Assembly: GCA_963734295.1 (NCBI GenBank)
Contig: CAVTGS010000021.1
Span: 4,892 to 68,891 of the forward strand
DNA length: 64,000 nt
Reading direction: 5' to 3'
DNA from: an uncultured beta proteobacterium
GTDB lineage: Bacteria > Pseudomonadota > Gammaproteobacteria > Burkholderiales > JAEUMW01
The position numbers and the translations under genes were made by a program. The stretch's first letter is position 1; every line of letters begins with the position of its first letter. The notes under the pieces are model-generated. The model was not told the DNA's origin and ran no database searches. It worked only from the letters and a program-made list of their open reading frames with translations. Positions 1 through 64,000 of the stretch are shown piece by piece.

Positions 1-86
1 GAATGAACACGCTGACCTTTGCCGAGTAGCGAATATTCTCGCCCTTGGTCAGGGTGGTTTCGATATACGACGCCATTTCTCCTCCT
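1..86 (-). CDS. Bacterial PH-domain (bPH/YdbT-like) small protein, 5' end only; the gene runs off the window
   Basis: ATG at 86 (minus strand) lies behind an AAGGAGGAG Shine-Dalgarno (complement of 89-97). The visible N-terminus MASYIETTLTKGENIRYSAKVSVFI has the M-x-Y-I-x-x-x-L-x-x-G-E opening typical of bacterial PH-domain proteins. Only about 28 codons are visible. Confidence 0.35.
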
Positions 87-329
87 TTTCACGCGAACGC
101 TTTCGCTCATTAGGCGGTAAGTGTATTCCTCACCGTCGCACCGCTCGTCTGGTTCGTAATCGTCGTTACTAGTTATTGCACTTAGAACTCTGCGGCCAAA
201 GCTGTCATCATAGGTTTCACACGACCCTCAACGGGTTCCTCACCGTCTTCGTCTGCTTCCCGTCGGACACTGACGTCACTAACGTGTAATCCCCCTTCGC
301 GATGTCTTTCAGAAGTGGTTCCGTTTGTT

Positions 330-367
330 TGAACAACTTTCCCCGATTTATAAGTGGACTCCGGGCA
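330..367. repeat. IS3-family left terminal inverted repeat (approximate)
   Basis: TGAACAACTTTCCCCGATTTATAAGTGGACTCCGGG aligns with the reverse complement of 1652-1681. The shared blocks are TTTGAACA and TATAAGTGGA-CTCCGGG. Confidence 0.55.
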
Positions 368-464
368 GATTGCTGAAGGTGCAGAGTTGTCCACGGCGGC
401 GTGCGTCGCTTGCGACGAACGCAAAGCCGCGGTGGGCAACTCGGGGCGCACCCGGGACTTCATC

Positions 465-1295
465 TTACGCAGCCAAGCGCATGGGCGGCAGCGCTGCCAG
501 ATACTGCTCGTCGGGCGTGATGCGCCCCAGGCTCGAATGACTGCGATGCGTGTTGTACCAGGACAGATACTCGGCAATGTCGGTGCGTGCCGCGCTCACG
601 CTGTCGTAGGCTTTCAGGTACACCCGTTCGTACTTCACGCTGCGCCACAGGCGCTCGACGAAGACGTTGTCGCGCCAAGCCCCGCGCCCGTCCATGGACA
701 GCTTGCAGCCTTGCTCCAGCACGACCCGGGTGAACTCTTCGGCCGTGAACTGGCTGCCCTGGTCGGTGTTGACGATCTCAGGGGTGCCGTATCGGGCCAA
801 GGCCTGTTCCATCACCTCTCTGGCGTGGCAGGCTTCCAGCGTGATCGCCACCTTGTGCGCCAGCACCTTGCGGCTGACCACATCGACCACGGCAGTGAGG
901 TACACGAAGCCCCGCGCCATCGGGATGTAGGTGGTGTCCAGCGCCCAGACCTGGTTGGCGCGGGTGATCGCCAGCTGGCGCAGCAGGTAGGGGTAGATGG
1001 TGTGGCCCGGTGTGGTTTTGCTGGTGCCCGGCTGGGGTGCCAGCGCTTCAATGCCCATGCGTAGCATCAGCGTTCTGATGTGGCGTCGTCCCGCATGGAT
1101 ACCTTGCCGGGCCAGGTGGTCACGCAGCATGCGTGCACCCATGAAGGGGTGCTCCAGGTGCAGTTCGTCGATCTTGCGCATGAGTGCCAGATCGGCCGGG
1201 CTGACCGGCAAAGGCAAGTAATACACCGTGCCCCGACTGATGTTCAGCAGCCTGGCTTGGCGCGTGATGGAAAGCTCGTGGTCTCGGTCAATCAT
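465..1295 (-). CDS. IS3-family transposase OrfB (rve/DDE integrase core)
   Basis: 276-aa ORF with the D-D-E landmarks [17 protein letters not shown] and [11 protein letters not shown]. It overlaps orfA by ATGA. Confidence 0.92.
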
Positions 1296-1609
1296 GGCTT
1301 TGCGCTCAGCAATCCCGCCTTGGTGAGCGCGCTTTCTAAAAAATCATTCTCCAGCGTCAACGCCCCGATCTTCGCGTGCAGCGGGGCGAGGTTCACCGGC
1401 TCGGGCGGGGCGCCAGAGCCAAAGATTTCGGCTGCGCGCTCGAGCAGCCGCCCCTTCCAGTCGGCGATCTGGTTCGGATGCACCTCGAACTGTTCGCACA
1501 GCTCCGCCATCGTGCGGTCCTCTCGCAAGGCGGCCAGGGCCACTCGGGCCTTGAACGCCGGATTGTGCGCGCGCCGCGTGCGCCGCGCCGATGCTTTCTT
1601 CTTGACCAT
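1292..1609 (-). CDS. IS3-family transposase OrfA (helix-turn-helix)
   Basis: [52 protein letters not shown] is a typical IS3 OrfA HTH. The ATG at 1609 has an AAGGAG RBS 7 nt upstream. The longer track start at 1666 lies inside the terminal repeat. Confidence 0.88.
1337..1343 (-). promoter_or_regulatory. Programmed -1 ribosomal frameshift slippery heptamer T-TTT-TTA producing an OrfAB fusion
   Basis: On the minus strand, orfA reads GAT TTT TTA GAA. This is an X-XXY-YYZ heptamer 13 codons before the orfA stop. The -1 frame is open from there into orfB (..[22 protein letters not shown]..). Confidence 0.6.
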
Positions 1610-1651
1610 CAGAAACTCCTTCTTGTCAGACCGCTTTCGGTCCGGCTTTAT

Positions 1652-1681
1652 ACCCGGAGTTTCCACTTATAGCGCTGTTCA
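1652..1681. repeat. IS3-family right terminal inverted repeat (approximate)
   Basis: The reverse complement reads TGAACAGCGCTATAAGTGGAAACTCCGGGT and matches the left end. It has the TG...CA termini typical of IS3-family elements. Confidence 0.55.
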
Positions 1682-1702
1682 AATTCGTGAGACCACTTCT
1701 AG

Positions 1703-3612
1703 GTGCTTCTGCTCGTAGGCAGCGTTGGCGCCGGCAAGTCGACATTTATTGATCACCTACAGGAAGTGGCATTGCCCGCCGATCTCATCAGTACCACTCT
1801 TTGGGTGCGTCTCAACATGAATGCGGCACCCGTATCAGCCAATGAGATCTATGGTTGGCTCAGAGAGGAGATCGCTAAGGGGTGTATTGCGGGCTATCCC
1901 GAGGTTGATTTCGACGACCTGTCGGTTCTTAAGGGGGTATTTTCGGTCGAGGTGAACCGCTTTAATAAGGGGGTCGGCAAGCTGTATCAAGCTGAGGAGA
2001 AGGTCTTTGCCGTAAAGCTCGCCGAACTGCTCGAAAAGCTGACTAGTGATCTTCATGCGAAAGCAATCGCTCTCACTAGGTATTGTGCGACAGAGCGCGG
2101 AAAGCTGTGGTCATGGTTCTGGATAATTGCGACAAGCGCTCACGCGACGAACAACTCTTAATGTTCCAAGCGGCTCAATGGGTTCAGAAGGAATTCCGCG
2201 CGCTCGTCATTCTCCCCCTTCCTGAAGAAACCTATGACAATCACAGAGATCAACCACCCCTTGACACCGCGCTTAAGGATTTCGTCTTTCGGATTGAGCC
2301 ACCTCTGTTTCAGCACGTTCTAGTTCGGCGAGTCCAGTTAGCGCTCAACGAGATAGGTACTGCCGACTCGAAGCACTTACGGTATGACCTGCCAAACGGT
2401 TTCCACGTTGAGTACGCAGCTTCCGACCAAGCGTTTTACCTTACCTGCATTCTCCGATCCATTTTTGACTACGACAAATACATTAGAAGAATGATCGTTG
2501 GTCTGTCAGGGAGAAACATTCGCCGAGCACTAGAAATCTTTCTTGATTTCTGCAAAAGTGGTCACATCGGAGAAGACCAAATATTTCGCATCAGGCAAGC
2601 GGAAGGGCAGTACACATTGCCCCTTCCCTTGGTGACACGCGTACTGCTCCGTATGAACAGGCGCTACTATGATAGTGACTACTCGTATCTTAAGAACTTG
2701 TTTGGCGTGGATCGACGCGATTCACGCGTCAACTACTTTTCGCGGCTAATGATTTTAAGGTGGCTTCTAGAGCGATTCTCGCAGGTTGGCCCATCTCACC
2801 TGAAAGGCTTCTTTTCCATCCAGCAACTCAAGTCCGATCTCAACCTTTACGGCGTCGAAGAGAAGGTGATCGCGAGGGAGCTTGAGTATCTAGTAAAGGC
2901 CCAATGTGTTCTGGTCGAGGACTTGCGGACGGACTCCCTGGACGACGAGACACTCATTCGACTTGCACCGGCTGGGTTCGTAAATCTTGAGGTACTCGGA
3001 AACGTTGACTACTTGGCCGCGGTGGCAGAAGACACCTGGATCAGTGATGAGCGCATTGCTCAAAGAATTGCCCAGCGAATCGCGCAACTCGACAAGCAGT
3101 ATCAGCCTCAGACTATGGTAGCCAATGCTCGCGAACTCCTCCAATTTCTACATCAGGCGAGAGAGCGGGACGCAAGCGGTCCACGCATTTTCTTGGAGAA
3201 AAGCGCACATGAAGGACTTACGGATCTTACCTTGGCGAACGAAGCCATTACGAAGCAGCACCAAGCAATGTTGAGCGGGCCGTGGCAGCGCGCGGAAACT
3301 CTCTTTCCAGCGGGTAGCGAGTTCGAGGGCGTCGTCGTCAACAACAAGGAGTTTGGCGTGTTTGTAGAGCTCGCCCCCGGTATCTCTGGGCTGATCCATA
3401 AGAGCAAACTTCCCGCTCGCCATGAATCTGATGATAGATTTATGGCGGGCGAGCCCATTTGGGTGCGTATTCTGTATGTCGACGCCGTCCAACAGCGAAT
3501 CGCAATGGCGTATGTTCCGAACCGCTCGTTTACCTCGCCGCCCGGCTCGACTGATTGGAGCTATCCCCAGCAATCAGCCGACCTTGGTCGAGAAGAACTG
3601 CCTAACGTATGA
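1703..3612 (+). pseudogene. P-loop NTPase (Walker A/B) with long helical middle region and C-terminal S1 RNA-binding domain; N-terminally truncated at the IS end and frameshifted near 2100
   Basis: Walker A LLLVGSVGAGKST lies 5 residues from the ORF start, and an in-frame TAG sits immediately upstream at 1700-1702. Walker-B-like AVVMVLDNCD is in the second frame (2083..3612). The frames join around ...ATERGK/AVVMVLD. The C-terminus EFEGVVVNNKEFGVFVELAPGISGLIHKSKL...GEPIWVRILYVDAVQQRIAMAY is an S1 OB-fold. The gene is clearly more AT-rich than the flanking core genes. Confidence 0.6.
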
Positions 3613-3869
3613 ATACGGTCTCCTTCCAGTGCCCACTTTCATCCTGCCTGGCGCGCCGAGGCGTTGAGCCACCGGCTGATTGCCCAACTCTCCGGATGTC
3701 CGGATAGGCCGACTTCCCATTGCTCAAGGCAGGACGACGCGGCAGCTGACCCTCAAGAAGCAGCCATTCGTTCGTCCGGAGCCCGAATGGCTCTCCTGGG
3801 TCGGGAGCAGCCTGTGGCGCTGGAGCTTGATTGCCGCGCCGCTACGCGGACTTCTTTGGGGCTGGCCTT

Positions 3870-4055
3870 TCAGCTTGCTTCTCTGCCACAGGTCCGCTCG
3901 CCGGTCGTTTGGCCGCGACCGTCTTCGTAGCTGCCTGCCAAGACCTCCTTTTCGGCAGCCAGCCAATACGGCAGCGCCAATCCGTGCGGGCGACCGGCAG
4001 ACTCCCACATCAGATACGCGAGATCCCGAATGCGCTGTTGAACGCCCTCGGCCAT
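3870..4055 (-). CDS. DUF2934-family small protein
   Basis: MAEGVQQRIRDLAYLMWESAGRPHGLALPYWLAAEKEV matches the DUF2934 signature (IRxxAYxxWExxGRPxGxxxxxWxxAE). I chose the start at the internal Met; the track ORF extends to 4157. Confidence 0.55.
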   Translation of the reverse strand: MAEGVQQRIRDLAYLMWESAGRPHGLALPYWLAAEKEVLAGSYEDGRGQTTGERTCGREAS

Positions 4056-4558
4056 CTCGCTGACCGTATTGCTCACGACATCATCCCCTCGATTTGAAAA
4101 ACCCGCTCCTCGAGCAATTGGCAGGGGATAGATTATTCCAGCGCGCCTTCTTTGCATTGGCGACGAAGTGGGTTTTGGTTACGGCTGGAGGCCGAGACTC
4201 GGAAAATCAAACTGCCCTTCTGATCGGCGCGAACTGTATCGCCGGACGAGTAAGTGGTCAATCCCATCAGTCGTGGCTGTTAGGGCTAGAACTTCGGAAC
4301 CCCGAGTCTCCAACTCGGATTGGGCCTGCACGATCGATAGCCGAGTGGCTGCTTTGGGAAGGCGAACGGCCGGAACGGGTCGGGTCCAGCCGTTTCAGGG
4401 CGGCGATAACTGGAACCGACGCAAATCGAGGCCGCCAGTGTGACTGAAGCAGATTCGATTCGGCATTGAACACTGGCACTCGTAGGCCTATGGCCTGCGT
4501 CGTCGAGAGGGATTGGCTCCAGCCCGTGCGCGAAAACCGCCCTCACTGCTGGCGCCGC

Positions 4559-7361
4559 TCACCCGCTATTCCGCAGTCCCGACGCGATCCCGTTGATGGT
4601 GAGCAGGATCGCGCGCTTCACCTTGTCGTCCTGGTCGCCGGAACGGAAGCGGCGCAGCAGCCCGAGCTGCAGATGATTCAACGGATCGATGTAGGGCTGG
4701 CGATTGCGGAAGCTGCGGGCGAGCGACGGGTTCGACTGCAGGAAGTGGCGCTGACCGGTGATGGCGCACATCTGCTCCACCGTGCGCTTCCATTCGTTGT
4801 AGATGTCGGTGAAGATGCGCTCGGAGAGCACGTCGTCCGCCACGAGATCGGCGTAGCGGGAGGCGATGCTCATCTCGCTTTTCGCGAGCACCATGTCCAT
4901 GTTCGAGAGCAGCGCCTGGAAGAACGGCCAGACGCGGTGCATCTCCTGCAGCGTGGCGAGTCCCGCCTGCCCCTCGCGCTTGACGTAGTCTTCGACGGCG
5001 GTGCCGAAGCCGTACCAGCCCGGCAGCATGATGCGCGCCTGCGACCAGCTGAACACCCACGGGATCGCACGCAGGTCCTCGATCCGGTCCGACCGCTTGC
5101 GCGACGCCGGCCGGCTGCCGATGTGCAGATCCGCGATCTCCGTGATCGGCGTGGCCTGACGGAAAAAGGTGACGAACCCCGGGGTTTCGTACACGAGCCG
5201 GCGATACGCGCGGTAAGCCGTCTCCGAGAGACCGTCCATGATCCGGTAGTGCGCCTCGAGATCCTGATCGGGATGGCCGTGCGGCACCAGCGTCGCCTCG
5301 AGCGTGCCGGCGACGAGCGTCTCCAGGTTGCGCCGGCCGATGTCCGGGTCCGCGTACTTGCTCGCGATCACCTCGCCTTGCTCGGTGATCCGGATCTGGC
5401 CGTCGACGCTGCCGGGCGGCTGCGCGCGGATGCCCTGATAGCTCGGTCCGCCGCCGCGGCCCACACTACCACCGCGGCCGTGAAATAGGCGCAGTCCCAC
5501 GCCGTGCCTGCGGAAGACCTCGACCAGTTCGACTTCGGCCTTGTGCAGCTCCCAGTTGGCGGTGAGATAACCGCCGTCCTTGTTGCTGTCGGAATAACCG
5601 AGCATCACCTCCTGGCAGTTGCCGCGCGTCGCGAGCAGGCGCCGGTACGCTGCGAGGCCGAGCACGCGGTCCATGATCGGCCCGCAGCCGCGCAGGTCGG
5701 CGATGGTCTCGAACAGCGGCACGATGTTGACGGCGAGCCGCGGCTCGGGCTGGACCTCGAGCAATCCCACTTCCTTCAGCAGAAGTGCGAGCTCGATGAG
5801 ATCGCTCACGCCGTCGGTCTTCGAGATCACGTAGTTGGGCAGCGCGGCGCTCCCGTAGCGCCGGTGGATCTCGGCCGCCACGTCGAAGATCGCGAGCTCC
5901 TTGCGGGTCGCCTCGCTGTAGTCGATGAAAGGCGAGCGCAGCGGCCGCGGCGTCTCGATCTCGCGCAGCAGCCACTCGAGCCGTTCGTCCTCGCTGCGCT
6001 GGGAATAGTTGCTCGCGTTCGCCCCACGCTCGAACAGCTCGGCGACCACCGCTTCGTGCACCCCCGAATGCTGGCGCATGTCGAGGGTGGCGAGGTGGAA
6101 CCCGAAGACCTGCACGGCGCGCCGCAGGCCGCGCAGCCTGCCGTCTGCGATCCGCGCCGAGCCGTGGCTGCGGAGCGACTGGTCGATGACATCGAGATCC
6201 CGGAGAAAATCCTGCGGCGTTGGATAGGGCGGCGCAGCAGCAACGGGCGGCAGCTCGGCGGTGAGCCCGACCAGGTCGCGCGCGGTTGCCGCCAGACGCG
6301 CATAGATGTTCGCGAGCGCGTTCCGGTAGGGCTCGTCCGGGCGATGATCGCGGTGCACGGCGGGGTCGAGCGCGAGCGCCTCCAGCTCGGGCGGGCGCGC
6401 CCACCAGCCGGCGCGACATGCTGAGCTCGGCCGCGAGGGCATGAATCTCCTTGAGGTAATGTTCGAAAGCGACCGTCGCGTGGCGCTGCATCGCGTGGCG
6501 TGTTACCTCGTGGGTTACGTAGGGGTTGCCGTCGCGATCGCCGCCGATCCAGCTCCCCATGCGCAAGAGCGGCGACACCCGCGGCGCGCGCTCCGGCCAC
6601 ACCGCTGCGAGCTGGTCCTCGATGTCCGCGTAGAGCTTGGGCAGCTCGCGCAGGAACGTGTACTCGTAATAGGCGAGCCCGTTCTCGATCTCGTCCGCAA
6701 CGGTGAGCCGAACCGACCGCAGGATGCGCGTCTGCCACAGCGCCAGCACGTCGCGCCGGATCTCTTCCTCGTTAGCCTTGAGCTCGGCAGGCGTGAGCTG
6801 CACGCGGTCGCGCTCGAGCAGGAGCCGCGTGAGCTCGCGCTGGCGGTTGAGCACGGCGCGTCGCTGCACCTCGGTGGGATGCGCGGTGAGCACCGGCGTC
6901 ACCACCCCTTGCGCGAACAGCCGCTCGACATCCTCCGCGCCGAAGCCCGCCTCCCGCACGCGCGCGAGCGCCAGGGCGAAGCTGCCTTCCTGGTGCTGCG
7001 GGTCTTCGCGTTGATGAAAGCGGCGCCGGCGGTTGTGGTGCAGATCCTCCGCGATGTTCGCGAGCTGCGAGAAGAACGTGAACGCCCGCGCGACCGCGAC
7101 GACTTCCTCGTAGGGCAGACCGCCCAGCATGCTTTCGAGCTCGCGCTTCGCGGCCGGGTCGCGATCGCGGCGAAAGCGCAGCGCCATCTGCCGCGTGCTT
7201 TCGATCAGGGCGAACGCCGCCTCGCCGTGCTGCTCGCGCAGGGTGTCGCCGAGCACGCGCCCGAGAAGCCGAATGTCATCGCGCAGCGGTGCGTCCTTGT
7301 CGGCCTCCACCTCCGGCGCGGGTGTTTCGCGCGAGGCGCCGTTTCCCATACGATCGTTCAT
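4559..7361 (-). pseudogene. ppc: Phosphoenolpyruvate carboxylase, one frameshift near 6395 as assembled
   Basis: The N-terminal frame (..VLTAHPTEVQRRAV..EIHALAAELSMSRRLV) and the C-terminal frame (PELEALALD...MLGYSDSNKDGGYL...FHGRGGSVGRGGGP...INGIASGLRNSG) are both unmistakably PEPC. They abut with a 1-nt offset. Confidence 0.93.
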
Positions 7362-7472
7362 GACAGAGATCCTCCGCGCGGTGGGGACCGACCGATTCTA
7401 CGGACCCGGTCGCCACCCCGTCCAGGGGGTGCATGCTAGAATCGCGGCCCAGGCAAGCGGCGCGCGGCGACG

Positions 7473-8466
7473 GTGAGATTCGCGGTGCCGACAATCGAGA
7501 GGAGCGGTTTGAACAGCAGTGCATCCGGAGTCCGGCGCGCGCCGGCGCGCATCGTCATCGCCACCCGGGAAAGCGCGCTGGCGCTGTGGCAGGCGCGCCA
7601 TGTCGAGACGCAGCTCGCGGCTTTATATCCCGAAAGCGAAATCCGGCTGCTCGGCATGACCACGGAGGGCGATCGCCGCCTGGGCGCATCGCTCGCCAAG
7701 ATCGGCGGCAAGGGGCTCTTCGTGAAGGAGCTGGAGGCGGCGCTCGAAGCGGGCGACGCGGACATCGCGGTGCACTCGATGAAGGACGTGCCCATGACGC
7801 TGCCACAGGGCTTTACCATCGCCGCCATCGGCCCGCGCGAGGATCCGCGTGACGCGCTCGTGTCGGCCCGCTGCACGAGCTTATCGGAGCTGGCTGCGGG
7901 CGCCGTCGTCGGTACGTCGAGCCTGCGGCGCGAGAGCCAGATCCGGGCACGCTATCCCGCGCTCGCCGTCGCGCCCTTGCGCGGCAACGTGCAGACGCGG
8001 CTGCGCAAGCTCGACGAAGGCCAGTTCGACGCGATCATCCTCGCGGCGGCTGGGCTTGAAGCGGCTCGGACTCGAGGCGCGCATCGCCGCCCTCATTCCG
8101 ACCGAGGAGAGCGTGCCCGCGGTCGGCCAGGGCGCGCTCGGCATCGAGTGCCGCGAGGACCGGGCGGACATGATCGCCGCGGTCGCGCCCCTTAACGACG
8201 ATCCGACAGCGCGCTGCGTGCGCGCCGAACGCGCCATGAGCCGCGCCTTGGCCGGCAGCTGCAACGTACCGCTCGGCGGCTACGCGCGTATCGAGAACGG
8301 ACGCATCCACATGGCCGGATTCGTCGCGAGCCCGGACGGTTCCCGCCATCTCACCGCGCGGGCCGACGGCGGGGTCGACGATCCGGAGCGGCTGGGCGAG
8401 GCGCTCGCACGCGAGCTGTATCGGCGCGGTGCGGCCGCGATCCTCGCCAGCCTCGCCGCGACGTGA
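7473..8466 (+). pseudogene. hemC: Hydroxymethylbilane synthase (porphobilinogen deaminase), one frameshift near 8057
   Basis: [18 protein letters not shown]...[11 protein letters not shown]...HSMKDVP...[25 protein letters not shown] continues in the next frame as KRLGLEARI...[12 protein letters not shown]. The extra base is in a TT run (GGGCTTGAAG). An alternative TTG start at 7509 lies behind GAGAGGAG. Confidence 0.92.
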
Positions 8467-9287
8467 TGGCGGAATCCGCACGTTCGCGCCCGGTGCCGCC
8501 AGGCGCGCTGGCCGGACGCACCATCGTGGTGACGCGGCCCGAACGGCAGGCGGGCGCGCTCGCCGATCTGATTCGCGAGGCGGGTGGAACCCCCGTCGTG
8601 TTTCCCGTGCTCGAGATCCGCGATGTCGACGATCCCGGTCCCTTGGCCGCCCTCGTCGGCCGTCTTGCGCAGTTCGACCTCGCCGTCTTCATCAGTCCGA
8701 ACGCGGTGCAGAAGGCCATGAGCTCGATCTCGGCGCGCGGTGGGTTTCCGCCTGGCCTGCTCGCGGCAACGGTCGGGAAAGGATCGGCCGCGGAGCTGCG
8801 GCGCCACGGTGTTGCCGGCGTCATCGCACCGTCGGAGCGCTTCGACAGCGAGGCGCTGCTCGAGCTGCCGCAGATGCAAGCAGTCGCCGCCAAGCGCATC
8901 GTCATCTTCCGCGGCCAAGGTGGGCGCGAGCTGCTCGGCGACACGCTCGCTGCGCGCGGCGCCACGGTCGAATACGCCGAGTGCTACCGCCGCGCGAAAC
9001 CCGACGCCGATCCGACGCCGCTCTTCGAGCTCTGGGCGCGCGACGCGCTGTCGGGAATCGCCATCACGAGCAGCGAAGGGGTCCGCAACCTGTTCGAGAT
9101 GGTCGGTCCGGCCGGGCGCGGGTGGCTCGCGCAGACGCTGCTCTTCGTGCCGCACGAGCGCATCGCCGAGACCGCCCGCACGCTCGGCTCGACCCGGCTG
9201 GTGCTCACCGGGCCGAACGACGAAGGCGTCGTCGCCGGCATGATCGACTGGTGGAGCGTTGGCCACGCCCCGCGAACGCCGGCCTGA
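8466..9287 (+). CDS. hemD: Uroporphyrinogen-III synthase
   Basis: About 273 aa. TGATG overlap with hemC. The sequence GRTIVVTRPERQAGALADLIREAGG..VFPVLEI and its position between hemC and hemX fit HemD. Confidence 0.85.
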   Translation: MAESARSRPVPPGALAGRTIVVTRPERQAGALADLIREAGGTPVVFPVLEIRDVDDPGPLAALVGRLAQFDLAVFISPNAVQKAMSSISARGGFPPGLLAATVGKGSAAELRRHGVAGVIAPSERFDSEALLELPQMQAVAAKRIVIFRGQGGRELLGDTLAARGATVEYAECYRRAKPDADPTPLFELWARDALSGIAITSSEGVRNLFEMVGPAGRGWLAQTLLFVPHERIAETARTLGSTRLVLTGPNDEGVVAGMIDWWSVGHAPRTPA

Positions 9288-9294
9288 TCCGCAG

Positions 9295-10422
9295 ATGGAC
9301 GATCACGCGCCGCCATCCTCCCCCGCGGTCGCCCCCGCGCCCGAGCCTGCCCCGCGCGAGGCGCCGATGAGACGACCGCTGTCGCCCAGCACGATCGCGC
9401 TCGTCCTCGCGGCGCTCGCGCTCGTGCTCCTTGCCTGGCAGTGGCTCGACGCCCGCAGCGAACGGCAGGCGATCCGCCAGGAGCTCGCGCGGCGGCTGGC
9501 CGAGATCGACGCTCAGAACAAGGAGGGGCGCGTCATCGCCCAACAGGCGCAGGAGGCGGCGCGCGACGTTCAGGTCAAGGTGGGCGTGCTCGAGGACAAG
9601 CTCGCCCAGTCACAGAATCAGCAGGTGGCGTTGGAGACGCTGTACCAGGAGCTCTCGCGCAACCGCGACGACTGGTCGCTCTCGGAGATCGAGCAGATCG
9701 TAGCGATCGCCTCGCAACAGTTGCAGCTCGCCGGCGACCTGCGCGCGGCGCTGCTCGCCCTCCAGACCGCGGACAGCCGCCTGCAGCGCCTCGACAAGCC
9801 ACAGCTCATCCCGCTGCGGAAGGTCATCGCCAAGGACATCGAACGGCTGAAGTCTCTGCCCCATGTCGACACCGTGGGGATCGCGGTGCGGCTCGACACT
9901 CTGCTCGGCCAGGTCGACGGCCTGCCGCTCGCCATGGAAGTGCGACCGATCACCGAACGCGAAGCCGCCGCGCCTACCCCCGCGGAGGAAAGCGCCTGGC
10001 AGCGGGTGATGCGGGAGGCGTTGACCGACTTCAAGCAGATGGTGCGTCTGCAGAAGCTCGACAAGACCGAGGTGCCGCTGCTCGCCCCCGAGCAGGCCTA
10101 CTTCGCGCGCGAGAACCTGAAGCTGCGCCTGCTCTCGGCGCGCATCGCGCTGCTACAACGGGACCCGGTGGCCTACCGCGCCGACATCCGGGCCGCCCGC
10201 GAGTGGCTCAACCGCTACTTCGACACCCAGAACAAGGCGGTGACGAGCGCACTCGCCACCCTGCGCGAGCTCGGCGAGAGCCCGGTGAGCATCGAAGTCC
10301 CCGACATCGTGGGCAGTCTCGAGGCGGTGCGCAACTACAAGATCGCGCGCGACGCCAAGGCGGACATGCCGGAGTCCGTCGCGCCCGCGAAACCTCCGCC
10401 CAAGGGGGCACGGGCGCGATGA
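9295..10422 (+). CDS. hemX: HemX-family membrane protein (uroporphyrinogen-III C-methyltransferase-like, coiled coil)
   Basis: It has an N-terminal TM helix (IALVLAALALVLLAWQW) and a long coiled-coil region. Its hemD-hemX-hemY position fits. The ATG at 9295 lies just after the hemD stop. Confidence 0.8.
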   Translation: MDDHAPPSSPAVAPAPEPAPREAPMRRPLSPSTIALVLAALALVLLAWQWLDARSERQAIRQELARRLAEIDAQNKEGRVIAQQAQEAARDVQVKVGVLEDKLAQSQNQQVALETLYQELSRNRDDWSLSEIEQIVAIASQQLQLAGDLRAALLALQTADSRLQRLDKPQLIPLRKVIAKDIERLKSLPHVDTVGIAVRLDTLLGQVDGLPLAMEVRPITEREAAAPTPAEESAWQRVMREALTDFKQMVRLQKLDKTEVPLLAPEQAYFARENLKLRLLSARIALLQRDPVAYRADIRAAREWLNRYFDTQNKAVTSALATLRELGESPVSIEVPDIVGSLEAVRNYKIARDAKADMPESVAPAKPPPKGARAR

Positions 10423-11627
10423 GAGCGCTCCTCTGGCTGCTGGCGCTGGCCGCGCTGGCGGTCGGCCTGACCGTGGCGTCCCGCTATTCGAGCGGCTACG
10501 TGCTGGTGGTGCTGCCGCCCTACCGGGCCGAGCTCTCGGTCAACCTGCTCGTCCTCATCGTGATCGCGGGCTATTTTCTCTTCTATCTGTTGACGCGGTT
10601 CATCGCAAACGCGATCCGGATGCCCGAGCAGGTGCGCAAGTTCCGCGAGTCGCGCCGGCGGGAGCGCGGTCGGCGGGCTCTGAACGATGCGATCGGCGCG
10701 CTCTTCGTGGGTCGCTTCGCGCGGGCCGAGAAGTCCGCGGTCGAGGCCTTCGAGCTCGGCGAGTCGCCGACGCTGGCGGCGGTGGTCGCAGCGCGCGCCG
10801 CACACGAGCTCAAGGCGTTCGAGAAGCGCGATCAGTATCTGGCGCAGGCCACCCGCGAAGACTCGCCCGACACCGATCTCGCGCACGTGGCGCGGGCGGA
10901 GTTGCTCGCCGAGCAGCAGCGCTTCGACGAAGCGCTCGCGTCGCTCGAGGGCGTGCAGCACCAGCACCCGGCGGTGATGCGGCTCGAGCTCAAGCTGCAG
11001 CAGCGGCTCGGCAACTGGGACCGGGTGCTCCAGCTCGCAGCGAGCCTCGGCAAGCGCGGCGTGTACGACGCGCTGCGCGTGCATCAGATCAGCCGCAATG
11101 CGCACATCGAGAACCTGCGCCGCCGCACCCTGGACGCCGCCGGCCTGAAGGAATACTGGCAGAAGATGCCGGGCGAGGAGCGCACCGACAACAAGATCGC
11201 CGCAGTCGCAGCGCAAGCCTTCATCGCGCTCGGCGGTTGCACGGAAGCGCACAGGATCATCGAGGAGAGCCTCGCGGTCGCGTGGGACAGCGGGCTCGTC
11301 GCGCTGTACGGCGAGTGTCTCGGACACGACGTGCGGCGGCAGATCGAGCTTGCCGAGAAATGGCTGCCCGATCACCCCGACGACGCCATCCTGCTGCTTA
11401 CGCTGGGCCGCCTCTGCGCGCGGCAGGAACTCTGGGGCAAGGCGGAGAGCTACCTGGAAGCGAGCCTGTCGGTCGAGCCGAGCTATTCCGCGCACCTGGC
11501 ACTGGCACATCTGAAGGAGCGGCGCGGCATGCTCCAGGCAGCCGCGGAGCACTATCGGAAGGGGCTCGAGCTCGCGCTCTCTCAGGTGAGTTCGAACACG
11601 GGCGGGCGGCGCCGCACCGTGGTGTAA
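10419..11627 (+). CDS. hemY: HemY-family protein (two N-terminal TM helices plus TPR repeats)
   Basis: MRALLWLLALAALAVGL...YRAELSVNLLVLIVIAGYFLFYLL is followed by TPR-like repeats. ATGA overlap with hemX. Only the last 402 codons of track ORF 9441..11627 are real. Confidence 0.85.
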   Translation: MRALLWLLALAALAVGLTVASRYSSGYVLVVLPPYRAELSVNLLVLIVIAGYFLFYLLTRFIANAIRMPEQVRKFRESRRRERGRRALNDAIGALFVGRFARAEKSAVEAFELGESPTLAAVVAARAAHELKAFEKRDQYLAQATREDSPDTDLAHVARAELLAEQQRFDEALASLEGVQHQHPAVMRLELKLQQRLGNWDRVLQLAASLGKRGVYDALRVHQISRNAHIENLRRRTLDAAGLKEYWQKMPGEERTDNKIAAVAAQAFIALGGCTEAHRIIEESLAVAWDSGLVALYGECLGHDVRRQIELAEKWLPDHPDDAILLLTLGRLCARQELWGKAESYLEASLSVEPSYSAHLALAHLKERRGMLQAAAEHYRKGLELALSQVSSNTGGRRRTVV

Positions 11628-11631
11628 GTTC

Positions 11632-12670
11632 TTACACTGCGGTCTTCTTGCGGGCGTCGGTCGCCGTAGTGAAGGCGTCGGAGAAAAAAGCGTCCTCGGG
11701 CAGACGGCAGTGCGTCGTGAAATCGCGGTGCGCCGCTTCCACCATGACCGGCGCGCCGCAGGCGTAGACCTGGTAACCGGAGAGATCGGGGTGATCTTCC
11801 ATGACCGCGCGATGCACGAAGCCCGATACGGCCGCTCCACTCGTCCTCGGGCCGTGCCTCCGACAGCACGGGCACGTAGCGAAAGTTCGGGTGCGTCTCC
11901 ACCCACCCACTGGCCAGCCCATCGAGGTACAGATCGGGACGCGTGCGTGCGCCCCAGTACAGCACCATGGGACGCTCGATGCCGCGGTGAAAGGCGTGCT
12001 CGACCATACCCTTGATCGGCGCGAAGCCGGTGCCGCTCGCGAGGAAGATGATCGGCTTGTCGCTGTCTTCGCGCAGGAAGAAGGTGCCGAAGGGTCCCTC
12101 GAAGCGCAGGATCTCGCGCTCCTTCATGCGGGTGAAGACGTGTTCGGTGAAGGTGCCGCCGGGGTAGTGGCGCAGGTGCAGCTGCAGCAACTCGTCGTCG
12201 TGGGGCGCATTCGCCATCGAGAAGGCGCGCCGCTTGCCGTCCTTGGTCAGGATCTCGATGTACTGCCCGGCCAGGAACTGCAGACGCTCGTTGGCGGGCA
12301 GCCGCAGATGGAGCGCCATGACGTCGGGGGCAAGCCGTTCCATCTTCTGCACTCGACATGGCAGGGTCTTGATCGGGATGTCCCGCACGGCGCTGATCTC
12401 GCGCGATTCGATCACCAGATCCGAGAGCGGGCGCGCCTGGCAGAAGAGGGCGAAGCCCGCTTCGCGGTCGGCGTCGGGCAGCGCCGTGGGCTGGTAGCGG
12501 CCGTAGTCGACCGTGCCTGCCACGATCATCCCCTTGCACGTGCCGCACGCGCCGTCACGGCAGCCGTAAGGCAGCGGGTAGCCCTGGCGCAGCGCCGCCG
12601 CGAGAACGGTTTCGTCGGCCTCCACGTCGAACACGTGGTCGCTCGGTTTGATGGTGACGCGGCGGGTCAT
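11632..12670 (-). pseudogene. 2Fe-2S ferredoxin / FAD / NAD(P) oxidoreductase (CDP-6-deoxy-delta-3,4-glucoseen reductase-like), one frameshift near 11830
   Basis: Motifs present: CRDGACGTCK (plant-type 2Fe-2S), RAFSMAN (FAD), ASGTGFAP (NAD). The C-terminus VYACGAPVMVEAA..F continues in ORF 11632..11922. Confidence 0.85.
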
Positions 12671-12738
12671 GGTGGTCCTTTCGAGTCCGCCCGGGGCGGG
12701 TGGGCCGGCGGCCGGCCGAATTCCTTCACGTTGCGACG

Positions 12739-13618
12739 ATGCGAAGATTGTTGATCGTAGGCTGCGGCGACGTGGCGCTCCGCGCCGCGCCGCTGCTCGC
12801 CCGGCGCTATCGCCTGTATGGCCTGTCGCATCGGCCGGAGCACCGTGCCGCCCTGCGCGAGCGCGGCATCACGCCCATCGCCGGCGATCTCGACGACCGC
12901 CGCCGGCTGCGGCGCCTTGCCGGTGTGGCGCACGATGTCCTGCACCTCGCACCGCCGCCCCCGCGCGGGCGCAAAGACGAACGCACCGCGCGACTCCTGG
13001 CGGCTCTTTGCGGCCGCGGAAGTCTACCACGGCGATTCCTGTACATCAGTACCTCCGGGGTCTATGGCGACTGCCGCGGCGCGCTGGTCCCGGAGACCCG
13101 TCGGGTCGCCCCCGGCACCGATCGCGCACGCCGTCGGGTCGATGCGGAGCGCAGGCTGCGCGCGTTCCAGCGCCGCACCGGGGTCCCGGTCTCGGTCCTG
13201 CGCGTGCCCGGCATCTATGCGGCGGATCGACTGCCCGCTGCCGCGCCTGCGGGCCGGTACCGCCGCGCTCGTGCGCGACGAAGACGCGTTCTCGAACCAC
13301 GTTCACGCCGATGATCTCGCACGCATCTGTGCCGCGGCCTTGCGGAAAGGGCGGCCGGGGCGCGTCTATCACGCGGTGGACGAGAGCGAGCTGCGCATGG
13401 GCGACTATTTCGATGCCGTGGCCGATGCGTTCCACCTTCCACGGCCGCCGCGCGTGACCTGGGAGGTGGCGCAGGCAACCCTTTCGCCGGAGCTGCTCTC
13501 CTTCATGGGTGAATCCCGCCGGCTTTCCGGCGCTCGGCTGCACCAGGAACTCGGCGTGCGGCTGCGCTATCCCACGGTTGCGAGCGCGCTCGCAGAGCTG
13601 ACCGGGGAAACCCGTTAG
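12739..13618 (+). pseudogene. NAD-dependent epimerase/dehydratase (SDR) family protein, one frameshift near 13230
   Basis: MRRLLIVGCGDVA (Rossmann) ...YISTSGVYGD... continues in the second frame as ...FSNHVHADDLARI...VYHAVDESELRMGDYF. Confidence 0.75.
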
Positions 13619-13636
13619 AATCGAGCGTGATCGTCG

Positions 13637-13993
13637 ATGACCGCCGTGGACATCCTTCTCATCTTCACCAATCTACCCGACCGCGCGAGCGCGCTTGGCC
13701 TGGCGCGGGATCTGGTCGAGGCGCGTTGTGCCGCCTGCGTGAACGTGCTCGGCGGTTGCACATCGGTCTACCGCTGGCAGGGCGAGATCGAGACGGCGGA
13801 AGAGGTCCCGGTGCTCATCAAGACCCGGTCGGCCCTTTACGGTGCGGTGGAGCAGGCGATTCGGGCGCGGCATCCGTACGACGTTCCCGAGATCATCGCG
13901 GTGCCCGTGTCGCAGGGGCTGCCGTCTTATCTCGAATGGGTGGAGACGGCGACCCTGCCTCCTGCCTCGGACCGCATAGCTGGCGCGGATTAG
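13637..13993 (+). CDS. cutA: Divalent-cation tolerance protein CutA
   Basis: 118 aa. LLIFTNLPDRASALGLARDLVEARCAACVNVLGGCTSVYRWQGEIETAEEVPVLIKT...HPYDVPEIIAVPV is a canonical CutA1 sequence. Confidence 0.92.
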   Translation: MTAVDILLIFTNLPDRASALGLARDLVEARCAACVNVLGGCTSVYRWQGEIETAEEVPVLIKTRSALYGAVEQAIRARHPYDVPEIIAVPVSQGLPSYLEWVETATLPPASDRIAGAD

Positions 13994-13994
13994 C

Positions 13995-15812
13995 GTGATC
14001 GGCATCCGGCTTCTCGTCCTTCTGTGGTTCGCGACCTTTGTCGTCGCGGCCAACGCGGCGGGCGGCGCGGGTGACGCCCTCAAAGCTTTCGGTAGTGGCC
14101 AATCGGAACCTGACTTCCTTCCGCCCGAAAAGGCGTTTCGGGGTCGAGGCGACGATGCGCGACGCGAGTTCCGCCGTCGTGCGTTTCGCGCCGGCTCCGG
14201 GCTATTACCTGTACAAGGAAAAGCTCGCGTTCCGTGCGGACGGCTCGGGCGGGGCAGCGGTCGCCGGCGTCGCCCTCCCCGCCGCGGAGGTGAAGCAGGA
14301 TCCTACCTTCGGCTCTACCTACGTCTACCACGAGCCCTTCGAAGCCGTGATCGAGTTGAGCGGCGGCGGCGGCGGCCCGCACCACTCTTGCGGTCGATTA
14401 TCAGGGCTGCGCCGAGCAGGGGCTCTGCTATGCACCCATGACGAAGACCTTCGCGCTGGATTTTGCGGGTCGTTCGGCGACGCCGCTGCCGGCGGCGGTG
14501 CACGGACGGCACCGTCGCCGAGGACAGCCGCATCGCCGTGACCCTGCGCGACGGCAGCCTGTGGGCATCGGTCGCAGCCTTCTTCGGGTTCGGGCTGCTG
14601 CTGGCGCTGACGCCCTGCGTGTTTCCCATGATCCCGATCCTGTCCGGCATCATTGCCGGGCAGGCGCATGCGGGGCTCTCGCATACCCGCGGTTTCATAC
14701 TCGCGCTGGCGTATGTGCTCGGCATGGCGCTGACCTACGCCGCGGCCGGGGTCGCGGCCGGGCTCTCCGGTACCATGCTGTCGGCCGTCCTCCAGAGTCC
14801 CTGGGTGCTGGTCACCTTCGCGGCGATCTTCGTGCTGCTCGCCTGCTCCATGTTCGGCCTCTACGACCTGCAGCTGCCGACCGTGCTCCAGAGCAAGCTC
14901 GCCGCAGAGGCCAACCGGCTGCATGGCGGCCACTTCGCGGGGGTGTTCGGCATGGGGTCGGTGTCGGCCCTGATCGTCGGCCCCTGCGTGGCCCCGCCCC
15001 TGGCGGGTGCGCTGCTCTACATCTCGCAGACGCGCGAGGCGTTGCAAGGCGGCGCCGCGCTCTTTGCCATGGGCCTCGGCATGGGTGTGCCACTGCTCCT
15101 CATCGGGGCCACGGGCGGCGCGGTATTGCCGCGGTCGGGGCCCTGGATGGAAGCAGTCAAGCAGGTGTTCGGGGTGGTAATGCTCGGCGTCGCGATCTGG
15201 CTCGTCTCGCCGCTACTGCCCGCGGTGGTGGTCATGCTCGCCTGGGCAGCGCTTTTCATCTGCTCGGCGATTTTCCTGCACGCCATCGACCCGCTGCCGC
15301 ACGGGGCCTCCGGCTTTCGCAAGCTCTGGAAGGGCATGGGCGTGATTGCCCTCATGGTCGGCGTGGCCTTGCTCGTGGGCGCCCTGTCCGGCGGTCGGGA
15401 CGTGCTGCAGCCGCTCGCCGGACTGCGCGCCGCGGGAGGCGGCCCGGAGCAGGCGCTCCAGTTCCAGCGGGTACGCAACGTGGGAGAACTGGAAGCGCGT
15501 CTCGCGCAGTCGCGTGGCACGCCCGTGATGCTCGACTTCTACGCCGACTGGTGCGTCGCCTGCAAGGAAATGGAGCGCTTCACGTTCACGGACGACCGCA
15601 TCCGCGCCCGGCTCGACAAGTTCGTCCTGCTGCAGGCGGACGTGACCGACAACACCGCGGAGGACCGTGCGCTCATGCAGCGCTTCAGCCTGTTCGGCCC
15701 TCCCGGGTACATCTTCTTCTCGGCGGCGGGGAACGAGATCTCGGGGCTACGCGTGACCGGCTTCAAGCCCGCCGACATCTTCCTGGACATCCTGAAGCAG
15801 GTCAGCGGCTGA
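13995..15812 (+). pseudogene. dsbD: Thiol:disulfide interchange protein DsbD, at least 3 frameshifts (about 14135, 14385, 14500)
   Basis: Successive frames give FLPPEKAFR / APAPGYYLYKEKLAF..QDPTFGSTYVYHEPFE / LAVDYQGCAEQGLCYAPMTKTF / LTPCVFPMIPILSG...FYADWCVACKE (C-terminal thioredoxin fold). Confidence 0.9.
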
Positions 15813-16348
15813 TGAGCAAGCTGCGGTGGGCCGCGCTCGCCGCGGCGGTGGCGATCGTCGCCGCCGTCGCCGGGGTTGCCGTCCGCAGCCTCTTGCTCGA
15901 CGACGTGAAGCCCCCCGCAGCCGCAGCCGCGTCCGGCGACATGCTCGAGGCAGCCTTCGCCGACCTCGCGGGAACGCCGCAGCGCCTCGACCAATGGCGC
16001 GGGAAGGTGCTGGTCGTGAATTTCTGGGCGACCTGGTGCCCGCCCTGCCTCAAGGAGATTCCCGAGTTCATCCGGATGCAGAACCGGTATCGCGAGCAGG
16101 GGCTCCAGTTCGTCGGCATAGCCATCGACCAGCCGGACAGAGTGGCGGCGTTCGCCGACGAGATGCGTTTCAACTACCCCGTGCTGATAGGCGCCCTCGA
16201 AGCGGTGGAGCTCCTGCGCGCGCTCGGCAATCAGCACGGCGGCCTGCCGTTCACGGTGGTGTTCGACAGGAGCGGTGCCATCGTCGCAACGGAGCTGGGA
16301 GCGTTCGACGAGCCGAAGTTATCGCGGCTTATCGAACCACTTCTGTGA
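15812..16348 (+). CDS. TlpA/ResA-like periplasmic thioredoxin (thiol:disulfide oxidoreductase)
   Basis: [19 protein letters not shown] anchor followed by [23 protein letters not shown]-type overlap with the dsbD stop. Confidence 0.85.
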
Positions 16349-16446
16349 CGTTCGCGGCATATTGTGAGATTTTCGGCGCGCCGCGTGCTTCCGGCAGGCG
16401 CAGCGCGGACTGGACGAACTGTGCCGAACTGCGTCAAACTGCGAGG

Positions 16447-16908
16447 ATGTCAGCCGCCGCCCCGCAGCATATTCTCGTCCTGCACGGCCCCAATCTGAAT
16501 CTTCTGGGGACGCGCGAGCCGGAACATTACGGGCGCGTCACACTGGCGGAAATCGACGAGCGGCTCGACCGCCGTGCAGCAGCAGCGGGGGTGCGGCTCG
16601 CAGCGTATCAGAGCAATTCCGAAGGCGAGCTGGTCGACCGGGTGCACGCAGGATCACGTTCCGGAGTCGACTTCGCGATCGTCAATCCGGCTGCGCTCAC
16701 GCACACGAGTGTTGCGCTGCGTGACGCCCTGGCGTCGGTGGCTCTTCCCTTCGTCGAGGTTCACCTGTCCAATGTCTTTGCCCGCGAGGCCTTCCGCCAT
16801 CACTCCTATTTCAGCGATATCGCGGTCGGCGTGATCTGCGGGCTCGGCGCTCGCGGCTACGAGCTCGCCCTCGAGTTCGCGCTCGATTATCCCCTCAGGA
16901 GGCTGAGC
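16447..16908 (+). CDS. aroQ: 3-dehydroquinate dehydratase type II; no in-frame stop before accB as assembled
   Basis: [21 protein letters not shown]...[14 protein letters not shown]...[18 protein letters not shown]...[21 protein letters not shown]. The frame runs straight into the accB ATG at 16909. A TGA sits in the +1 frame at 16904-16906. Confidence 0.88.
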
Positions 16909-17353
16909 ATGGATCTGCGCAAGCTGAAGAAGCTGATCGACCTCGTAGAGCAGTCCGGGATCGCCGAGCTCGAGATCACTGAAGGTGAGGAGCGGGTCCG
17001 CATCGCCCGCGTGGGCGCCGCAAGGCCCGGCACAAATCGTCGGCAACGGACCCCAGGCCGCGGCTCCGGTCGCAGCCGGCGGGCAGCCGGTGGCTGCGGC
17101 CGCCGCCGCAGAGCCAGAGGGGCACGTGGTGAAGTCGCCGATGGTGGGCACCTTCTACCGCGCCCCCTCGCCCGGCGCGCCCACCTTCGTGGAGGTGGGT
17201 TCCCAGATCAAGGAGGGGGAGACCCTCTGCATCATCGAGGCGATGAAGCTCCTGAACGAGATCGAGTCGGACAAGACCGGGGTCGTGAAGGCGATCCTCG
17301 TCGAAAACGGCCAGCCGGTCGAGTTCGGTGAACCTTTGTTCGTGATCGGCTAA
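16909..17353 (+). pseudogene. accB: Biotin carboxyl carrier protein of acetyl-CoA carboxylase, one frameshift near 17020
   Basis: [34 protein letters not shown] continues in the second frame as ...[45 protein letters not shown] (biotinyl-Lys motif EAMK). Confidence 0.92.
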
Positions 17354-17440
17354 CGTTCCGGTGGCCCCGGTACGCCGCTCGCCGCGCCGTGGGTAGAACG
17401 GCCGGCCGATCCTGATACTGCGCCGCCTGCTGACGCTCCC

Positions 17441-18800
17441 ATGTTCGAGAAGATCCTGATCGCCAACCGCGGGGAGATCGCGCTGCGCGTCCAGCGCGCC
17501 TGCCGCGAGCTCGGCATCAAGACGGTCGTGGTGCACTCCGAGGCGGACCGCGAGGCCAAGTACGTGCGCCTGGCCGACGAGTCGGTTTGCATCGGTCCAC
17601 CGCCGTCCTCGGCGAGAGCTACCTCAACATCCCGGCCATCATCAGCGCGGCCGAGGTCACGGACGCCGAGGCCATCCACCCCGGCTACGGCTTCCTGTCC
17701 GAGAACGCGGACTTCGCCGACAAGGTCGAGCGGAGCGGTTTCGTGTTCATCGGTCCGCGGCCCGAAACCATCCGCCTCATGGGCGACAAGGTGAGCGCGA
17801 AGCAGTCGATGAAGCGCACCGGCGTGCCGTGCGTGCCCGGCAGCGAAGGGCGCGCTGCCCGAAGCGCCGGCGGAGATCGTCAAGATCGCGCGCGCCATCG
17901 GCTATCCGGTCCTCGTCAAGGCCGCGGGCGGCGGCGGCGGGCGCGGGATGCGCGTCGTCCACACCGAAGCCGCACTGCTCAACGCCGTGGCGACCACGCG
18001 CGCCGAGGCCCAGGCTGCCTTCGGCAACCCCATGCTCTATCTGGAGAAGTTCCTGGAGCGGCCGCGGCACATCGAGATCCAGGTGCTGGCCGACGAGCAC
18101 CGCAATGCGGTGTACCTGGGCGACCGCGACTGCTCCATGCAGCGCCGGCACCAGAAGATCATCGAGGAAGCGCCCGCCCCCCACGTGAGCGCCCGCGAGC
18201 GCGCCCGCATCGGCGAGCGCTGCGCGGAGGCGTGCCGCAAGATCAGCTATCGCGGCGCCGGCACCTTCGAGTTCCTGTACCAGGACGGCGAGTTCTACTT
18301 CATCGAGATGAACACGCGGGTGCAGGTCGAGCACCCGGTGACCGAGATGATCACCGGCATCGACATCGTGCAGGAGCAGATCCGCATCGCTGCGGGCGAG
18401 CGGCTGCGGATTCAGGCAGCGCGACATCAGCTTTCGCGGCCATGCGCTCGAGTGCCGCATCAACGCCGAGGATCCCTACAAGTTCACGCCCTGCCCCGGG
18501 CGCATCGTCTCCTATCACCCGCCCGGCGGTCCCGGCATCCGCGTCGACACCCACATCTACGCCAACTACGTCGTACCGCTCCCACTACGACTCGCTGATC
18601 GGCAAAGTGATCGCTTACGGCGAGAACCGCGACCAGGCGATCGCCCGGATGCGCATCGCACTCTCGGAGATGATCGTGGAGGGAATCCAGCACCAACATC
18701 CCGCTGCACCAGCAACTGCTCACGGACGCGAACTTCCTGCGCGGCGGCACCAGCATCCATTACCTCGAACAGAAGCTCGCCGCCAACAAGGGCGGCTGAT
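17441..18800 (+). pseudogene. accC: Biotin carboxylase, at least 5 frameshifts (about 17600, 17845, 18420, 18575, 18690)
   Basis: The AccC sequence can be followed through alternating frames: [17 protein letters not shown] / [29 protein letters not shown] / [34 protein letters not shown] / [20 protein letters not shown] / [13 protein letters not shown] / [17 protein letters not shown]. Confidence 0.93.
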
Positions 18801-18813
18801 CGCAGGAAGATCC

Positions 18814-19719
18814 ATGGCCTGGATCGCCATCCACTTCGTCGTGCCGGGCGACCGCGTCGAACGGGTGTCCGACGCCCTGCTCGAAGGCGGGGCGCTGTCG
18901 GTGGACGCCGCCGACGGCCATGCGGACACCGCGGCCGAAACGCCCATCTTCGGAGAACCCGGCGCGACCGTCTCGCCGTGGCCGGCGACGCGCTTGACGG
19001 CACTCTTCCCGGCCGGCGCGGACGCCACGATGCTCGTGCGACGCGCGCTCGCCGCGTGTGGCATCGACGGCCGAGGTCGAGCTGCACGCCGGGCGAGTGG
19101 ACGACGCCGACTGGGTGCGTCTGACCCAGGACCAGTTCCAGCCGATCCGGATCTCGGATCGGCTCTGGGTCGTGCCCACTTGGCACACGGCGCCCGATCC
19201 GGCCGCGGTGAACGTCGTGCTCGATCCGGGCGTCGCCTTCGGCACCGGCAGTCATCCCGACCACCCGGCTCTGCCTGGCATGGCTGGCGCGCAAGATCGC
19301 GGGCGGTGAGCGCGTGCTCGACTACGGCTGCGGTTCGGGCATTCTCGCGATCGCGGCCATGAAGCTCGGTGCGAGGGAGGCGGTCGGCGTGGACATCGAC
19401 CCGCAGGCGGTGGTTGCGGCCGCCCGCAACGCAGATGAGAATCGCATCGCCGCGCGGTTCGTTGGTCCGGATGCCGAGCGCGGCGGCGAGTACGACATCG
19501 TGGTCGCGAACATCCTCTCGAATCCGCTCCAGGCCCTCGCGCCGCTGCTCGCCGCCCGCGTCCGACGCGGCGGGTGCCTCGTCCTCTCCGGCATTCTCGA
19601 ACCGCAGGCGCAGCACGTGGCGGCGAGCTATGCAAGCGATGCTCCACCTCGCGCCCGCTGCCGTGCTCGACGGCTGGGTGCTGCTCACGGGCACGCGGCC
19701 CGCGAGCCTCGCCACATGA
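18814..19719 (+). pseudogene. prmA: Ribosomal protein L11 methyltransferase, at least 3 frameshifts (about 19075, 19255, 19635)
   Basis: MAWIAIHF... / [38 protein letters not shown] / [35 protein letters not shown] / ..DGWVLLTG. Confidence 0.9.
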
Positions 19720-20528
19720 GCCTCGCGACCCGCTGCCCGGTTTGCGAGGCGTTGTTCCGGGTGACGCCGGACCAGTTGCGGGCGCGCGCCGGACAAGTCC
19801 GCTGCGGGCGCTGCAACGCCGTGTTCGACGGTCTCGCGCATCTGGTTCCGGAGTCCGGAACGCTGCGCCGCCGCAGGACGAGGCGAAACCGGAGACGGTC
19901 GACGCGCCGCTTTCCGCGATCGCATCGCTCGATTTTGCGGGCGGGACCGGGCGCGTGGCGCAAGAGCGCGGCCGCCGCGACGAGCGCCGGCACGTCGGTG
20001 GAACGCCTTCCGGTCACGGCCGCCGCCCCGATTCGACCGACTGGCTGCGCCGGCAGTGGCGACCGGTCGCGGTGTCCGCGCTGCTGCTGGCGCTCCTCGC
20101 GGTGCAGATCGGACTCCGGCAGCGGGACATGCTGGCGGCCGAACATCCGGGCCTGCGCCCGATTCTGGTCGGCCTGTGCGGCATTCTGGGCTGCGAGGTC
20201 GATCTCCCGCGCGCGGTGGACCGCCTGTCGATCGAGGGAGACGAAATGATCGCCGCGGATCCGAAAGACCCGAGCCGCGTCGCTGCTCGTCGCCACGCTG
20301 CGAAACAGCGCTGCGTTCCCGGTGGCGTACCCGTCCCTCGAGCTTTCGCTGCAGAATGCGCAGCGAGGAAATCCTGGCGCGGCGGGTTCTCGGTCCGGCC
20401 GACTATCTGGAGGCCGGCAGCGACGTGGCGCACGGTATCGCCGCGCAAGGCGACGTGAACCTCGGCTCGCGCTCGATACCGGCACGTTGCGGGCAGAGGG
20501 CTATCGCTTGTTCCTGTTCTACCCGTAG
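19716..20528 (+). pseudogene. Zinc-ribbon (MJ0042-type) / DUF3426 membrane protein, several frameshifts
   Basis: MSLATRCPVCEALFRVTPDQLRARAGQVRCGRCNAVFDG zinc ribbon, then a TM segment VSALLLALLAVQI and a DUF3426-like tail ..AFPVAYPSLELSL.. / ..LRAEGYRLFLFYP spread over three frames. Confidence 0.7.
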
Positions 20529-20636
20529 ACCGCGCTGCGGCCGACTAACTTTCACGGGAGCGTCGGGTGAGGCGCGCTACAATCCCGCGTTCCGGCAACC
20601 GCCGTCCATCCCCAACCACCCAAAGAGGAGAAGACC

Positions 20637-21140
20637 ATGGCTCAAGTCACTCTCGGAGGCAATCCGATCAGTGTCGCAGGCACGTTTCCCAAGCCCGGCG
20701 AGCCAGGCGCCGGACTTCAGTCTCGCGACGAAGGATCTTGAAGGACGTCGGGCTCGCCGAGTATGCGGGCAAGCGCAAGGTGCTGAACATCGTGCCCAGC
20801 CTGGACACGCCGGTGTGCGCGAAGAGCACCCGCGTGTTCAACGAGCAGGCGGGCAACATGGCGAACACGGTGGTGCTCGTGATGTCCGCCGACCTGCCTT
20901 TCGCCATGAACCGCTTCTGCAGCACCGAAGGACTCAACAACGTGCGTCACGCTCTCGACCTTCCGCGGCCGCGACTTCCACGGCAAATACGGCGTCGACA
21001 TCACCGACGGCGCATTGCGGGGCGTGACCGCGCGGGCAGTCGTGGTGCTGGACGAGAACAACAAGGTCCTCTATTCCCAGCTCGTGCCCGAGATCAAGGA
21101 GGAGCCCGACTACGCTGCGGCGCTCGCGGCGCTGAAGTGA
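20637..21140 (+). pseudogene. tpx: Thiol peroxidase (Tpx-type peroxiredoxin), at least 2 frameshifts
   Basis: [21 protein letters not shown].. / [47 protein letters not shown] / ..[27 protein letters not shown] good RBS (AAAGAGGAG) precedes the ATG. Confidence 0.9.
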
Positions 21141-22024
21141 TGCGCCGGCCGGCTCGCCAGCGGGCGTTCGGCGACCCGACGCGCTCGCGGCGCTGCTGCT
21201 CGCGACTGTGGTCTCGGTCGTCCATGGCGCGCCCGAGCGGGTCGTCAAGGGCTTCGCAATCCGGAGTCGGTGCTGATCGGGCCGCGCGGCGAGATCTACG
21301 TCTCCCAGATCGGCGAGTTCGCGAAGGACGGCGACGGCAGCGTGGTGCGGGTGAAGCCGGATGGCACCATCCAGCCGTTCGCGTCCGGCCTGAACGACCC
21401 GAAAGGGCTCACCCACGACGGCATCAACCTGTACGTGACCGATCGCGACCAGATCTGGCGGATCGATCCGCAAGGGCAATCGCCACCGTGTTCGTGAACC
21501 GGGCCGCGTTCCCGATGGTGCCGAAGTTCCTGAACGACATCGTCCACGACGGCGCCGGCCATCTCTACGTCTCCGACAGCGGCGCCAAGGGCGTGGGCGG
21601 CGCGATCTTCAGAATCACGCGCCCGCGGCAAGGTCGATCTCGTCAGCAACTCCGCCCTCGACCCGCTGGTGAAAAGTCCCGAACGGCCTCGTGATCGATG
21701 GACCGAACCGCCTGCTGGTGGTCGATTTCGCAACGGGCGACCTGTACCGCATCTCGCTCAAGACCGGCAAGAGCGAGAAGCTCGCGACGGGCTTCGGCGG
21801 CGGCGACGGCCTCGCGCTCGACCGCAGGCGGCAGCTCTACGTGAGCGACTGGAAGAACGGGCATGTCTGGCGACTGTCCTTGCGCGACCGCAGTCCCAGA
21901 CCCGGTGAAGTACGACCAGCACTTCGAGGCGGCCGCGGACATCACGCTCGACGCCTCCGAGCGCTTTCTCATCGTGCCCGACATGAAGGCGGGGACATTG
22001 ACCTGGCTGCCGGTCAAGCCGTGA
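21140..22024 (+). pseudogene. Secreted beta-propeller protein (SMP-30/gluconolactonase/LRE- or NHL-repeat-like), at least 3 frameshifts
   Basis: Fragments in different frames show propeller-blade repeats: [109 protein letters not shown]. Confidence 0.5.
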
Positions 22025-22072
22025 CCCTGCGACAGGAGCCGCTCGAGACCCGCGCAGCCGCTGCGCGCAGCG

Positions 22073-22468
22073 ATGCCGACGCCCAGCGCCCGCGGCGCTG
22101 GCGAATCGCCGCACAAGGGCAAGACCGGTGTGCGCCGCCTGTGGAATGCGCTCTTCTACTCGATGGCCGGCCTCAAGGCGGCGTTCGTGCACGAGGATGC
22201 GTTCCGCCAGGAAGCGATCCTGGCCGCGCTGCTCATTCCGACCGCGCTCTTGCTGCCGGTGAGCGGCGTCGGCAAAGCGGTCATGATCGCCGCCGTCCTG
22301 CTCGTCATCGTCGTCGAGCTCCTCAATTCCGCCGTGGAAGCCGCGGTGGACCGCATCTCCCTCGAAAACCACCGTCTCGCCAAGCGCGCGAAGGACATCG
22401 GCAGCGCGGCGGTCTTCGTGAGTCTCGTGAACGTGCTGGTCGTCTGGGTCCTCGTGCTCTGGGGCTGA
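22073..22468 (+). CDS. dgkA: Diacylglycerol kinase (prokaryotic DgkA)
   Basis: 131 aa. GVRRLWNALFYSMAGLKAAFVHEDAFRQEAILA...VELLNSAVEAAVDRIS...AKDIGSAAV matches the DgkA core. Confidence 0.9.
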   Translation: MPTPSARGAGESPHKGKTGVRRLWNALFYSMAGLKAAFVHEDAFRQEAILAALLIPTALLLPVSGVGKAVMIAAVLLVIVVELLNSAVEAAVDRISLENHRLAKRAKDIGSAAVFVSLVNVLVVWVLVLWG

Positions 22469-22588
22469 CCGGCCTTTCGGTCCCGCCGGCTCTGACCGCC
22501 GTTCGCGCAGAGTCGGCTCCGCATCCGTCACACAAATGATCATGCTTCGGTCATCGTAGTTTCGCGGGCCGCCCGCGAGACTGGCGGC

Positions 22589-23803
22589 ATGCGAGACGAC
22601 TCGATCCTGTTCGAGCAGCTTCCGGTCGGCGCGGAAGTCACTGCGGATCGCGGTCGTCACGGAAACCTATCCGCCCGAGGTCAACGGCGTGGCGATGACC
22701 CTGGGGCACTTCGTGTCCGGGCTGCACCGGCGCGCAGCACGAGGTGCAACTGATCCGACCGCGGCAGGACGAGCGGCGACCGGGCCGGGCAGCGGCGAGC
22801 GCTTTCAGGAGGTGCTGCAAGCGCGGCGTGCCGATACCGCGGTATCCCGCCCTCAAGATGGGGCTGCCGGCAAAGCAGGCGCTGACGCGCCTTTGGTCGC
22901 GTGCAGCGGCCCGACCTCGTCCACATCGTGACGGAAGGTCCGCTCGGCTGGTCCGCGCTGCAGGTCGCACTGAAGCTGCGGCTGCCGGTGTGCTCCGATT
23001 TCCATACCAACTTCCACGCGTACAGCCGCCATTACGGCATCGGCTGGCTCAAGACGCCGATCGCAGCCTATCTGCGGAAGTTCCACAACCGGACCCGCTG
23101 CACCATGGTGCCGACCGACGGCGATGCGCGACGAGCTTGTCGGAGATGGGCTTTCGCAACCTGCGGGTGGTCGCCCGCGGCGTGGATACCGGCCTTTTCG
23201 ATCCGGCGCGGCGCAGCGAGGTCTTGCGCGAGCGCTGGGGAGCGGGACCGGACGACCCCGTCGTCGCTCTACGTCGGCCGGCTCGCGCCGGAGAAGAATC
23301 TGCCGGCGCTCATCGCCGCGTTCGATGCCATACGGGTGCGCACGCCGCGGGCCCGGCTCGTCCTGGTGGGCGACGGCCCGGAGAGCGCAACATTCGCGGC
23401 GCGGCATCCCGATTTCATTTTCGCCGGATTGCGCGTGGGCGAGGATCTCGCCGCCCATTACGCGTCCGGCGACATCTTTCTATTTCCGAGTCTCACGGAG
23501 ACTTACGGCAACGTCACCATCGAAGCCATGGCGAGCGGCCTTGCGGTCGTAGCTTACGACTACGCTGCCGCCGCCGAGCACATAGAGCACGCCCGGAGCG
23601 GACTTCTGGCCGAGTACGACGACGTCGAGGAACTCGTGCGCTGTGCCGCGGAGCTGGCCGAGGATCCCGAGCGGATAAAACGCTACGGCGCGCGCGCCCG
23701 CGCGACCGCGCTGAAACTGGACTGGGACCGGGTAGTCGGCGAGCTCGAAGCGGTGTTCTTGACCGTGGCCGAAGCGGCAGCGGCGGAGCGCGATCCGGCG
23801 TAG
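22589..23803 (+). pseudogene. Glycosyltransferase family 4 (GT-B, GT1-like), about 6 frameshifts as assembled
   Basis: LRIAVVTETYPPEVNGVAMT / HEVQLIRP / DLVHIVTEGPLGW..SDFHTNFHAY / MGFRNLRVVARGVDTGLF / LYVGRLAPEKNL...FPSLTETYGNVTIEAMASGL (E-x7-E motif region). No start codon lies in the LRIAVV frame, so there is an extra shift after the ATG at 22589. Confidence 0.8.
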
Positions 23804-23807
23804 CCCC

Positions 23808-24839
23808 CTATAGCACCCGCCAGCTCACGGTGCCGCCGCCGCGGAGCGGCACCAGCGTGCCGGTTCCGAACGCGAACTCGGCCGGCACCGGCCAGGTTTC
23901 CCGCACCAGGGTGACGGTGTCCTCGTTCTTGGGCAGCCCGTAGAAGAGCGGTCCGTGGATGCTCGCGAAGCCTTCGAGGCGATCGAGTGCCCCGGCCGCG
24001 GCGAATACCTCGGCGTACAGCTCGATGCCGGCGTGCGCGGTGAAGATGCCCGCGCAGCCGCAAGCCGCTTCCTTCTCGCTTCGCGCGTGGGGTGCGCTGT
24101 CGGTGCCCAGGAAGAACTTCGGGCTCCCGCTGGTCGCGGCGTCGATCAGCGCCAGCCGATGCTCTTCGCGCTTCAGGATCGGCCGGCAGTAATGGTGCGG
24201 ACGGATGCCGCCGGAGAACATCGCGTTCCGGCTAAGCAGCAGGTGATGCGCGGTGATGGTGGCGGCGACCCGCGCCGGCGTGCCGCGCACGAAGCGCACC
24301 GCCTCCCGCGTCGTGATGTGCTCCAGCACGACCCGCAGGCGCGGATGGCGGCCGAGCAGGGGCGCCAGGGTGCGGTCGAGGAAGATCTTCTCGCGATCGA
24401 AGATGTCGACCTCCGCGAAGGTGACCTCGCCGTGCACGAGCAACGGCAGGTTCACCTCCTCCATCGCCTCCAGCGCCGCCTGGCAGCGCGCGAGGTCGGT
24501 CACGCCGGAATCGGAGTTCGTGGTCGCGCCCGCCGGGTAGTACTTCACACCGTGCACGACACCGCTCTTCTTCGCCCGGATCACTTCCTCCGCCGTCGTG
24601 TTGTCGGTCAGATAGAGGGTCATCAGGGGCATGAACCGGCTCGCGGGCGGCAGCGCCGCCAGGATGCGGCGCCGGTACGCCAAAGCCATGTCGGTCGTCG
24701 TGACCGGCGGCGCGAGGTTCGGCATGACGATCGCCCGGCCGAAGCGGGCCGCGGTGAAGGGCAGCACGGCCTGCAGCGCATCGCCGTCGCGCAGATGCAG
24801 ATGCCAGTCGTCCGGGCGCGTGATCGTCAAACGGGTCAT
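23808..24839 (-). CDS. pyrC: Dihydroorotase, homodimeric type
   Basis: 343 aa. [14 protein letters not shown]...AIVMPNL...[11 protein letters not shown]...LVHGE...HITT are canonical PyrC metal ligands. Confidence 0.93.
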
Positions 24840-24907
24840 CGAATCATCTCCAGATCGGGCGGGGGGCGGGACTTGTCACCGGCAGGAAGCCGCCGCTCTC
24901 AAGCATT

Positions 24908-25525
24908 TTACGTTCTCGGCCGCACCGTTAGCCATGCCGGATAAGCCAGCCCGAACCGGATCGCGGCAGCCCGCATGACGAAGATGGCGAGCGCCGAGGA
25001 GAGAGCGGCAAGCTCGCTCGCGTGCGGCAGGACCAGAATCAAGCCGGCATAAAGGAGCCCGCCCAGAAGGATCGGCGTCGCGTAGAGCTCCTTCCGCGTG
25101 AGCAGCGTCGGCTCGCCGATGAGCACGTCTCGTATCAATCCGCCGCCGATCCCCGTCACGATGCCCATCACGACCGCGACCGGGGCGTTGTGCGCGAGTC
25201 CCAGCGTCTTGTCGATGGCGAGCACCGTGAAGAGCGCGCACGCCAGGCCGTCGAGGTAAAGCAGCAGGGTGTAGGTGTCGCGCAGGTGCCGGTCGAGCGC
25301 GAAAGCCACCACCGTCGCAGCGAGCGCGACGGTGACGTAGGTGAAGTCCTGCAGCCAGAACACGGGCACGCCGAGCACCATGTCGCGCACCGTCCCGCCC
25401 CCCACCGCGGTCACCACGCCAATCACCACCACGGCGAACAAATCCAGGTTGCGGTGGCCGGCAGCCAGCACGCCCGTCACCGCGAACACGGCGATGCCGA
25501 CCTGACCTGCCCAATAGCTGAACAT
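24908..25525 (-). CDS. Trimeric intracellular cation channel (TRIC / UPF0126, YadS-like) membrane protein
   Basis: 205 aa. Two UPF0126 repeats carry glycine motifs (VTAVGGGTVRD and VTGIGGGLIRD). Confidence 0.85.
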   Translation of the reverse strand: MFSYWAGQVGIAVFAVTGVLAAGHRNLDLFAVVVIGVVTAVGGGTVRDMVLGVPVFWLQDFTYVTVALAATVVAFALDRHLRDTYTLLLYLDGLACALFTVLAIDKTLGLAHNAPVAVVMGIVTGIGGGLIRDVLIGEPTLLTRKELYATPILLGGLLYAGLILVLPHASELAALSSALAIFVMRAAAIRFGLAYPAWLTVRPRT

Positions 25526-25557
25526 GTCTGCGCCTCCTCGTGCAGATGCTGCGCGCC

Positions 25558-26421
25558 TCAGTCCGGCCCGGCTTTGAGCGCCAGCGCGCGCTCGTAGAGG
25601 CGGTTGCGGCTCGCGCCCGAGATCGCGGCGGCAAGCGCGACGGCCTGCTTCAACGGCAGTTCGGCGAGCAGCACCCGCAGCACGCGCTCGGCGTCGGCAT
25701 CTTCCGACTCCGTCTCGGCGACGGCGCCGTCGACCAGCAGCACGAGCTCGCCTTTCTCCCGGTTAGGATCCGTTGCCACCCACTGCTCGGCCTCGGCGAG
25801 GGCGCAGGTGTGAAACGACTCGAAGCGCTTGGTCATCTCGCGCGCCAGCGTGACGGTGCGCGCCGTCCCGAGCGTGTCGCGCAGATCGGCGAGCGTCTCG
25901 CGCAGCCGATGGGGCGCCTCGTAGAAGACGAGCAGAAAGGGCAGCGGCCGCAACGCCGCGAGCGCTCTCCGACGCGCTGCCGCGCGGGGCGGCAGGAAGC
26001 CGCAGAAGAGGACGCGATCGGCCGTGCGCCCCGACGCCGAGAGCGCGGCAATGGCCGCGTTGGGCCCGGGAACGGGTGTCGCCTCGAAGCCCGCAGCACG
26101 CACCGCTGCCACGATCTCGGCACCGGGATCGGAGAACCCGGGCGTTCCGGCATCGGAGACGAGCGCAACGCTCTTGCCACCGTGCAGCAGGGCCACGATG
26201 CGCGCGGCGGCGCGGCGCTCGTTGTGCTCGTGCGCGGCCATGAGCTTCGTGTGGATGCCGTGGTGCTGCAGAAGCTTTCGCGTCACCCGCGTGTCCTCGG
26301 CGGCGATCACGTCGACCGCCCCCAGCACCGCCAGTGCGCGCAGAGTCAAGTCACCCAGGTTTCCCAGGGGGGTCGCGACTACATATAATCTCGGGTCCTC
26401 CCCTTCGCTTTCCGCCGCCAT
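25558..26421 (-). CDS. rsmI: 16S rRNA (cytidine1402-2'-O)-methyltransferase
   Basis: LYVVATPLGNLGDLTLRALAVL..VDVIAAEDTR...SDAGTPGFSDPG...LVFYEAPHRL...REMTKRFE. The start MAAESEG at 26421 is the only start codon upstream of the conserved LYVV. Confidence 0.92.
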   Translation of the reverse strand: MAAESEGEDPRLYVVATPLGNLGDLTLRALAVLGAVDVIAAEDTRVTRKLLQHHGIHTKLMAAHEHNERRAAARIVALLHGGKSVALVSDAGTPGFSDPGAEIVAAVRAAGFEATPVPGPNAAIAALSASGRTADRVLFCGFLPPRAAARRRALAALRPLPFLLVFYEAPHRLRETLADLRDTLGTARTVTLAREMTKRFESFHTCALAEAEQWVATDPNREKGELVLLVDGAVAETESEDADAERVLRVLLAELPLKQAVALAAAISGASRNRLYERALALKAGPD

Positions 26422-27481
26422 GCAAGGCTGGTTCACCTTCCTCGCCGTCATCGTCGCGTCACTATACGGACCCGCCTCGGGCGCCGCCACCGCGGGCGCA
26501 CCGACGCCCCACATCGCGGTCCTGCTGCCCACGCAGTCACCCGGCTTCGGCCGGTACGCCGACAGCGTGCGCCAGGGCGTGCTCGCCGCCGCCAAGGTGC
26601 AGGGGAAGGGCGCGCTGCCGGTGACGGTGTACGGGATGGTCGACGAAGCCAAGGACGCGGTCGCGAACTACGACCTCGCGGTCGCCCAGGGCGCGCGGGT
26701 GGTGATTGGCCCCCTCACGCGGCCCGGTGTGAACGCCATCGTCGCCCATAATTCGGTCGCGGTACCCACCCTGGCACTGAATCCACCGGATGCAAGCCTG
26801 CCGACATCTCCCTATCTGTACGTCCTGGGGCTGCAGGCCGAACCCGAAGCGCGCCAGGTTGCCGCCTTCGCCCTCGACGAGGGACGCCGGGCGGCCCTCG
26901 TGGTCACCGCCGACAGCCCGCTCGCAAAGCGCATTCAGGACGCCTTCACCGAAGCCTTCGAAGCGCGGGGCGGGCGCATTGCCGCTGTCGTGACGCTGCC
27001 GTCCGACGCCAAGGCCCTCGGTAAATTGCGCGGCACCTACGAGGCGAGCGGCGCCGACATGATCTTCGTCGCCTGCGACGCCCAGCGCGCCCGTTTTCTG
27101 CGCGCCTTCGCCGACCGGAGCACGCCGTTCTACGGGACTTCGCAGCTCTTCGCCACGCGCGGCGACGCGATGACGAACAGCGATCTCGAGGGCGCGCGCT
27201 TCCTCGACATGCCCTGGATGGTGCAGCCCGATCACCCGGCGGTGATGATCTATCCGCGGCCGGCTGCCGCGTCGGCGAGCAACGAGCAGGAGCGGTTCTA
27301 CGCCCTCGGCATCGACGCTTATCGCGTAAGCCAGACCCTGCTCGACGGGCCCCCACCTTCGGCCGCGAGCCTGGACGGCGTGACCGGACGTATCGATCTC
27401 ACGGCGGGGCAGACCCTCGAGCGCAGTCTCACGCCGGCGGAATTCGGCCCGGACCAGCCGAAGGTGCTGTTTCGTCCGTGA
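26420..27481 (+). CDS. lpoA: Penicillin-binding protein activator LpoA-like periplasmic protein (type-I PBP fold)
   Basis: Signal peptide MQGWFTFLAVIVASLYGPASGA followed by a periplasmic-binding-protein-like sequence. It keeps the conserved position divergent from rsmI and upstream of yraN/diaA/dolP. Confidence 0.75.
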   Translation: MQGWFTFLAVIVASLYGPASGAATAGAPTPHIAVLLPTQSPGFGRYADSVRQGVLAAAKVQGKGALPVTVYGMVDEAKDAVANYDLAVAQGARVVIGPLTRPGVNAIVAHNSVAVPTLALNPPDASLPTSPYLYVLGLQAEPEARQVAAFALDEGRRAALVVTADSPLAKRIQDAFTEAFEARGGRIAAVVTLPSDAKALGKLRGTYEASGADMIFVACDAQRARFLRAFADRSTPFYGTSQLFATRGDAMTNSDLEGARFLDMPWMVQPDHPAVMIYPRPAAASASNEQERFYALGIDAYRVSQTLLDGPPPSAASLDGVTGRIDLTAGQTLERSLTPAEFGPDQPKVLFRP

Positions 27482-27518
27482 GCGCCGGGCGGGCGGTCCG
27501 GGCCGGTCGCAGCGCCGC

Positions 27519-27860
27519 ATGAGCGATCGCGGACAGGCGGCGGAGGCCATCGCCGCGGAGTTCCTGAGCGGTCAGGGGCTCGCGATCCTGCACCGGAACT
27601 TTCGCTGCCGATTCGGCGAGATCGATCTCATCGCCCGCGACGGCGACGCCGTGGTGTTCGTCGAAGTGCGCATGCGCGGCCGCGCTGACTTCGGCGGCGC
27701 GGCCGAGAGCATCACGAGCCGCAAGCGCGCGCGGCTCCTGAAAGCCGCAGGCTTCTACCTCTCGGCACAGCGCCGGACGCCGCGCTGCCGCTTCGACGCC
27801 GTGCTCGTGTCCGGTGCCGAAGGCCGCATCGAATGGATTCGCGACGCCTTCGGCGAATAG
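27519..27860 (+). CDS. yraN: YraN-family (UPF0102) endonuclease-like protein
   Basis: 113 aa. G..AE..A..FL...G..IL.RNFRCRFGEIDLIARDGD.VVFVEVRMR is the UPF0102 signature. Confidence 0.9.
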   Translation: MSDRGQAAEAIAAEFLSGQGLAILHRNFRCRFGEIDLIARDGDAVVFVEVRMRGRADFGGAAESITSRKRARLLKAAGFYLSAQRRTPRCRFDAVLVSGAEGRIEWIRDAFGE

Positions 27861-27897
27861 GCTCGACGAGCGCCCGGGTTGCCCCTTCATGCGATAA

Positions 27898-29087
<1,190 letters not shown>

Positions 29088-29098
29088 GAAGCGCGCCC

Positions 29099-29806
29099 GT
29101 GCGCAGATCCGGATCGTCCACGCAGTTCGCCCGCAGCGCCCGGTGCGCTGCAGCGGTCGCGCTTTTCGTCGCTGCGCTGGCGCACGCTGCGGCGCCTGCG
29201 CTCGAGGGCCGCTGGACCCTGGTGGACCGGACTGCACTGGGCGGTGCCAAGGGCGACCGCGGACCGGACATCACGCTCGAGATCAAGGGCGACAGCCTCA
29301 GCGCGAGCACCGGCTGCAACCTTGCGGGCGGAAGCATCAAGGAACGAGGCGGCCGCCTCGAGATCGGCCTCCTCGCGGCCACCATGATGGCGTGCCCGCC
29401 CGCGGTGGCCAAGCTCGAGGCGCGCTACTTCGACATGCTCCAGCAGCGACCCGCCTATCGACTCGAGGGCGGCATGCTGACGCTCTCCGCGGCGGGCAGC
29501 ACGTTCACCTTCAGACGGATGCCGGCCCCCGGTGCCACCGCCGAGACGAAGCTCGTCTACGTCGCGGCCGAGCGCAAGGACTGCGCAGGTGTCGCGCCGA
29601 TGCAATGCCTGCAGGTGCGGCAGCAGAAGACGGAGCCGTGGACACTTTTCCACGGCGAAATCGCCGGTTTCGAGCCGCAGCCCGGCATCGAGTATCGTCT
29701 GCGCATTTTCGAGGAGACCGTGCCGAAGCCGCCGGCGGATGGCTCGTCCAGGCGCTGGGTGCTCGACCAGGTGATCGAGCAGCGGGTGGTGAAGCCGCCG
29801 CGCTGA
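29099..29806 (+). CDS. META (HslJ-like) plus DUF4377 domain secreted protein
   Basis: Signal peptide, then LEGRWTLV...GCNLAGGS...L.IG.LAATMMACP (META) and ..VAAERKDCAGVAPMQCLQVRQ...W.LFHG.I.GFE.QPGIEY.LR (DUF4377-like). Confidence 0.7.
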   Translation: MRRSGSSTQFARSARCAAAVALFVAALAHAAAPALEGRWTLVDRTALGGAKGDRGPDITLEIKGDSLSASTGCNLAGGSIKERGGRLEIGLLAATMMACPPAVAKLEARYFDMLQQRPAYRLEGGMLTLSAAGSTFTFRRMPAPGATAETKLVYVAAERKDCAGVAPMQCLQVRQQKTEPWTLFHGEIAGFEPQPGIEYRLRIFEETVPKPPADGSSRRWVLDQVIEQRVVKPPR

Positions 29807-29821
29807 CCGCGGGAGCAACCC

Positions 29822-30742
29822 TCAGGCGTCGCGCACCAGCTTGGCGATGTTCGCGGTGTCGAGGGTCTTTGCCTGCTCCTGAATCTGGGTCGCGAGCCTG
29901 GCCTGCAGGGTTTTCGCTTCCTCGGCCATCGCGGCGAACACCTGCTTCAACCGCGCCGCATCGAGTGTGCGCCCGCCCGCGTAGTACTCGCGCGCGACCT
30001 TGCCGAGCGCGTAGGTGGTCACGAACGAAAATGCCGACCCCGTGGCCTGGCGGCCGGCCGCACCGATGAGCCCGCCGAAGCTGCCCAGAATGCCGCCGAT
30101 GATCCGGCGTCCGAGATTCTCGACCACCTGCGACGTGAGGCCCACCCCGGCGGTTGCCGCGAAGTCCTTGATGCTGTGCTGGTCGAGCTCGAAGCCGTAG
30201 GACTGGCCGATGCGGTACACCATCTTCATCTGCAGCGGAATGATCGCCATCGATGCGAGCGTCTGGGGCAGGAGCTCGAGTGCACCGTTCAGCATCGCGT
30301 AGTTGAGGATCATCTTGTCCTGCTCCGCCGCGTTCGGCTGGGCTCGCGCGGGCGCCACCGGCTCCAGCGCCATGGACGTCACCGCCGTCGCCTCGCGTTC
30401 GAACGCCTCCGCGCGGCCCGCGTCCAGGTCGAGCGCGCGCCGCAGGTCGGCGAGGAACGCGGCCTCTGCTGCATTCTCGGCACCGTCGGCATTGCAGACG
30501 CATACGGCGAGCTCGAATGCCGGCTGGCGCACTGCGGGGGAGAGGCCCGCCACGATCTCGGAGAGCGCGGGACTGCGAGCGGTCACCTCTTCTTCGAGCT
30601 GCCGCAGGTCGAGGCTGGATCCGCCCGGAAAGGTCTGCACGATGCGCTCGAGCTCCGCGCGCTCGCGCTCGTCCTTGCCGCCGTCTACGAGGGCGGCGAG
30701 GAGGCACAGTTTGGTGATGGACTGCTGCTCTTGGGGGGTCAT
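29822..30742 (-). CDS. TerB-like N-terminal domain fused to a DUF697 (YcjF-like) membrane-associated domain
   Basis: The N-terminus ITKLCLLAALVDGGKDERERAELERI...AVCVCNADG..N.AE.AFL..L fits a TerB-type fold. The C-terminus ...MAIIPLQMKMVYRIGQSYGFELD...GILGSFGGLIGAAGRQATGSAFSFVTTYALG follows the DUF697 pattern. Start taken at MTPQEQ (30742). Confidence 0.55.
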   Translation of the reverse strand: MTPQEQQSITKLCLLAALVDGGKDERERAELERIVQTFPGGSSLDLRQLEEEVTARSPALSEIVAGLSPAVRQPAFELAVCVCNADGAENAAEAAFLADLRRALDLDAGRAEAFEREATAVTSMALEPVAPARAQPNAAEQDKMILNYAMLNGALELLPQTLASMAIIPLQMKMVYRIGQSYGFELDQHSIKDFAATAGVGLTSQVVENLGRRIIGGILGSFGGLIGAAGRQATGSAFSFVTTYALGKVAREYYAGGRTLDAARLKQVFAAMAEEAKTLQARLATQIQEQAKTLDTANIAKLVRDA

Positions 30743-30909
30743 GACGGGTCCTCCGTGGGCTGGGTTGGAACGTGATGGAGCGCACTTCGTGCAGTTGCAA
30801 TCGTCATCGGCGGTTCGCGTGCACGGGCTTTCCCGGCACGGATGACCGTCGATTTCGCGCGCCGTTCCCCGTATAATCGCGCAGCAAGCACTCTTTAAGG
30901 AAACATCCC

Positions 30910-31212
30910 ATGGCAAACATCACCGAGCATCTGCTGGACGAAACGCGCCGACTGGTCTCGAACACGGAAGATCTGCTGAAGGCCACCGCGAGCGACGTGG
31001 GCGAACATGCCGACGCGGCGCGCGCGAAGCTCGAGCCCAAGCTGCGCCGGATCAAGGGCCAGCTCCTCGATCTCGAGTACGACCTCGAGCGCAAGGCCAA
31101 GCATGCCGCCCGCGAAGTGGACGCTTATGCCCACGACAACCCCTGGACGGTGGCCGGCGCCGGCATCCTGGTGGGTCTTCTGATCGGCATGCTCGTAAGC
31201 CGCCGCGACTGA
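30910..31212 (+). CDS. ElaB/YqjD/DUF883-family C-tail-anchored ribosome-associated membrane protein
   Basis: 100 aa. A coiled-coil N-terminus is followed by ..DAYAHDNPWTVAGAGILVGLLIGMLVSRR, the DUF883 C-terminal anchor. Confidence 0.85.
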   Translation: MANITEHLLDETRRLVSNTEDLLKATASDVGEHADAARAKLEPKLRRIKGQLLDLEYDLERKAKHAAREVDAYAHDNPWTVAGAGILVGLLIGMLVSRRD

Positions 31213-31302
31213 TCGTCGCGCAGCGCGTCGGCCGCGGCGCGGAGATTTGCGGGGTGAGCGACTCGTATGAGCGCACCAGCGCCGCGAGAGACCTGACGTC
31301 CG

Positions 31303-32079
31303 TCACAGCCCCGTCAACCGATGGACCGCCGCGAAGTAGAGGCGATACGGCAGCAGTTGCAGGAGCTTGAGTGCCCGCGTGAAGCGCTTCGGAAAGTGGA
31401 TCTCGAAGGCGCCGCGCTCGAGCCCCGCGACGATCTCCCGCGCCGCCTCGTCGGCGGTAATGAGCGCCGGCATCTCGAATTCGTTCCGGTCGGTGAGCGG
31501 CGTCTTCACGAAGCCGGGATTGACGAGGTACACGGCGATCCCTTTCGGCTGCAGGTCGAGGTAGAGCGTCTCGGCGAAGTTGATGAGCGCTGCCTTGGTC
31601 GCCCCGTACAGCAGGCTGGTCGGCAATCCGCCATAGCCCGCCACGCTCGACACGATGGCGATGCCGCCCGCACCCTGCCGGAGCAACGTCGGCACGATCT
31701 CCGCCGTCGCCCCGAGCACGCCCATCATGTTGACCTCGAAGATCTCGCGCGCGGCCCCGGCATCGAGCTCCCACGCCCGCACCGGCTTGTGGGTGCCCGC
31801 CATGATGACGGCGAGATCGATCCCCTGCCAGACTGATTCGATCTCCGCGCGCGCCGACCTCACCGTGTCGATCGACGTGATGTCGAGCGGGAGCACGAGC
31901 GCGCGGTCGGCGTGCGCGCGCGCCAGCGCCTCGAGGGGCGCGCGACTGCGGGCAGAGAGCGCCACGCGCGCGCCGCGGGCGAGCAGCGAGCGCGCGGTGG
32001 CTTCGCCGATACCGCTGCTCGCGCCGATGATCCAGACGCGCCGGCCGCTCCAATCGCGGATCGGTGGATTGAGGCACAT
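31303..32079 (-). CDS. Short-chain dehydrogenase/reductase (last gene of the stress operon)
   Basis: VWIIGASSGIGEA (TGxxxGIG) ... IVSSVAGYGG.P....YGATKAAL (YxxxK). Confidence 0.88.
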   Translation of the reverse strand: MCLNPPIRDWSGRRVWIIGASSGIGEATARSLLARGARVALSARSRAPLEALARAHADRALVLPLDITSIDTVRSARAEIESVWQGIDLAVIMAGTHKPVRAWELDAGAAREIFEVNMMGVLGATAEIVPTLLRQGAGGIAIVSSVAGYGGLPTSLLYGATKAALINFAETLYLDLQPKGIAVYLVNPGFVKTPLTDRNEFEMPALITADEAAREIVAGLERGAFEIHFPKRFTRALKLLQLLPYRLYFAAVHRLTGL

Positions 32080-32081
32080 GG

Positions 32082-32630
32082 TCAGCCGCCGCGCCGGGTA
32101 AAGGAGAGCGTCACCTGTCCGAGCTCGACGCCGAACTTGCTCATGAACGACCGGTTGAGCAGGGTGCGATCATCGATCAGATACATCCAGTCGTCGAAGT
32201 CGACCTCGTAGGTTTTCCCGTCGTCGGTCGCGAGGTTGAGGACGTAGCGCCAACGCAGCGCGTTGCCATGGGCTTCGCCCTGGGCGGTGCCGATCACGTC
32301 CGACGCGGTGCCGGTATAGCGGTGCTCGTCCACCCGGGTGACGGTCCACACACGGCGCGTCTTCTTGCCGTCGGACCACGCGAAGTGTTCGTCGAGGGTG
32401 CCGACGTTTCCCTGCCAACTCGCATCGATGCGCACGTGGAAACGCTTCAGCACCTTGCCGCTGCGGTCCTGGAACATGCCCCAGCCGTCCACCGTGCCGT
32501 TGAAGAACCGCTCCAGGTCGAGCACCGGCTGCTCGTCCCTGTAGCTCTCCACCGGGGCGCTGGAACAGCCGGCAAGCGCGAGAACGACGGCGAGGAGTGC
32601 GACCAGGCCGCAACGGATAACGGGTGTCAT
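32082..32630 (-). CDS. DUF3833-family lipoprotein
   Basis: Lipobox LALAGCSS, then LDLERFFNG.V.GWGMFQDRSGKV.KRF.V.I...W.G..GTLDE.F.WSDG....R.W, typical of DUF3833. Confidence 0.75.
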   Translation of the reverse strand: MTPVIRCGLVALLAVVLALAGCSSAPVESYRDEQPVLDLERFFNGTVDGWGMFQDRSGKVLKRFHVRIDASWQGNVGTLDEHFAWSDGKKTRRVWTVTRVDEHRYTGTASDVIGTAQGEAHGNALRWRYVLNLATDDGKTYEVDFDDWMYLIDDRTLLNRSFMSKFGVELGQVTLSFTRRGG

Positions 32631-33973
32631 GAGTGTCCTCCTTGTGGCGCGGGCCCGGGCACCTGCCCGGCGCCGTTATCGACGGGCGCGAACCACAGTG
32701 TGGCCGCGGCGGCGAGCTTGAGGGCGCTCGGTACCAGGGCGTACATGATGCCGAGCGCGAGCACGGAGCGCCCTGCGGCAGCGGGCTCGTAGCCCAGAAG
32801 CGCGAGCGCTGGCAACGCAATGCCCGCGGCGAGCGCGAGATTCAGCTTGGTGACCAGGTTCCAGAGCCCGAAGTAGGCGCCTTGCGCACGGATTCCCGCG
32901 CCGCGCCGGTCGCAGTCGATGACGTCGGCCAGGATCGAGGGCGGCAGGGCGAGATCGGCCCCCAGCGCGAAGCCCGACAGCGCGCACACCGCGGCGAAGG
33001 CGGTGGCATCGCCCGGTCCGAGCGCAAAGGCCCAGAAGAACCCGACTACGGAAACGACCATGCCCACGAGCCACGCCCGCTTCTTGCCGATCACCGCGGC
33101 CAGGCGCACCCACACCGGCATCCCGAACGCGCCGCAGACGAAGTACAGGGCCAGGAACGCGCCCTGGAGATCGGGGCGTTGCAGCACGTCGTCCACGTAG
33201 AAGAGCACCAGCGTCGCGGGGATCGACGCGGCGATGCCGTTCAGGACGAAGACGACGAGCAGCGCCCGGAAGCGCGGGTTCGCGAGCGGCTCGACCATGC
33301 CGGCGAAGACGCCGCCGCGCTGCGGTGCCACTGCCCGCGGTGCACGCGGCGCGTAGCGCAGCGTGAGCCACACGCAGAGCGCGAGCAGCGGCACGAAGAG
33401 CAGGCTGAAGACGGGCAGCCCCGCGCGCTCGCCGAAGACGCGCGCGAGCAGATCCGGCGCGGCCGCGGCGAGCACCACGCCCGCCAGCGACAGACCCTCG
33501 CGCGTCGCGGTGATGCGCGTGCGCTCGACATAGTCCGCGCTGATCTCGGCACCGAGCGCCTGGTAGCTGATGCTCGCGACACTGAAACCGAGATAGACGA
33601 GCACGAGAGCCGCCGCGAGCCACGTGGCTGGCGCGAGCGGCCCGCGCCATTCGGGATGGAAAAGCGCGACCATGCCGAGCGCGAGCAGGGGGGTGGCCGC
33701 TGCGATGAAGAAGAGGCGGCCGCCCTGGTTCACGAAGCCCCGGTCGCTCCAGTAGCCGAGCAGGGGATCCTGCACCGCGTCGACGCTGCGTACCGCGAGC
33801 AGGATGAAGCCGATGACGGTGATCGGCATGCCGAGGGTATCGGCATAGAACTTCGGGACATGCACGTAGATCGGGAGCGCCGCCATGCTGAGCGGCAGCC
33901 CCAGGCAGCCGTAGGCGAGGAGTGCCCGACGACCGATGAGAGACCGGCCGGCCGCCGCTGACGCCGCGGTCAC
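32627..33973 (-). CDS. MFS transporter, glycoside-pentoside-hexuronide (GPH)/MelB-like
   Basis: 448 aa with about 12 predicted hydrophobic helices. The N-terminal L.YG.LGLPL.M..LPIYV..P.FYA..LGM.....G.ILL..R..DA..DP..G.WSD is the GPH-family signature. Confidence 0.8.
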   Translation of the reverse strand: MTAASAAAGRSLIGRRALLAYGCLGLPLSMAALPIYVHVPKFYADTLGMPITVIGFILLAVRSVDAVQDPLLGYWSDRGFVNQGGRLFFIAAATPLLALGMVALFHPEWRGPLAPATWLAAALVLVYLGFSVASISYQALGAEISADYVERTRITATREGLSLAGVVLAAAAPDLLARVFGERAGLPVFSLLFVPLLALCVWLTLRYAPRAPRAVAPQRGGVFAGMVEPLANPRFRALLVVFVLNGIAASIPATLVLFYVDDVLQRPDLQGAFLALYFVCGAFGMPVWVRLAAVIGKKRAWLVGMVVSVVGFFWAFALGPGDATAFAAVCALSGFALGADLALPPSILADVIDCDRRGAGIRAQGAYFGLWNLVTKLNLALAAGIALPALALLGYEPAAAGRSVLALGIMYALVPSALKLAAAATLWFAPVDNGAGQVPGPAPQGGHS

Positions 33974-34497
33974 CGTTCGCCGAGCAGCGCCTTGCGCAGC
34001 GACGGCTCGCGGGTACGGGGATCGAGCCAGATCGCGAAAAAGGTCTCTGCGAACTCGCTATCCTCGATCGATCCCGCCGGCTGCCCCCGGTAGAAGAAGG
34101 TGGCACCCTTCCCCGGCAGGTGGGCGCCGACGATGCGATCGCCCTTCTTCACGTCCGGGAAGACAGCGGCCAGCGCGTCCGCCCAGCGCGCAAGCTTGTC
34201 CTCGTCCTGCACGCCGAGGCGGCGCATCTCGGCGATGCTGCTCTCGACCAGCCGCTTGCCGGGAATCTCCCGGGCATACTCGATGGCAAGCGCGTAAGGC
34301 TGCCGCGGGCTCCAGGTCGCGCCGCTCGACCACAGGCTCGCATCGTAGAGGTGCAGCCCGAACCAGCGCATCTCTCCTTTGCCGAGGAAGCGAAGCTCCG
34401 GTGCTTCGCGCAACAGAGGGGCGGGCAGCTGTTTGGCCGCGAGCGCGTGACTGGAGATCAGGAGCGAGAGGATCGCGATGACGAGTGAGTTACGCAC
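33970..34497 (-). CDS. Chalcone-isomerase-like family protein (secreted)
   Basis: GTG start overlapping the cfa stop. Signal peptide VRNSLVIAILSLLISSHALA, then ..LRFLGKGEMRWFGLHLYDASLW....PYAL.IEY.R.I....LV..S..EM is the chalcone_3/CHI-like pattern. Confidence 0.65.
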   Translation of the reverse strand: MRNSLVIAILSLLISSHALAAKQLPAPLLREAPELRFLGKGEMRWFGLHLYDASLWSSGATWSPRQPYALAIEYAREIPGKRLVESSIAEMRRLGVQDEDKLARWADALAAVFPDVKKGDRIVGAHLPGKGATFFYRGQPAGSIEDSEFAETFFAIWLDPRTREPSLRKALLGER

Positions 34498-35707
34498 GGC
34501 AGAGCTCCACTTGAAAGACGTCCGTCGAGCGGGCGCGGAAGCCGGCTTCGCAGTAGGCCAGATAAAAATTCCACAGTCGCACGAAGCGCTCGTCGAAACC
34601 GAGCGCCCGCACCTCGGCGATCGCCCGGTTGAAGCGGACGCGCCAGCGACGCAGCGTCTCGGCGTAATCCCCGCCGAAACCGAACGCATCGGTGATGGCG
34701 AGACCCGCGCGCTCCACCTCGCGGCGCAGGACCTGGGGCGATGCCAGCATGCCCCCCGGAAACACGTACTGCTGGATGAAGTCGGTGCCGCGGCGGTAGC
34801 GATCGAACAGCTCGTCGTCGATGGTGATTGCCTGAACGAGCGCCCTGCCGCCGGGTTTGAGACGGTCGCGGACCGTGCAGAAGTAGACCGGCCAATAGCG
34901 CTCCCCCACGGCCTCGTACATCTCGAGCGAGACCACGTGGTCGTACCTGCCGGCGCTGTCGCGGTAATCCAGCAGCTCGAAACGGGTGTGGTCCTGCAGG
35001 CCCTCGCGCAGCGCGCGCGACCGTGCCCAGCGCAGCTGCTCCTCGGACAGCGTGAGGCCGTGGACGAAGCAGCCGCGGGTGGCCGCCGCGTGCACGGCGA
35101 AGGCGCCCCAGCCGCAACCGATCTCGAGGATGCGGTCCCCCGGCCGTACGTCGAGGCGATCGAGCACGCGGTCGTACTTGGCGCGCTGAGCGGCCTCCAG
35201 CGAGCGCGACGCATCGCCCGCGTAAATCCCGGCCGAGTAGGTCATCGAATCGTCGAGCCACAGCCGATAGAACTCGTTGCCGAGGTCGTAATGGGCCGCG
35301 ATGTTGCGGCGGCTGCCGGTGCGGGTGTTGGCGCGCAGGAAATGCCGCACGCGATAGAGGATCTGTCCCCACCAGTGCCCGTAGATCGCTTTCTCGACCG
35401 CGTCCCGGTTGAGCGCGGCGAGCGTGATCAGGTTCACGAGATCGTCGGTCTCCCAGAGATGGTCGATATAGCCTTCGGCGAAACCCACGTCGCCGCGCCG
35501 AAGCATCTCGCCGCACGCCTGCCAGTCGAGCACGTCGAAGCAGGCGGCAGGACCCGGCAATTCGCCCTGCAAGGAAACGCCCACCCCTTCCGGCGTGTTC
35601 AATCTCAGGCTGCCGTAGCGCAGCCGCGACAAGAGCGACAAGAGCAGCCGCGATGCGCGCGGCATCGGTACGGCGGCGGGAACGAGTTCAGCTTCGAATG
35701 GCTTCAT
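34490..35707 (-). CDS. cfa: Cyclopropane-fatty-acyl-phospholipid synthase family SAM-dependent methyltransferase
   Basis: 405 aa. AHYDLGNEFYRLWLD.SMTYS...QRAKYDR.LD.L....GDRILEIGCGWG.FA..AA...G..V.G.TLS.EQ are canonical CMAS motifs. Confidence 0.9.
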   Translation of the reverse strand: MKPFEAELVPAAVPMPRASRLLLSLLSRLRYGSLRLNTPEGVGVSLQGELPGPAACFDVLDWQACGEMLRRGDVGFAEGYIDHLWETDDLVNLITLAALNRDAVEKAIYGHWWGQILYRVRHFLRANTRTGSRRNIAAHYDLGNEFYRLWLDDSMTYSAGIYAGDASRSLEAAQRAKYDRVLDRLDVRPGDRILEIGCGWGAFAVHAAATRGCFVHGLTLSEEQLRWARSRALREGLQDHTRFELLDYRDSAGRYDHVVSLEMYEAVGERYWPVYFCTVRDRLKPGGRALVQAITIDDELFDRYRRGTDFIQQYVFPGGMLASPQVLRREVERAGLAITDAFGFGGDYAETLRRWRVRFNRAIAEVRALGFDERFVRLWNFYLAYCEAGFRARSTDVFQVELCRA

Positions 35708-36503
35708 CGGTCATCGGGTGCAGGGGGACAGCGGGGTCCACGTCGGAGCGCGTGAGATCGCGGGACGGGGGTGCGGGTTTGCGGAAAAATTCCACTCGTT
35801 TGAGCCAGAGCCGCAGGGCCTGGTAGTGGATGCGCGCGATGACGGAGAGCGTCATCAGCGGGCGGCGGGCGAACGCGAATGCCAGGGCACGGCTCGACAG
35901 CGATTCGGCCCGGCCCGAGATGGTGGTGTAGAGCAGCTTGCCGGTCGCGTCTTCGTAGTCGATGCGAAACAGGCTGTCCGCGGGATCGGCGCGGAAACGG
36001 AAGCGGTAGGTGCCCCGCACGTCGAAAAAGGGCGAGACGTGAAAGACCTTGCGGGCGGTGAACTCGTCGCCCGCGGTGATCGCACGTCCGTCCGGATGCG
36101 ACAGCAGGTAATGGTGGTATTCGCCGAAGGTGTTGTTGACCTCGGCGAGCACCGCGCGCAGCGCCCCGGCAAGGTCATGACAGAGCCAGAAGCTCACCGG
36201 ATTGAAGGCGTAGCCGAGTACGCGCGGAAAGGTCTGCAGCCAGACCTCGCCGTCGGCAAAGGGGAGGCCCTCGCGAGTCAGCAAGGCGCGGATCCATGGC
36301 CGAAGATCCGAACCGTCGCGAGGGCCATAGTCGGCAACACGAAGGCTGAACAGGTTGCGGCCGTTCAGCGCAAAGAGCGGGCCGCGCAGCGACTCCATGC
36401 GCTCGAGCGGGAACCGGATGAAGAACACCCGGTAGCTGAACCGATGCGGGGCCGGACGCACCCGGTAGTGCATGACGCGGCCGGAGAAAAGCAGCGCGCT
36501 CAC
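35688..36503 (-). CDS. DUF1365-family protein
   Basis: 271 aa. MSALLFSGRVMHYRVRPAPHRFSYRVFFIRFPL...PRVLGYAFNPVSFW is the DUF1365 signature. GTG start. Confidence 0.85.
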   Translation of the reverse strand: MSALLFSGRVMHYRVRPAPHRFSYRVFFIRFPLERMESLRGPLFALNGRNLFSLRVADYGPRDGSDLRPWIRALLTREGLPFADGEVWLQTFPRVLGYAFNPVSFWLCHDLAGALRAVLAEVNNTFGEYHHYLLSHPDGRAITAGDEFTARKVFHVSPFFDVRGTYRFRFRADPADSLFRIDYEDATGKLLYTTISGRAESLSSRALAFAFARRPLMTLSVIARIHYQALRLWLKRVEFFRKPAPPSRDLTRSDVDPAVPLHPMTDEAIRS

Positions 36504-36619
36504 GCGGCCGCCTCCGATCCGCCCGCGTTATCCCGGGAACCGCAGTGTCGGCAGCCGGGCGCACTCACTTTGCCGTCGATCCCCGCGCTTCGCGCAGGAC
36601 CCCGCGCCGGGTAGCTCAT
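36500..36619 (-). CDS. Unlisted 39-codon micro-ORF (MSYPARGPARSAGIDGKVSAPGCRHCGSRDNAGGSEAAA) coupled to both neighbours
   Basis: Its ATG overlaps the TGA of the FAD oxidoreductase (GCATGA). Its TGA overlaps the GTG of DUF1365 (GCGTGAGC). It exactly fills the only gap of this size between the genes from folE2 to the SDR. GC-rich third codon positions match the neighbours, and it contains a C-x-x-C pair. It is the tail of track ORF 36500..36982. Confidence 0.4.
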   Translation of the reverse strand: MSYPARGPARSAGIDGKVSAPGCRHCGSRDNAGGSEAAA

Positions 36620-37902
36620 GCCGCCACCTCCTCCGCCTGCCACGGTGCGAAGCATCCGAGCGCGTTCGCGACGGCCAAGCCGGCCCTGAGGCCGTCCTCG
36701 TGGAAACCATAGCGGGTCCAGGCCCCGCAAAACCAGGTGCGGCGCCGCCCCTGGACCGCTTGCAGCCTGCCCTGCGCTTCGATCGCGGGTCCATCGAACG
36801 CGGGGTGCGCGTAATCGAAACGCGCGAGCACCGACTCCGGACGCGGCGCCGCGGTGGGATTCAACGTGACGATGACCGGGGTCGAGAAGGGGAGCGGCTG
36901 CAGCTTGTTGATGAGGTAACTCACGCTCACGGGGCGCCTGGCGGGGCTGCCGCGCGCGGCGTGGTAGTTCCAGGCCGACCAAGCCTCGCGCGAGCGCGGC
37001 AGGAAGTCGGCATCGGTATGCAGCAACGCGACGTTGGGCTCATAACGAATGCGCCCGAGCAGATCGGACTCCGCGGCGGAGGCGTCGCCGAGCAATCGCA
37101 GCGACTGGTCGCTGTGGCAGGCGAGCACGACCTGGTCGTAGCGCTCGCACTCACCCGTCGCCGTTTCGACTTCCACGAACGTGTCACGGCGGCGCACCCG
37201 GGATACCGGCGTTGCGATCCGGATGTCGTCGAGGCAGGCCGCGAGCCGGCGCACGTACTCGCGTCCACCTCCCAGAACCGTGCGCCACTGGGGGCGGTCG
37301 ACGATCTGGAGCAGGCCGTGATTCTGGCAGAAGCGGAAAAAAGTCCGCGCCGGGTAGGCCAACATCTGGTCGGTGGGGCAGGACCAGATCGCCGCTGCCA
37401 TGGGCAGCAGGTACCAGTCGCGAAAGGGACGGCCGTAGCGACGCTCGTCGAGGAAGCGCGCGACCGTGTACGCGGGATCCAGCGTCGCCTGCGCGAGGTT
37501 CGAAGCCTCCCGGTTGAAGCGGAGAATGTCGCCCAGCATGGACCAGAACTCCGGCCGCACGAGGTTCCGCTTCTGCGCGAACACCGTCGCCAGGGACGCG
37601 CCCGCCCACTCGATGCCTTCGTGGTCGAGGCGGACCGAAAAGGACATCTCGCTTGCTGCCTCGCGGACCCCCAGATGCCGGAAGAGTGCGATGAGATTCG
37701 GATACGTTCGATCGTTGAAGACGAGGAAGCCGGTGTCGACCGGGTGCGTGATGCCGTCGAGGGTGACATCCACGGTGTTGGTGTGGCCGCCGAGGTAGTC
37801 GTTTGCCTCGAAGAGCGTTACGCCGTAGCGGCGTGACAAGAGCCACGCCGCCGAGAGCCCAGCAATGCCAGACCCGACGACGGCGATGCGGGAATCGGCC
37901 AT
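36616..37902 (-). CDS. NAD(P)/FAD-dependent oxidoreductase (amine-oxidase / phytoene-desaturase-like fold)
   Basis: 428 aa. RIAVVGSGIAGLSAAWLL (GxGxxG) ...VTLFEA...LGGH. Conserved partner of DUF1365 and cfa. Confidence 0.85.
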   Translation of the reverse strand: MADSRIAVVGSGIAGLSAAWLLSRRYGVTLFEANDYLGGHTNTVDVTLDGITHPVDTGFLVFNDRTYPNLIALFRHLGVREAASEMSFSVRLDHEGIEWAGASLATVFAQKRNLVRPEFWSMLGDILRFNREASNLAQATLDPAYTVARFLDERRYGRPFRDWYLLPMAAAIWSCPTDQMLAYPARTFFRFCQNHGLLQIVDRPQWRTVLGGGREYVRRLAACLDDIRIATPVSRVRRRDTFVEVETATGECERYDQVVLACHSDQSLRLLGDASAAESDLLGRIRYEPNVALLHTDADFLPRSREAWSAWNYHAARGSPARRPVSVSYLINKLQPLPFSTPVIVTLNPTAAPRPESVLARFDYAHPAFDGPAIEAQGRLQAVQGRRRTWFCGAWTRYGFHEDGLRAGLAVANALGCFAPWQAEEVAA

Positions 37903-37907
37903 GACGG

Positions 37908-38744
37908 TCAGCCCTTGCGGTTTTCGATCAGCGCATACGCAGAGTGGTTGTGGATGGACTCGAAGTTTTCCGACTCCACCACGTACGCCCGCACCCGGTC
38001 ATCGCGATCGAGGCGACCGGCCACGTCCCGCACCATGTCCTCCACGAACTTGGGATTGTCGTAAGCGCGCTCGGTAACGTACTTTTCGTCTGGCCGCTTG
38101 AGCAGACCGTAGACCTCGCAGGAGGCCTCTTCTTCGGCTACACCGACCAGTTCTTCGATGGTCATCGGCTGCCCGAGCTCCACGGTGATAGTCACGTGGG
38201 AGCGCTGGTTGTGAGCACCATAATCCGAAATTTCCTTCGAGCAGGGGCACAAACTGGTGACGGGCACCTGCACCTTCATGCTGAGGCGGAAGCCGTCCCA
38301 GGAGGGCGCGCGATTAAGAAAGCCGAGATCCGAGATGCCCCGCGCCATTTCCGCGCGCAGCGCCACGTGATGGTCGAGGAGGCTCGCAACACCGGACACG
38401 GGCGCTTTCTTGGAGATGAAGTACGGAAAACGCAGCTCGATCCACCCGGTCTCGGCTTCGAGCCGGTCCAGCATGGCGAGCATCAGGCGATGCATGCCGT
38501 GATAATCGATGGCGCCGTCGAAGCCCTGGAGAATTTCCACGAAGCGCGACATGTGGGTGCCTTTCTGATGCGGCGGCAAGCCCACGTACATGTCCACGTG
38601 CGCCACGGTCGGCACGAGTTCGCCTGCCGCAGCGGCGACCCGGATCGGATGAAGCATCGACTTCACGCCCACGCGATCGATCGCGATGCGGCGGTGGTCG
38701 ACCTCGGACTGGATATCGGGAAGTATCCTTTCGGGCGCGTTCAT
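37908..38744 (-). CDS. folE2: GTP cyclohydrolase I type 2 (FolE2)
   Basis: 278 aa. LPDIQSE.D.R.I.IDRVGVK....PI.V.........T.A...MYV.LP...KGTHMSRF........[16 protein letters not shown] is the GCH1B/FolE2 signature. Confidence 0.9.
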
Positions 38745-38807
38745 TCAAAGCTCCTGTAATGGGATCGAGACCCCGGCGGGCGCGGGGCCCCGTCGCACCC
38801 CGCACGC

Positions 38808-39122
38808 TCAGACTGGACGGGGCCGCGTCGACGCGGCGTCGAGGATTTCGACAGCGTTGCCGGAAATATCTTGAACGTAAACCGAGCGCGTGCCGTCACG
38901 ATGCGTCTCGAGGCGTCCGAAACGCTCGGCGTGAGGATGCGTCACGGCGATGTGAGGCGGATGCTGCTGGTGGGACACGAGCGCGAGCGAGACATTTTCG
39001 AACTCGAGCATGGCCCACGTCGCATCCTGGTACGAAACGCTGCAATTGAAGGCGCCACGATACCACGACACCGCCGAAGCTACGTCGTTGACATGCAGGG
39101 CAACGTGGTGAATGGAAGTCAT
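38808..39122 (-). CDS. VOC (glyoxalase/bleomycin-resistance/dioxygenase) family protein
   Basis: MTSIHHVALHVNDVASAVSWY...F.............LEF.NVSLALV......PHIA.....YVQD..GN.VEIL is a single VOC module. Start taken at the internal Met (39122). Confidence 0.75.
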   Translation of the reverse strand: MTSIHHVALHVNDVASAVSWYRGAFNCSVSYQDATWAMLEFENVSLALVSHQQHPPHIAVTHPHAERFGRLETHRDGTRSVYVQDISGNAVEILDAASTRPRPV

Positions 39123-39136
39123 GTCGACTCGAAGCG

Positions 39137-39691
39137 TTACCTTACCGTGGCGGACAGCATCGATTCGATCCGGGAGGTAAGCGCCACGCTCTCGGGCGCG
39201 ACCTGGCTCGGAAACGAAACGACCATGGTGCCGGTTCTGTCCACCAGATACTTGTGGAAGTTCCATTGCGGTGCCTCGCGACTCGCGGCGGTGAGCTCCC
39301 GGAAGACCGGATTGGCACCCGAACCAGCCACCGAAGACTTTTCAAACATCGGGAACTGCACTTGGAAGGCGCGTTCGCAGAAAGCCGCGATATCTTTGCT
39401 GCTGCCGGGCTCCTGATGGCCGAAATCGTTGGAGGGAAAGCCGAGCACCACGAGCCCGCGATCCCTGTATTTTCGATACAGCGCTTCCAACCCCTGATAC
39501 TGCCCCGTAAAACCGCAAAAGCTCGCGGTGTTGACGATGAGCAGCACCTTGCCACGATACGCGCAGAGATCTTGAGTCGAGCCCTGTAGCGTTGGCAGCT
39601 TGTGCCGCAGCAGGGGTGCACAACCCGAGTCGTTCGCAGCGTTCGCTATGCCCCCAATCATAAGCGCGAGCGCAACCACGGCGGCTCTCAT
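39137..39691 (-). CDS. Glutathione peroxidase (Cys-type, with signal peptide)
   Basis: GKVLLIVNTASFCGFT.QY..LEALY.KY.DRGLVVLGFPSNDFG.QEPG....I..FC......FPMF.K..V......P.F..L......WNF.KYLVDR.G are GPx motifs. Confidence 0.9.
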   Translation of the reverse strand: MRAAVVALALMIGGIANAANDSGCAPLLRHKLPTLQGSTQDLCAYRGKVLLIVNTASFCGFTGQYQGLEALYRKYRDRGLVVLGFPSNDFGHQEPGSSKDIAAFCERAFQVQFPMFEKSSVAGSGANPVFRELTAASREAPQWNFHKYLVDRTGTMVVSFPSQVAPESVALTSRIESMLSATVR

Positions 39692-40038
39692 GGCACTGCG
39701 CTCCCCTGCCCGGATTCGCCGCAGGCGGGACCGTGGTACGCGCGAATGGCTTGACCCAGCGTCAAGTGGGACACGGCTTCACAGTGCAGGGCGAGGAATG
39801 AACTGATCGGGACCTCGTCGGCGGACAACGCCGGCACCTTGTTGTCTGGGACAGAAGCCGACGGCGTGACGAGGCTGGAATCGACGCCCGCGCTCGGCGA
39901 CCGCGCTGCTACCCGCTCCATCTTGCCGCCTGCGTTTTCGCACGTGCCGGCCGCCTGCGCCGACATCGCCGCGAATAGGAGGATCATGATCAGGACGCAG
40001 GCGCGCTTAATCCACGACTCAAATTCGCTTGTGTTCAT
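39688..40038 (-). CDS. Small secreted hypothetical protein, first gene of the operon
   Basis: MNTSEFESWIKRACVLIMILLFAAMSAQAAG is a signal peptide. ATGA overlap with the gpx start. I prefer the ATG at 40038 because the sigma70-like promoter lies between it and the upstream TTG (40056). I recognise no family. Confidence 0.5.
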   Translation of the reverse strand: MNTSEFESWIKRACVLIMILLFAAMSAQAAGTCENAGGKMERVAARSPSAGVDSSLVTPSASVPDNKVPALSADEVPISSFLALHCEAVSHLTLGQAIRAYHGPACGESGQGSAVP

Positions 40039-40043
40039 CGCTT

Positions 40044-40119
40044 TTGTCCTAGTCAACTGAAGGAAGTGTCGCTACACTACGGTCGGCGTGAAGATTTGTC
40101 AACAGTTTGGCTAGGACAA
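40044..40119. promoter_or_regulatory. Inverted pair of a 13-mer, TTG(A/G)CTAGGACAA, bracketing the divergent promoter region (candidate operator)
   Basis: TTGTCCTAGTCAA at 40044-40056 and TTGGCTAGGACAA at 40107-40119 are reverse complements at 12 of 13 positions. Each copy lies 5-10 nt upstream of the start codon of the gene it faces (ATG 40038 on minus, ATG 40130 on plus). Confidence 0.45.
40074..40102 (-). promoter_or_regulatory. Sigma70-like promoter for the 12-gene minus-strand operon
   Basis: The minus strand reads TTGACA (40102-40097), then 17 nt, then TAGTGT (40079-40074). This is a consensus -35 box with ideal spacing, 36 nt upstream of the ATG at 40038. Confidence 0.5.
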
Positions 40120-40129
40120 ACAGTGAAAA

Positions 40130-41056
40130 ATGGCTTCGATCATTCGAAGGGTTCCTGAAGAAGGGCCAGCGGTCAGCATTGCGGCAGTGGAGCGCGATAC
40201 CGGGCTGTCCAAGGACACGCTACGAATGTGGGAGCGGCGCTATCGGTTTCCCTCGCCGCTGCGGGACGCAAATGGCGAGCGCCTCTATCCGCGCAGTCAA
40301 GTCGACAAGCTGCGGCTCGTGAAGCGGCTGATGGACCGGGGCCACCGACCGGGCCGAATCATGAGCTGCAGCCTGGAGGAGCTCTCGGCGCTCACGTCCG
40401 AATCGGGCGCAGGGATTGAGTCGGCGCACGAACTTGGCACTGTCCTGCGCCTGGTGCAGACGCATCAGATCCCCGCGCTCCGGCAGCAGCTCGCGCAGAT
40501 GTTGATGAAGCAGGGACTGCAACGGTTCGTGCTCGATACGGTCGCACCCCTCAACCAGCTCATCGGCGACGCGTGGATGCGCGGCGAGCTCGCCGTCTTC
40601 GAAGAGCACCTGTACAGCGAGCAGATCCAGGGGGCGCTGCGCTCTGCGATCCTGAATCTGCATCAGCCATCCCAACCGCCGCGGGTCTTGCTGACTTCGT
40701 TCCCGAACGAGGAGCATCGGCTCGGGCTCCTCATGGTCGAAGCGCTACTCACCGTGGAAGGTGCGACCTGTATCGGCCTCGGCAACGAGATCCCCCTCGT
40801 CGAGATCGTGGAGGCGGCGTTCGCCCATCGCGCCGATGTCGTTGGCCTGTCTTTCAGCGGTGCCTTCCAGGTCCATGCCGCGGTGGCGGGACTGAAGGAA
40901 TTGCGCAACGGGCTGCCTCGCAGCGTGTCGATCTGGGTGGGCGGCAGCGGCATGGAGCGCGTGCGCAGACCCGTCCCGGGCATCACCGTCATGCGCAGCC
41001 TCGAGGAGGTGCTGGAGGCGCTCACTGCTTGGCGCGATTCGCATCCGACCCTGTAA
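40130..41056 (+). CDS. MerR-family transcriptional regulator with C-terminal cobalamin-binding domain (LitR/CarH-like)
   Basis: The N-terminal MerR HTH is SIAAVERDTGLSKDTLRMWERRYRFP.P.R...G.R.Y. The C-terminal Rossmann-like domain carries B12-type landmarks: E-E-H-R-L-G (DxHxxG position), GLSFSG and WVGGSG. Confidence 0.8.
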   Translation: MASIIRRVPEEGPAVSIAAVERDTGLSKDTLRMWERRYRFPSPLRDANGERLYPRSQVDKLRLVKRLMDRGHRPGRIMSCSLEELSALTSESGAGIESAHELGTVLRLVQTHQIPALRQQLAQMLMKQGLQRFVLDTVAPLNQLIGDAWMRGELAVFEEHLYSEQIQGALRSAILNLHQPSQPPRVLLTSFPNEEHRLGLLMVEALLTVEGATCIGLGNEIPLVEIVEAAFAHRADVVGLSFSGAFQVHAAVAGLKELRNGLPRSVSIWVGGSGMERVRRPVPGITVMRSLEEVLEALTAWRDSHPTL

Positions 41057-41514
41057 TGCATCCATGTTTTCGGCGCAAGCGGTGGTGCCGCCGCCTCACG
41101 GCCATGCGCCATTTCGCCGGGTTGCTCGCCCGGTAGCCCTTCCCTCTCCCCTACGCGCGTCTCGACGATCCGGATGTGGCCGTGGACGATTTCGCCGCGA
41201 TCGTTGCGTGCTAGCTAGGAAGAGCGTCACCAACCCGGGGCGGTGGTGGTCACGGACCCGGCGAGAATAGCGTGCTGGCGGCGCTGCAGGTCGGTCCCTC
41301 GGCCTGCCCACTTACGGTACTATACTGGGCGTTTCTGGAGCGACCGGGGACGTCGCTCGCGGCGAGCCCGCGGACCTCTGATGGTGCGCAGCCTCACACG
41401 CCTCGACGCGTCGGAGCGCTCGACGATCCGCACTCGCGCCGACCGGATGCTGGCGGACCCGGGCAATCTCCAGGCGGGATCTGCCTCCCTCTACCATTGT
41501 GAAAGGTGTCCGTC

Positions 41515-42345
41515 ATGCTCTACCCCGAACTTTTTCGCGTCCTCGAGAAATCTCGCTGGAACATGGCCGCCGATGTGCCCTGGGATCGGTTCGAAGCGGA
41601 CAAGCTCTCCGACGAGCACGCCCGCACCGTCAAGATGAATGCGATCACGGAGTGGTCCGCCCTGCCCGCCACCGAGATGTTCCTGCGTGACAATCACGGG
41701 GACAGCGATTTTTCCGCATTCATGTCGGTGTGGTTCTACGAAGAGCAGAAACACGCCCTGGTGCTCATGGAGTATCTGCGCCGATTCCGGCCCGAGCTGG
41801 CGCCGACCGAGGATGAGCTGCACGCCGTGCGGTTCGATTTCGACCCCGCCCCGCCGCTCGAGACGCTGATGCTGCATTTCTGCGGCGAGCTGCGCCTGAC
41901 CCAGTGGTATCGGTGCGCTGCGCAGTGGCACACCGAGCCCGTGATCAAGCATATCTACGAATTGATCTCCAAGGACGAGGCACGGCACGGCGGCGCGTAC
42001 TTGCGGTACATGAAGAAGGCGATCGAGCGCTGCGGTGATACGGCGCGACGCGCCTTCGCGAAGGTAGGTGTGCTGATGGCCTCGAGCGCGCGCAGCGGCA
42101 AGCCGCTCCACCCGACCAATCTGCACGTGAGCAAGCGTCACTACCCCAGGGACACGGTGCAAAGCCGCCTGCCCGACCCGGACTGGCTCGATCGCTGGTT
42201 GACCGAACAGATCGGCTTCGACCGGGAATGGGAGTCGCGCGTCGTGGGCGGCATTCTCCGCAACCTGTCGTCCCTGTTCGGGCAGACGTTCACGTCCGTG
42301 CAGGAGTTGAACCGTTTCCGCAAGGGCCTCGCTGCCCCCGCCTGA
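41515..42345 (+). CDS. Soluble di-iron carboxylate protein, acyl-ACP-desaturase-like (ferritin-like fold)
   Basis: It has two E-x-x-H iron motifs in the same context as plant or mycobacterial acyl-ACP desaturases: WFYEEQKHALVLMEYL and ISKDEARHGGAYLRYM. ATG at 41515 lies behind GAAAGG. Confidence 0.6.
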   Translation: MLYPELFRVLEKSRWNMAADVPWDRFEADKLSDEHARTVKMNAITEWSALPATEMFLRDNHGDSDFSAFMSVWFYEEQKHALVLMEYLRRFRPELAPTEDELHAVRFDFDPAPPLETLMLHFCGELRLTQWYRCAAQWHTEPVIKHIYELISKDEARHGGAYLRYMKKAIERCGDTARRAFAKVGVLMASSARSGKPLHPTNLHVSKRHYPRDTVQSRLPDPDWLDRWLTEQIGFDREWESRVVGGILRNLSSLFGQTFTSVQELNRFRKGLAAPA

Positions 42346-42370
42346 CCGGGCGAGCGCTGGCAATGTAACG

Positions 42371-42865
42371 GTGACTGCCTATCCACCACCGGGTTTCGAC
42401 GTCAAGATCTGCGACCCGGCGGGACTGCACACAGCGCTCTCGGCGCTGGCGCGACCCCTGGTTTTCACCAACGGCTGCTTCGATATCCTGCACCGCGGCC
42501 ACGTCACCTATCTCGCTCAAGCCCGCGCGCTCGGCGCGAGCCTGCTGGTCGCGGTCAACACCGACGCCTCGGTCAGGCACCAGAACAAGGGCGAAGACCG
42601 CCCGATCAACCGGCTCGAGGACCGTATGGCCGTGCTCGCCGCGCTGGAGGCCGTGACGCTCGTCACCTCTTTCGATGAGGACACGCCGCTCGATCTCATC
42701 CTGCGCTGCCGCCCCGACGTGCTCGTGAAGGGCGGCGACTGGCCGCCGGAGCGCATCGTCGGCGCGGCGGAGGTCCGCGGCTGGGGCGGCACGGTGCACG
42801 CGATTCCCTTTCTGCACGAGCGCTCCACGACCGCGGTGGTGGCGCGCATACGGGCTCACTCGTAG
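42371..42865 (+). CDS. D-glycero-beta-D-manno-heptose-1-phosphate adenylyltransferase (RfaE domain II, stand-alone)
   Basis: 164 aa. VFTNGCFDILHRGHV.YL..A..LG..L.VA.N.D.SV...KG..RP.N....R..VLA.L..V..V..F.EDTP......RPD..VKGGDW is a cytidylyltransferase-fold HxGH motif. Confidence 0.85.
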   Translation: MTAYPPPGFDVKICDPAGLHTALSALARPLVFTNGCFDILHRGHVTYLAQARALGASLLVAVNTDASVRHQNKGEDRPINRLEDRMAVLAALEAVTLVTSFDEDTPLDLILRCRPDVLVKGGDWPPERIVGAAEVRGWGGTVHAIPFLHERSTTAVVARIRAHS

Positions 42866-42875
42866 GATTGCCGCC

Positions 42876-44243
42876 ATGCTCGACACCGCGCTCGCGGCAC
42901 GCCTCGGGTCGTTGCTCGACCGGGGACGGCTCTTCACCGATGCCGTGGACTGCTACGCCTACGCCTACGACAACACGCGCAAGATCTTTCCGCCCGATGC
43001 GGTCGTCTTTCCCGAATCGGCGGAGGAAGTGCGGGCGATCGTGGCCGCATGCAACGAGTTCGGCGTGCCGCTGGTGGCGCGCGGCCGCGGTACCGGCACC
43101 GCCGGCGGCAGTCTGCCCGAGCGCGGCGGCATCGTGCTCTCGCTCGAGCGCATGCGCCGCATCGTGTGCATGGATCCCGCGAACCGCGTCATGGTGGTGG
43201 AGCCGGGGGTTCTGAACCAGGAAGTCCAGGATGCCGCAGCCGAACATGGCTACTTCTGGCCGCCCGATCCATCGAGCGCCTCGTACTGCAGCGTGGGCGG
43301 CAATCTCGCCACCTGTGCCGCCGGCCCCCACGCGGTCAAGTACGGCACCACCCGCGACCACGTGCTCGGTCTGAAAGCCGTCACGGGGTCGGGCGAGCTG
43401 ATTCGAACCGGCTGCTACACCACCAAGGGCGTGGTCGGCTACGACCTTACCCGGCTCATCATCGGCTCCGAGGGCACGCTCGCGGTGATCGTGGAGGCCA
43501 CCCTGAAGCTCACGCCGAAGCCGGCGTCGGTGGGCGGCCTCACCGCGCACTACCGCGACGCGGCGAGCTGCGCCCAAGCCATCGTCGCGGTCATGGGCCA
43601 GCCGCGCACGCCGAGCGCGCTGGAGTTTCTCGATGCGGGATCGTTGTCGCTGCTGCGCGCCCACCATCCCGGGCTGGTGCCCGACCAAGCGCAGGCGACG
43701 CTCATGATCGAAGTGGACGGTTCGGCACAGGAGGTACAGGACTCCGCCGCCGCGATCCTCGAGGCCTGCCGCAACGCCGGGCTGGTCGCCGCCGAGCCGA
43801 GCCATGACAGCGGGCAACTGTGGGCCGCGCGCAAGGCGCTGTCGCCGCTCTTGCGCGACATTGCACCGAAGAAGATCAACGAGGATGTCGCCGTGCCGGT
43901 GTCCCGGCTGCCGGCGCTCCTGGACGGGCTCGCCAGACTGGCGGCGAAGCATCGCGTGGCGAACGTCAACTTCGGCCACGGCGGCAACGGCAACATTCAC
44001 GTCAATCTGCTGGTGGACCCCGGCCGCGGCGACGAGCTGCAACGCGCCGAGGCCTGTCTCGAAGAGGTGTTCGATCTCGTGGTGGCGCTGGGCGGAACGC
44101 TGTCGGGAGAGCATGGCGTCGGCAGCGAGAAGCGCGCGTTCATCGGCAAGGAGCTCGATGCGGCGACCATCGGGCTCATGCGGAAGGTGAAGCAGGTCTT
44201 CGATCCGGCCGGCATCCTGAATCCGGGCAAGCTCTTCCCGTAA
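42876..44243 (+). CDS. FAD-linked oxidase (GlcD / D-lactate dehydrogenase family)
   Basis: 455 aa. P..VV.P.S.EEV..IV..C.....P.V.RG.GTG..GG..P....IVLS..RM..I....P.N....V.PGV ... GTLSGEHGVG..K..F are the FAD_binding_4 and FAD-oxidase_C patterns. Confidence 0.85.
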   Translation: MLDTALAARLGSLLDRGRLFTDAVDCYAYAYDNTRKIFPPDAVVFPESAEEVRAIVAACNEFGVPLVARGRGTGTAGGSLPERGGIVLSLERMRRIVCMDPANRVMVVEPGVLNQEVQDAAAEHGYFWPPDPSSASYCSVGGNLATCAAGPHAVKYGTTRDHVLGLKAVTGSGELIRTGCYTTKGVVGYDLTRLIIGSEGTLAVIVEATLKLTPKPASVGGLTAHYRDAASCAQAIVAVMGQPRTPSALEFLDAGSLSLLRAHHPGLVPDQAQATLMIEVDGSAQEVQDSAAAILEACRNAGLVAAEPSHDSGQLWAARKALSPLLRDIAPKKINEDVAVPVSRLPALLDGLARLAAKHRVANVNFGHGGNGNIHVNLLVDPGRGDELQRAEACLEEVFDLVVALGGTLSGEHGVGSEKRAFIGKELDAATIGLMRKVKQVFDPAGILNPGKLFP

Positions 44244-44915
44244 TCAGCCTCGTCCCGCGGGGGTCGGGCACACGTGAAACTTGAGCTCGATGCCCGGAGA
44301 TCCGCTCGCGATCGCTTCCAGCTGCGCTCGCTCCGCGACGGTCAGGTCCCTGATCTGCAGCGTGACGGTTCGATTGCCGGAGGGTTTCGGCTGCACGACC
44401 GCATCGCCCACGCCCTTGGCCTTGAGATAGGCGAGGTGGCGATTCGCGGCCTCTTCGCTCTTGAAGAAACCGAGAGAGATCCCGCTGCGCAGCTCGCCAT
44501 CGTTGATCACGAACTGATCCGTGACACCGCCCCGCTTGAGCTCCTCCACGCGCGCGTTGAGGTCGGCCCGGCGCGCGATCGGCGGGATGATGACAAGGTA
44601 GCTGCTCGCGCCCGGCGTGTCGGCGCGAGACATTCGGGCACCGAGGTCGAGCGGCGCGAGCCGCGTTTCCGCCGCGGCGATCTGGCTCTCGGGAAAGCTG
44701 CCCCAAGCAGCGCAGGCAAGCGGCTCCCGAACTTCCTCGGTGATCGTCGCGGAGGCCGCGCGCGCATCGCGGTCGGTGCCTACGATACGAATCGCCTCGG
44801 GATGGATCTGCCGCCGCGCGGGTTCGCTGTGGGTCGAGTCGCTCCCACCCTCCATCAGGAGCGAGGCGGCAACCAGGAGGTTCGCCACGAGCAGGACGAT
44901 GGGGACGAGTCTCAT
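44244..44915 (-). CDS. SPOR-domain-like membrane-anchored protein
   Basis: N-terminal anchor MRLVPIVLLVANLLVAASLL. The C-terminus ..ISLGFFKSEEAANRHLAYLKAKGV resembles a SPOR repeat. ATGA overlap with coaX. Confidence 0.5.
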   Translation of the reverse strand: MRLVPIVLLVANLLVAASLLMEGGSDSTHSEPARRQIHPEAIRIVGTDRDARAASATITEEVREPLACAAWGSFPESQIAAAETRLAPLDLGARMSRADTPGASSYLVIIPPIARRADLNARVEELKRGGVTDQFVINDGELRSGISLGFFKSEEAANRHLAYLKAKGVGDAVVQPKPSGNRTVTLQIRDLTVAERAQLEAIASGSPGIELKFHVCPTPAGRG

Positions 44916-45643
44916 GATGATTCCGCTGCGATGACGAGCAATCCCTCGAGCACCAGATTGTCCACCACGCGAGCGTCCGGCGCGAGATGCGGCCGCAATG
45001 CCCCGATCGCTCCACCCGTTGCTACGAGTCTCACCGGGCCGCCGACCTGCGCGCTCAGCCGGCGGCCGCAACGCTCGACGGCGCCGGCAACGGCATCGAT
45101 CGCGCCGCTCGCGATCGCATCGGCGGTCGTCCGCGGAAAATCGGCATAGGCACCGGTTGCGCGCGCGAGTCGGGCGGTGTCACGAGCCAGGGCGTCCAGC
45201 ATCAGCCACAAGCCCGGCAGGATGAGACCGCCCAGGAAATCGCCCTCCGCGGTTAGCGCGTCGACCGTCACTGCGGTGCCGGCGCTCACCACCAGGCACG
45301 CACCGGCGTGCATCGCGCGGGCCCCGATCAGGGCGGCCCAGCGGTCGGTGCCGAGCTGCGACGGATCGTCATAAAGGTTGCGAACCCCGCACTGCGCCGT
45401 CCGACTCTCGATCCAACGCACTCCGATACGCTGCACCCCGAGCATCGCGTCGATTCTCCCCGCGATGGCAGGCTCCGAGACGTTCGACCCGATCGCCTGA
45501 CACGCAGTCGGCAAACCCGTCCAGGCAGGCAGCAGGGCGGCGTGCTGCGCATGGTCGACGGCACCCGCGTCGATCCAGCGCAAGCCGTCGTGGAGGCCCC
45601 ACTTGATCCGGCTGTTGCCGACATCGATCGCGAGCACCACCAT
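44912..45643 (-). CDS. coaX: Type III pantothenate kinase
   Basis: MVVLAIDVGNSRIKWG ... GTDRW ... V.AGTA.T.D ... GG.I.PG are the CoaX motifs. Start taken at MVVLAID. Confidence 0.9.
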   Translation of the reverse strand: MVVLAIDVGNSRIKWGLHDGLRWIDAGAVDHAQHAALLPAWTGLPTACQAIGSNVSEPAIAGRIDAMLGVQRIGVRWIESRTAQCGVRNLYDDPSQLGTDRWAALIGARAMHAGACLVVSAGTAVTVDALTAEGDFLGGLILPGLWLMLDALARDTARLARATGAYADFPRTTADAIASGAIDAVAGAVERCGRRLSAQVGGPVRLVATGGAIGALRPHLAPDARVVDNLVLEGLLVIAAESS

Positions 45644-45662
45644 GATCGTGAAAACTCGCCCC

Positions 45663-46634
45663 CTACCCGCGCAGGCTGACGTCACCGGCGAGGAAGGCCC
45701 GCGTCGTCCCGCCTTGTTCGAGCAGCAGCGCGCCCTCGTCGTTCACCCCGCGCGCAATCCCGGTCTCCCGCACACCATCGGGCCGCAAGAGCGCAACGGG
45801 GCGGTCCTGATGCACGTGGCTGCGTTCCCACTCGGCCCGGAACGGGGCGAAGCCGTCTTGCTCGAACGCGGACAGAGCGATGGAAAGCTGCCACAGGAGG
45901 GCACCGAGGATGGCGTTCCGGTTTGCGCTGTCGACCCCCGCCTGCACCAGATCGACCGCCGGCTGATCGATGCGGCTGCGCAGCGCCGGCGAAAGTCGGA
46001 CGTTCACGCCGATCCCGATGACGGCCGCGCTCGGCCCGAGCGCGTCGCCCTCGACCTCGATCAGGATGCCGCCCAGCTTGCCCGCAGGCAGGACGAGATC
46101 GTTCGGCCACTTGAGCATGACTTCTCGCGCGCCGAGCCCACGCAGTGCGCGGACGAGTGCGACACCCACGGCGAGGCTCAAGCCGGTCAAGGCGGCGACG
46201 CCTCGTTCGAAGCGCCAGAGCAGGGAGAAGGTGAGCGCCGCACCGAGCGCCGACGACCAGCCACGCCCGCGCCGGCCGCGGCCTCGAGTCTGCAGTTCCG
46301 CTGCGACCACGGTGGCGTGGGCTGCGCCCGCGCGGGCGAGATCCACCAGGACGGTGTTCGTCGAATCGCAGCTCGCCTCCACGCGCAGGATGAGCGTGCT
46401 CGCGGCATCGCGAGCGGCGGCGCGAATCTGGTCGGCGTCGAGCCACGACGGCGCTTCGTCGAGCCGGTAACCGAGGCCGCGCGAGCGCACGACGTGGACC
46501 CCCAGTCCGTCGAGCCCCTTGAGGGCGTTGTGGATGGTGCCACGGCTCACGCCGAAGGCGCGGGCGAGCACCTCGCCCGAGCAAAACTCGGCATGCGACA
46601 GGACGCGCAGAACGGGAAGGGTGAATTCGTTCAT
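45663..46634 (-). CDS. birA: Bifunctional biotin-[acetyl-CoA-carboxylase] ligase / biotin operon repressor
   Basis: 323 aa. N-terminal HTH (SGEVLARAFGVSRGTIHNALKGL), then ..QTRGRGRRGR.W.S..G..L.FS... GL....KWPNDL is the BPL_LplA_LipB core. Confidence 0.9.
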   Translation of the reverse strand: MNEFTLPVLRVLSHAEFCSGEVLARAFGVSRGTIHNALKGLDGLGVHVVRSRGLGYRLDEAPSWLDADQIRAAARDAASTLILRVEASCDSTNTVLVDLARAGAAHATVVAAELQTRGRGRRGRGWSSALGAALTFSLLWRFERGVAALTGLSLAVGVALVRALRGLGAREVMLKWPNDLVLPAGKLGGILIEVEGDALGPSAAVIGIGVNVRLSPALRSRIDQPAVDLVQAGVDSANRNAILGALLWQLSIALSAFEQDGFAPFRAEWERSHVHQDRPVALLRPDGVRETGIARGVNDEGALLLEQGGTTRAFLAGDVSLRG

Positions 46635-46694
46635 GGCGGCGAAGCTTACGGGGCGCGCTCACCGCGTGTAAAGCGATCGGCGCCCGGCATGGTT

Positions 46695-48152
46695 TCAGGA
46701 AGGAGGCCTCGCTTCGCGCCGTCGCCGGAAGAAACGGAACACGTCCTGAAAGGACTGCCGCGCGAACGCAAACCCGAGCGCGGCATAAGTCGCAGCGCCG
46801 ACGAGCGCGAGCACCACCAATTGTGCAGCGGCAGGAAGCCCGCCCAGAGGCAGCAGCGCCTTGCCGGCGAGGACGACGAGCACCATCACGCCAGTGAGCG
46901 CCATCGGCACCAGGATGGTGCGGAAGAACCGCGGCAAGCCCTGTCCCAGTTCCCGAAACACGATATAGAAGACCGGAATGAACTCCACCACGTTCTGGAT
47001 ACAATACCCGGCCGCCACACCCACCACACCCCACTGAGCCCCGATCAGGAAAGCGGTGACGACCATGATGGTACCGATGACGCCGAGATAGAACAGCACG
47101 TCCGTTCTTCCTCGGGCCATCAGCACGGACCCGGTGGTACTCGTCAGCGATTGAATGAAGCCGATAGGGGCGAGCCAGGCGAGGACGCCGCTCATGGCCA
47201 GCCACTTGCTGCCCAACAGCACGGCGATGAACAAGTCCCGCAGCACGAAGAGTCCCGCCATCATCGGCGCGGTGACGAAGGCGATCACCGCGAGCGTCCG
47301 CAAATACAGCTCCGCCATCTCCTGCGGCGCCGCTTGCTGCCGGCTCATCACCGGATACAGCGCGCGCGCGGCAACGAACGTGAGGTTGCGCAGGGGAAAC
47401 AGCATGATCTTGTAGGCGAGGGAGTACAGCCCCAGGCTATCCGCCCCGAGCATGCGGCCGATGATCATGCTGTCCGCATTGCGGGAGAAATAGTTGATGA
47501 TGTTGAAGCCGACGAGATAGTCGCTGAAGCGCCGGATGCCCCGGAGCTCGTCCCGGCTCCACAGCCAGCGGGGCCGCAGCGGCGAGGCGAGCCAGAGCTG
47601 GATCGAAGAAACTACTGCGTACGTCAGGGAGGAGAGGGCGAGACTGTAGGGTCCTGCGCCCAGATATGCGGCGCTCACCGCCGCCGACAGACCGGACACG
47701 GCGGACACCGCCTCGATCCGGGCCAGCAGCGGAAAACGGGAGTTCCGCTCCAGCAGCGCCTGATGCACGGTGGTCGAACCCAGCAGCGGAAACGTCACCG
47801 CCAGCACCCACAAGACGCCTGTCACCGCGGGTGCATCGAATGCCAACGCCATCAGCGGCGCGAGCCCCGCCACCACGATCCCGAGCACGGCCCCCAGACC
47901 CAGGGTGAACCAGAAGGCGGTCAGGATCGTGTCTTCGTTGAGATCCTCCTTCTGGATCAGCGCGAGCCCGGTGCCCATGTCGCGCACCAGAGTTGCGAGA
48001 TTGGTCACCACCAGCGCCATCGCCACCACACCGTAGTCGGTCGGGGTCAGAAGCCGTGCCAGCCACATCACGCTGAGTAGCTGGATCCCTACCGACACTA
48101 CCCGCGAAACCGCGATCCAACGGGCGTTCGAAACCGCTCGACTGCGCATCAC
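46695..48152 (-). CDS. wzx: Polysaccharide/O-antigen flippase (Wzx, MOP/PST family)
   Basis: 485 aa with about 12-14 hydrophobic helices. The N-terminal ...W.AVSRVVSVGIQLLSVMWLARLLTP.DYGVVAMALVV is typical of the Polysacc_synt family. Confidence 0.8.
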   Translation of the reverse strand: MMRSRAVSNARWIAVSRVVSVGIQLLSVMWLARLLTPTDYGVVAMALVVTNLATLVRDMGTGLALIQKEDLNEDTILTAFWFTLGLGAVLGIVVAGLAPLMALAFDAPAVTGVLWVLAVTFPLLGSTTVHQALLERNSRFPLLARIEAVSAVSGLSAAVSAAYLGAGPYSLALSSLTYAVVSSIQLWLASPLRPRWLWSRDELRGIRRFSDYLVGFNIINYFSRNADSMIIGRMLGADSLGLYSLAYKIMLFPLRNLTFVAARALYPVMSRQQAAPQEMAELYLRTLAVIAFVTAPMMAGLFVLRDLFIAVLLGSKWLAMSGVLAWLAPIGFIQSLTSTTGSVLMARGRTDVLFYLGVIGTIMVVTAFLIGAQWGVVGVAAGYCIQNVVEFIPVFYIVFRELGQGLPRFFRTILVPMALTGVMVLVVLAGKALLPLGGLPAAAQLVVLALVGAATYAALGFAFARQSFQDVFRFFRRRREARPPS

Positions 48153-48254
48153 CTGCTCCCCTTCGCCCGCTCGATCACGGCCCGGAACCGGGCCTTCGTC
48201 CGACCTCGTCGCTGCACTTCACCCTACCCCATGCGTCGGGGTGAGGTGGACGCT

Positions 48255-49748
48255 CTATTGAACCGACCGGAGCGCGGCGCCGCGGAGCCTGCCGAGTGCC
48301 GACGCCGGTTCGCGCCACACCAGCGCCGCCTTCCGGATCGCCTTTTTCATTTTGAACAAGAGCCGCGTCGCGCCGATCGGACGATTGATCGGCCAGTCGA
48401 GCAGTGCCGGCCATTCCCGCGCGATGATGTCGTGCGGCAGCCGTCCCGAGCGGCGGTAGGAAGCAGGCAGCGAGAGCATGCGCTCGACGATTTCACGGTG
48501 ACACAGGGGGAAGATCGCGAACCCGGGATCGCACTCGGCATACTGGATCACCGAAGCCCATCCACCCATGTCCTGTTCGATCATGAAGAGATCGAGGGTA
48601 TCGAGAGCATTTGCAGTCGGAACCGATTCGAGCCAGGCTCGTGCGCGGGCCAGCGGCTCTTCCTCGAGCGGGCATTCGCAGTGCGCGACCAGCCGTTCGG
48701 GCGTAATTGTCGTCGCTTCGGTATCGGCTGCGCTCCAGTAGTATGCCCGCGCCACTTCGCCGGCATTGCCTGCCAGCACGGCGTGCCCCCCGGGCAGGCG
48801 CTTGTACATCGTCACGGCCTGCCAGCCGCGGCGCTCGCTGGTGGAGTAACCGATGCGGAACATCCACTCCTCGAGGTCCTCGTCGCGTGCCTGTTCCCTC
48901 GGCAGCACGCGGTGCCTGAGCCCGAAGCGTTTCGCGATCCGGCGCGCCGTGTCGCAGTCGGTGGCTGCGCCTTCATCCCCGATCTCGGCGGTGAAAAGCT
49001 CAAGACTGCGTGCCCACGCGCGCGCGCACGCGAGGAGCATCCGCGAGTCCCAGCCGGCGGTGAGCTTGAGGTAAGTCGGCGTCGCCGCGATGAGGGCCCC
49101 GATGTTCCGCTTGACCAGGGTGGCGATATCCGCGACTGCTTCATCCACCGATGCGGCCGTTGCCAGCGGCTGCGTCGGCCAGTGTCGAACCGTCCGCCAG
49201 GTGCACAGGTCCAGATAATGATTCGGCAGAATGCGTTCCACCCGGTACCGCGGCGTCATGTCCAGGGGATACATTCCTTCCGTATAGGGAATGCCGATGG
49301 CGAAAGCCAGCTCCACCCGATCGCGGGTGTGTGCATCATAAGGGATCAGACTCAGGGTCGACGCGACCATGCGCTGGTGGGCGCAGTAAACGGCCGACAG
49401 CGAGCCGCACGGGTCCAGGTAGCAGCGCGGGTGTGGATCAAGCACGACCGCCGCAAATCGCCCGCCGAAGCCGTAGATGAATGCCTCCAGCGCGTCGTTC
49501 GACGCGAGCGCTTGAGCGGATACCGGTACCACGTCCCCGTCGCTCAGAAGCGTGCCGGCCACACTGATCGGATAGCCCAGCATCCAGCCCTGGGTGCGGC
49601 CGTCCCCGCCTGACAGTCGCATGGCCGGCAATGCCGGGTGTCGACCCAGGCACCAATCCCCGATCCGGTCGGATACCCAGCCCGGCGGCGCCCGGTTCTC
49701 GCCGGCACTCAACACGAACTGCCCGATCAGTCGCATGTAATCGATCAC
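48255..49748 (-). CDS. Hypothetical protein with asparagine-synthetase-like PP-loop (adenine nucleotide alpha-hydrolase) core, no N-terminal Cys glutaminase
   Basis: 497 aa. LKLTAGWDSRMLLACA sits where AsnB-type enzymes carry SGGxDS. The N-terminus starts MIDYM, not MCG. I recognise no other family. Confidence 0.35.
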   Translation of the reverse strand: MIDYMRLIGQFVLSAGENRAPPGWVSDRIGDWCLGRHPALPAMRLSGGDGRTQGWMLGYPISVAGTLLSDGDVVPVSAQALASNDALEAFIYGFGGRFAAVVLDPHPRCYLDPCGSLSAVYCAHQRMVASTLSLIPYDAHTRDRVELAFAIGIPYTEGMYPLDMTPRYRVERILPNHYLDLCTWRTVRHWPTQPLATAASVDEAVADIATLVKRNIGALIAATPTYLKLTAGWDSRMLLACARAWARSLELFTAEIGDEGAATDCDTARRIAKRFGLRHRVLPREQARDEDLEEWMFRIGYSTSERRGWQAVTMYKRLPGGHAVLAGNAGEVARAYYWSAADTEATTITPERLVAHCECPLEEEPLARARAWLESVPTANALDTLDLFMIEQDMGGWASVIQYAECDPGFAIFPLCHREIVERMLSLPASYRRSGRLPHDIIAREWPALLDWPINRPIGATRLLFKMKKAIRKAALVWREPASALGRLRGAALRSVQ

Positions 49749-50417
49749 GAATTTTTCACCTTTGGAAGCCCGAACGACGGAAGTGATGGGCCCAAGCTTA
49801 GCGGCTGAGCGCTTCGGCGTTCAACCGGACGCGCATCGACCCGAAGGGTCTCGATCCAGTGGCCCGCACCATGGGTTCCTCCTCGAGCAGAGGCTACCAG
49901 CGCCCGACCGCGATCGGCGTATAAACGATCGGCAAGGCGGATAGGCCGGCGCAGTGGACCGGGCGCTCGGATCAAGAAACGTGCCACATCGATGCTCCGG
50001 AACCAGTCCGCGCACAGCGAGCAGTGCCCACCCGCGCGGCCAGCCGGAACCGGGCGATATCGCAACTGGCCCCGGCGCGGCAGACGATCGGTGTGCGGAA
50101 CGCAGCACAGTAGTCTACGAAATGTCGGCGTAGAGCGGTGCCATCGACAGTCGCTCCCGAGCGGTCGCCTCTCCGCGGGCAATGCACCCTCTGGCGCGTT
50201 GTGTGCAAGAACAATATGATCGGGGGCCAGCAAAAGGAGTGTGAAGCGAGTAGGCTGCTCGTCCCCCGCCGCGCGCGCAGGATGGTCCGCGCAAGGCGGC
50301 CGTCGATCGCACGGCCTGGGACCGGGGGGCGCGTCGCGATACATTTACGAACAACTGTGTCATCGGACACCCACGCGCTACCGCTCGATCCTCGATCTTC
50401 CTGAATTTCCACGACTC

Positions 50418-52058
50418 ATGCTCTTCAATTCCTTCGAGTTCATCTTCCTGTTCCTGCCGGCGACGCTGGCGGGTTTCTTTCTCCTCGGCAGGACGTCCCG
50501 CGTTTGGGCGCTGGGTTGGCTCGTCGTCGCGTCGCTGCTTTTCTACGCCTGGTGGCGGCCCCTAAACGTCCTGATCATCGCGCCGTCCATACTCGTCAAC
50601 TTCGTCCTCGCGCGACTGCTGCTGCGGCTCCGCTCGGACCCGAGACGCGCCCGCACCGCGCGACTCGTACTCGCGCTCGGGATCGTGTTCAATATCGCGT
50701 TCCTGGGCTACTTCAAGTACGTGAACTTCTTCAGCACCGTGGTGAACGACGTCGCCGGCACGCATTTCTTTCTGACGCAGGTCGTGCTGCCGCTCGGGAT
50801 TTCGTTTATTACGTTCCAGAAGATCGCGTTCCTCATCGACGTCCATGCACGACGCGTCGAATCGTTCACGCTGGGAGACTACTGCCTCTTCGTGTTGTTC
50901 TTTCCCCAATTGATCGCCGGGCCGATCGTGCACTATCGCGAGATGATGCCGCAGTTTCACAAGGCCTCATGCCGCTTCGACAAGGAGAACATCTCGGTCG
51001 GCCTGACGCTGTTTCTTATGGGGCTGTTCAAGAAGGTCGTTCTCGCCGACGGGATAGCGGCTCACGTCTCGCCCATCTACGAGGCTGCGGCCGCAGGCGG
51101 GGACGCCTCGCTCTTTCCCGCCTGGATGGCGGCAGTCGGCTTCACGCTGCAGATATACTTCGATTTCTCCGGCTATACCGACATGGCCCTCGGACTGGCA
51201 CGCTGCTTCGGAGTCCGACTTCCCCCCAACTTCGACTCCCCCTTGAAGGCATCGAGCATCATTGATTTCTGGCTGCGTTGGCACATGACTTTGACGCGCT
51301 TCCTTACAGCCTATCTGTACAACCCGCTGGTTCTTTGGCTGACGCGGCGCAGACTCGCTGCCGGCAAAACCGTGCTCGGGGGGCGCGACGCAGGCATCGG
51401 CGGCGCCTACTTTCACCTGCTGGCCGGCCCGACACTGCTCACGATGTTCGTGTCCGGACTCTGGCATGGCGCAGGCTATGTCTTCATTCTGTGGGGCCTG
51501 CTGCACGGGCTCTATCTCGCCATCAACCATGCTTGGCGCATGGTCGGCCCGCGATTCTGGCCGAACAAGGCGAGCTATACCCGCTCCATGCGGCCCGTCG
51601 GGTTCGTGTTGACGTTTCTCGCCGTAGTGGTCGCCATGGTTCTGTTCCGCTCGCCGACGGTAACTACCGCCAGTGAGTTGCTGCAGGGCATGGCAGGACT
51701 CAATGGCATCAGCCTGCCGCAGCAGATCTTCGAACGGCTAGGTCCCCTGACACCTCTGCTGCGTCCGATCGTTTCGGCCTCCGGTACAGCTGCGGGCAGC
51801 GGCGCGGAGTTCACCGCGACAGTCATGTGGATCGTGGCATTGCTTGCAATCGCTTTGGCGTTCCCGAACTCGTTGCAGATCATGTCGCGCTACGAGCCCG
51901 CGATCGGGGTGAAATGCCGCCCCGCAGATCTCGGCAGATGGGCCTGGATACTAGATTGGAGACCTACGCTGCCATGGGCCTTCCTGATGTCGGCCCTTGC
52001 CGTGACCTCTGTAATAAAACTCGGCGGCAAGAGCGAGTTCCTGTACTGGCAGTTCTAG
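50418..52058 (+). CDS. MBOAT-family membrane-bound O-acyltransferase (AlgI/DltB-like)
   Basis: MLFNSFEFIFLFLP... LPLGISFITFQ.IAFLIDV ... FFPQLIAGPIV ... DFWLRWHMTLTRFLTAYLYNPL contains the invariant MBOAT histidine. Confidence 0.9.
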   Translation: MLFNSFEFIFLFLPATLAGFFLLGRTSRVWALGWLVVASLLFYAWWRPLNVLIIAPSILVNFVLARLLLRLRSDPRRARTARLVLALGIVFNIAFLGYFKYVNFFSTVVNDVAGTHFFLTQVVLPLGISFITFQKIAFLIDVHARRVESFTLGDYCLFVLFFPQLIAGPIVHYREMMPQFHKASCRFDKENISVGLTLFLMGLFKKVVLADGIAAHVSPIYEAAAAGGDASLFPAWMAAVGFTLQIYFDFSGYTDMALGLARCFGVRLPPNFDSPLKASSIIDFWLRWHMTLTRFLTAYLYNPLVLWLTRRRLAAGKTVLGGRDAGIGGAYFHLLAGPTLLTMFVSGLWHGAGYVFILWGLLHGLYLAINHAWRMVGPRFWPNKASYTRSMRPVGFVLTFLAVVVAMVLFRSPTVTTASELLQGMAGLNGISLPQQIFERLGPLTPLLRPIVSASGTAAGSGAEFTATVMWIVALLAIALAFPNSLQIMSRYEPAIGVKCRPADLGRWAWILDWRPTLPWAFLMSALAVTSVIKLGGKSEFLYWQF

Positions 52059-52167
52059 CGACCGGAAACTCGGCAGGGCAAGGCTAGCGTGGGCACGATT
52101 CGTCAATCGATCCGGAACCGCCGGCACACGGCTTGCTGTTTTTCGCCGGCGTGCCTGCGGGAGCGTA

Positions 52168-53235
52168 ATGCTCTTACCATATCACTACAACCTGGCTCAT
52201 CACTTCATGCATTCTCCGACGCTCGCGAGCTCTGAAAGCACTGCCAAGAACAAGGGGACTTCCGTTGCGCTGCTTTCCGCGCGGCCCGGACTCTACGTTC
52301 TGATCCTTGTCTGCAGCGTGCTCGGAGCATTCACTTACAAGATGCGCGGTGAAGGGGTTTTTGCCTGTCCCGCCAGTGGTTATCGGTCCAACCATTATCT
52401 GGCGCACTGCGAAACTACCGGATACGCCGACTACGATCATGGCGCGCTTTGGTTCGATCTGGAGCCGGAAGCCCGAGGCTCTGCGGCAAATGCTGAAGTT
52501 CTATTTCTGGGCAGCAGCAGAATGCAGTTCGCGTTCTCGACGGACGCAACCAGTAACTGGTTTGCGGCGCTCGCTGCGCCATACTATCTCTTGGGCTTCA
52601 GCTATACCGAAAACGTTTTGTTCGCAGAGCCGCTTCTCGCGGCTTTGCGCCCTCGCGCAAAGGTATACGTGATTAATGCGGACCGATTCTTTGATGACTC
52701 CAGACTGACCCCTCCAGCGAACCAGATCCTTCGTGATACCGACGCGCGCTCCAGATACAAGGACAAGCAGTTCTGGCAATCTCTTCACAGGAGCATCTGC
52801 ACGACGGTTCCAGCTGTCTGCGGGACAAAGCCCGCATTCTTTCGATCCCGGGATAACGGGGCGTGGGAATTGGAGGGTTCAACAGCAGTTTGGAATGCTG
52901 CTCCCAAGACGACCTCGGATGGGCCGGCCAGCGAAGTCGAGCGCTGGGACCACTTCTCCGCGCTGGGACAGAAGTTTCTGTCAGGGCTAGGGACCGACCG
53001 AGACTGCGTATTCTTGACCCTTGCTCCATACGAGGGGACCAAAAGAGCAGAGGCACAGGCTATCGCCAAGGCGCTGGGGCTCGACCTAGTAGCGCCCAAT
53101 CCGGACGGCCTCAAGACGTTCGATGGCTCGCACCTCGATCGCCAGAGTGCGGAGCGCTGGTCACAAGCATTCTTCGACGCGGCCGGTCCGCGCATCCGAA
53201 AGTGCCTCGACAACACTGCACTCGGTTCTCGATAA
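52168..53235 (+). CDS. Membrane-anchored DltD-like / SGNH-like putative acyl-transfer partner of the MBOAT
   Basis: One N-terminal TM helix (GLYVLILVCSVLGAF). VLFLGSSRM resembles the DltD nucleophile motif (YGSSE), and near the C-terminus FDGSHLD gives a D-x-x-H pair as in SGNH/DltD triads. No other family recognised. Confidence 0.45.
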   Translation: MLLPYHYNLAHHFMHSPTLASSESTAKNKGTSVALLSARPGLYVLILVCSVLGAFTYKMRGEGVFACPASGYRSNHYLAHCETTGYADYDHGALWFDLEPEARGSAANAEVLFLGSSRMQFAFSTDATSNWFAALAAPYYLLGFSYTENVLFAEPLLAALRPRAKVYVINADRFFDDSRLTPPANQILRDTDARSRYKDKQFWQSLHRSICTTVPAVCGTKPAFFRSRDNGAWELEGSTAVWNAAPKTTSDGPASEVERWDHFSALGQKFLSGLGTDRDCVFLTLAPYEGTKRAEAQAIAKALGLDLVAPNPDGLKTFDGSHLDRQSAERWSQAFFDAAGPRIRKCLDNTALGSR

Positions 53236-53285
53236 CGGCACACGCTCGGTTTTGGTCCACAGTTTTGCAATACAAGCTCGTTGAA

Positions 53286-55175
53286 ATGAACTGGTTGCCG
53301 ATCCCGCAGGATTTTCGCCAGAGCCTTCGCTCAGCGATAGCAACTGCCACAGCACCGGAGCGCCTCACGCGACTTGCCGAACTCGCTGAGTTTCGCCTGG
53401 GTTTTCTCGAAACAATTCAGCTCGACAACGCGCTACGGCAGATTCCTGGAGGAGATTTTGCGGGCTTTTCTCGAATCCGCCTTGCCGTTCTTTCCTCTGC
53501 CACGGTAGACCACCTGCTCCCTGCGATCCGTGTCGCCGGGCTACGGAGACGAATTCTCTTTGATCTTCACAGGGGCGCTTACGGCCAGTTTCGACAGGAG
53601 CTTCTTGATCCCGCCCCGCCGCTCCGAGCCTTCGAGCCGGAGGTGATCCTGTTGTCGCTCACTGCCCGCGAGACGATCGCGGGGGTGCCGCTCGGGGCGA
53701 CCGCCGAGGATGCGGAGGAGGCGGTGGCACGCACCACGGAGGAGCTTTGTCGGCTTTGGAGCAGCGCACGGGAGAACTTTAATGCTTTGGTCATCCAACA
53801 GTCGTTTCTCGATGCCTCCGAACCACTCTTTGGCAGCTACGACCGGCTCGTGCCCGGCACGCCGACGCGTCTGGTCGCCCGTCTCAACGACCGTGTGGCG
53901 GACGCCGCCTCGCACAACCGGGTACTGCTCCTCGACGTGGCGCGCGCGAGTGCGCGTGACGGCATCGACGCGTGGTTCGACGTCGCGCGTTGGCTCCAGG
54001 GCAAGATCGAGATAGCGCCGCAGTCGGCGCCAAACTACGGCGAATTGGTTGCCCGGGTGGTCGCGGCACAGCGTGGTCAGTCGAGAAAATGCTTGGTGCT
54101 GGATCTCGACAACACGCTTTGGGGCGGCGTGATCGGAGACGATGGACTGGAGGGAATAGTCCTCGGCGAGGGCAGCGCTCTCGGCGAAGCACACCTGGCC
54201 TTGCAGCGTTTCGCGAGGCAGCTCAAGGAGCGAGGCATCATCCTCGCCGTGTGCTCCAAGAACGAGCTGGCGATTGCGGAGTCCGTCTTTCGGGATCACC
54301 CGGAAATGGCACTCAGGCGATCGGACATCTCAGCGTTCGTAGCAAACTGGAACGACAAGGCAGACAATCTCAGAGCGATTGCGCTGCAACTCAATATAGG
54401 ACTCGATAGCCTGGTATTCGTCGACGACAACCCGGTCGAACGAGCCCGGGTCCGCGAGAGCCTGCCGATGGTGGCGGTCCCGGAACTACCCGCGGACGCA
54501 GCCCATTACGTGCGCTGTATCGCCGACGCGGGTTATTTCGAAGCGGTCAGCTTCACTGAAGAGGATCGCGACCGCGCCGGTCAATATGCTGCGAACGCCG
54601 AGCGAGAGGCGCTCCGCAGCGCATCCCCGGGCATGGCGCCTTTTCTGCAAGGGCTGGACATGACGGTCGAGTTCGGCCCCGTGACGCTGGTCGACCTCGC
54701 CCGGGTAACCCAGCTCATCAACAAGACGAATCAGTTTAATACGACGACTCGCCGCTATGGGGCGGAAGAGGTGGCAAGACTTGCGAGCTCGCCTGAGAAT
54801 CTGGTTCTCCAGTTTCGACTCTCGGACCGATTCGGCGAAAATGGGTTGGTGAGTGTCATGGTCCTGCGACCAGTTCTCGATGATCAGGACGTTCTCGAGA
54901 TTGATATCTGGGTGATGAGCTGCCGGGTGTTCGGTCGCGATCTCGAAGTCGAAGCGATGAACATCGCCGTGGAAGCCGCGCGCAGCAGAGGGGTGCGCCA
55001 GTTGCGCGCCGCCTATATCCCGACAGCGAAGAATGGCATCGTCAGCGATCTGTACGGAAGGTTTGGGTTCTCGAGCCGCCCCGAACCCGCTCTCGGAGAA
55101 GGCGCGAGTCGCTGGCTCCTTGATGTCTCTGAGTACGTCCCGCGCCCAACTTTCATCAATCGAAGGACACAGTAA
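53286..55175 (+). CDS. FkbH-like protein (HAD-superfamily phosphatase subfamily IIIC plus C-terminal acyltransferase-like domain)
   Basis: 629 aa. KCLVLDLDNTLWGGVIGDDGLEGIVLG, ILAVCSKN, WNDKADNLRAIALQLNIGLDSLVFVDDNPVERARV and LINKTNQFNTTTRRY are the FkbH/HAD-IIIC hallmarks. Confidence 0.85.
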   Translation: MNWLPIPQDFRQSLRSAIATATAPERLTRLAELAEFRLGFLETIQLDNALRQIPGGDFAGFSRIRLAVLSSATVDHLLPAIRVAGLRRRILFDLHRGAYGQFRQELLDPAPPLRAFEPEVILLSLTARETIAGVPLGATAEDAEEAVARTTEELCRLWSSARENFNALVIQQSFLDASEPLFGSYDRLVPGTPTRLVARLNDRVADAASHNRVLLLDVARASARDGIDAWFDVARWLQGKIEIAPQSAPNYGELVARVVAAQRGQSRKCLVLDLDNTLWGGVIGDDGLEGIVLGEGSALGEAHLALQRFARQLKERGIILAVCSKNELAIAESVFRDHPEMALRRSDISAFVANWNDKADNLRAIALQLNIGLDSLVFVDDNPVERARVRESLPMVAVPELPADAAHYVRCIADAGYFEAVSFTEEDRDRAGQYAANAEREALRSASPGMAPFLQGLDMTVEFGPVTLVDLARVTQLINKTNQFNTTTRRYGAEEVARLASSPENLVLQFRLSDRFGENGLVSVMVLRPVLDDQDVLEIDIWVMSCRVFGRDLEVEAMNIAVEAARSRGVRQLRAAYIPTAKNGIVSDLYGRFGFSSRPEPALGEGASRWLLDVSEYVPRPTFINRRTQ

Positions 55176-55176
55176 C

Positions 55177-55419
55177 GTGACCGATCAAGAACTCCTTGCG
55201 GTATTCACTCGGATCCTGCGCGATCTGCTCGCCGACGACTCCATCGTGCTCGACATGGACACGACGCGCAGCGATGTCCCGGACTGGGATTCGTTCAAGT
55301 ACGTTACCTTCATCGTTTCCGCCGAGATGGAGCTCGGGATCAAGTTCGGCGTAGCGGACGTGGAATCCTTCCAGACGGTGGGAGACATCGTGACGGAGGC
55401 TCGTGTGCTTCTGGGCTGA
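55177..55419 (+). CDS. Acyl carrier protein (stand-alone, FkbH-associated type)
   Basis: 80 aa. GTG lies 1 nt after the FkbH stop. ..DSIVLDMDTTRSDVPDWDSFKYVTFIVSAEMELGI.. has the phosphopantetheine Ser in a DWDS motif. Confidence 0.8.
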   Translation: MTDQELLAVFTRILRDLLADDSIVLDMDTTRSDVPDWDSFKYVTFIVSAEMELGIKFGVADVESFQTVGDIVTEARVLLG

Positions 55420-55452
55420 TTCCCCGGCGTCCGCAGGTTCAGAGCGGCGCAA

Positions 55453-57525
55453 TCAATTCGGCAGCAACCCGTAGACGGTAAGCTCCGTCTGTGTTCCGAC
55501 ATACACCTTGCCGTTGGCCACGGTCGGAACCGTAAACTTCACTGCGTGGCCGGCTTGATCGCGGTTGCTGTCTGCCTGCCCGCTGTTCCATAGTTCGTGC
55601 GCCAGATTCGTTGCATCATAGGCATGGAGAACGGCAGGCCCGCTTCGGCTTGCCGGCCAAGGGGAAGGCTTGCCATTCTGCCAATAACCACCGGTGGGCG
55701 TGCCGTGCATGAACGAATCGATGACCCACACGATCCCGTTCGTTGCACCGCGCGAGGAGACCGCTGGACCGGCTCCGGGATATCCTATCTTGTGGCTGGA
55801 TACGGACGTAGGCTGCAGCGAGATGCGGGCTTCGCTAATAGCGTATGACTTCAATACGTCCCGAACAGCCTGAACGTAGAGGCGGCCCTCCCACACGGCC
55901 GGCGTGGTAAAGATGCCGCAGACCACGCAAGGCTCGTCGATGCCGTCGAGGGCGAGCTGCTGAACGATATTCGAGTTGCTCGGGCAGCCGTCGCAGTATC
56001 CCCCCATGTCGCTGCGGTCCACCAGATAGAGCTGTCCCGACTTGTCTCCGGCGACCAGCAGGTGAGGGTGTGCCTTCGATCCGACGGAGGCCGGAAGTAC
56101 GAGGGGGCCGCCCGATCCCAGATCGAGATCGAGAGGGTTCAGCTCCTCCTGATTGAATGGGGTGAAGAAACCCGCCACCGCCAGGCTCCCGCCTTGCGTG
56201 CTCAGTTTGATGAAGGTGCTTCCATAGTTCGTGCGGGGCGAGGTCGTGTCGAAGGTCCCGTTCCCCGTTATCACATAGATGTATCCCTCGTCGTCCGCAG
56301 CGATGTGCCATATTCCCGCAGCAGAGCTATTGGGAGACGTATTGAAAAGGGCCGGCGGCTCGGCGAGGTTCGATGCGTTGTACCCGATGACCCAACCGTG
56401 ATAGTGGGGCCTGACATCCCCGTGGGACCCCCACGCGATATAGACCTTGCCGTTAATCAAGAGCAGAGCGGGTCGCTGGTTCTGGTGCAGCGGGCAGAAC
56501 GCGATCCGTCCTTCCGGGCTCGGGCACAATTCATCCTTCGGCTCGTCGCTCCCCGCAACCGTGAGCGCGCTGGAGATCTCCGCAGGTCCGTTCTGCTTCT
56601 CGCTGCCATCCACGATGCTCAACGCATGCAGGCGCTGGTGGTATTGTGATCCGTCCCTGTCTTTCCGTACGAACCCGAGCGCGCGTCTGAGGGGGCCTTT
56701 CTCTCTCGTCCTTGTCACGACGTAAAGGGTACCAGTCGCCGGATCAATAACCGGGGTGCCGGTAATGCCGATCTGGTCCTTGATGTCCCACGTGTTGCCT
56801 GTTCTTTCCGCGGGGACGGGAATGACCTCTCTCGGCAGAGTCAGGTAGGTCTTGTCGACGAAACTCCTGTGCCAATACGTGTGGCACGGGTTCCTGTCGG
56901 CGTCGAAAGCATATACGCTGTTGTTTTGCGTGGCGACGAAGACGACGTTATGCACGCCGTCGGCAATGGCGAGGTTGGCGACATACAGCGGCTGTGCATA
57001 CACCTCGCCGTCGACGGCACAAGAGAACAGCTTGCCGAAGCTGGACGTGTTGACCGTTGCCGGAGTTAACGCATACTCCTGACGATTCTGCCCGGTGCGC
57101 TGGCGGTCGTAGCGCCCGGTGAAGACACCATCGAGATCCGTGACGGCGACCTCCGCGGTCGCCGTCGCATGCGCACCGCTACGGGCCGTGATGGCATGTG
57201 TCCCGCCGGAACGCGGTGGCGAATAGAGCCCGCTATCGCTGATGGTGCCGACCTTGGCGTTACCTCCTGGGATTCCGTCTACCTCCCAGAGAACAGGAGC
57301 ATCAATGCTTTGCGCCGCACGAAACTGCTGAGTCTGAGAGACAGTCAACGCGGCACGCTTTGGACTCACAGACAACGACCGTGGAGCGGATGGCAAGTCA
57401 CCCACGCCGCACCCTGTCAAACAAGCCATGAGCATGAGCCCCGGCAGGCCAGACCGTCCAGACTTTAGAATATCTGCACGGCGCCCGGTAGCGGAGCGCA
57501 GAAGCCAGAGCAGTCGGAGAATCAT
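55453..57525 (-). CDS. Secreted lipoprotein: Ig-like (Big_2-type) domain plus PQQ-like/BamB-like beta-propeller
   Basis: Lipobox LMACLTGCG. LSVSPKRAALTVSQTQQFRA...GTISDSGLYSPP...ATAEVAVTD is Ig-like. ..GEVYAQPLYV....NVVFVATQNNSVYAFDA.. and later repeats are propeller blades. Confidence 0.6.
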   Translation of the reverse strand: MILRLLWLLRSATGRRADILKSGRSGLPGLMLMACLTGCGVGDLPSAPRSLSVSPKRAALTVSQTQQFRAAQSIDAPVLWEVDGIPGGNAKVGTISDSGLYSPPRSGGTHAITARSGAHATATAEVAVTDLDGVFTGRYDRQRTGQNRQEYALTPATVNTSSFGKLFSCAVDGEVYAQPLYVANLAIADGVHNVVFVATQNNSVYAFDADRNPCHTYWHRSFVDKTYLTLPREVIPVPAERTGNTWDIKDQIGITGTPVIDPATGTLYVVTRTREKGPLRRALGFVRKDRDGSQYHQRLHALSIVDGSEKQNGPAEISSALTVAGSDEPKDELCPSPEGRIAFCPLHQNQRPALLLINGKVYIAWGSHGDVRPHYHGWVIGYNASNLAEPPALFNTSPNSSAAGIWHIAADDEGYIYVITGNGTFDTTSPRTNYGSTFIKLSTQGGSLAVAGFFTPFNQEELNPLDLDLGSGGPLVLPASVGSKAHPHLLVAGDKSGQLYLVDRSDMGGYCDGCPSNSNIVQQLALDGIDEPCVVCGIFTTPAVWEGRLYVQAVRDVLKSYAISEARISLQPTSVSSHKIGYPGAGPAVSSRGATNGIVWVIDSFMHGTPTGGYWQNGKPSPWPASRSGPAVLHAYDATNLAHELWNSGQADSNRDQAGHAVKFTVPTVANGKVYVGTQTELTVYGLLPN

Positions 57526-57709
57526 GCGAAACCTTGAAATCGGACAGCGGGCAAATCAGCTATTCGCAGATCTCGGAGAATTTCAAGCAGCGCGATCACG
57601 GGTCAAGTGGCCGAACGGCGACGAAGCTGGCAGATCGATTTTGCGGGGACAGGACTTCAGGAGCGGCAGCTCGAATGGGGTTGACGAGACTCGCGCGAGA
57701 CATGCCGCT

Positions 57710-58345
57710 TCAGATGACCAGTTTGCGGGCGAAGTATGCTTCGGCGTACTTTTCACCACATTCGACCCCACGCAGACGCATCATGGCCCTGAAGGTCTCT
57801 TCGGAGAACCAGTGCTTTCCCGCCTGCGTTGGGAAGGCCGACATCACATACTTAATCTTGCGCTCGCAGAGCTCTTCAGGTATCGGGACGAACAGGTTGG
57901 GGCGGCCGAGGTCGCCGTCGTATTTGGGGATCTCGAACTCCAAAATCGCGTGCCGCCGGAAAGTGTTCCAGGTCAGCTCGTGGATGAGGCGATGATCCTG
58001 ATGGGCGTCGAGCGCACTGTGGGTCAGAATGAGGTCGGGCTCGATCTCGCCCTTGAGCAGCTCGAAAGCTTGCTTGATCGCATCACCCTGGTAGGGAAAG
58101 TAACCGTCCCGAAAGTCCCGTATGACAACCTTGCGTGCCGGGGTCCGCTCGAGAAAGCGCGCGGCGCTTCGCTCCGCCTCAAGCGCGCGTTCACCAACCG
58201 CGCTGAAGACCACCCAGTGGACGGTCGCTTGCGGGTGCTCACAGAGAAGGCGGAGAATCGTCCCGCCAGCTCCGATCTCTATGTCATCAGCATGAGCGCC
58301 AAGGCAGAGCAGGTGATCTAGTCTTCCCGGTACGAAACGGATCAT
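57710..58345 (-). CDS. PIG-L/LmbE-family deacetylase
   Basis: LLCLGAHADDIEIGAGGT....H......DHR is the PIG-L zinc-binding pattern (AHADD..., HxDH). Confidence 0.85.
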   Translation of the reverse strand: MIRFVPGRLDHLLCLGAHADDIEIGAGGTILRLLCEHPQATVHWVVFSAVGERALEAERSAARFLERTPARKVVIRDFRDGYFPYQGDAIKQAFELLKGEIEPDLILTHSALDAHQDHRLIHELTWNTFRRHAILEFEIPKYDGDLGRPNLFVPIPEELCERKIKYVMSAFPTQAGKHWFSEETFRAMMRLRGVECGEKYAEAYFARKLVI

Positions 58346-58399
58346 CGCTGTCAGTCCATCTCGGGCACAAGCTCAGCGCGAAGTAGCGTGCCCGCCACC

Positions 58400-59185
58400 T
58401 TACCCGCGCGCCTTGCGCCAGACCTCCCAAGGCGCCTCGCCTCGCGTGCAAAGATCGTCCAACATCTGCCGTTCCTTGAAGGTGTCCATGCAGGCCCAGA
58501 AGCCCGAATGCCTGTACGCGATCAGATCGCCAGTCGGCATAAGCCTCTGAAAGGCTTCGACCACCAGCTCGTCGCCCTCGTCGAGGTAGTCGAAGATCTG
58601 CTGCTTCAAGCAAAAAAAACCGCCATTAATCCACAAGTCGGATTCAGTTACCGCATCGATGCTCAGTACACGGCTCGCGGTGTCGGTCTTGACGACGTGG
58701 AAAGAATGTGGCGGACGCACGGAGAGAAAACCTGCGACCTTGTCTTGCTGCTGAAAGAAATCGATGAGCGCGGGGAGCGGCACATCGGACAGATTGTCAC
58801 TGTAGTTGGCGAGGAACCAGGGCTCGCCTTGCAGATGGTGCTGCACAGCCCGCAGGCGCTGCCCGATATTCGAGTGCATGCCGGTGTCGACGAAGGTGAT
58901 GGACCAGTCCTGTATATCGGTGTTGAGGAGTTCCACCTTGCGGCCGCCTTCTCGAAGGACGAAGTCGTTCGAGACGGTTTCATCGTAGTTCCGGAAATAG
59001 CTCTTGACGACATCCGCCTTGTGGCCCAGACACAAGATGAAGTCTCGATGCCCGTAATGTGCGTAATATTTCATCAGGTGCCATACGATCGGGCGATGTC
59101 CGATCGGGACCATCGGCTTGGGCAGGGCTTCGGAAAACTCCCGCAGCCGCAATCCCAGACCGCCACAGAAGAGGACGACTTTCAT
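58400..59185 (-). CDS. rfbF: Glucose-1-phosphate cytidylyltransferase
   Basis: 261 aa. MKVVLFCGGLGLRLRE.SE..PKPMV.IG.RPI.WH.MK.Y...G..DFILCLG.K......YF.NY ... FW.CMDT.KE...L is a classic RfbF sequence. Confidence 0.9.
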   Translation of the reverse strand: MKVVLFCGGLGLRLREFSEALPKPMVPIGHRPIVWHLMKYYAHYGHRDFILCLGHKADVVKSYFRNYDETVSNDFVLREGGRKVELLNTDIQDWSITFVDTGMHSNIGQRLRAVQHHLQGEPWFLANYSDNLSDVPLPALIDFFQQQDKVAGFLSVRPPHSFHVVKTDTASRVLSIDAVTESDLWINGGFFCLKQQIFDYLDEGDELVVEAFQRLMPTGDLIAYRHSGFWACMDTFKERQMLDDLCTRGEAPWEVWRKARG

Positions 59186-59207
59186 CGAGGCTCTCGTCTG
59201 CGGGCGC

Positions 59208-60455
59208 TCAGGGCAGCACCGTCACTTCAGGGATGGGCACCACGAAGCGTCCTCCCCAGGAGCGAATATGCGACATCTGGTCGGCGATCTCGCTCTTCAG
59301 GTTCCATGGAAGAATCACGACGAAGTCCGGCTTGGTTTCCGCGATCCGGCCCGGATGGCAGATAGGGATGCGGGTTCCAGGCAGGAATCGCCCCTGTTTG
59401 TGCGGGCTTCGATCGACCGTGTAGTCGAGAAAGTCCGTCCGAATTCCGCAGTAATTGAGCAGCGTATTTCCCTTGCCGGGAGCACCGTAGCCGACGACAT
59501 GCTTGCCTGCCCGCTTGGCCTCGATGAGAAACGTGAGGAGCTTCCGCTTGGTTTCCTTCACTCGCTCACCGAACCCCGCATACGTCGCCACATTCTCGTA
59601 CCCCAGCGCCTTCTCCCTTGCGCGAAGGGACGCGACTCGCTGGCTGACAGGTTTCGTAGCGTCCGCTGCATGGCGCGCAAAGATGCGCAGGGATCCGCCG
59701 TGAGTCGGCACCTCTTCCACATCGAAGAGGGTAAGGCCGTGTGCGGCGAAAACGCGCTCGACCGTCACGAAGGAGAAGTACGAGAAGTGCTCGTGGTAAA
59801 TGGTGTCGAACTGGTTCTCCTCCATCAGGCGCTGCAGGTGCGGAAATTCCATCGTGATGACGCCCGCAGGCTTGAGAAGGATCTTCATTCCGCCCACGAA
59901 ATCGTTCAGATTCGGAACGTGTGCCAGAACGTTGTTACCGAGCAGCAGGTCCGCGTGCATCCCTTGGGCAGCCAAATCTCTAGCGGTCTCCGTCCCGAAG
60001 AACCGCACGACGGTACGAATTCCTCGCTCCTCCGCCACCTTTGCCGTGTTAGCCGCTGGCTCGACGCCTAGCACCGGTATTCCCTGCTTTACGAACCACT
60101 GCAGCAGGTAACCATCGTTGCTCGCCAGCTCCACCACGCGACTGTGGGTGCCAAGTCCAAAGCGCTCGGTGACCAATTTTGCATAAGCTCTCACGTGATC
60201 GAGCCAGCTGTCCGAATATGACGAAAAATATGCGTACGCACCATCGCCGAAGATAACCTCAGGAGAGACGAATTCGTCGAGCTGAACCAGGAAGCATTTA
60301 TCGCAGACATACGCATGCAGCGGATAGAATGGCTCCATCCTGCTCACGTCTTCTGGCTCCACGTGCTTTTGGCATAGTGGCGAAGTCCCGAGATCGACAA
60401 AAGTGTGCACGAGCGGCGCTTCGCAGAAGCGGCAAGGGGTTGACTTGGTAGGCAT
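59208..60455 (-). CDS. NDP-hexose C-methyltransferase family (N-terminal Zn ribbon, class I SAM MTase, C-terminal C-methyltransferase domain; TylCIII-like)
   Basis: CRFCEAPL...FVDLG.SPL........YPLHAYVC..CFLVQL (Methyltransf_13), VVELASNDGYLL (SAM), ..YGAPGKGNTLLNYCGI....L.Y.VD.SP.K.G.F.PG..IPI (Methyltransf_14). Start taken at MPTKS. Confidence 0.8.
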   Translation of the reverse strand: MPTKSTPCRFCEAPLVHTFVDLGTSPLCQKHVEPEDVSRMEPFYPLHAYVCDKCFLVQLDEFVSPEVIFGDGAYAYFSSYSDSWLDHVRAYAKLVTERFGLGTHSRVVELASNDGYLLQWFVKQGIPVLGVEPAANTAKVAEERGIRTVVRFFGTETARDLAAQGMHADLLLGNNVLAHVPNLNDFVGGMKILLKPAGVITMEFPHLQRLMEENQFDTIYHEHFSYFSFVTVERVFAAHGLTLFDVEEVPTHGGSLRIFARHAADATKPVSQRVASLRAREKALGYENVATYAGFGERVKETKRKLLTFLIEAKRAGKHVVGYGAPGKGNTLLNYCGIRTDFLDYTVDRSPHKQGRFLPGTRIPICHPGRIAETKPDFVVILPWNLKSEIADQMSHIRSWGGRFVVPIPEVTVLP

Positions 60456-60589
60456 GATCTCGACAGCAGGTGGAAATGAGCGGGGATTATATCGCCGTGC
60501 CGTACACATGACCATTCACCCCCGGATGAGCGGCGTTCCGAAAAGGCGCCCAGGGATTGGCGAGAGGATTTGCCCCGTGAGCGACGCAC

Positions 60590-61205
60590 CGATGCAACCC
60601 GACCCCGGATCAGGCCCTTTCCGATTGGACCGCGTCGCCATTGATCACGACGGCTTGCAGCGCCCTGCGCTCAACGCCAGAATTCTGGCCTGCGGGATCG
60701 GTAAGACCTACTGGCTCTAGCCGCTTCCGGAAGGTCCGGTCGAAACGGTGCGGGTTTCTTTGGCGAGTCTCCATGATTGAAAGCTTCCCGCCCTGTTCAG
60801 AAGGCGACTGGAGTCTCGCTGCATTCCGACAACGACTTGCATTACGCAGCCGCGAGTGCGAAGCGATGATCTGTCCCACTGTCCAGCATGGCCAAGGAGT
60901 GTACACTCGCCTCCAGAGCGTGCCTTCGGAAACGGACCTCCGTCGGGCATTCCTCATAGATCTGGAGCGGAAGGAGGACGAATGGTGGGGCTGCGCCACG
61001 GATCACCCACACGGCTCCAGCACCTTGCGGACGAGCAGTCGGCGGACAACAGGGCATGCTGTACATACCAGAAGGCTTTGCGAATGGTTTCCAGACGTCT
61101 GGTACTCACTGGAACGGCCCAGCCTACACCCTTGCCTGGGCGCTGGCGGACCGACCCGACAATGAACGACCGCGACAGGAATTGCGCGGACTCCCCGCGC
61201 TGAGC
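60590..61205 (+). pseudogene. RmlC-like cupin (NDP-4-keto-6-deoxyhexose 3,5-epimerase family) remnant, multiple frameshifts
   Basis: Epimerase landmarks are scattered over all three plus-strand frames: ..VGLRHGSPTRLQH.. (DLRxGSPTfg), ..SADNRA.. then LYIPEGFANGFQT (the cupin xYIPxGFAHGF motif), ..VWYSLERP.. and ..TDPTMNDRDRN.. No single ORF covers them. Confidence 0.45.
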
Positions 61206-61224
61206 TGATCCAAGACACCTCTTT

Positions 61225-62574
61225 GTGGAGCACTCGTCGACTCCGATGAAGCTCACCGAACTCATCAAGTCCGTCGACCCGGAAGCTGTGGGCAGTGAGA
61301 TGCACAGACTCGCGGCCGAAATGTATCCACTTTGTCGAAGCATTACCGGAAACGGTCTGCGGCAAACGCTCGATACCGTTCGCCAGCACATTCCGCTCAA
61401 CCTGCACGAGGTGCCGAGCGGATCGGAAGTCTTCGACTGGACGGTGCCCAACGAGTGGAACATACGCGATGCGTACATCAAGAATGCGCAAGGCGAGCGT
61501 CTGGTAGATTTCCGTAAGCATAATCTGCACGTGGTGAGCTACAGTGAACCGGTGAATAGGAGGATGTCACTTGAGGAATTGACGCCTCACCTCTTTACGC
61601 TTCCCGACCAGCCGGAATGGATTCCATATCGCACGAGCTACTACAAAGAGACCTGGGGTTTCTGTCTTTCGCACCGTGAATTCGAGCGGCTGCAGGACGG
61701 TCAGTATGAGGTATGCATAGACTCGATACTGACACCGGGGAGCTTGACACTCGGGGAGTGCTACCTAGCGGGCGAGATCGAGGATGAGGTTCTCTTCTCC
61801 TGCCACTGCTGCCACCCATCCCTTGCGAACGACAATTTGTCCGGTATTGCGCTCGCGGTGGCGCTTGCAAAGCGACTTTCCGAGGTCTCACATCGGTACT
61901 CCTATCGATTCCTGTTTGTTCCCGGCACCATCGGTTCAATCACTTGGCTCGCGTTGAACGAAGCGAAAACAGACCGCATCCGACATGGTCTGGTGTTGTC
62001 TTGTGTAGGCGATGCAGGGGGATTCTCGTACAAGAAATCGCGCCGGGGCGACGCCGAGATCGACCGCGCGGTGCTCCACGTGTTGAAGGCCGATGACGTG
62101 CCGCATCGCGTGATCGAGTTTTTCCCCTATGGCTACGACGAGCGACAGTACTGCTCGCCGGGGTTCAACCTCGCGGTGGGTTGCCTGATGCGCTCGCAGC
62201 ACGGAACGTTTCCCGAATACCATACGAGCGCGGACAACCTCGCGTTCATTCAGCCGTCCGCCCTCGGGCAGTCGTTCGCGAAAGTGCTCGAAATCGTCCA
62301 GGTCCTCGAGCAGAACCGGGTCTACTTGAATCAAAAGCCTAAGTGCGAACCACGGCTGGGCAAACGCGGGCTCTACGGCGGTCTGGGTGGCACCAGACGG
62401 GGCGAGTTCGGGGAGTTAGCCCTGTTATGGGTGCTCAACCTCTCAGACGGCCAGCATGATCTGTTGGCGATTGCAGAGCGGTCAGGGATACGCTTCCGCG
62501 AGATTGCGGCGGCCGCAGATGCTCTGCGCGCGTGCGGACTCCTCGAGCCGTATGCATCTGACGGCGCGCGATAG
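61225..62574 (+). CDS. DUF4910 / aminopeptidase-like (M28-related) protein with C-terminal winged-helix domain
   Basis: 449 aa. ..LYPLCRSITGNGLRQTLD.......L...EVPSG..VFDW.VP.EWNI.DAYI.......V.DF...NLHVV.YS.P ... HP.LANDNLSG ... FVPGTIGSI.WL is the DUF2172/DUF4910 pattern common in glycan loci. An alternative start is MKLTEL at 61246. Confidence 0.7.
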   Translation: MEHSSTPMKLTELIKSVDPEAVGSEMHRLAAEMYPLCRSITGNGLRQTLDTVRQHIPLNLHEVPSGSEVFDWTVPNEWNIRDAYIKNAQGERLVDFRKHNLHVVSYSEPVNRRMSLEELTPHLFTLPDQPEWIPYRTSYYKETWGFCLSHREFERLQDGQYEVCIDSILTPGSLTLGECYLAGEIEDEVLFSCHCCHPSLANDNLSGIALAVALAKRLSEVSHRYSYRFLFVPGTIGSITWLALNEAKTDRIRHGLVLSCVGDAGGFSYKKSRRGDAEIDRAVLHVLKADDVPHRVIEFFPYGYDERQYCSPGFNLAVGCLMRSQHGTFPEYHTSADNLAFIQPSALGQSFAKVLEIVQVLEQNRVYLNQKPKCEPRLGKRGLYGGLGGTRRGEFGELALLWVLNLSDGQHDLLAIAERSGIRFREIAAAADALRACGLLEPYASDGAR

Positions 62575-62578
62575 TGAT

Positions 62579-63679
62579 CTACCTGAGGCCTGCTTCGGAG
62601 AGACGTACCCAGGAGAGTCCCCGCTCCGCCTCGATCACTGCCTCCATGGCCGCCTGTGCGGCAAGCCCATCGTAAAAGGAGGCGTCGCTCTCCGAGTCAA
62701 GCCGACCGCGCAAGCACGCATCGACGAAGCTTCGCATCATGCGCCCCACTGAGTGGGGCTGACCGTCGTGAGCCTCTGCCGGCAGCGCTAACTCTTGCCA
62801 CTCCGGAGCACTAGGGCGCGAGACTTTGAGCCGGTCGACGGTGCCTCGGCTAAGACCCGCTTTGAGCGCACCTTCAGGACCGATAACTTCGAGGTAGCCC
62901 TTCTCCGCAAAAGGGGGCGTGATGCGGCCGATGAACCATTGGCCTCGGACCCCGCTGATATGCCTAAACCAAGCCGCCGCGATCTCTTCGGTTTCGATGG
63001 CGCTGGACTCACCGCTGACAGCATCTATTCCTTGGCGGGGAAGGTGGTGCAGAAAGCCGCTGACCGCATCGATAGGCCCCAGTGCGAAGCGAACCATGTC
63101 GAAGAGGTGTGAGCCAAGATTGAACAGAACACCGCTGCCGGCCGTGGCCTTCTTGTCCTGCCAGAAGACCTTACGGTTCGCGTCCAGGCCCTCCCAGCCG
63201 TCGTACTGGATGCGCGCGTAGTACGGTTCGCCGATGTCTCCAGCTCGAAGGCGACGGCGAAGCTCCGGGACGGCAAAGCCGTATCGGAATATGAAGCCGA
63301 CCTGATGCACGATTCCGGCACGCTCGGCGGCCGCAAGCATCGCACGCGCTTCATCGACATTCATTCCGAGCGGCTTCTCGCAGAAGACGTGTTTGCGTTG
63401 ACCACAGGCCGCCAGCGCTTGTTCACAGTGAACTGCATTGGGTGTGACGATGGTGACGGCGTCGATGTCGGGCCGCGCACAAAGCTCGCGATAATCCGTA
63501 TGAACTTCAGGCACACCGAGACGGCTCGCGAGCGCGCGGGTTGGTTCGCGCCTCCGACCGCAAACAGCGACCACCTCGGCGTTCGGATGCGATTGCAGGC
63601 CGGGGATATGTCCCACTTCGGCGAACGAACCCGCCCCAATCACACCGACGCGCAGCTTACCGGTATGCGTCATCGCCAT
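62579..63679 (-). CDS. Gfo/Idh/MocA-family NAD(P)-dependent oxidoreductase
   Basis: 366 aa. LRVGVIGAGSFAEVGHIPGLQ..PNAEVVAVC.R........A...G.........EL......DAV.IVTPN..H......A......VFCEKP. Confidence 0.85.
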   Translation of the reverse strand: MAMTHTGKLRVGVIGAGSFAEVGHIPGLQSHPNAEVVAVCGRRREPTRALASRLGVPEVHTDYRELCARPDIDAVTIVTPNAVHCEQALAACGQRKHVFCEKPLGMNVDEARAMLAAAERAGIVHQVGFIFRYGFAVPELRRRLRAGDIGEPYYARIQYDGWEGLDANRKVFWQDKKATAGSGVLFNLGSHLFDMVRFALGPIDAVSGFLHHLPRQGIDAVSGESSAIETEEIAAAWFRHISGVRGQWFIGRITPPFAEKGYLEVIGPEGALKAGLSRGTVDRLKVSRPSAPEWQELALPAEAHDGQPHSVGRMMRSFVDACLRGRLDSESDASFYDGLAAQAAMEAVIEAERGLSWVRLSEAGLR

Positions 63680-63953
63680 TCGCGGTTCGTCGAAAATCTC
63701 GCTGCAGCGTCAAACGCGGCTTTTCTGCCATCAGAAGCGAGATAATGTAAGCACAAGGACCGTGACACATGTGGTCGACTCGGAGTTCGATTGTTCCGCT
63801 GATTCGTTCTCCCGAGTATAGCTCAGGCAAACGGTGCCATCCGATAGCCACCATGGGAAATCATGGCCAACATATTGCTGATGGGTGGCCGAGCTTTCAG
63901 GGCACCACCAGAGCGTGAATGGCGAACGGCGAGAGGACCGGATAGTGCATGAT

Positions 63954-64000
63954 ATGTCCAAGTTAACTACGTACGCGGTCGTTGGCGGCGGCATCATCGG
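63954..64000 (+). CDS. 5' end of a dinucleotide-binding (GxGxxG) oxidoreductase; the gene runs off the window
   Basis: ATG at 63954 gives MSKLTTYAVVGGGIIG, a Rossmann beta1-loop motif. Only 15 codons are visible. Confidence 0.3.
   Translation, partial: MSKLTTYAVVGGGII

Follow-up and report, generated by a model that had tools for sequence, protein, structure and literature searches.

A gene split by an IS3-family element is probably a disrupted copy of a single-protein, RNA-sensing defence nuclease

Closest described systems and the phrog_14719 family

The Avs STAND NTPases and bacterial NACHT proteins have an N-terminal PD-(D/E)xK-type nuclease effector, followed in the centre by a P-loop switch that is related to ORC/Cdc6 and carries a winged helix, and end in a sensor at the C-terminus; they are encoded by solitary genes in variable, defence-rich neighbourhoods. 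The family described here, a member of which was found split in the window (the whole 64,000-nt stretch of DNA that was analysed), resembles them in each of these respects, and CED-4 matches the model of one family member, P0002, at Z 11. However, the sensor of the family is small (S1, CSD or RRM), whereas theirs are TPR, LRR or WD40 arrays; no such repeats were seen at the C-terminus of family members, which consists of S1, CSD, RRM or nothing. Its ATPase is nearer to ORC/Cdc6 (Z 13–14) than to STAND structures and retains a sensor-2-like lid arginine, R557. Pfam STAND models match few members and weakly (at E ≤ 0.01, nSTAND_NTPase5 in 5 of 56 representatives, NACHT in 1 of 56 and NB-ARC in one protein), and no PADLOC Avs or NLR model gives a match.

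The best structural matches are the replication initiators Orc1/Cdc6 and the TnsC of Tn7/CAST, AAA+ proteins of the initiator clade, which align over the AAA+ base, lid and winged helix (residues ~199–615, or up to 715). The AF2 model of P0002 (pLDDT 86.6) matches ORC4, Cdc6 and archaeal Orc1/2 over residues 199–615 at Z 13–14 (Foldseek, VIA), and with the winged helix its alignments to 1w5s_B and 2v1u_A extend to residues 709–715; at 10–16% sequence identity, this likeness is one of fold only. Unlike these proteins, the family adds a nuclease at the front and an RNA-binding domain at the rear, its Walker B motif reads D-N-x-D rather than D-E, without the usual glutamate, and it has no link to origins or transposition genes. 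HsdR of type I restriction systems shares the N-terminal HSDR_N PD-(D/E)xK domain, with D...E-x-K kept, and is the source of the database names of family members at NCBI (‘type I restriction endonuclease’ and ‘type I restriction enzyme HsdR N-terminal domain-containing protein’). However, the family has neither an SF2 translocase (Pfam found no ResIII or Helicase_C in the ORFs of the window, the Desulfocapsa homologue or the 56 representatives) nor a conserved HsdM/HsdS partner, and so does not represent the R subunit of a type I enzyme.

A further comparison is offered by the CoCoNuTs, type IV restriction-like systems that join an NTPase and nucleases with cold-shock-type OB folds, a combination from which their authors predict RNA targeting (PMC11090510). 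The present family likewise joins NTPase and nuclease with cold-shock-type OB folds. By contrast, CoCoNuTs are encoded by several genes, derive from McrBC and contain a GTPase and coiled coils, whereas each family member consists of one polypeptide chain whose AAA+ module is ORC-like, and no homology between the two was detected past the common domain types.

The first-pass annotation had described the gene as an orphan, which proved wrong: by its sequence, it is a member of the phrog_14719 family (HsdR_N–AAA+–(S1)), which comprises 210 clusters at E < 1e-30 and whose full-length members typically have 880–900 aa. Their architecture runs from an HsdR_N-type PD-(D/E)xK nuclease through an ORC/Cdc6-like AAA+ module with a winged helix to a C-terminal S1 domain. 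HSDR_N is present in all 56 representatives (Pfam), and AAA_22 or AAA_16 matches in about half of the members. Invariant in the family are D66, E80 and K82 of the nuclease (PD...ExK), Walker A, Walker B, R492 and R557, the last of these inside the lid motif G-R-N-I-R-x-A; we infer the roles of R456, R492 and R557. At the C-terminus the module is exchangeable: S1 may give way to CSD (two stretches in the member L120:4711-7584), to 2xRRM (P0019, E 2.7e-27, Pfam) or to no domain at all (20 of 56 representatives), and RNA sensing is therefore not universal in the family. The phrog_14719 profile itself (833 positions) ends before S1 and carries no functional annotation, and ‘predicted RNA-binding protein with RPS1 domain’ is the name that some members bear at JGI.

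No named family had been recognized for the gene in the initial reading, and PADLOC-DB v2.0.0 (5027 models) gives the same picture: the 509-aa part has no match to any family at E ≤ 1, and the first ORF has P-loop-level matches only (E 0.006–0.03). Neither a paper on the nuclease–AAA+–S1 architecture nor an experiment on any member was found in the literature; an HsdR_N protein mentioned for Zymomonas is an HsdM fusion, unrelated to the family. The family is uncharacterized and unstudied, and it moves horizontally.

A gene in two halves

Window positions 1701–3612 are the 3′ two-thirds of a gene whose 5′ third lies on a different contig of this genome, C18, the two having been split by an IS3-family insertion sequence. 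In the window, the last 636 codons, beginning with codon 280 and including the stop, occupy 1703–3612 on the plus strand, as given by the ORF list and a colinear phrog_14719 match, and are assembled in two frames, 1703–2107 and 2108–3612. The 5′ third, 279 codons with the nuclease, is found at C18:118255–119092 on the minus strand, where it abuts a sister copy of the window’s insertion sequence; the cut thus falls at codon 279/280 of ~915. The Desulfocapsa homologue (894 aa) matches this genome in three end-to-end pieces, residues 7–276 on C18 and residues 270–411 and 402–849 on C21, the window’s contig. The phrog_14719 profile does so colinearly as well, with positions 10–277 matching the C18 half (E 2.8e-25) and positions 296–437 and 435–788 the C21 part (E 1.2e-25 and 4.9e-104). 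Across the restored junction the frame runs uninterrupted (..EHK|VLLLVGSVGAGKST), and the read-through, with X at the frame break described below, is a single open frame of 915 aa. The uninterrupted arrangement was also found in a 151-nt soil-metagenome contig (X1 record 2, a single record of depth 2), which passes from the end of the C18 half to window 1701 with a single AGG and without the IS. Metagenome contigs cover parts of the stretch only, 2221–2223 and most of the split gene lying outside them, and any one sequencing run holds at most 12% of the stretch’s sampled words.

The insertion sequence (1390 bp, 311–1700, minus strand; blastn against the C18 copy and Pfam) contains orfA (1666–1292, minus strand, HTH_Tnp_1) and, overlapping it, orfB (1295–465, minus strand, rve (DDE)). 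It has terminal inverted repeats, the inverted ends of which start AGAAGTGGT, and a target-site duplication, AGG, at 1701–1703 (plus strand), the twin of which ends the N-terminal gene half on C18. With orfA/orfB, inverted repeats and a short target duplication all found, the element is a member of the IS3 family. It is 99.5% identical to the C18 copy over 1390 bp (blastn), and perfect 3-bp target duplications occur at four of the seven full-length copies in the genome. The 3-bp duplication is common to the gene-side flanks of the two copies (cct|IS|... in the window, ...|IS|cct on C18). On the sides facing away from the gene, the two flanks have no common 3-bp repeat (aga vs gaa), and their reciprocal join gave no open frame across and no second disrupted gene. 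The location of the halves on separate contigs could be due to a cointegrate or composite transposon, to an inversion or to an assembly mis-join.

The first-pass annotation had held that the IS removed the N-terminus. The truncation is real, but the loss amounts to 279 codons including HSDR_N rather than a few residues, and the lost part has been located on C18; the PD-(D/E)xK effector had been missed because the nuclease is on another contig. That the reading frame opens at the IS3 end was seen correctly: the junction falls within a TAG at 1700–1702, and the next codon, from 1703, is GTG, the end of the element being 1700, not 1681.

Within the 3′ part, the assembled sequence has a −1 frame break at 2107/2108 (a 1-nt deletion, plus strand). 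A metagenome contig (X4 record 13, also a single 151-nt record of depth 2) covers 2069–2218 and is identical bar one extra T behind 2107, which yields ...ERGKLLVMVLDNCDKR, the family consensus. Compared with two relatives, neighbouring core genes, ppc included, have at least 15 frame switches in ~18 kb (~1 per kb). The extra T and these frequent switches make it probable that the break at 2107/2108 arose in assembly. The earlier judgement that the gene is inactive for want of its N-terminus and through a frameshift is thus sound as to the former, the IS truncation being real as assembled, but the frameshift is probably an artefact; as this gene shows, frameshifts in the assembly are not to be trusted at face value. 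The split gene as assembled is dead, and the surroundings of ppc have been rearranged by the genome’s IS copies. A further departure from the family is CCT (Pro) at 2221–2223 (plus strand), at the end of the sensor-1 strand, where the family alignment has Arg in 71 of 71 aligned full-length relatives (R456 in P0002 numbering). This may be a true substitution or a sequence error; with Pro at an otherwise invariant Arg, the copy may therefore have been defective before the IS arrived.

The domains of the 3′ part follow one another in the family order. Walker A (GSVGAGKST, 1718–1744, plus strand) lies, as first noted, five residues into the frame and aligns with the invariant G289, G292, G294, K295 and T297. 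The Walker B strand and motif (VVMVLDNCD, 2107–2133, plus strand) come directly after the frame break, which had been placed near 2100, and align with the invariant D423, N424 and D426. About 450 residues beyond this point had been left unassigned. The stretch is nearer to 390 residues and can be accounted for by the rest of the ORC/Cdc6-like AAA+ module, with its sensor-2-like lid (G-R-N-I-R-x-A) and winged helix, and by a helical domain (together 2308–3300, plus strand; from alignment to the P0002 model, with approximate borders). The C-terminal S1 OB-fold recognized at the outset is borne out by profile search: Pfam S1 (PF00575) matches 3307–3510 on the plus strand (ORF2 aa 409–476) with E 2.6e-11 and 44.2 bits, against a gathering cut-off of 22, and the same region of a homologue model aligns with RpsA over 83 residues (Z 12.2, r.m.s.d. 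2.4 Å). In NCBIfam, rpsA models cover the residues that Pfam assigns to S1, and no profile gave anything past P-loop and S1 matches. On the C18 fragment, outside the window, HSDR_N is found with E 7.9e-10 (Pfam). The read-through keeps 30 of 31 family-invariant residues, the exception being the Pro at R456. The intact protein, of ~915 aa, would therefore comprise the nuclease, a helical linker, the ORC/Cdc6-like AAA+ module with lid and winged helix, the helical domain and S1.

Genomic setting and distribution

The gene lies in an accessory region with a GC content of 0.52–0.55 (0.52 for 1701–3612), compared with 0.66 for 4559–64000, in keeping with the initial impression of a much less GC-rich patch. 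The rest of the patch, 3613–4558, extends to the stop codon of ppc, where same-genus synteny breaks exactly (synteny with relatives starts at ~4543–4558), and holds two repeats that recur in a DNA search of the same genome, one of ~36 nt (3620–3655) and one of ~60 nt (3741–3803). With the query used, no family member was found in 60 relatives, five of the same genus, in which matches were confined to rpsA-type S1 domains; the 60 include the unpublished G031, and the result is independent of it. Low GC, the lack of matches in the relatives and the synteny break together support horizontal acquisition, as had been suggested from base composition alone. No tRNAs (window 1–8000) and no Rfam families (window 1–5000) were found, and no integration site is therefore named.

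Elsewhere, the family is widespread, its hundreds of sequence clusters extending over many phyla (Pseudomonadota, Acidobacteriota, Verrucomicrobiota, Bacteroidota, Bacillota, Planctomycetota, Cyanobacteria, Parcubacteria and others), with copies on plasmids, on islands and, in a few cases, on viral contigs. Across the 80 genomic loci fetched, no conserved neighbour gene, large or small, was found; most of these loci are chromosomal, with varied neighbours. Immediate neighbours, tallied by family with duplicates retained and without a matched control, are rich in integrases and in known defence genes, among them HsdR/HsdM, SIR2, pAgo, MADS mad2/mad3, PbeA and type IV REases, with N6_Mtase in 2 of 143 only. 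The homologues lack the fixed synteny expected of housekeeping genes, and these neighbourhoods agree with the early suggestion that the gene acts alone, is defence-like in its architecture and lies in a mobile context. The Desulfocapsa copy (L002:6792-9476) is on a 36.7-kb plasmid, between a replication initiator gene and parA, and other plasmid copies adjoin IS66 and a methylase gene. A further intact homologue, from a Pseudomonas sp. (L029:10001-12691), has 93% identity to P0002. In IMG/VR there are at least three loci, with two near-full-length copies on viral contigs; tblastn against phage records gave rpsA-like S1 matches only.

Proposed function and rival explanations

For the intact protein we propose that the C-terminal domain would bind single-stranded RNA of an invader, that binding would switch the AAA+ module through ATP-dependent assembly or conformational change, and that nucleic acid would then be cut by the N-terminal nuclease, licensed by the switched module. 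A single protein would in this way act as both immune sensor and effector, and its gene would be carried by a small island, acquired horizontally, beside ppc. Taking the reconstruction of the locus and this mechanism jointly, we think it rather probable that the split gene is a disrupted copy of a single-protein, RNA-sensing defence nuclease. For the family at large, architecture and neighbourhood make a one-protein anti-phage weapon the most likely role.

The same parts could be read otherwise. In an ATP-dependent, restriction-type DNA endonuclease, type IV-like or solitary, foreign DNA would be recognized by the ORC-like AAA+ module and winged helix, and the S1, CSD or RRM tail would be a tether, not a trigger. 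The HSDR_N nuclease is indeed the sole universally conserved effector, the best-matching solved AAA+ structures with a winged helix (ORC/Cdc6 and TnsC-like) bind double-stranded DNA, 20 of 56 members do without any C-terminal domain, and the NCBI label points the same way. We nevertheless consider this reading unlikely: the family has no SF2 motor and no conserved HsdM/HsdS or other methylase partner, and three unrelated RNA-binding folds have been recruited independently at the same C-terminal position, which argues for a selected role of single-stranded nucleic acid. RNA-binding folds are also typical of RNA-metabolism proteins, and S1 might guide the nuclease to cellular RNA in a housekeeping or stress-related RNA-processing or quality-control enzyme, as the JGI name could suggest. 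Such a role is very improbable for a gene that was not found in any of the 60 relatives searched, that is patchy across phyla and without a fixed neighbourhood, that lies here in low-GC DNA at a break in synteny, and that is dispensable in its own genome, since it has been split by the IS.

The targets might also be rival replicons rather than phages; the protein would then serve mobile elements that compete with one another, or take part in maintaining or excluding plasmids. The position of the Desulfocapsa copy between replication initiator gene and parA, the further plasmid copies, the existence of a PHROG family and the two viral-contig copies are consistent with this. However, the mostly chromosomal loci with their varied neighbours, and neighbour clustering without a conserved rep/par link, make it quite improbable, and its mechanism overlaps with defence in any case.

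The preferred reading, an RNA-sensing defence nuclease, admits a bolder form, held here only tentatively and with rather low confidence: the family might be an undescribed class of immune sensor in which an interchangeable S1, CSD or RRM domain senses invader RNA, an ORC/Cdc6-like AAA+ module assembles in an ATP-dependent manner and the PD-(D/E)xK nuclease is thereby turned on. If true, this would be an RNA-triggered counterpart to the protein-triggered Avs/NLR sensors. For the field, the family is one of solitary genes that adjoin known defence genes and are missing from PADLOC v2, and the three unrelated RNA-binding folds behind one nuclease–ATPase core lead to a cheaply testable hypothesis, namely that a single protein senses invader RNA and carries its own nuclease.

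As a side observation, the phrog_14719 profile also gives matches, as yet uninspected, in five control genomes.

The two halves of one gene

An IS3-family element of 1,390 bp occupies positions 311–1700 of the window on the minus strand, with orfA at 1666–1292 (HTH_Tnp_1 in Pfam) and orfB at 1295–465 (rve), both on that strand; its ends were set by nucleotide comparison with another copy from this genome, which is 99.5% identical across 1,390 bp. That this element abuts a reading frame had been noted correctly in the first-pass annotation, whereas its end, implied there to be at 1681, lies at 1700 when the two copies are compared. The open frame begins directly behind the element: a TAG (1700–1702) spans the junction and is followed by a GTG at 1703. 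Walker A (GSVGAGKST, 1718–1744) lies in this first frame; a second frame (2083–3612) contains VVMVLDNCD and ends in an S1 domain (3307–3510, amino acids 409–476; Pfam E = 2.6e-11, 44.2 bits against a gathering score of 22), the same residues being matched by NCBIfam rpsA models. GC content is 0.52 in 1701–3612 versus 0.66 in the remainder of the window. The P-loop, VVMVLDNCD, the S1 domain, the IS contact and the lower GC content, all initially read from the sequence alone, are thus real, and profile search upholds the S1 assignment. By contrast, the label ‘orphan’ does not hold. The PHROG profile phrog_14719 (833 positions, function unknown) matches both frames colinearly (302–437 and 436–788; E = 8.7e-26 and 1.1e-103), and the family is large. 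As this match starts near position 300, about 300 residues are missing upstream of Walker A, not five.

An 894-amino-acid Desulfocapsa protein (Pfam: HSDR_N 43–120, P-loop at ~278, S1 814–878) matches the window’s own genome in three end-to-end pieces: residues 7–276 on another contig, C18 (118256–119062, minus strand), and residues 270–411 and 402–849 on the window’s contig, C21. Searching the genome with phrog_14719 returned the same three pieces and nothing else, and it therefore holds one single split copy of the family gene. On C18 the frame comprises 279 codons, matches HSDR_N (Pfam, E = 7.9e-10) and adjoins the opposite end of the sister IS copy; the nuclease effector domain is separated from the window half by the IS. 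Once the IS and one of the two 3-bp target duplications are taken out, the frame is continuous, ..EHK-VLLLVGSVGAGKST. Independent evidence comes from a 151-nt soil-metagenome contig (record 2 of set X1), in which the 71 bases that precede the junction run straight into window 1701–1780, with one AGG and no IS; the 30-nt consensus reported for this contig matches the end of the C18 fragment exactly. Hence both halves formerly made up one gene, and alleles lacking the IS occur in nature.

The ‘one frameshift’ of the first-pass annotation is present in the assembly, but is probably not a true inactivating lesion. An environmental contig (record 13 of set X4) spanning 2069–2218 is identical save for one extra T behind 2107, which restores the frame ERGKLLVMVLDNCDKR, the family consensus. 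The assembly itself is error-prone: compared with the same-genus genome G004, ppc (PEP carboxylase; 4559–7361, minus strand) carries a 1-nt insertion at ~6393 in a C-rich run, giving two overlapping frames, and translated ORFs of two same-genus genomes reveal at least 15 frame switches over ~18 kb of syntenic core genes (4559–22500). With core genes showing roughly one indel per kb, one or two would be expected in a gene of 2.7 kb. The frameshift is therefore probably not biological; the assembly looks like unpolished long-read data, and frameshift or pseudogene calls in this genome require read support. Read through with an X at the break, the gene gives a single open frame of 915 amino acids, 51.5% identical to its nearest full-length relative, P0002 (the numbering reference used here), and retains 30 of 31 family-invariant positions. 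The exception is a proline (codon 2221–2223, end of the sensor-1 strand) in place of Arg 456, which is arginine in all 71 aligned full-length members, and reflects either decay of the window copy or a base error.

A widespread and unnamed family

At E ≤ 0.001, an exhaustive profile-free search returned 5,430 proteins, many of them matched through S1 only; 210 cluster representatives reached E < 1e-30. Full-length forms typically have 880–900 or ~800–830 residues, plasmid-borne homologues ~895. Frames are intact in nearly all of the 80 genomic loci fetched, which come from Pseudomonadota, Acidobacteriota, Verrucomicrobiota, Bacteroidota, Bacillota, Planctomycetota, Cyanobacteria/Melainabacteria, Spirochaetota, Lentisphaerota and one Parcubacteria MAG. 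Among 60 relatives (five of the same genus), this query found no family member, only rpsA-type S1 matches; one of the 60 genomes, G031, is unpublished, and the result holds without it. Databases name these proteins ‘type I restriction enzyme HsdR N-terminal domain-containing protein’, ‘type I restriction endonuclease’ or ‘predicted RNA-binding protein with RPS1 domain’. No PADLOC v2 model matches the split gene beyond its P-loop, in agreement with the first-pass annotation, which recognized no named family in it, and no description of the architecture was found in the literature searched.

Conservation across 71 aligned sequences extends over the nuclease residues K56, D66, E80 and K82 (P-D...E-A-K motif), Walker A, D423, N424, D426, Q433, R456, T459, R492 and R557, the last within a lid motif (G-R-N-I-R-x-A) resembling sensor 2 of AAA+ proteins. 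In an AlphaFold2 model of P0002 (pLDDT 86.6, pTM 0.82), residues 199–615, or up to 709–715 with the winged helix, match ORC4, Cdc6 and archaeal Orc1/2 (Z 13–14); TnsC (Z 11.5) and CED-4 (Z 11) are also matched, and residues 807–890 resemble RpsA S1 domains (Z 12.2). Pfam finds HSDR_N in all 56 representatives, AAA_22 in 31, AAA_16 in 29, KAP_NTPase in 8 and S1 (E ≤ 0.01) in 16. S1 is the C-terminal module in the window copy and many other members; its place is taken by two cold-shock stretches (E = 1.8e-11) in a 957-residue plasmid protein (L120:4711–7584), in line with an Atlas sister cluster that has a CSD in 74% of its members, and by two RRMs (E = 2.7e-27) in P0019 (990 residues). The C-terminal domain is absent in 20 of the 56 representatives.

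No neighbor is shared by more than three of the 80 loci (proteins of at least 70 residues, four on each side; small ORFs within 700 nt), and the family gene would work alone. The commonest Pfam families among 143 immediate neighbors are Phage_integrase (5), HSDR_N (4) and ResIII (3), followed by SWI2_SNF2, N6_Mtase, Eco57I, SIR2_2 and AAA_21 (2 each). PADLOC models matched in neighbors at E ≤ 1e-10 comprise mad2, mad3, type IV and type I restriction and modification proteins, PbeA, pAgo, SIR2, DolB, Ppl and two PDC candidates. Enrichment of defense and mobile genes seems clear but unquantified, these being raw family tallies that may include duplicates and have no matched control. Family copies also occur on plasmids. 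On the 36.7-kb plasmid of Desulfocapsa sulfexigens, an intact homologue (L002:6792–9476) lies between the replication initiator gene (rep) and parA, and a radical SAM/peptidase/glutathione synthase cluster is found further along.

Proposed working

The order of parts would be effector, NTP switch and sensor, an order shared with Avs and bacterial NLR-type immune proteins. From its fold, the switch may undergo ATP-dependent assembly or DNA engagement, as in initiator-clade AAA+ proteins. Three unrelated RNA-binding folds were recruited at the same C-terminal position, which argues that the ligand of this module would be single-stranded RNA or, less likely, single-stranded DNA. We therefore favor a putative RNA-triggered nuclease. 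The chief alternative would be a solitary ATP-dependent DNA endonuclease with the tail as an accessory, for which the tail-less fifth to third of the family speaks. A type I HsdR is ruled out, as the SF2 motor and M/S partner that characterize HsdR are absent. For the favored RNA-triggered nuclease, the nearest published concept is the CoCoNuT systems, for which RNA targeting was predicted from cold-shock-type OB folds on an NTPase–nuclease system (PMC11090510); the likeness is one of logic, not homology.

The family is a candidate, unnamed variant within the known single-chain effector–NTPase–sensor defense proteins, and the window locus is a broken member. The first-pass reading is thereby supported in part, and its underlying observation confirmed in part. 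The locus itself is a pseudogene, in an assembly prone to errors, yet it leads to a sizeable, testable, unnamed candidate defense family.

Rearrangement of the accessory island

The IS3-family element is present in seven full-length copies in the genome, and at four of these the 3-bp target duplication is perfect (atg, gag, ggg, gat). Those without matching duplications (L014, C21:5202–6591; L015, C18:116865–118254; L020, C15:80962–82349) suggest several IS-mediated rearrangements. The window copy is flanked as cct–IS–gaa and the C18 copy as aga–IS–cct; the two gene-side flanks therefore have the target duplication (cct) in common, in line with a single insertion event, whereas the inner flanks (aga versus gaa) share none, and no open frame bridging them was found. 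The placement of the halves on different contigs may go back to an inversion, to a mis-join during assembly, or to two direct IS copies forming a cointegrate or a structure like a composite transposon.

Synteny with same-genus genomes starts exactly at the ppc stop codon (~4543–4558). Part of the post-ppc sequence of G004 maps to C18:127313–128150, beyond the N-terminal fragment as seen from the IS, which fits an accessory island of ~12 kb, formerly continuous between this flank and ppc. Another stretch of this G004 flank is found on contig C14, close to two further IS copies; the region has therefore undergone more than one round of reshuffling. Other island genes in this genome are an IS21 IstB gene, a DUF2846 gene and hypothetical genes.

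A repeat of ~60 nt (window 3741–3803; C18:121634–121696 and 124095–124140; C12:945673–945734) is matched by many soil-metagenome contigs with flanks differing in each, and its two C18 copies bracket the IstB gene; the repeat is possibly a MITE or the end of an IS21-type element. Just 3' of the split gene’s stop codon lies a 36-nt element (3620–3655) with three more copies in the genome (one on C17, two on C12; 86–92% identity). A 95-residue ORF in the accessory patch (3870–4157, minus strand) contains a stretch, RIRDLAYLMWESAGRPHG, that by eye resembles small DUF2934-type proteins.
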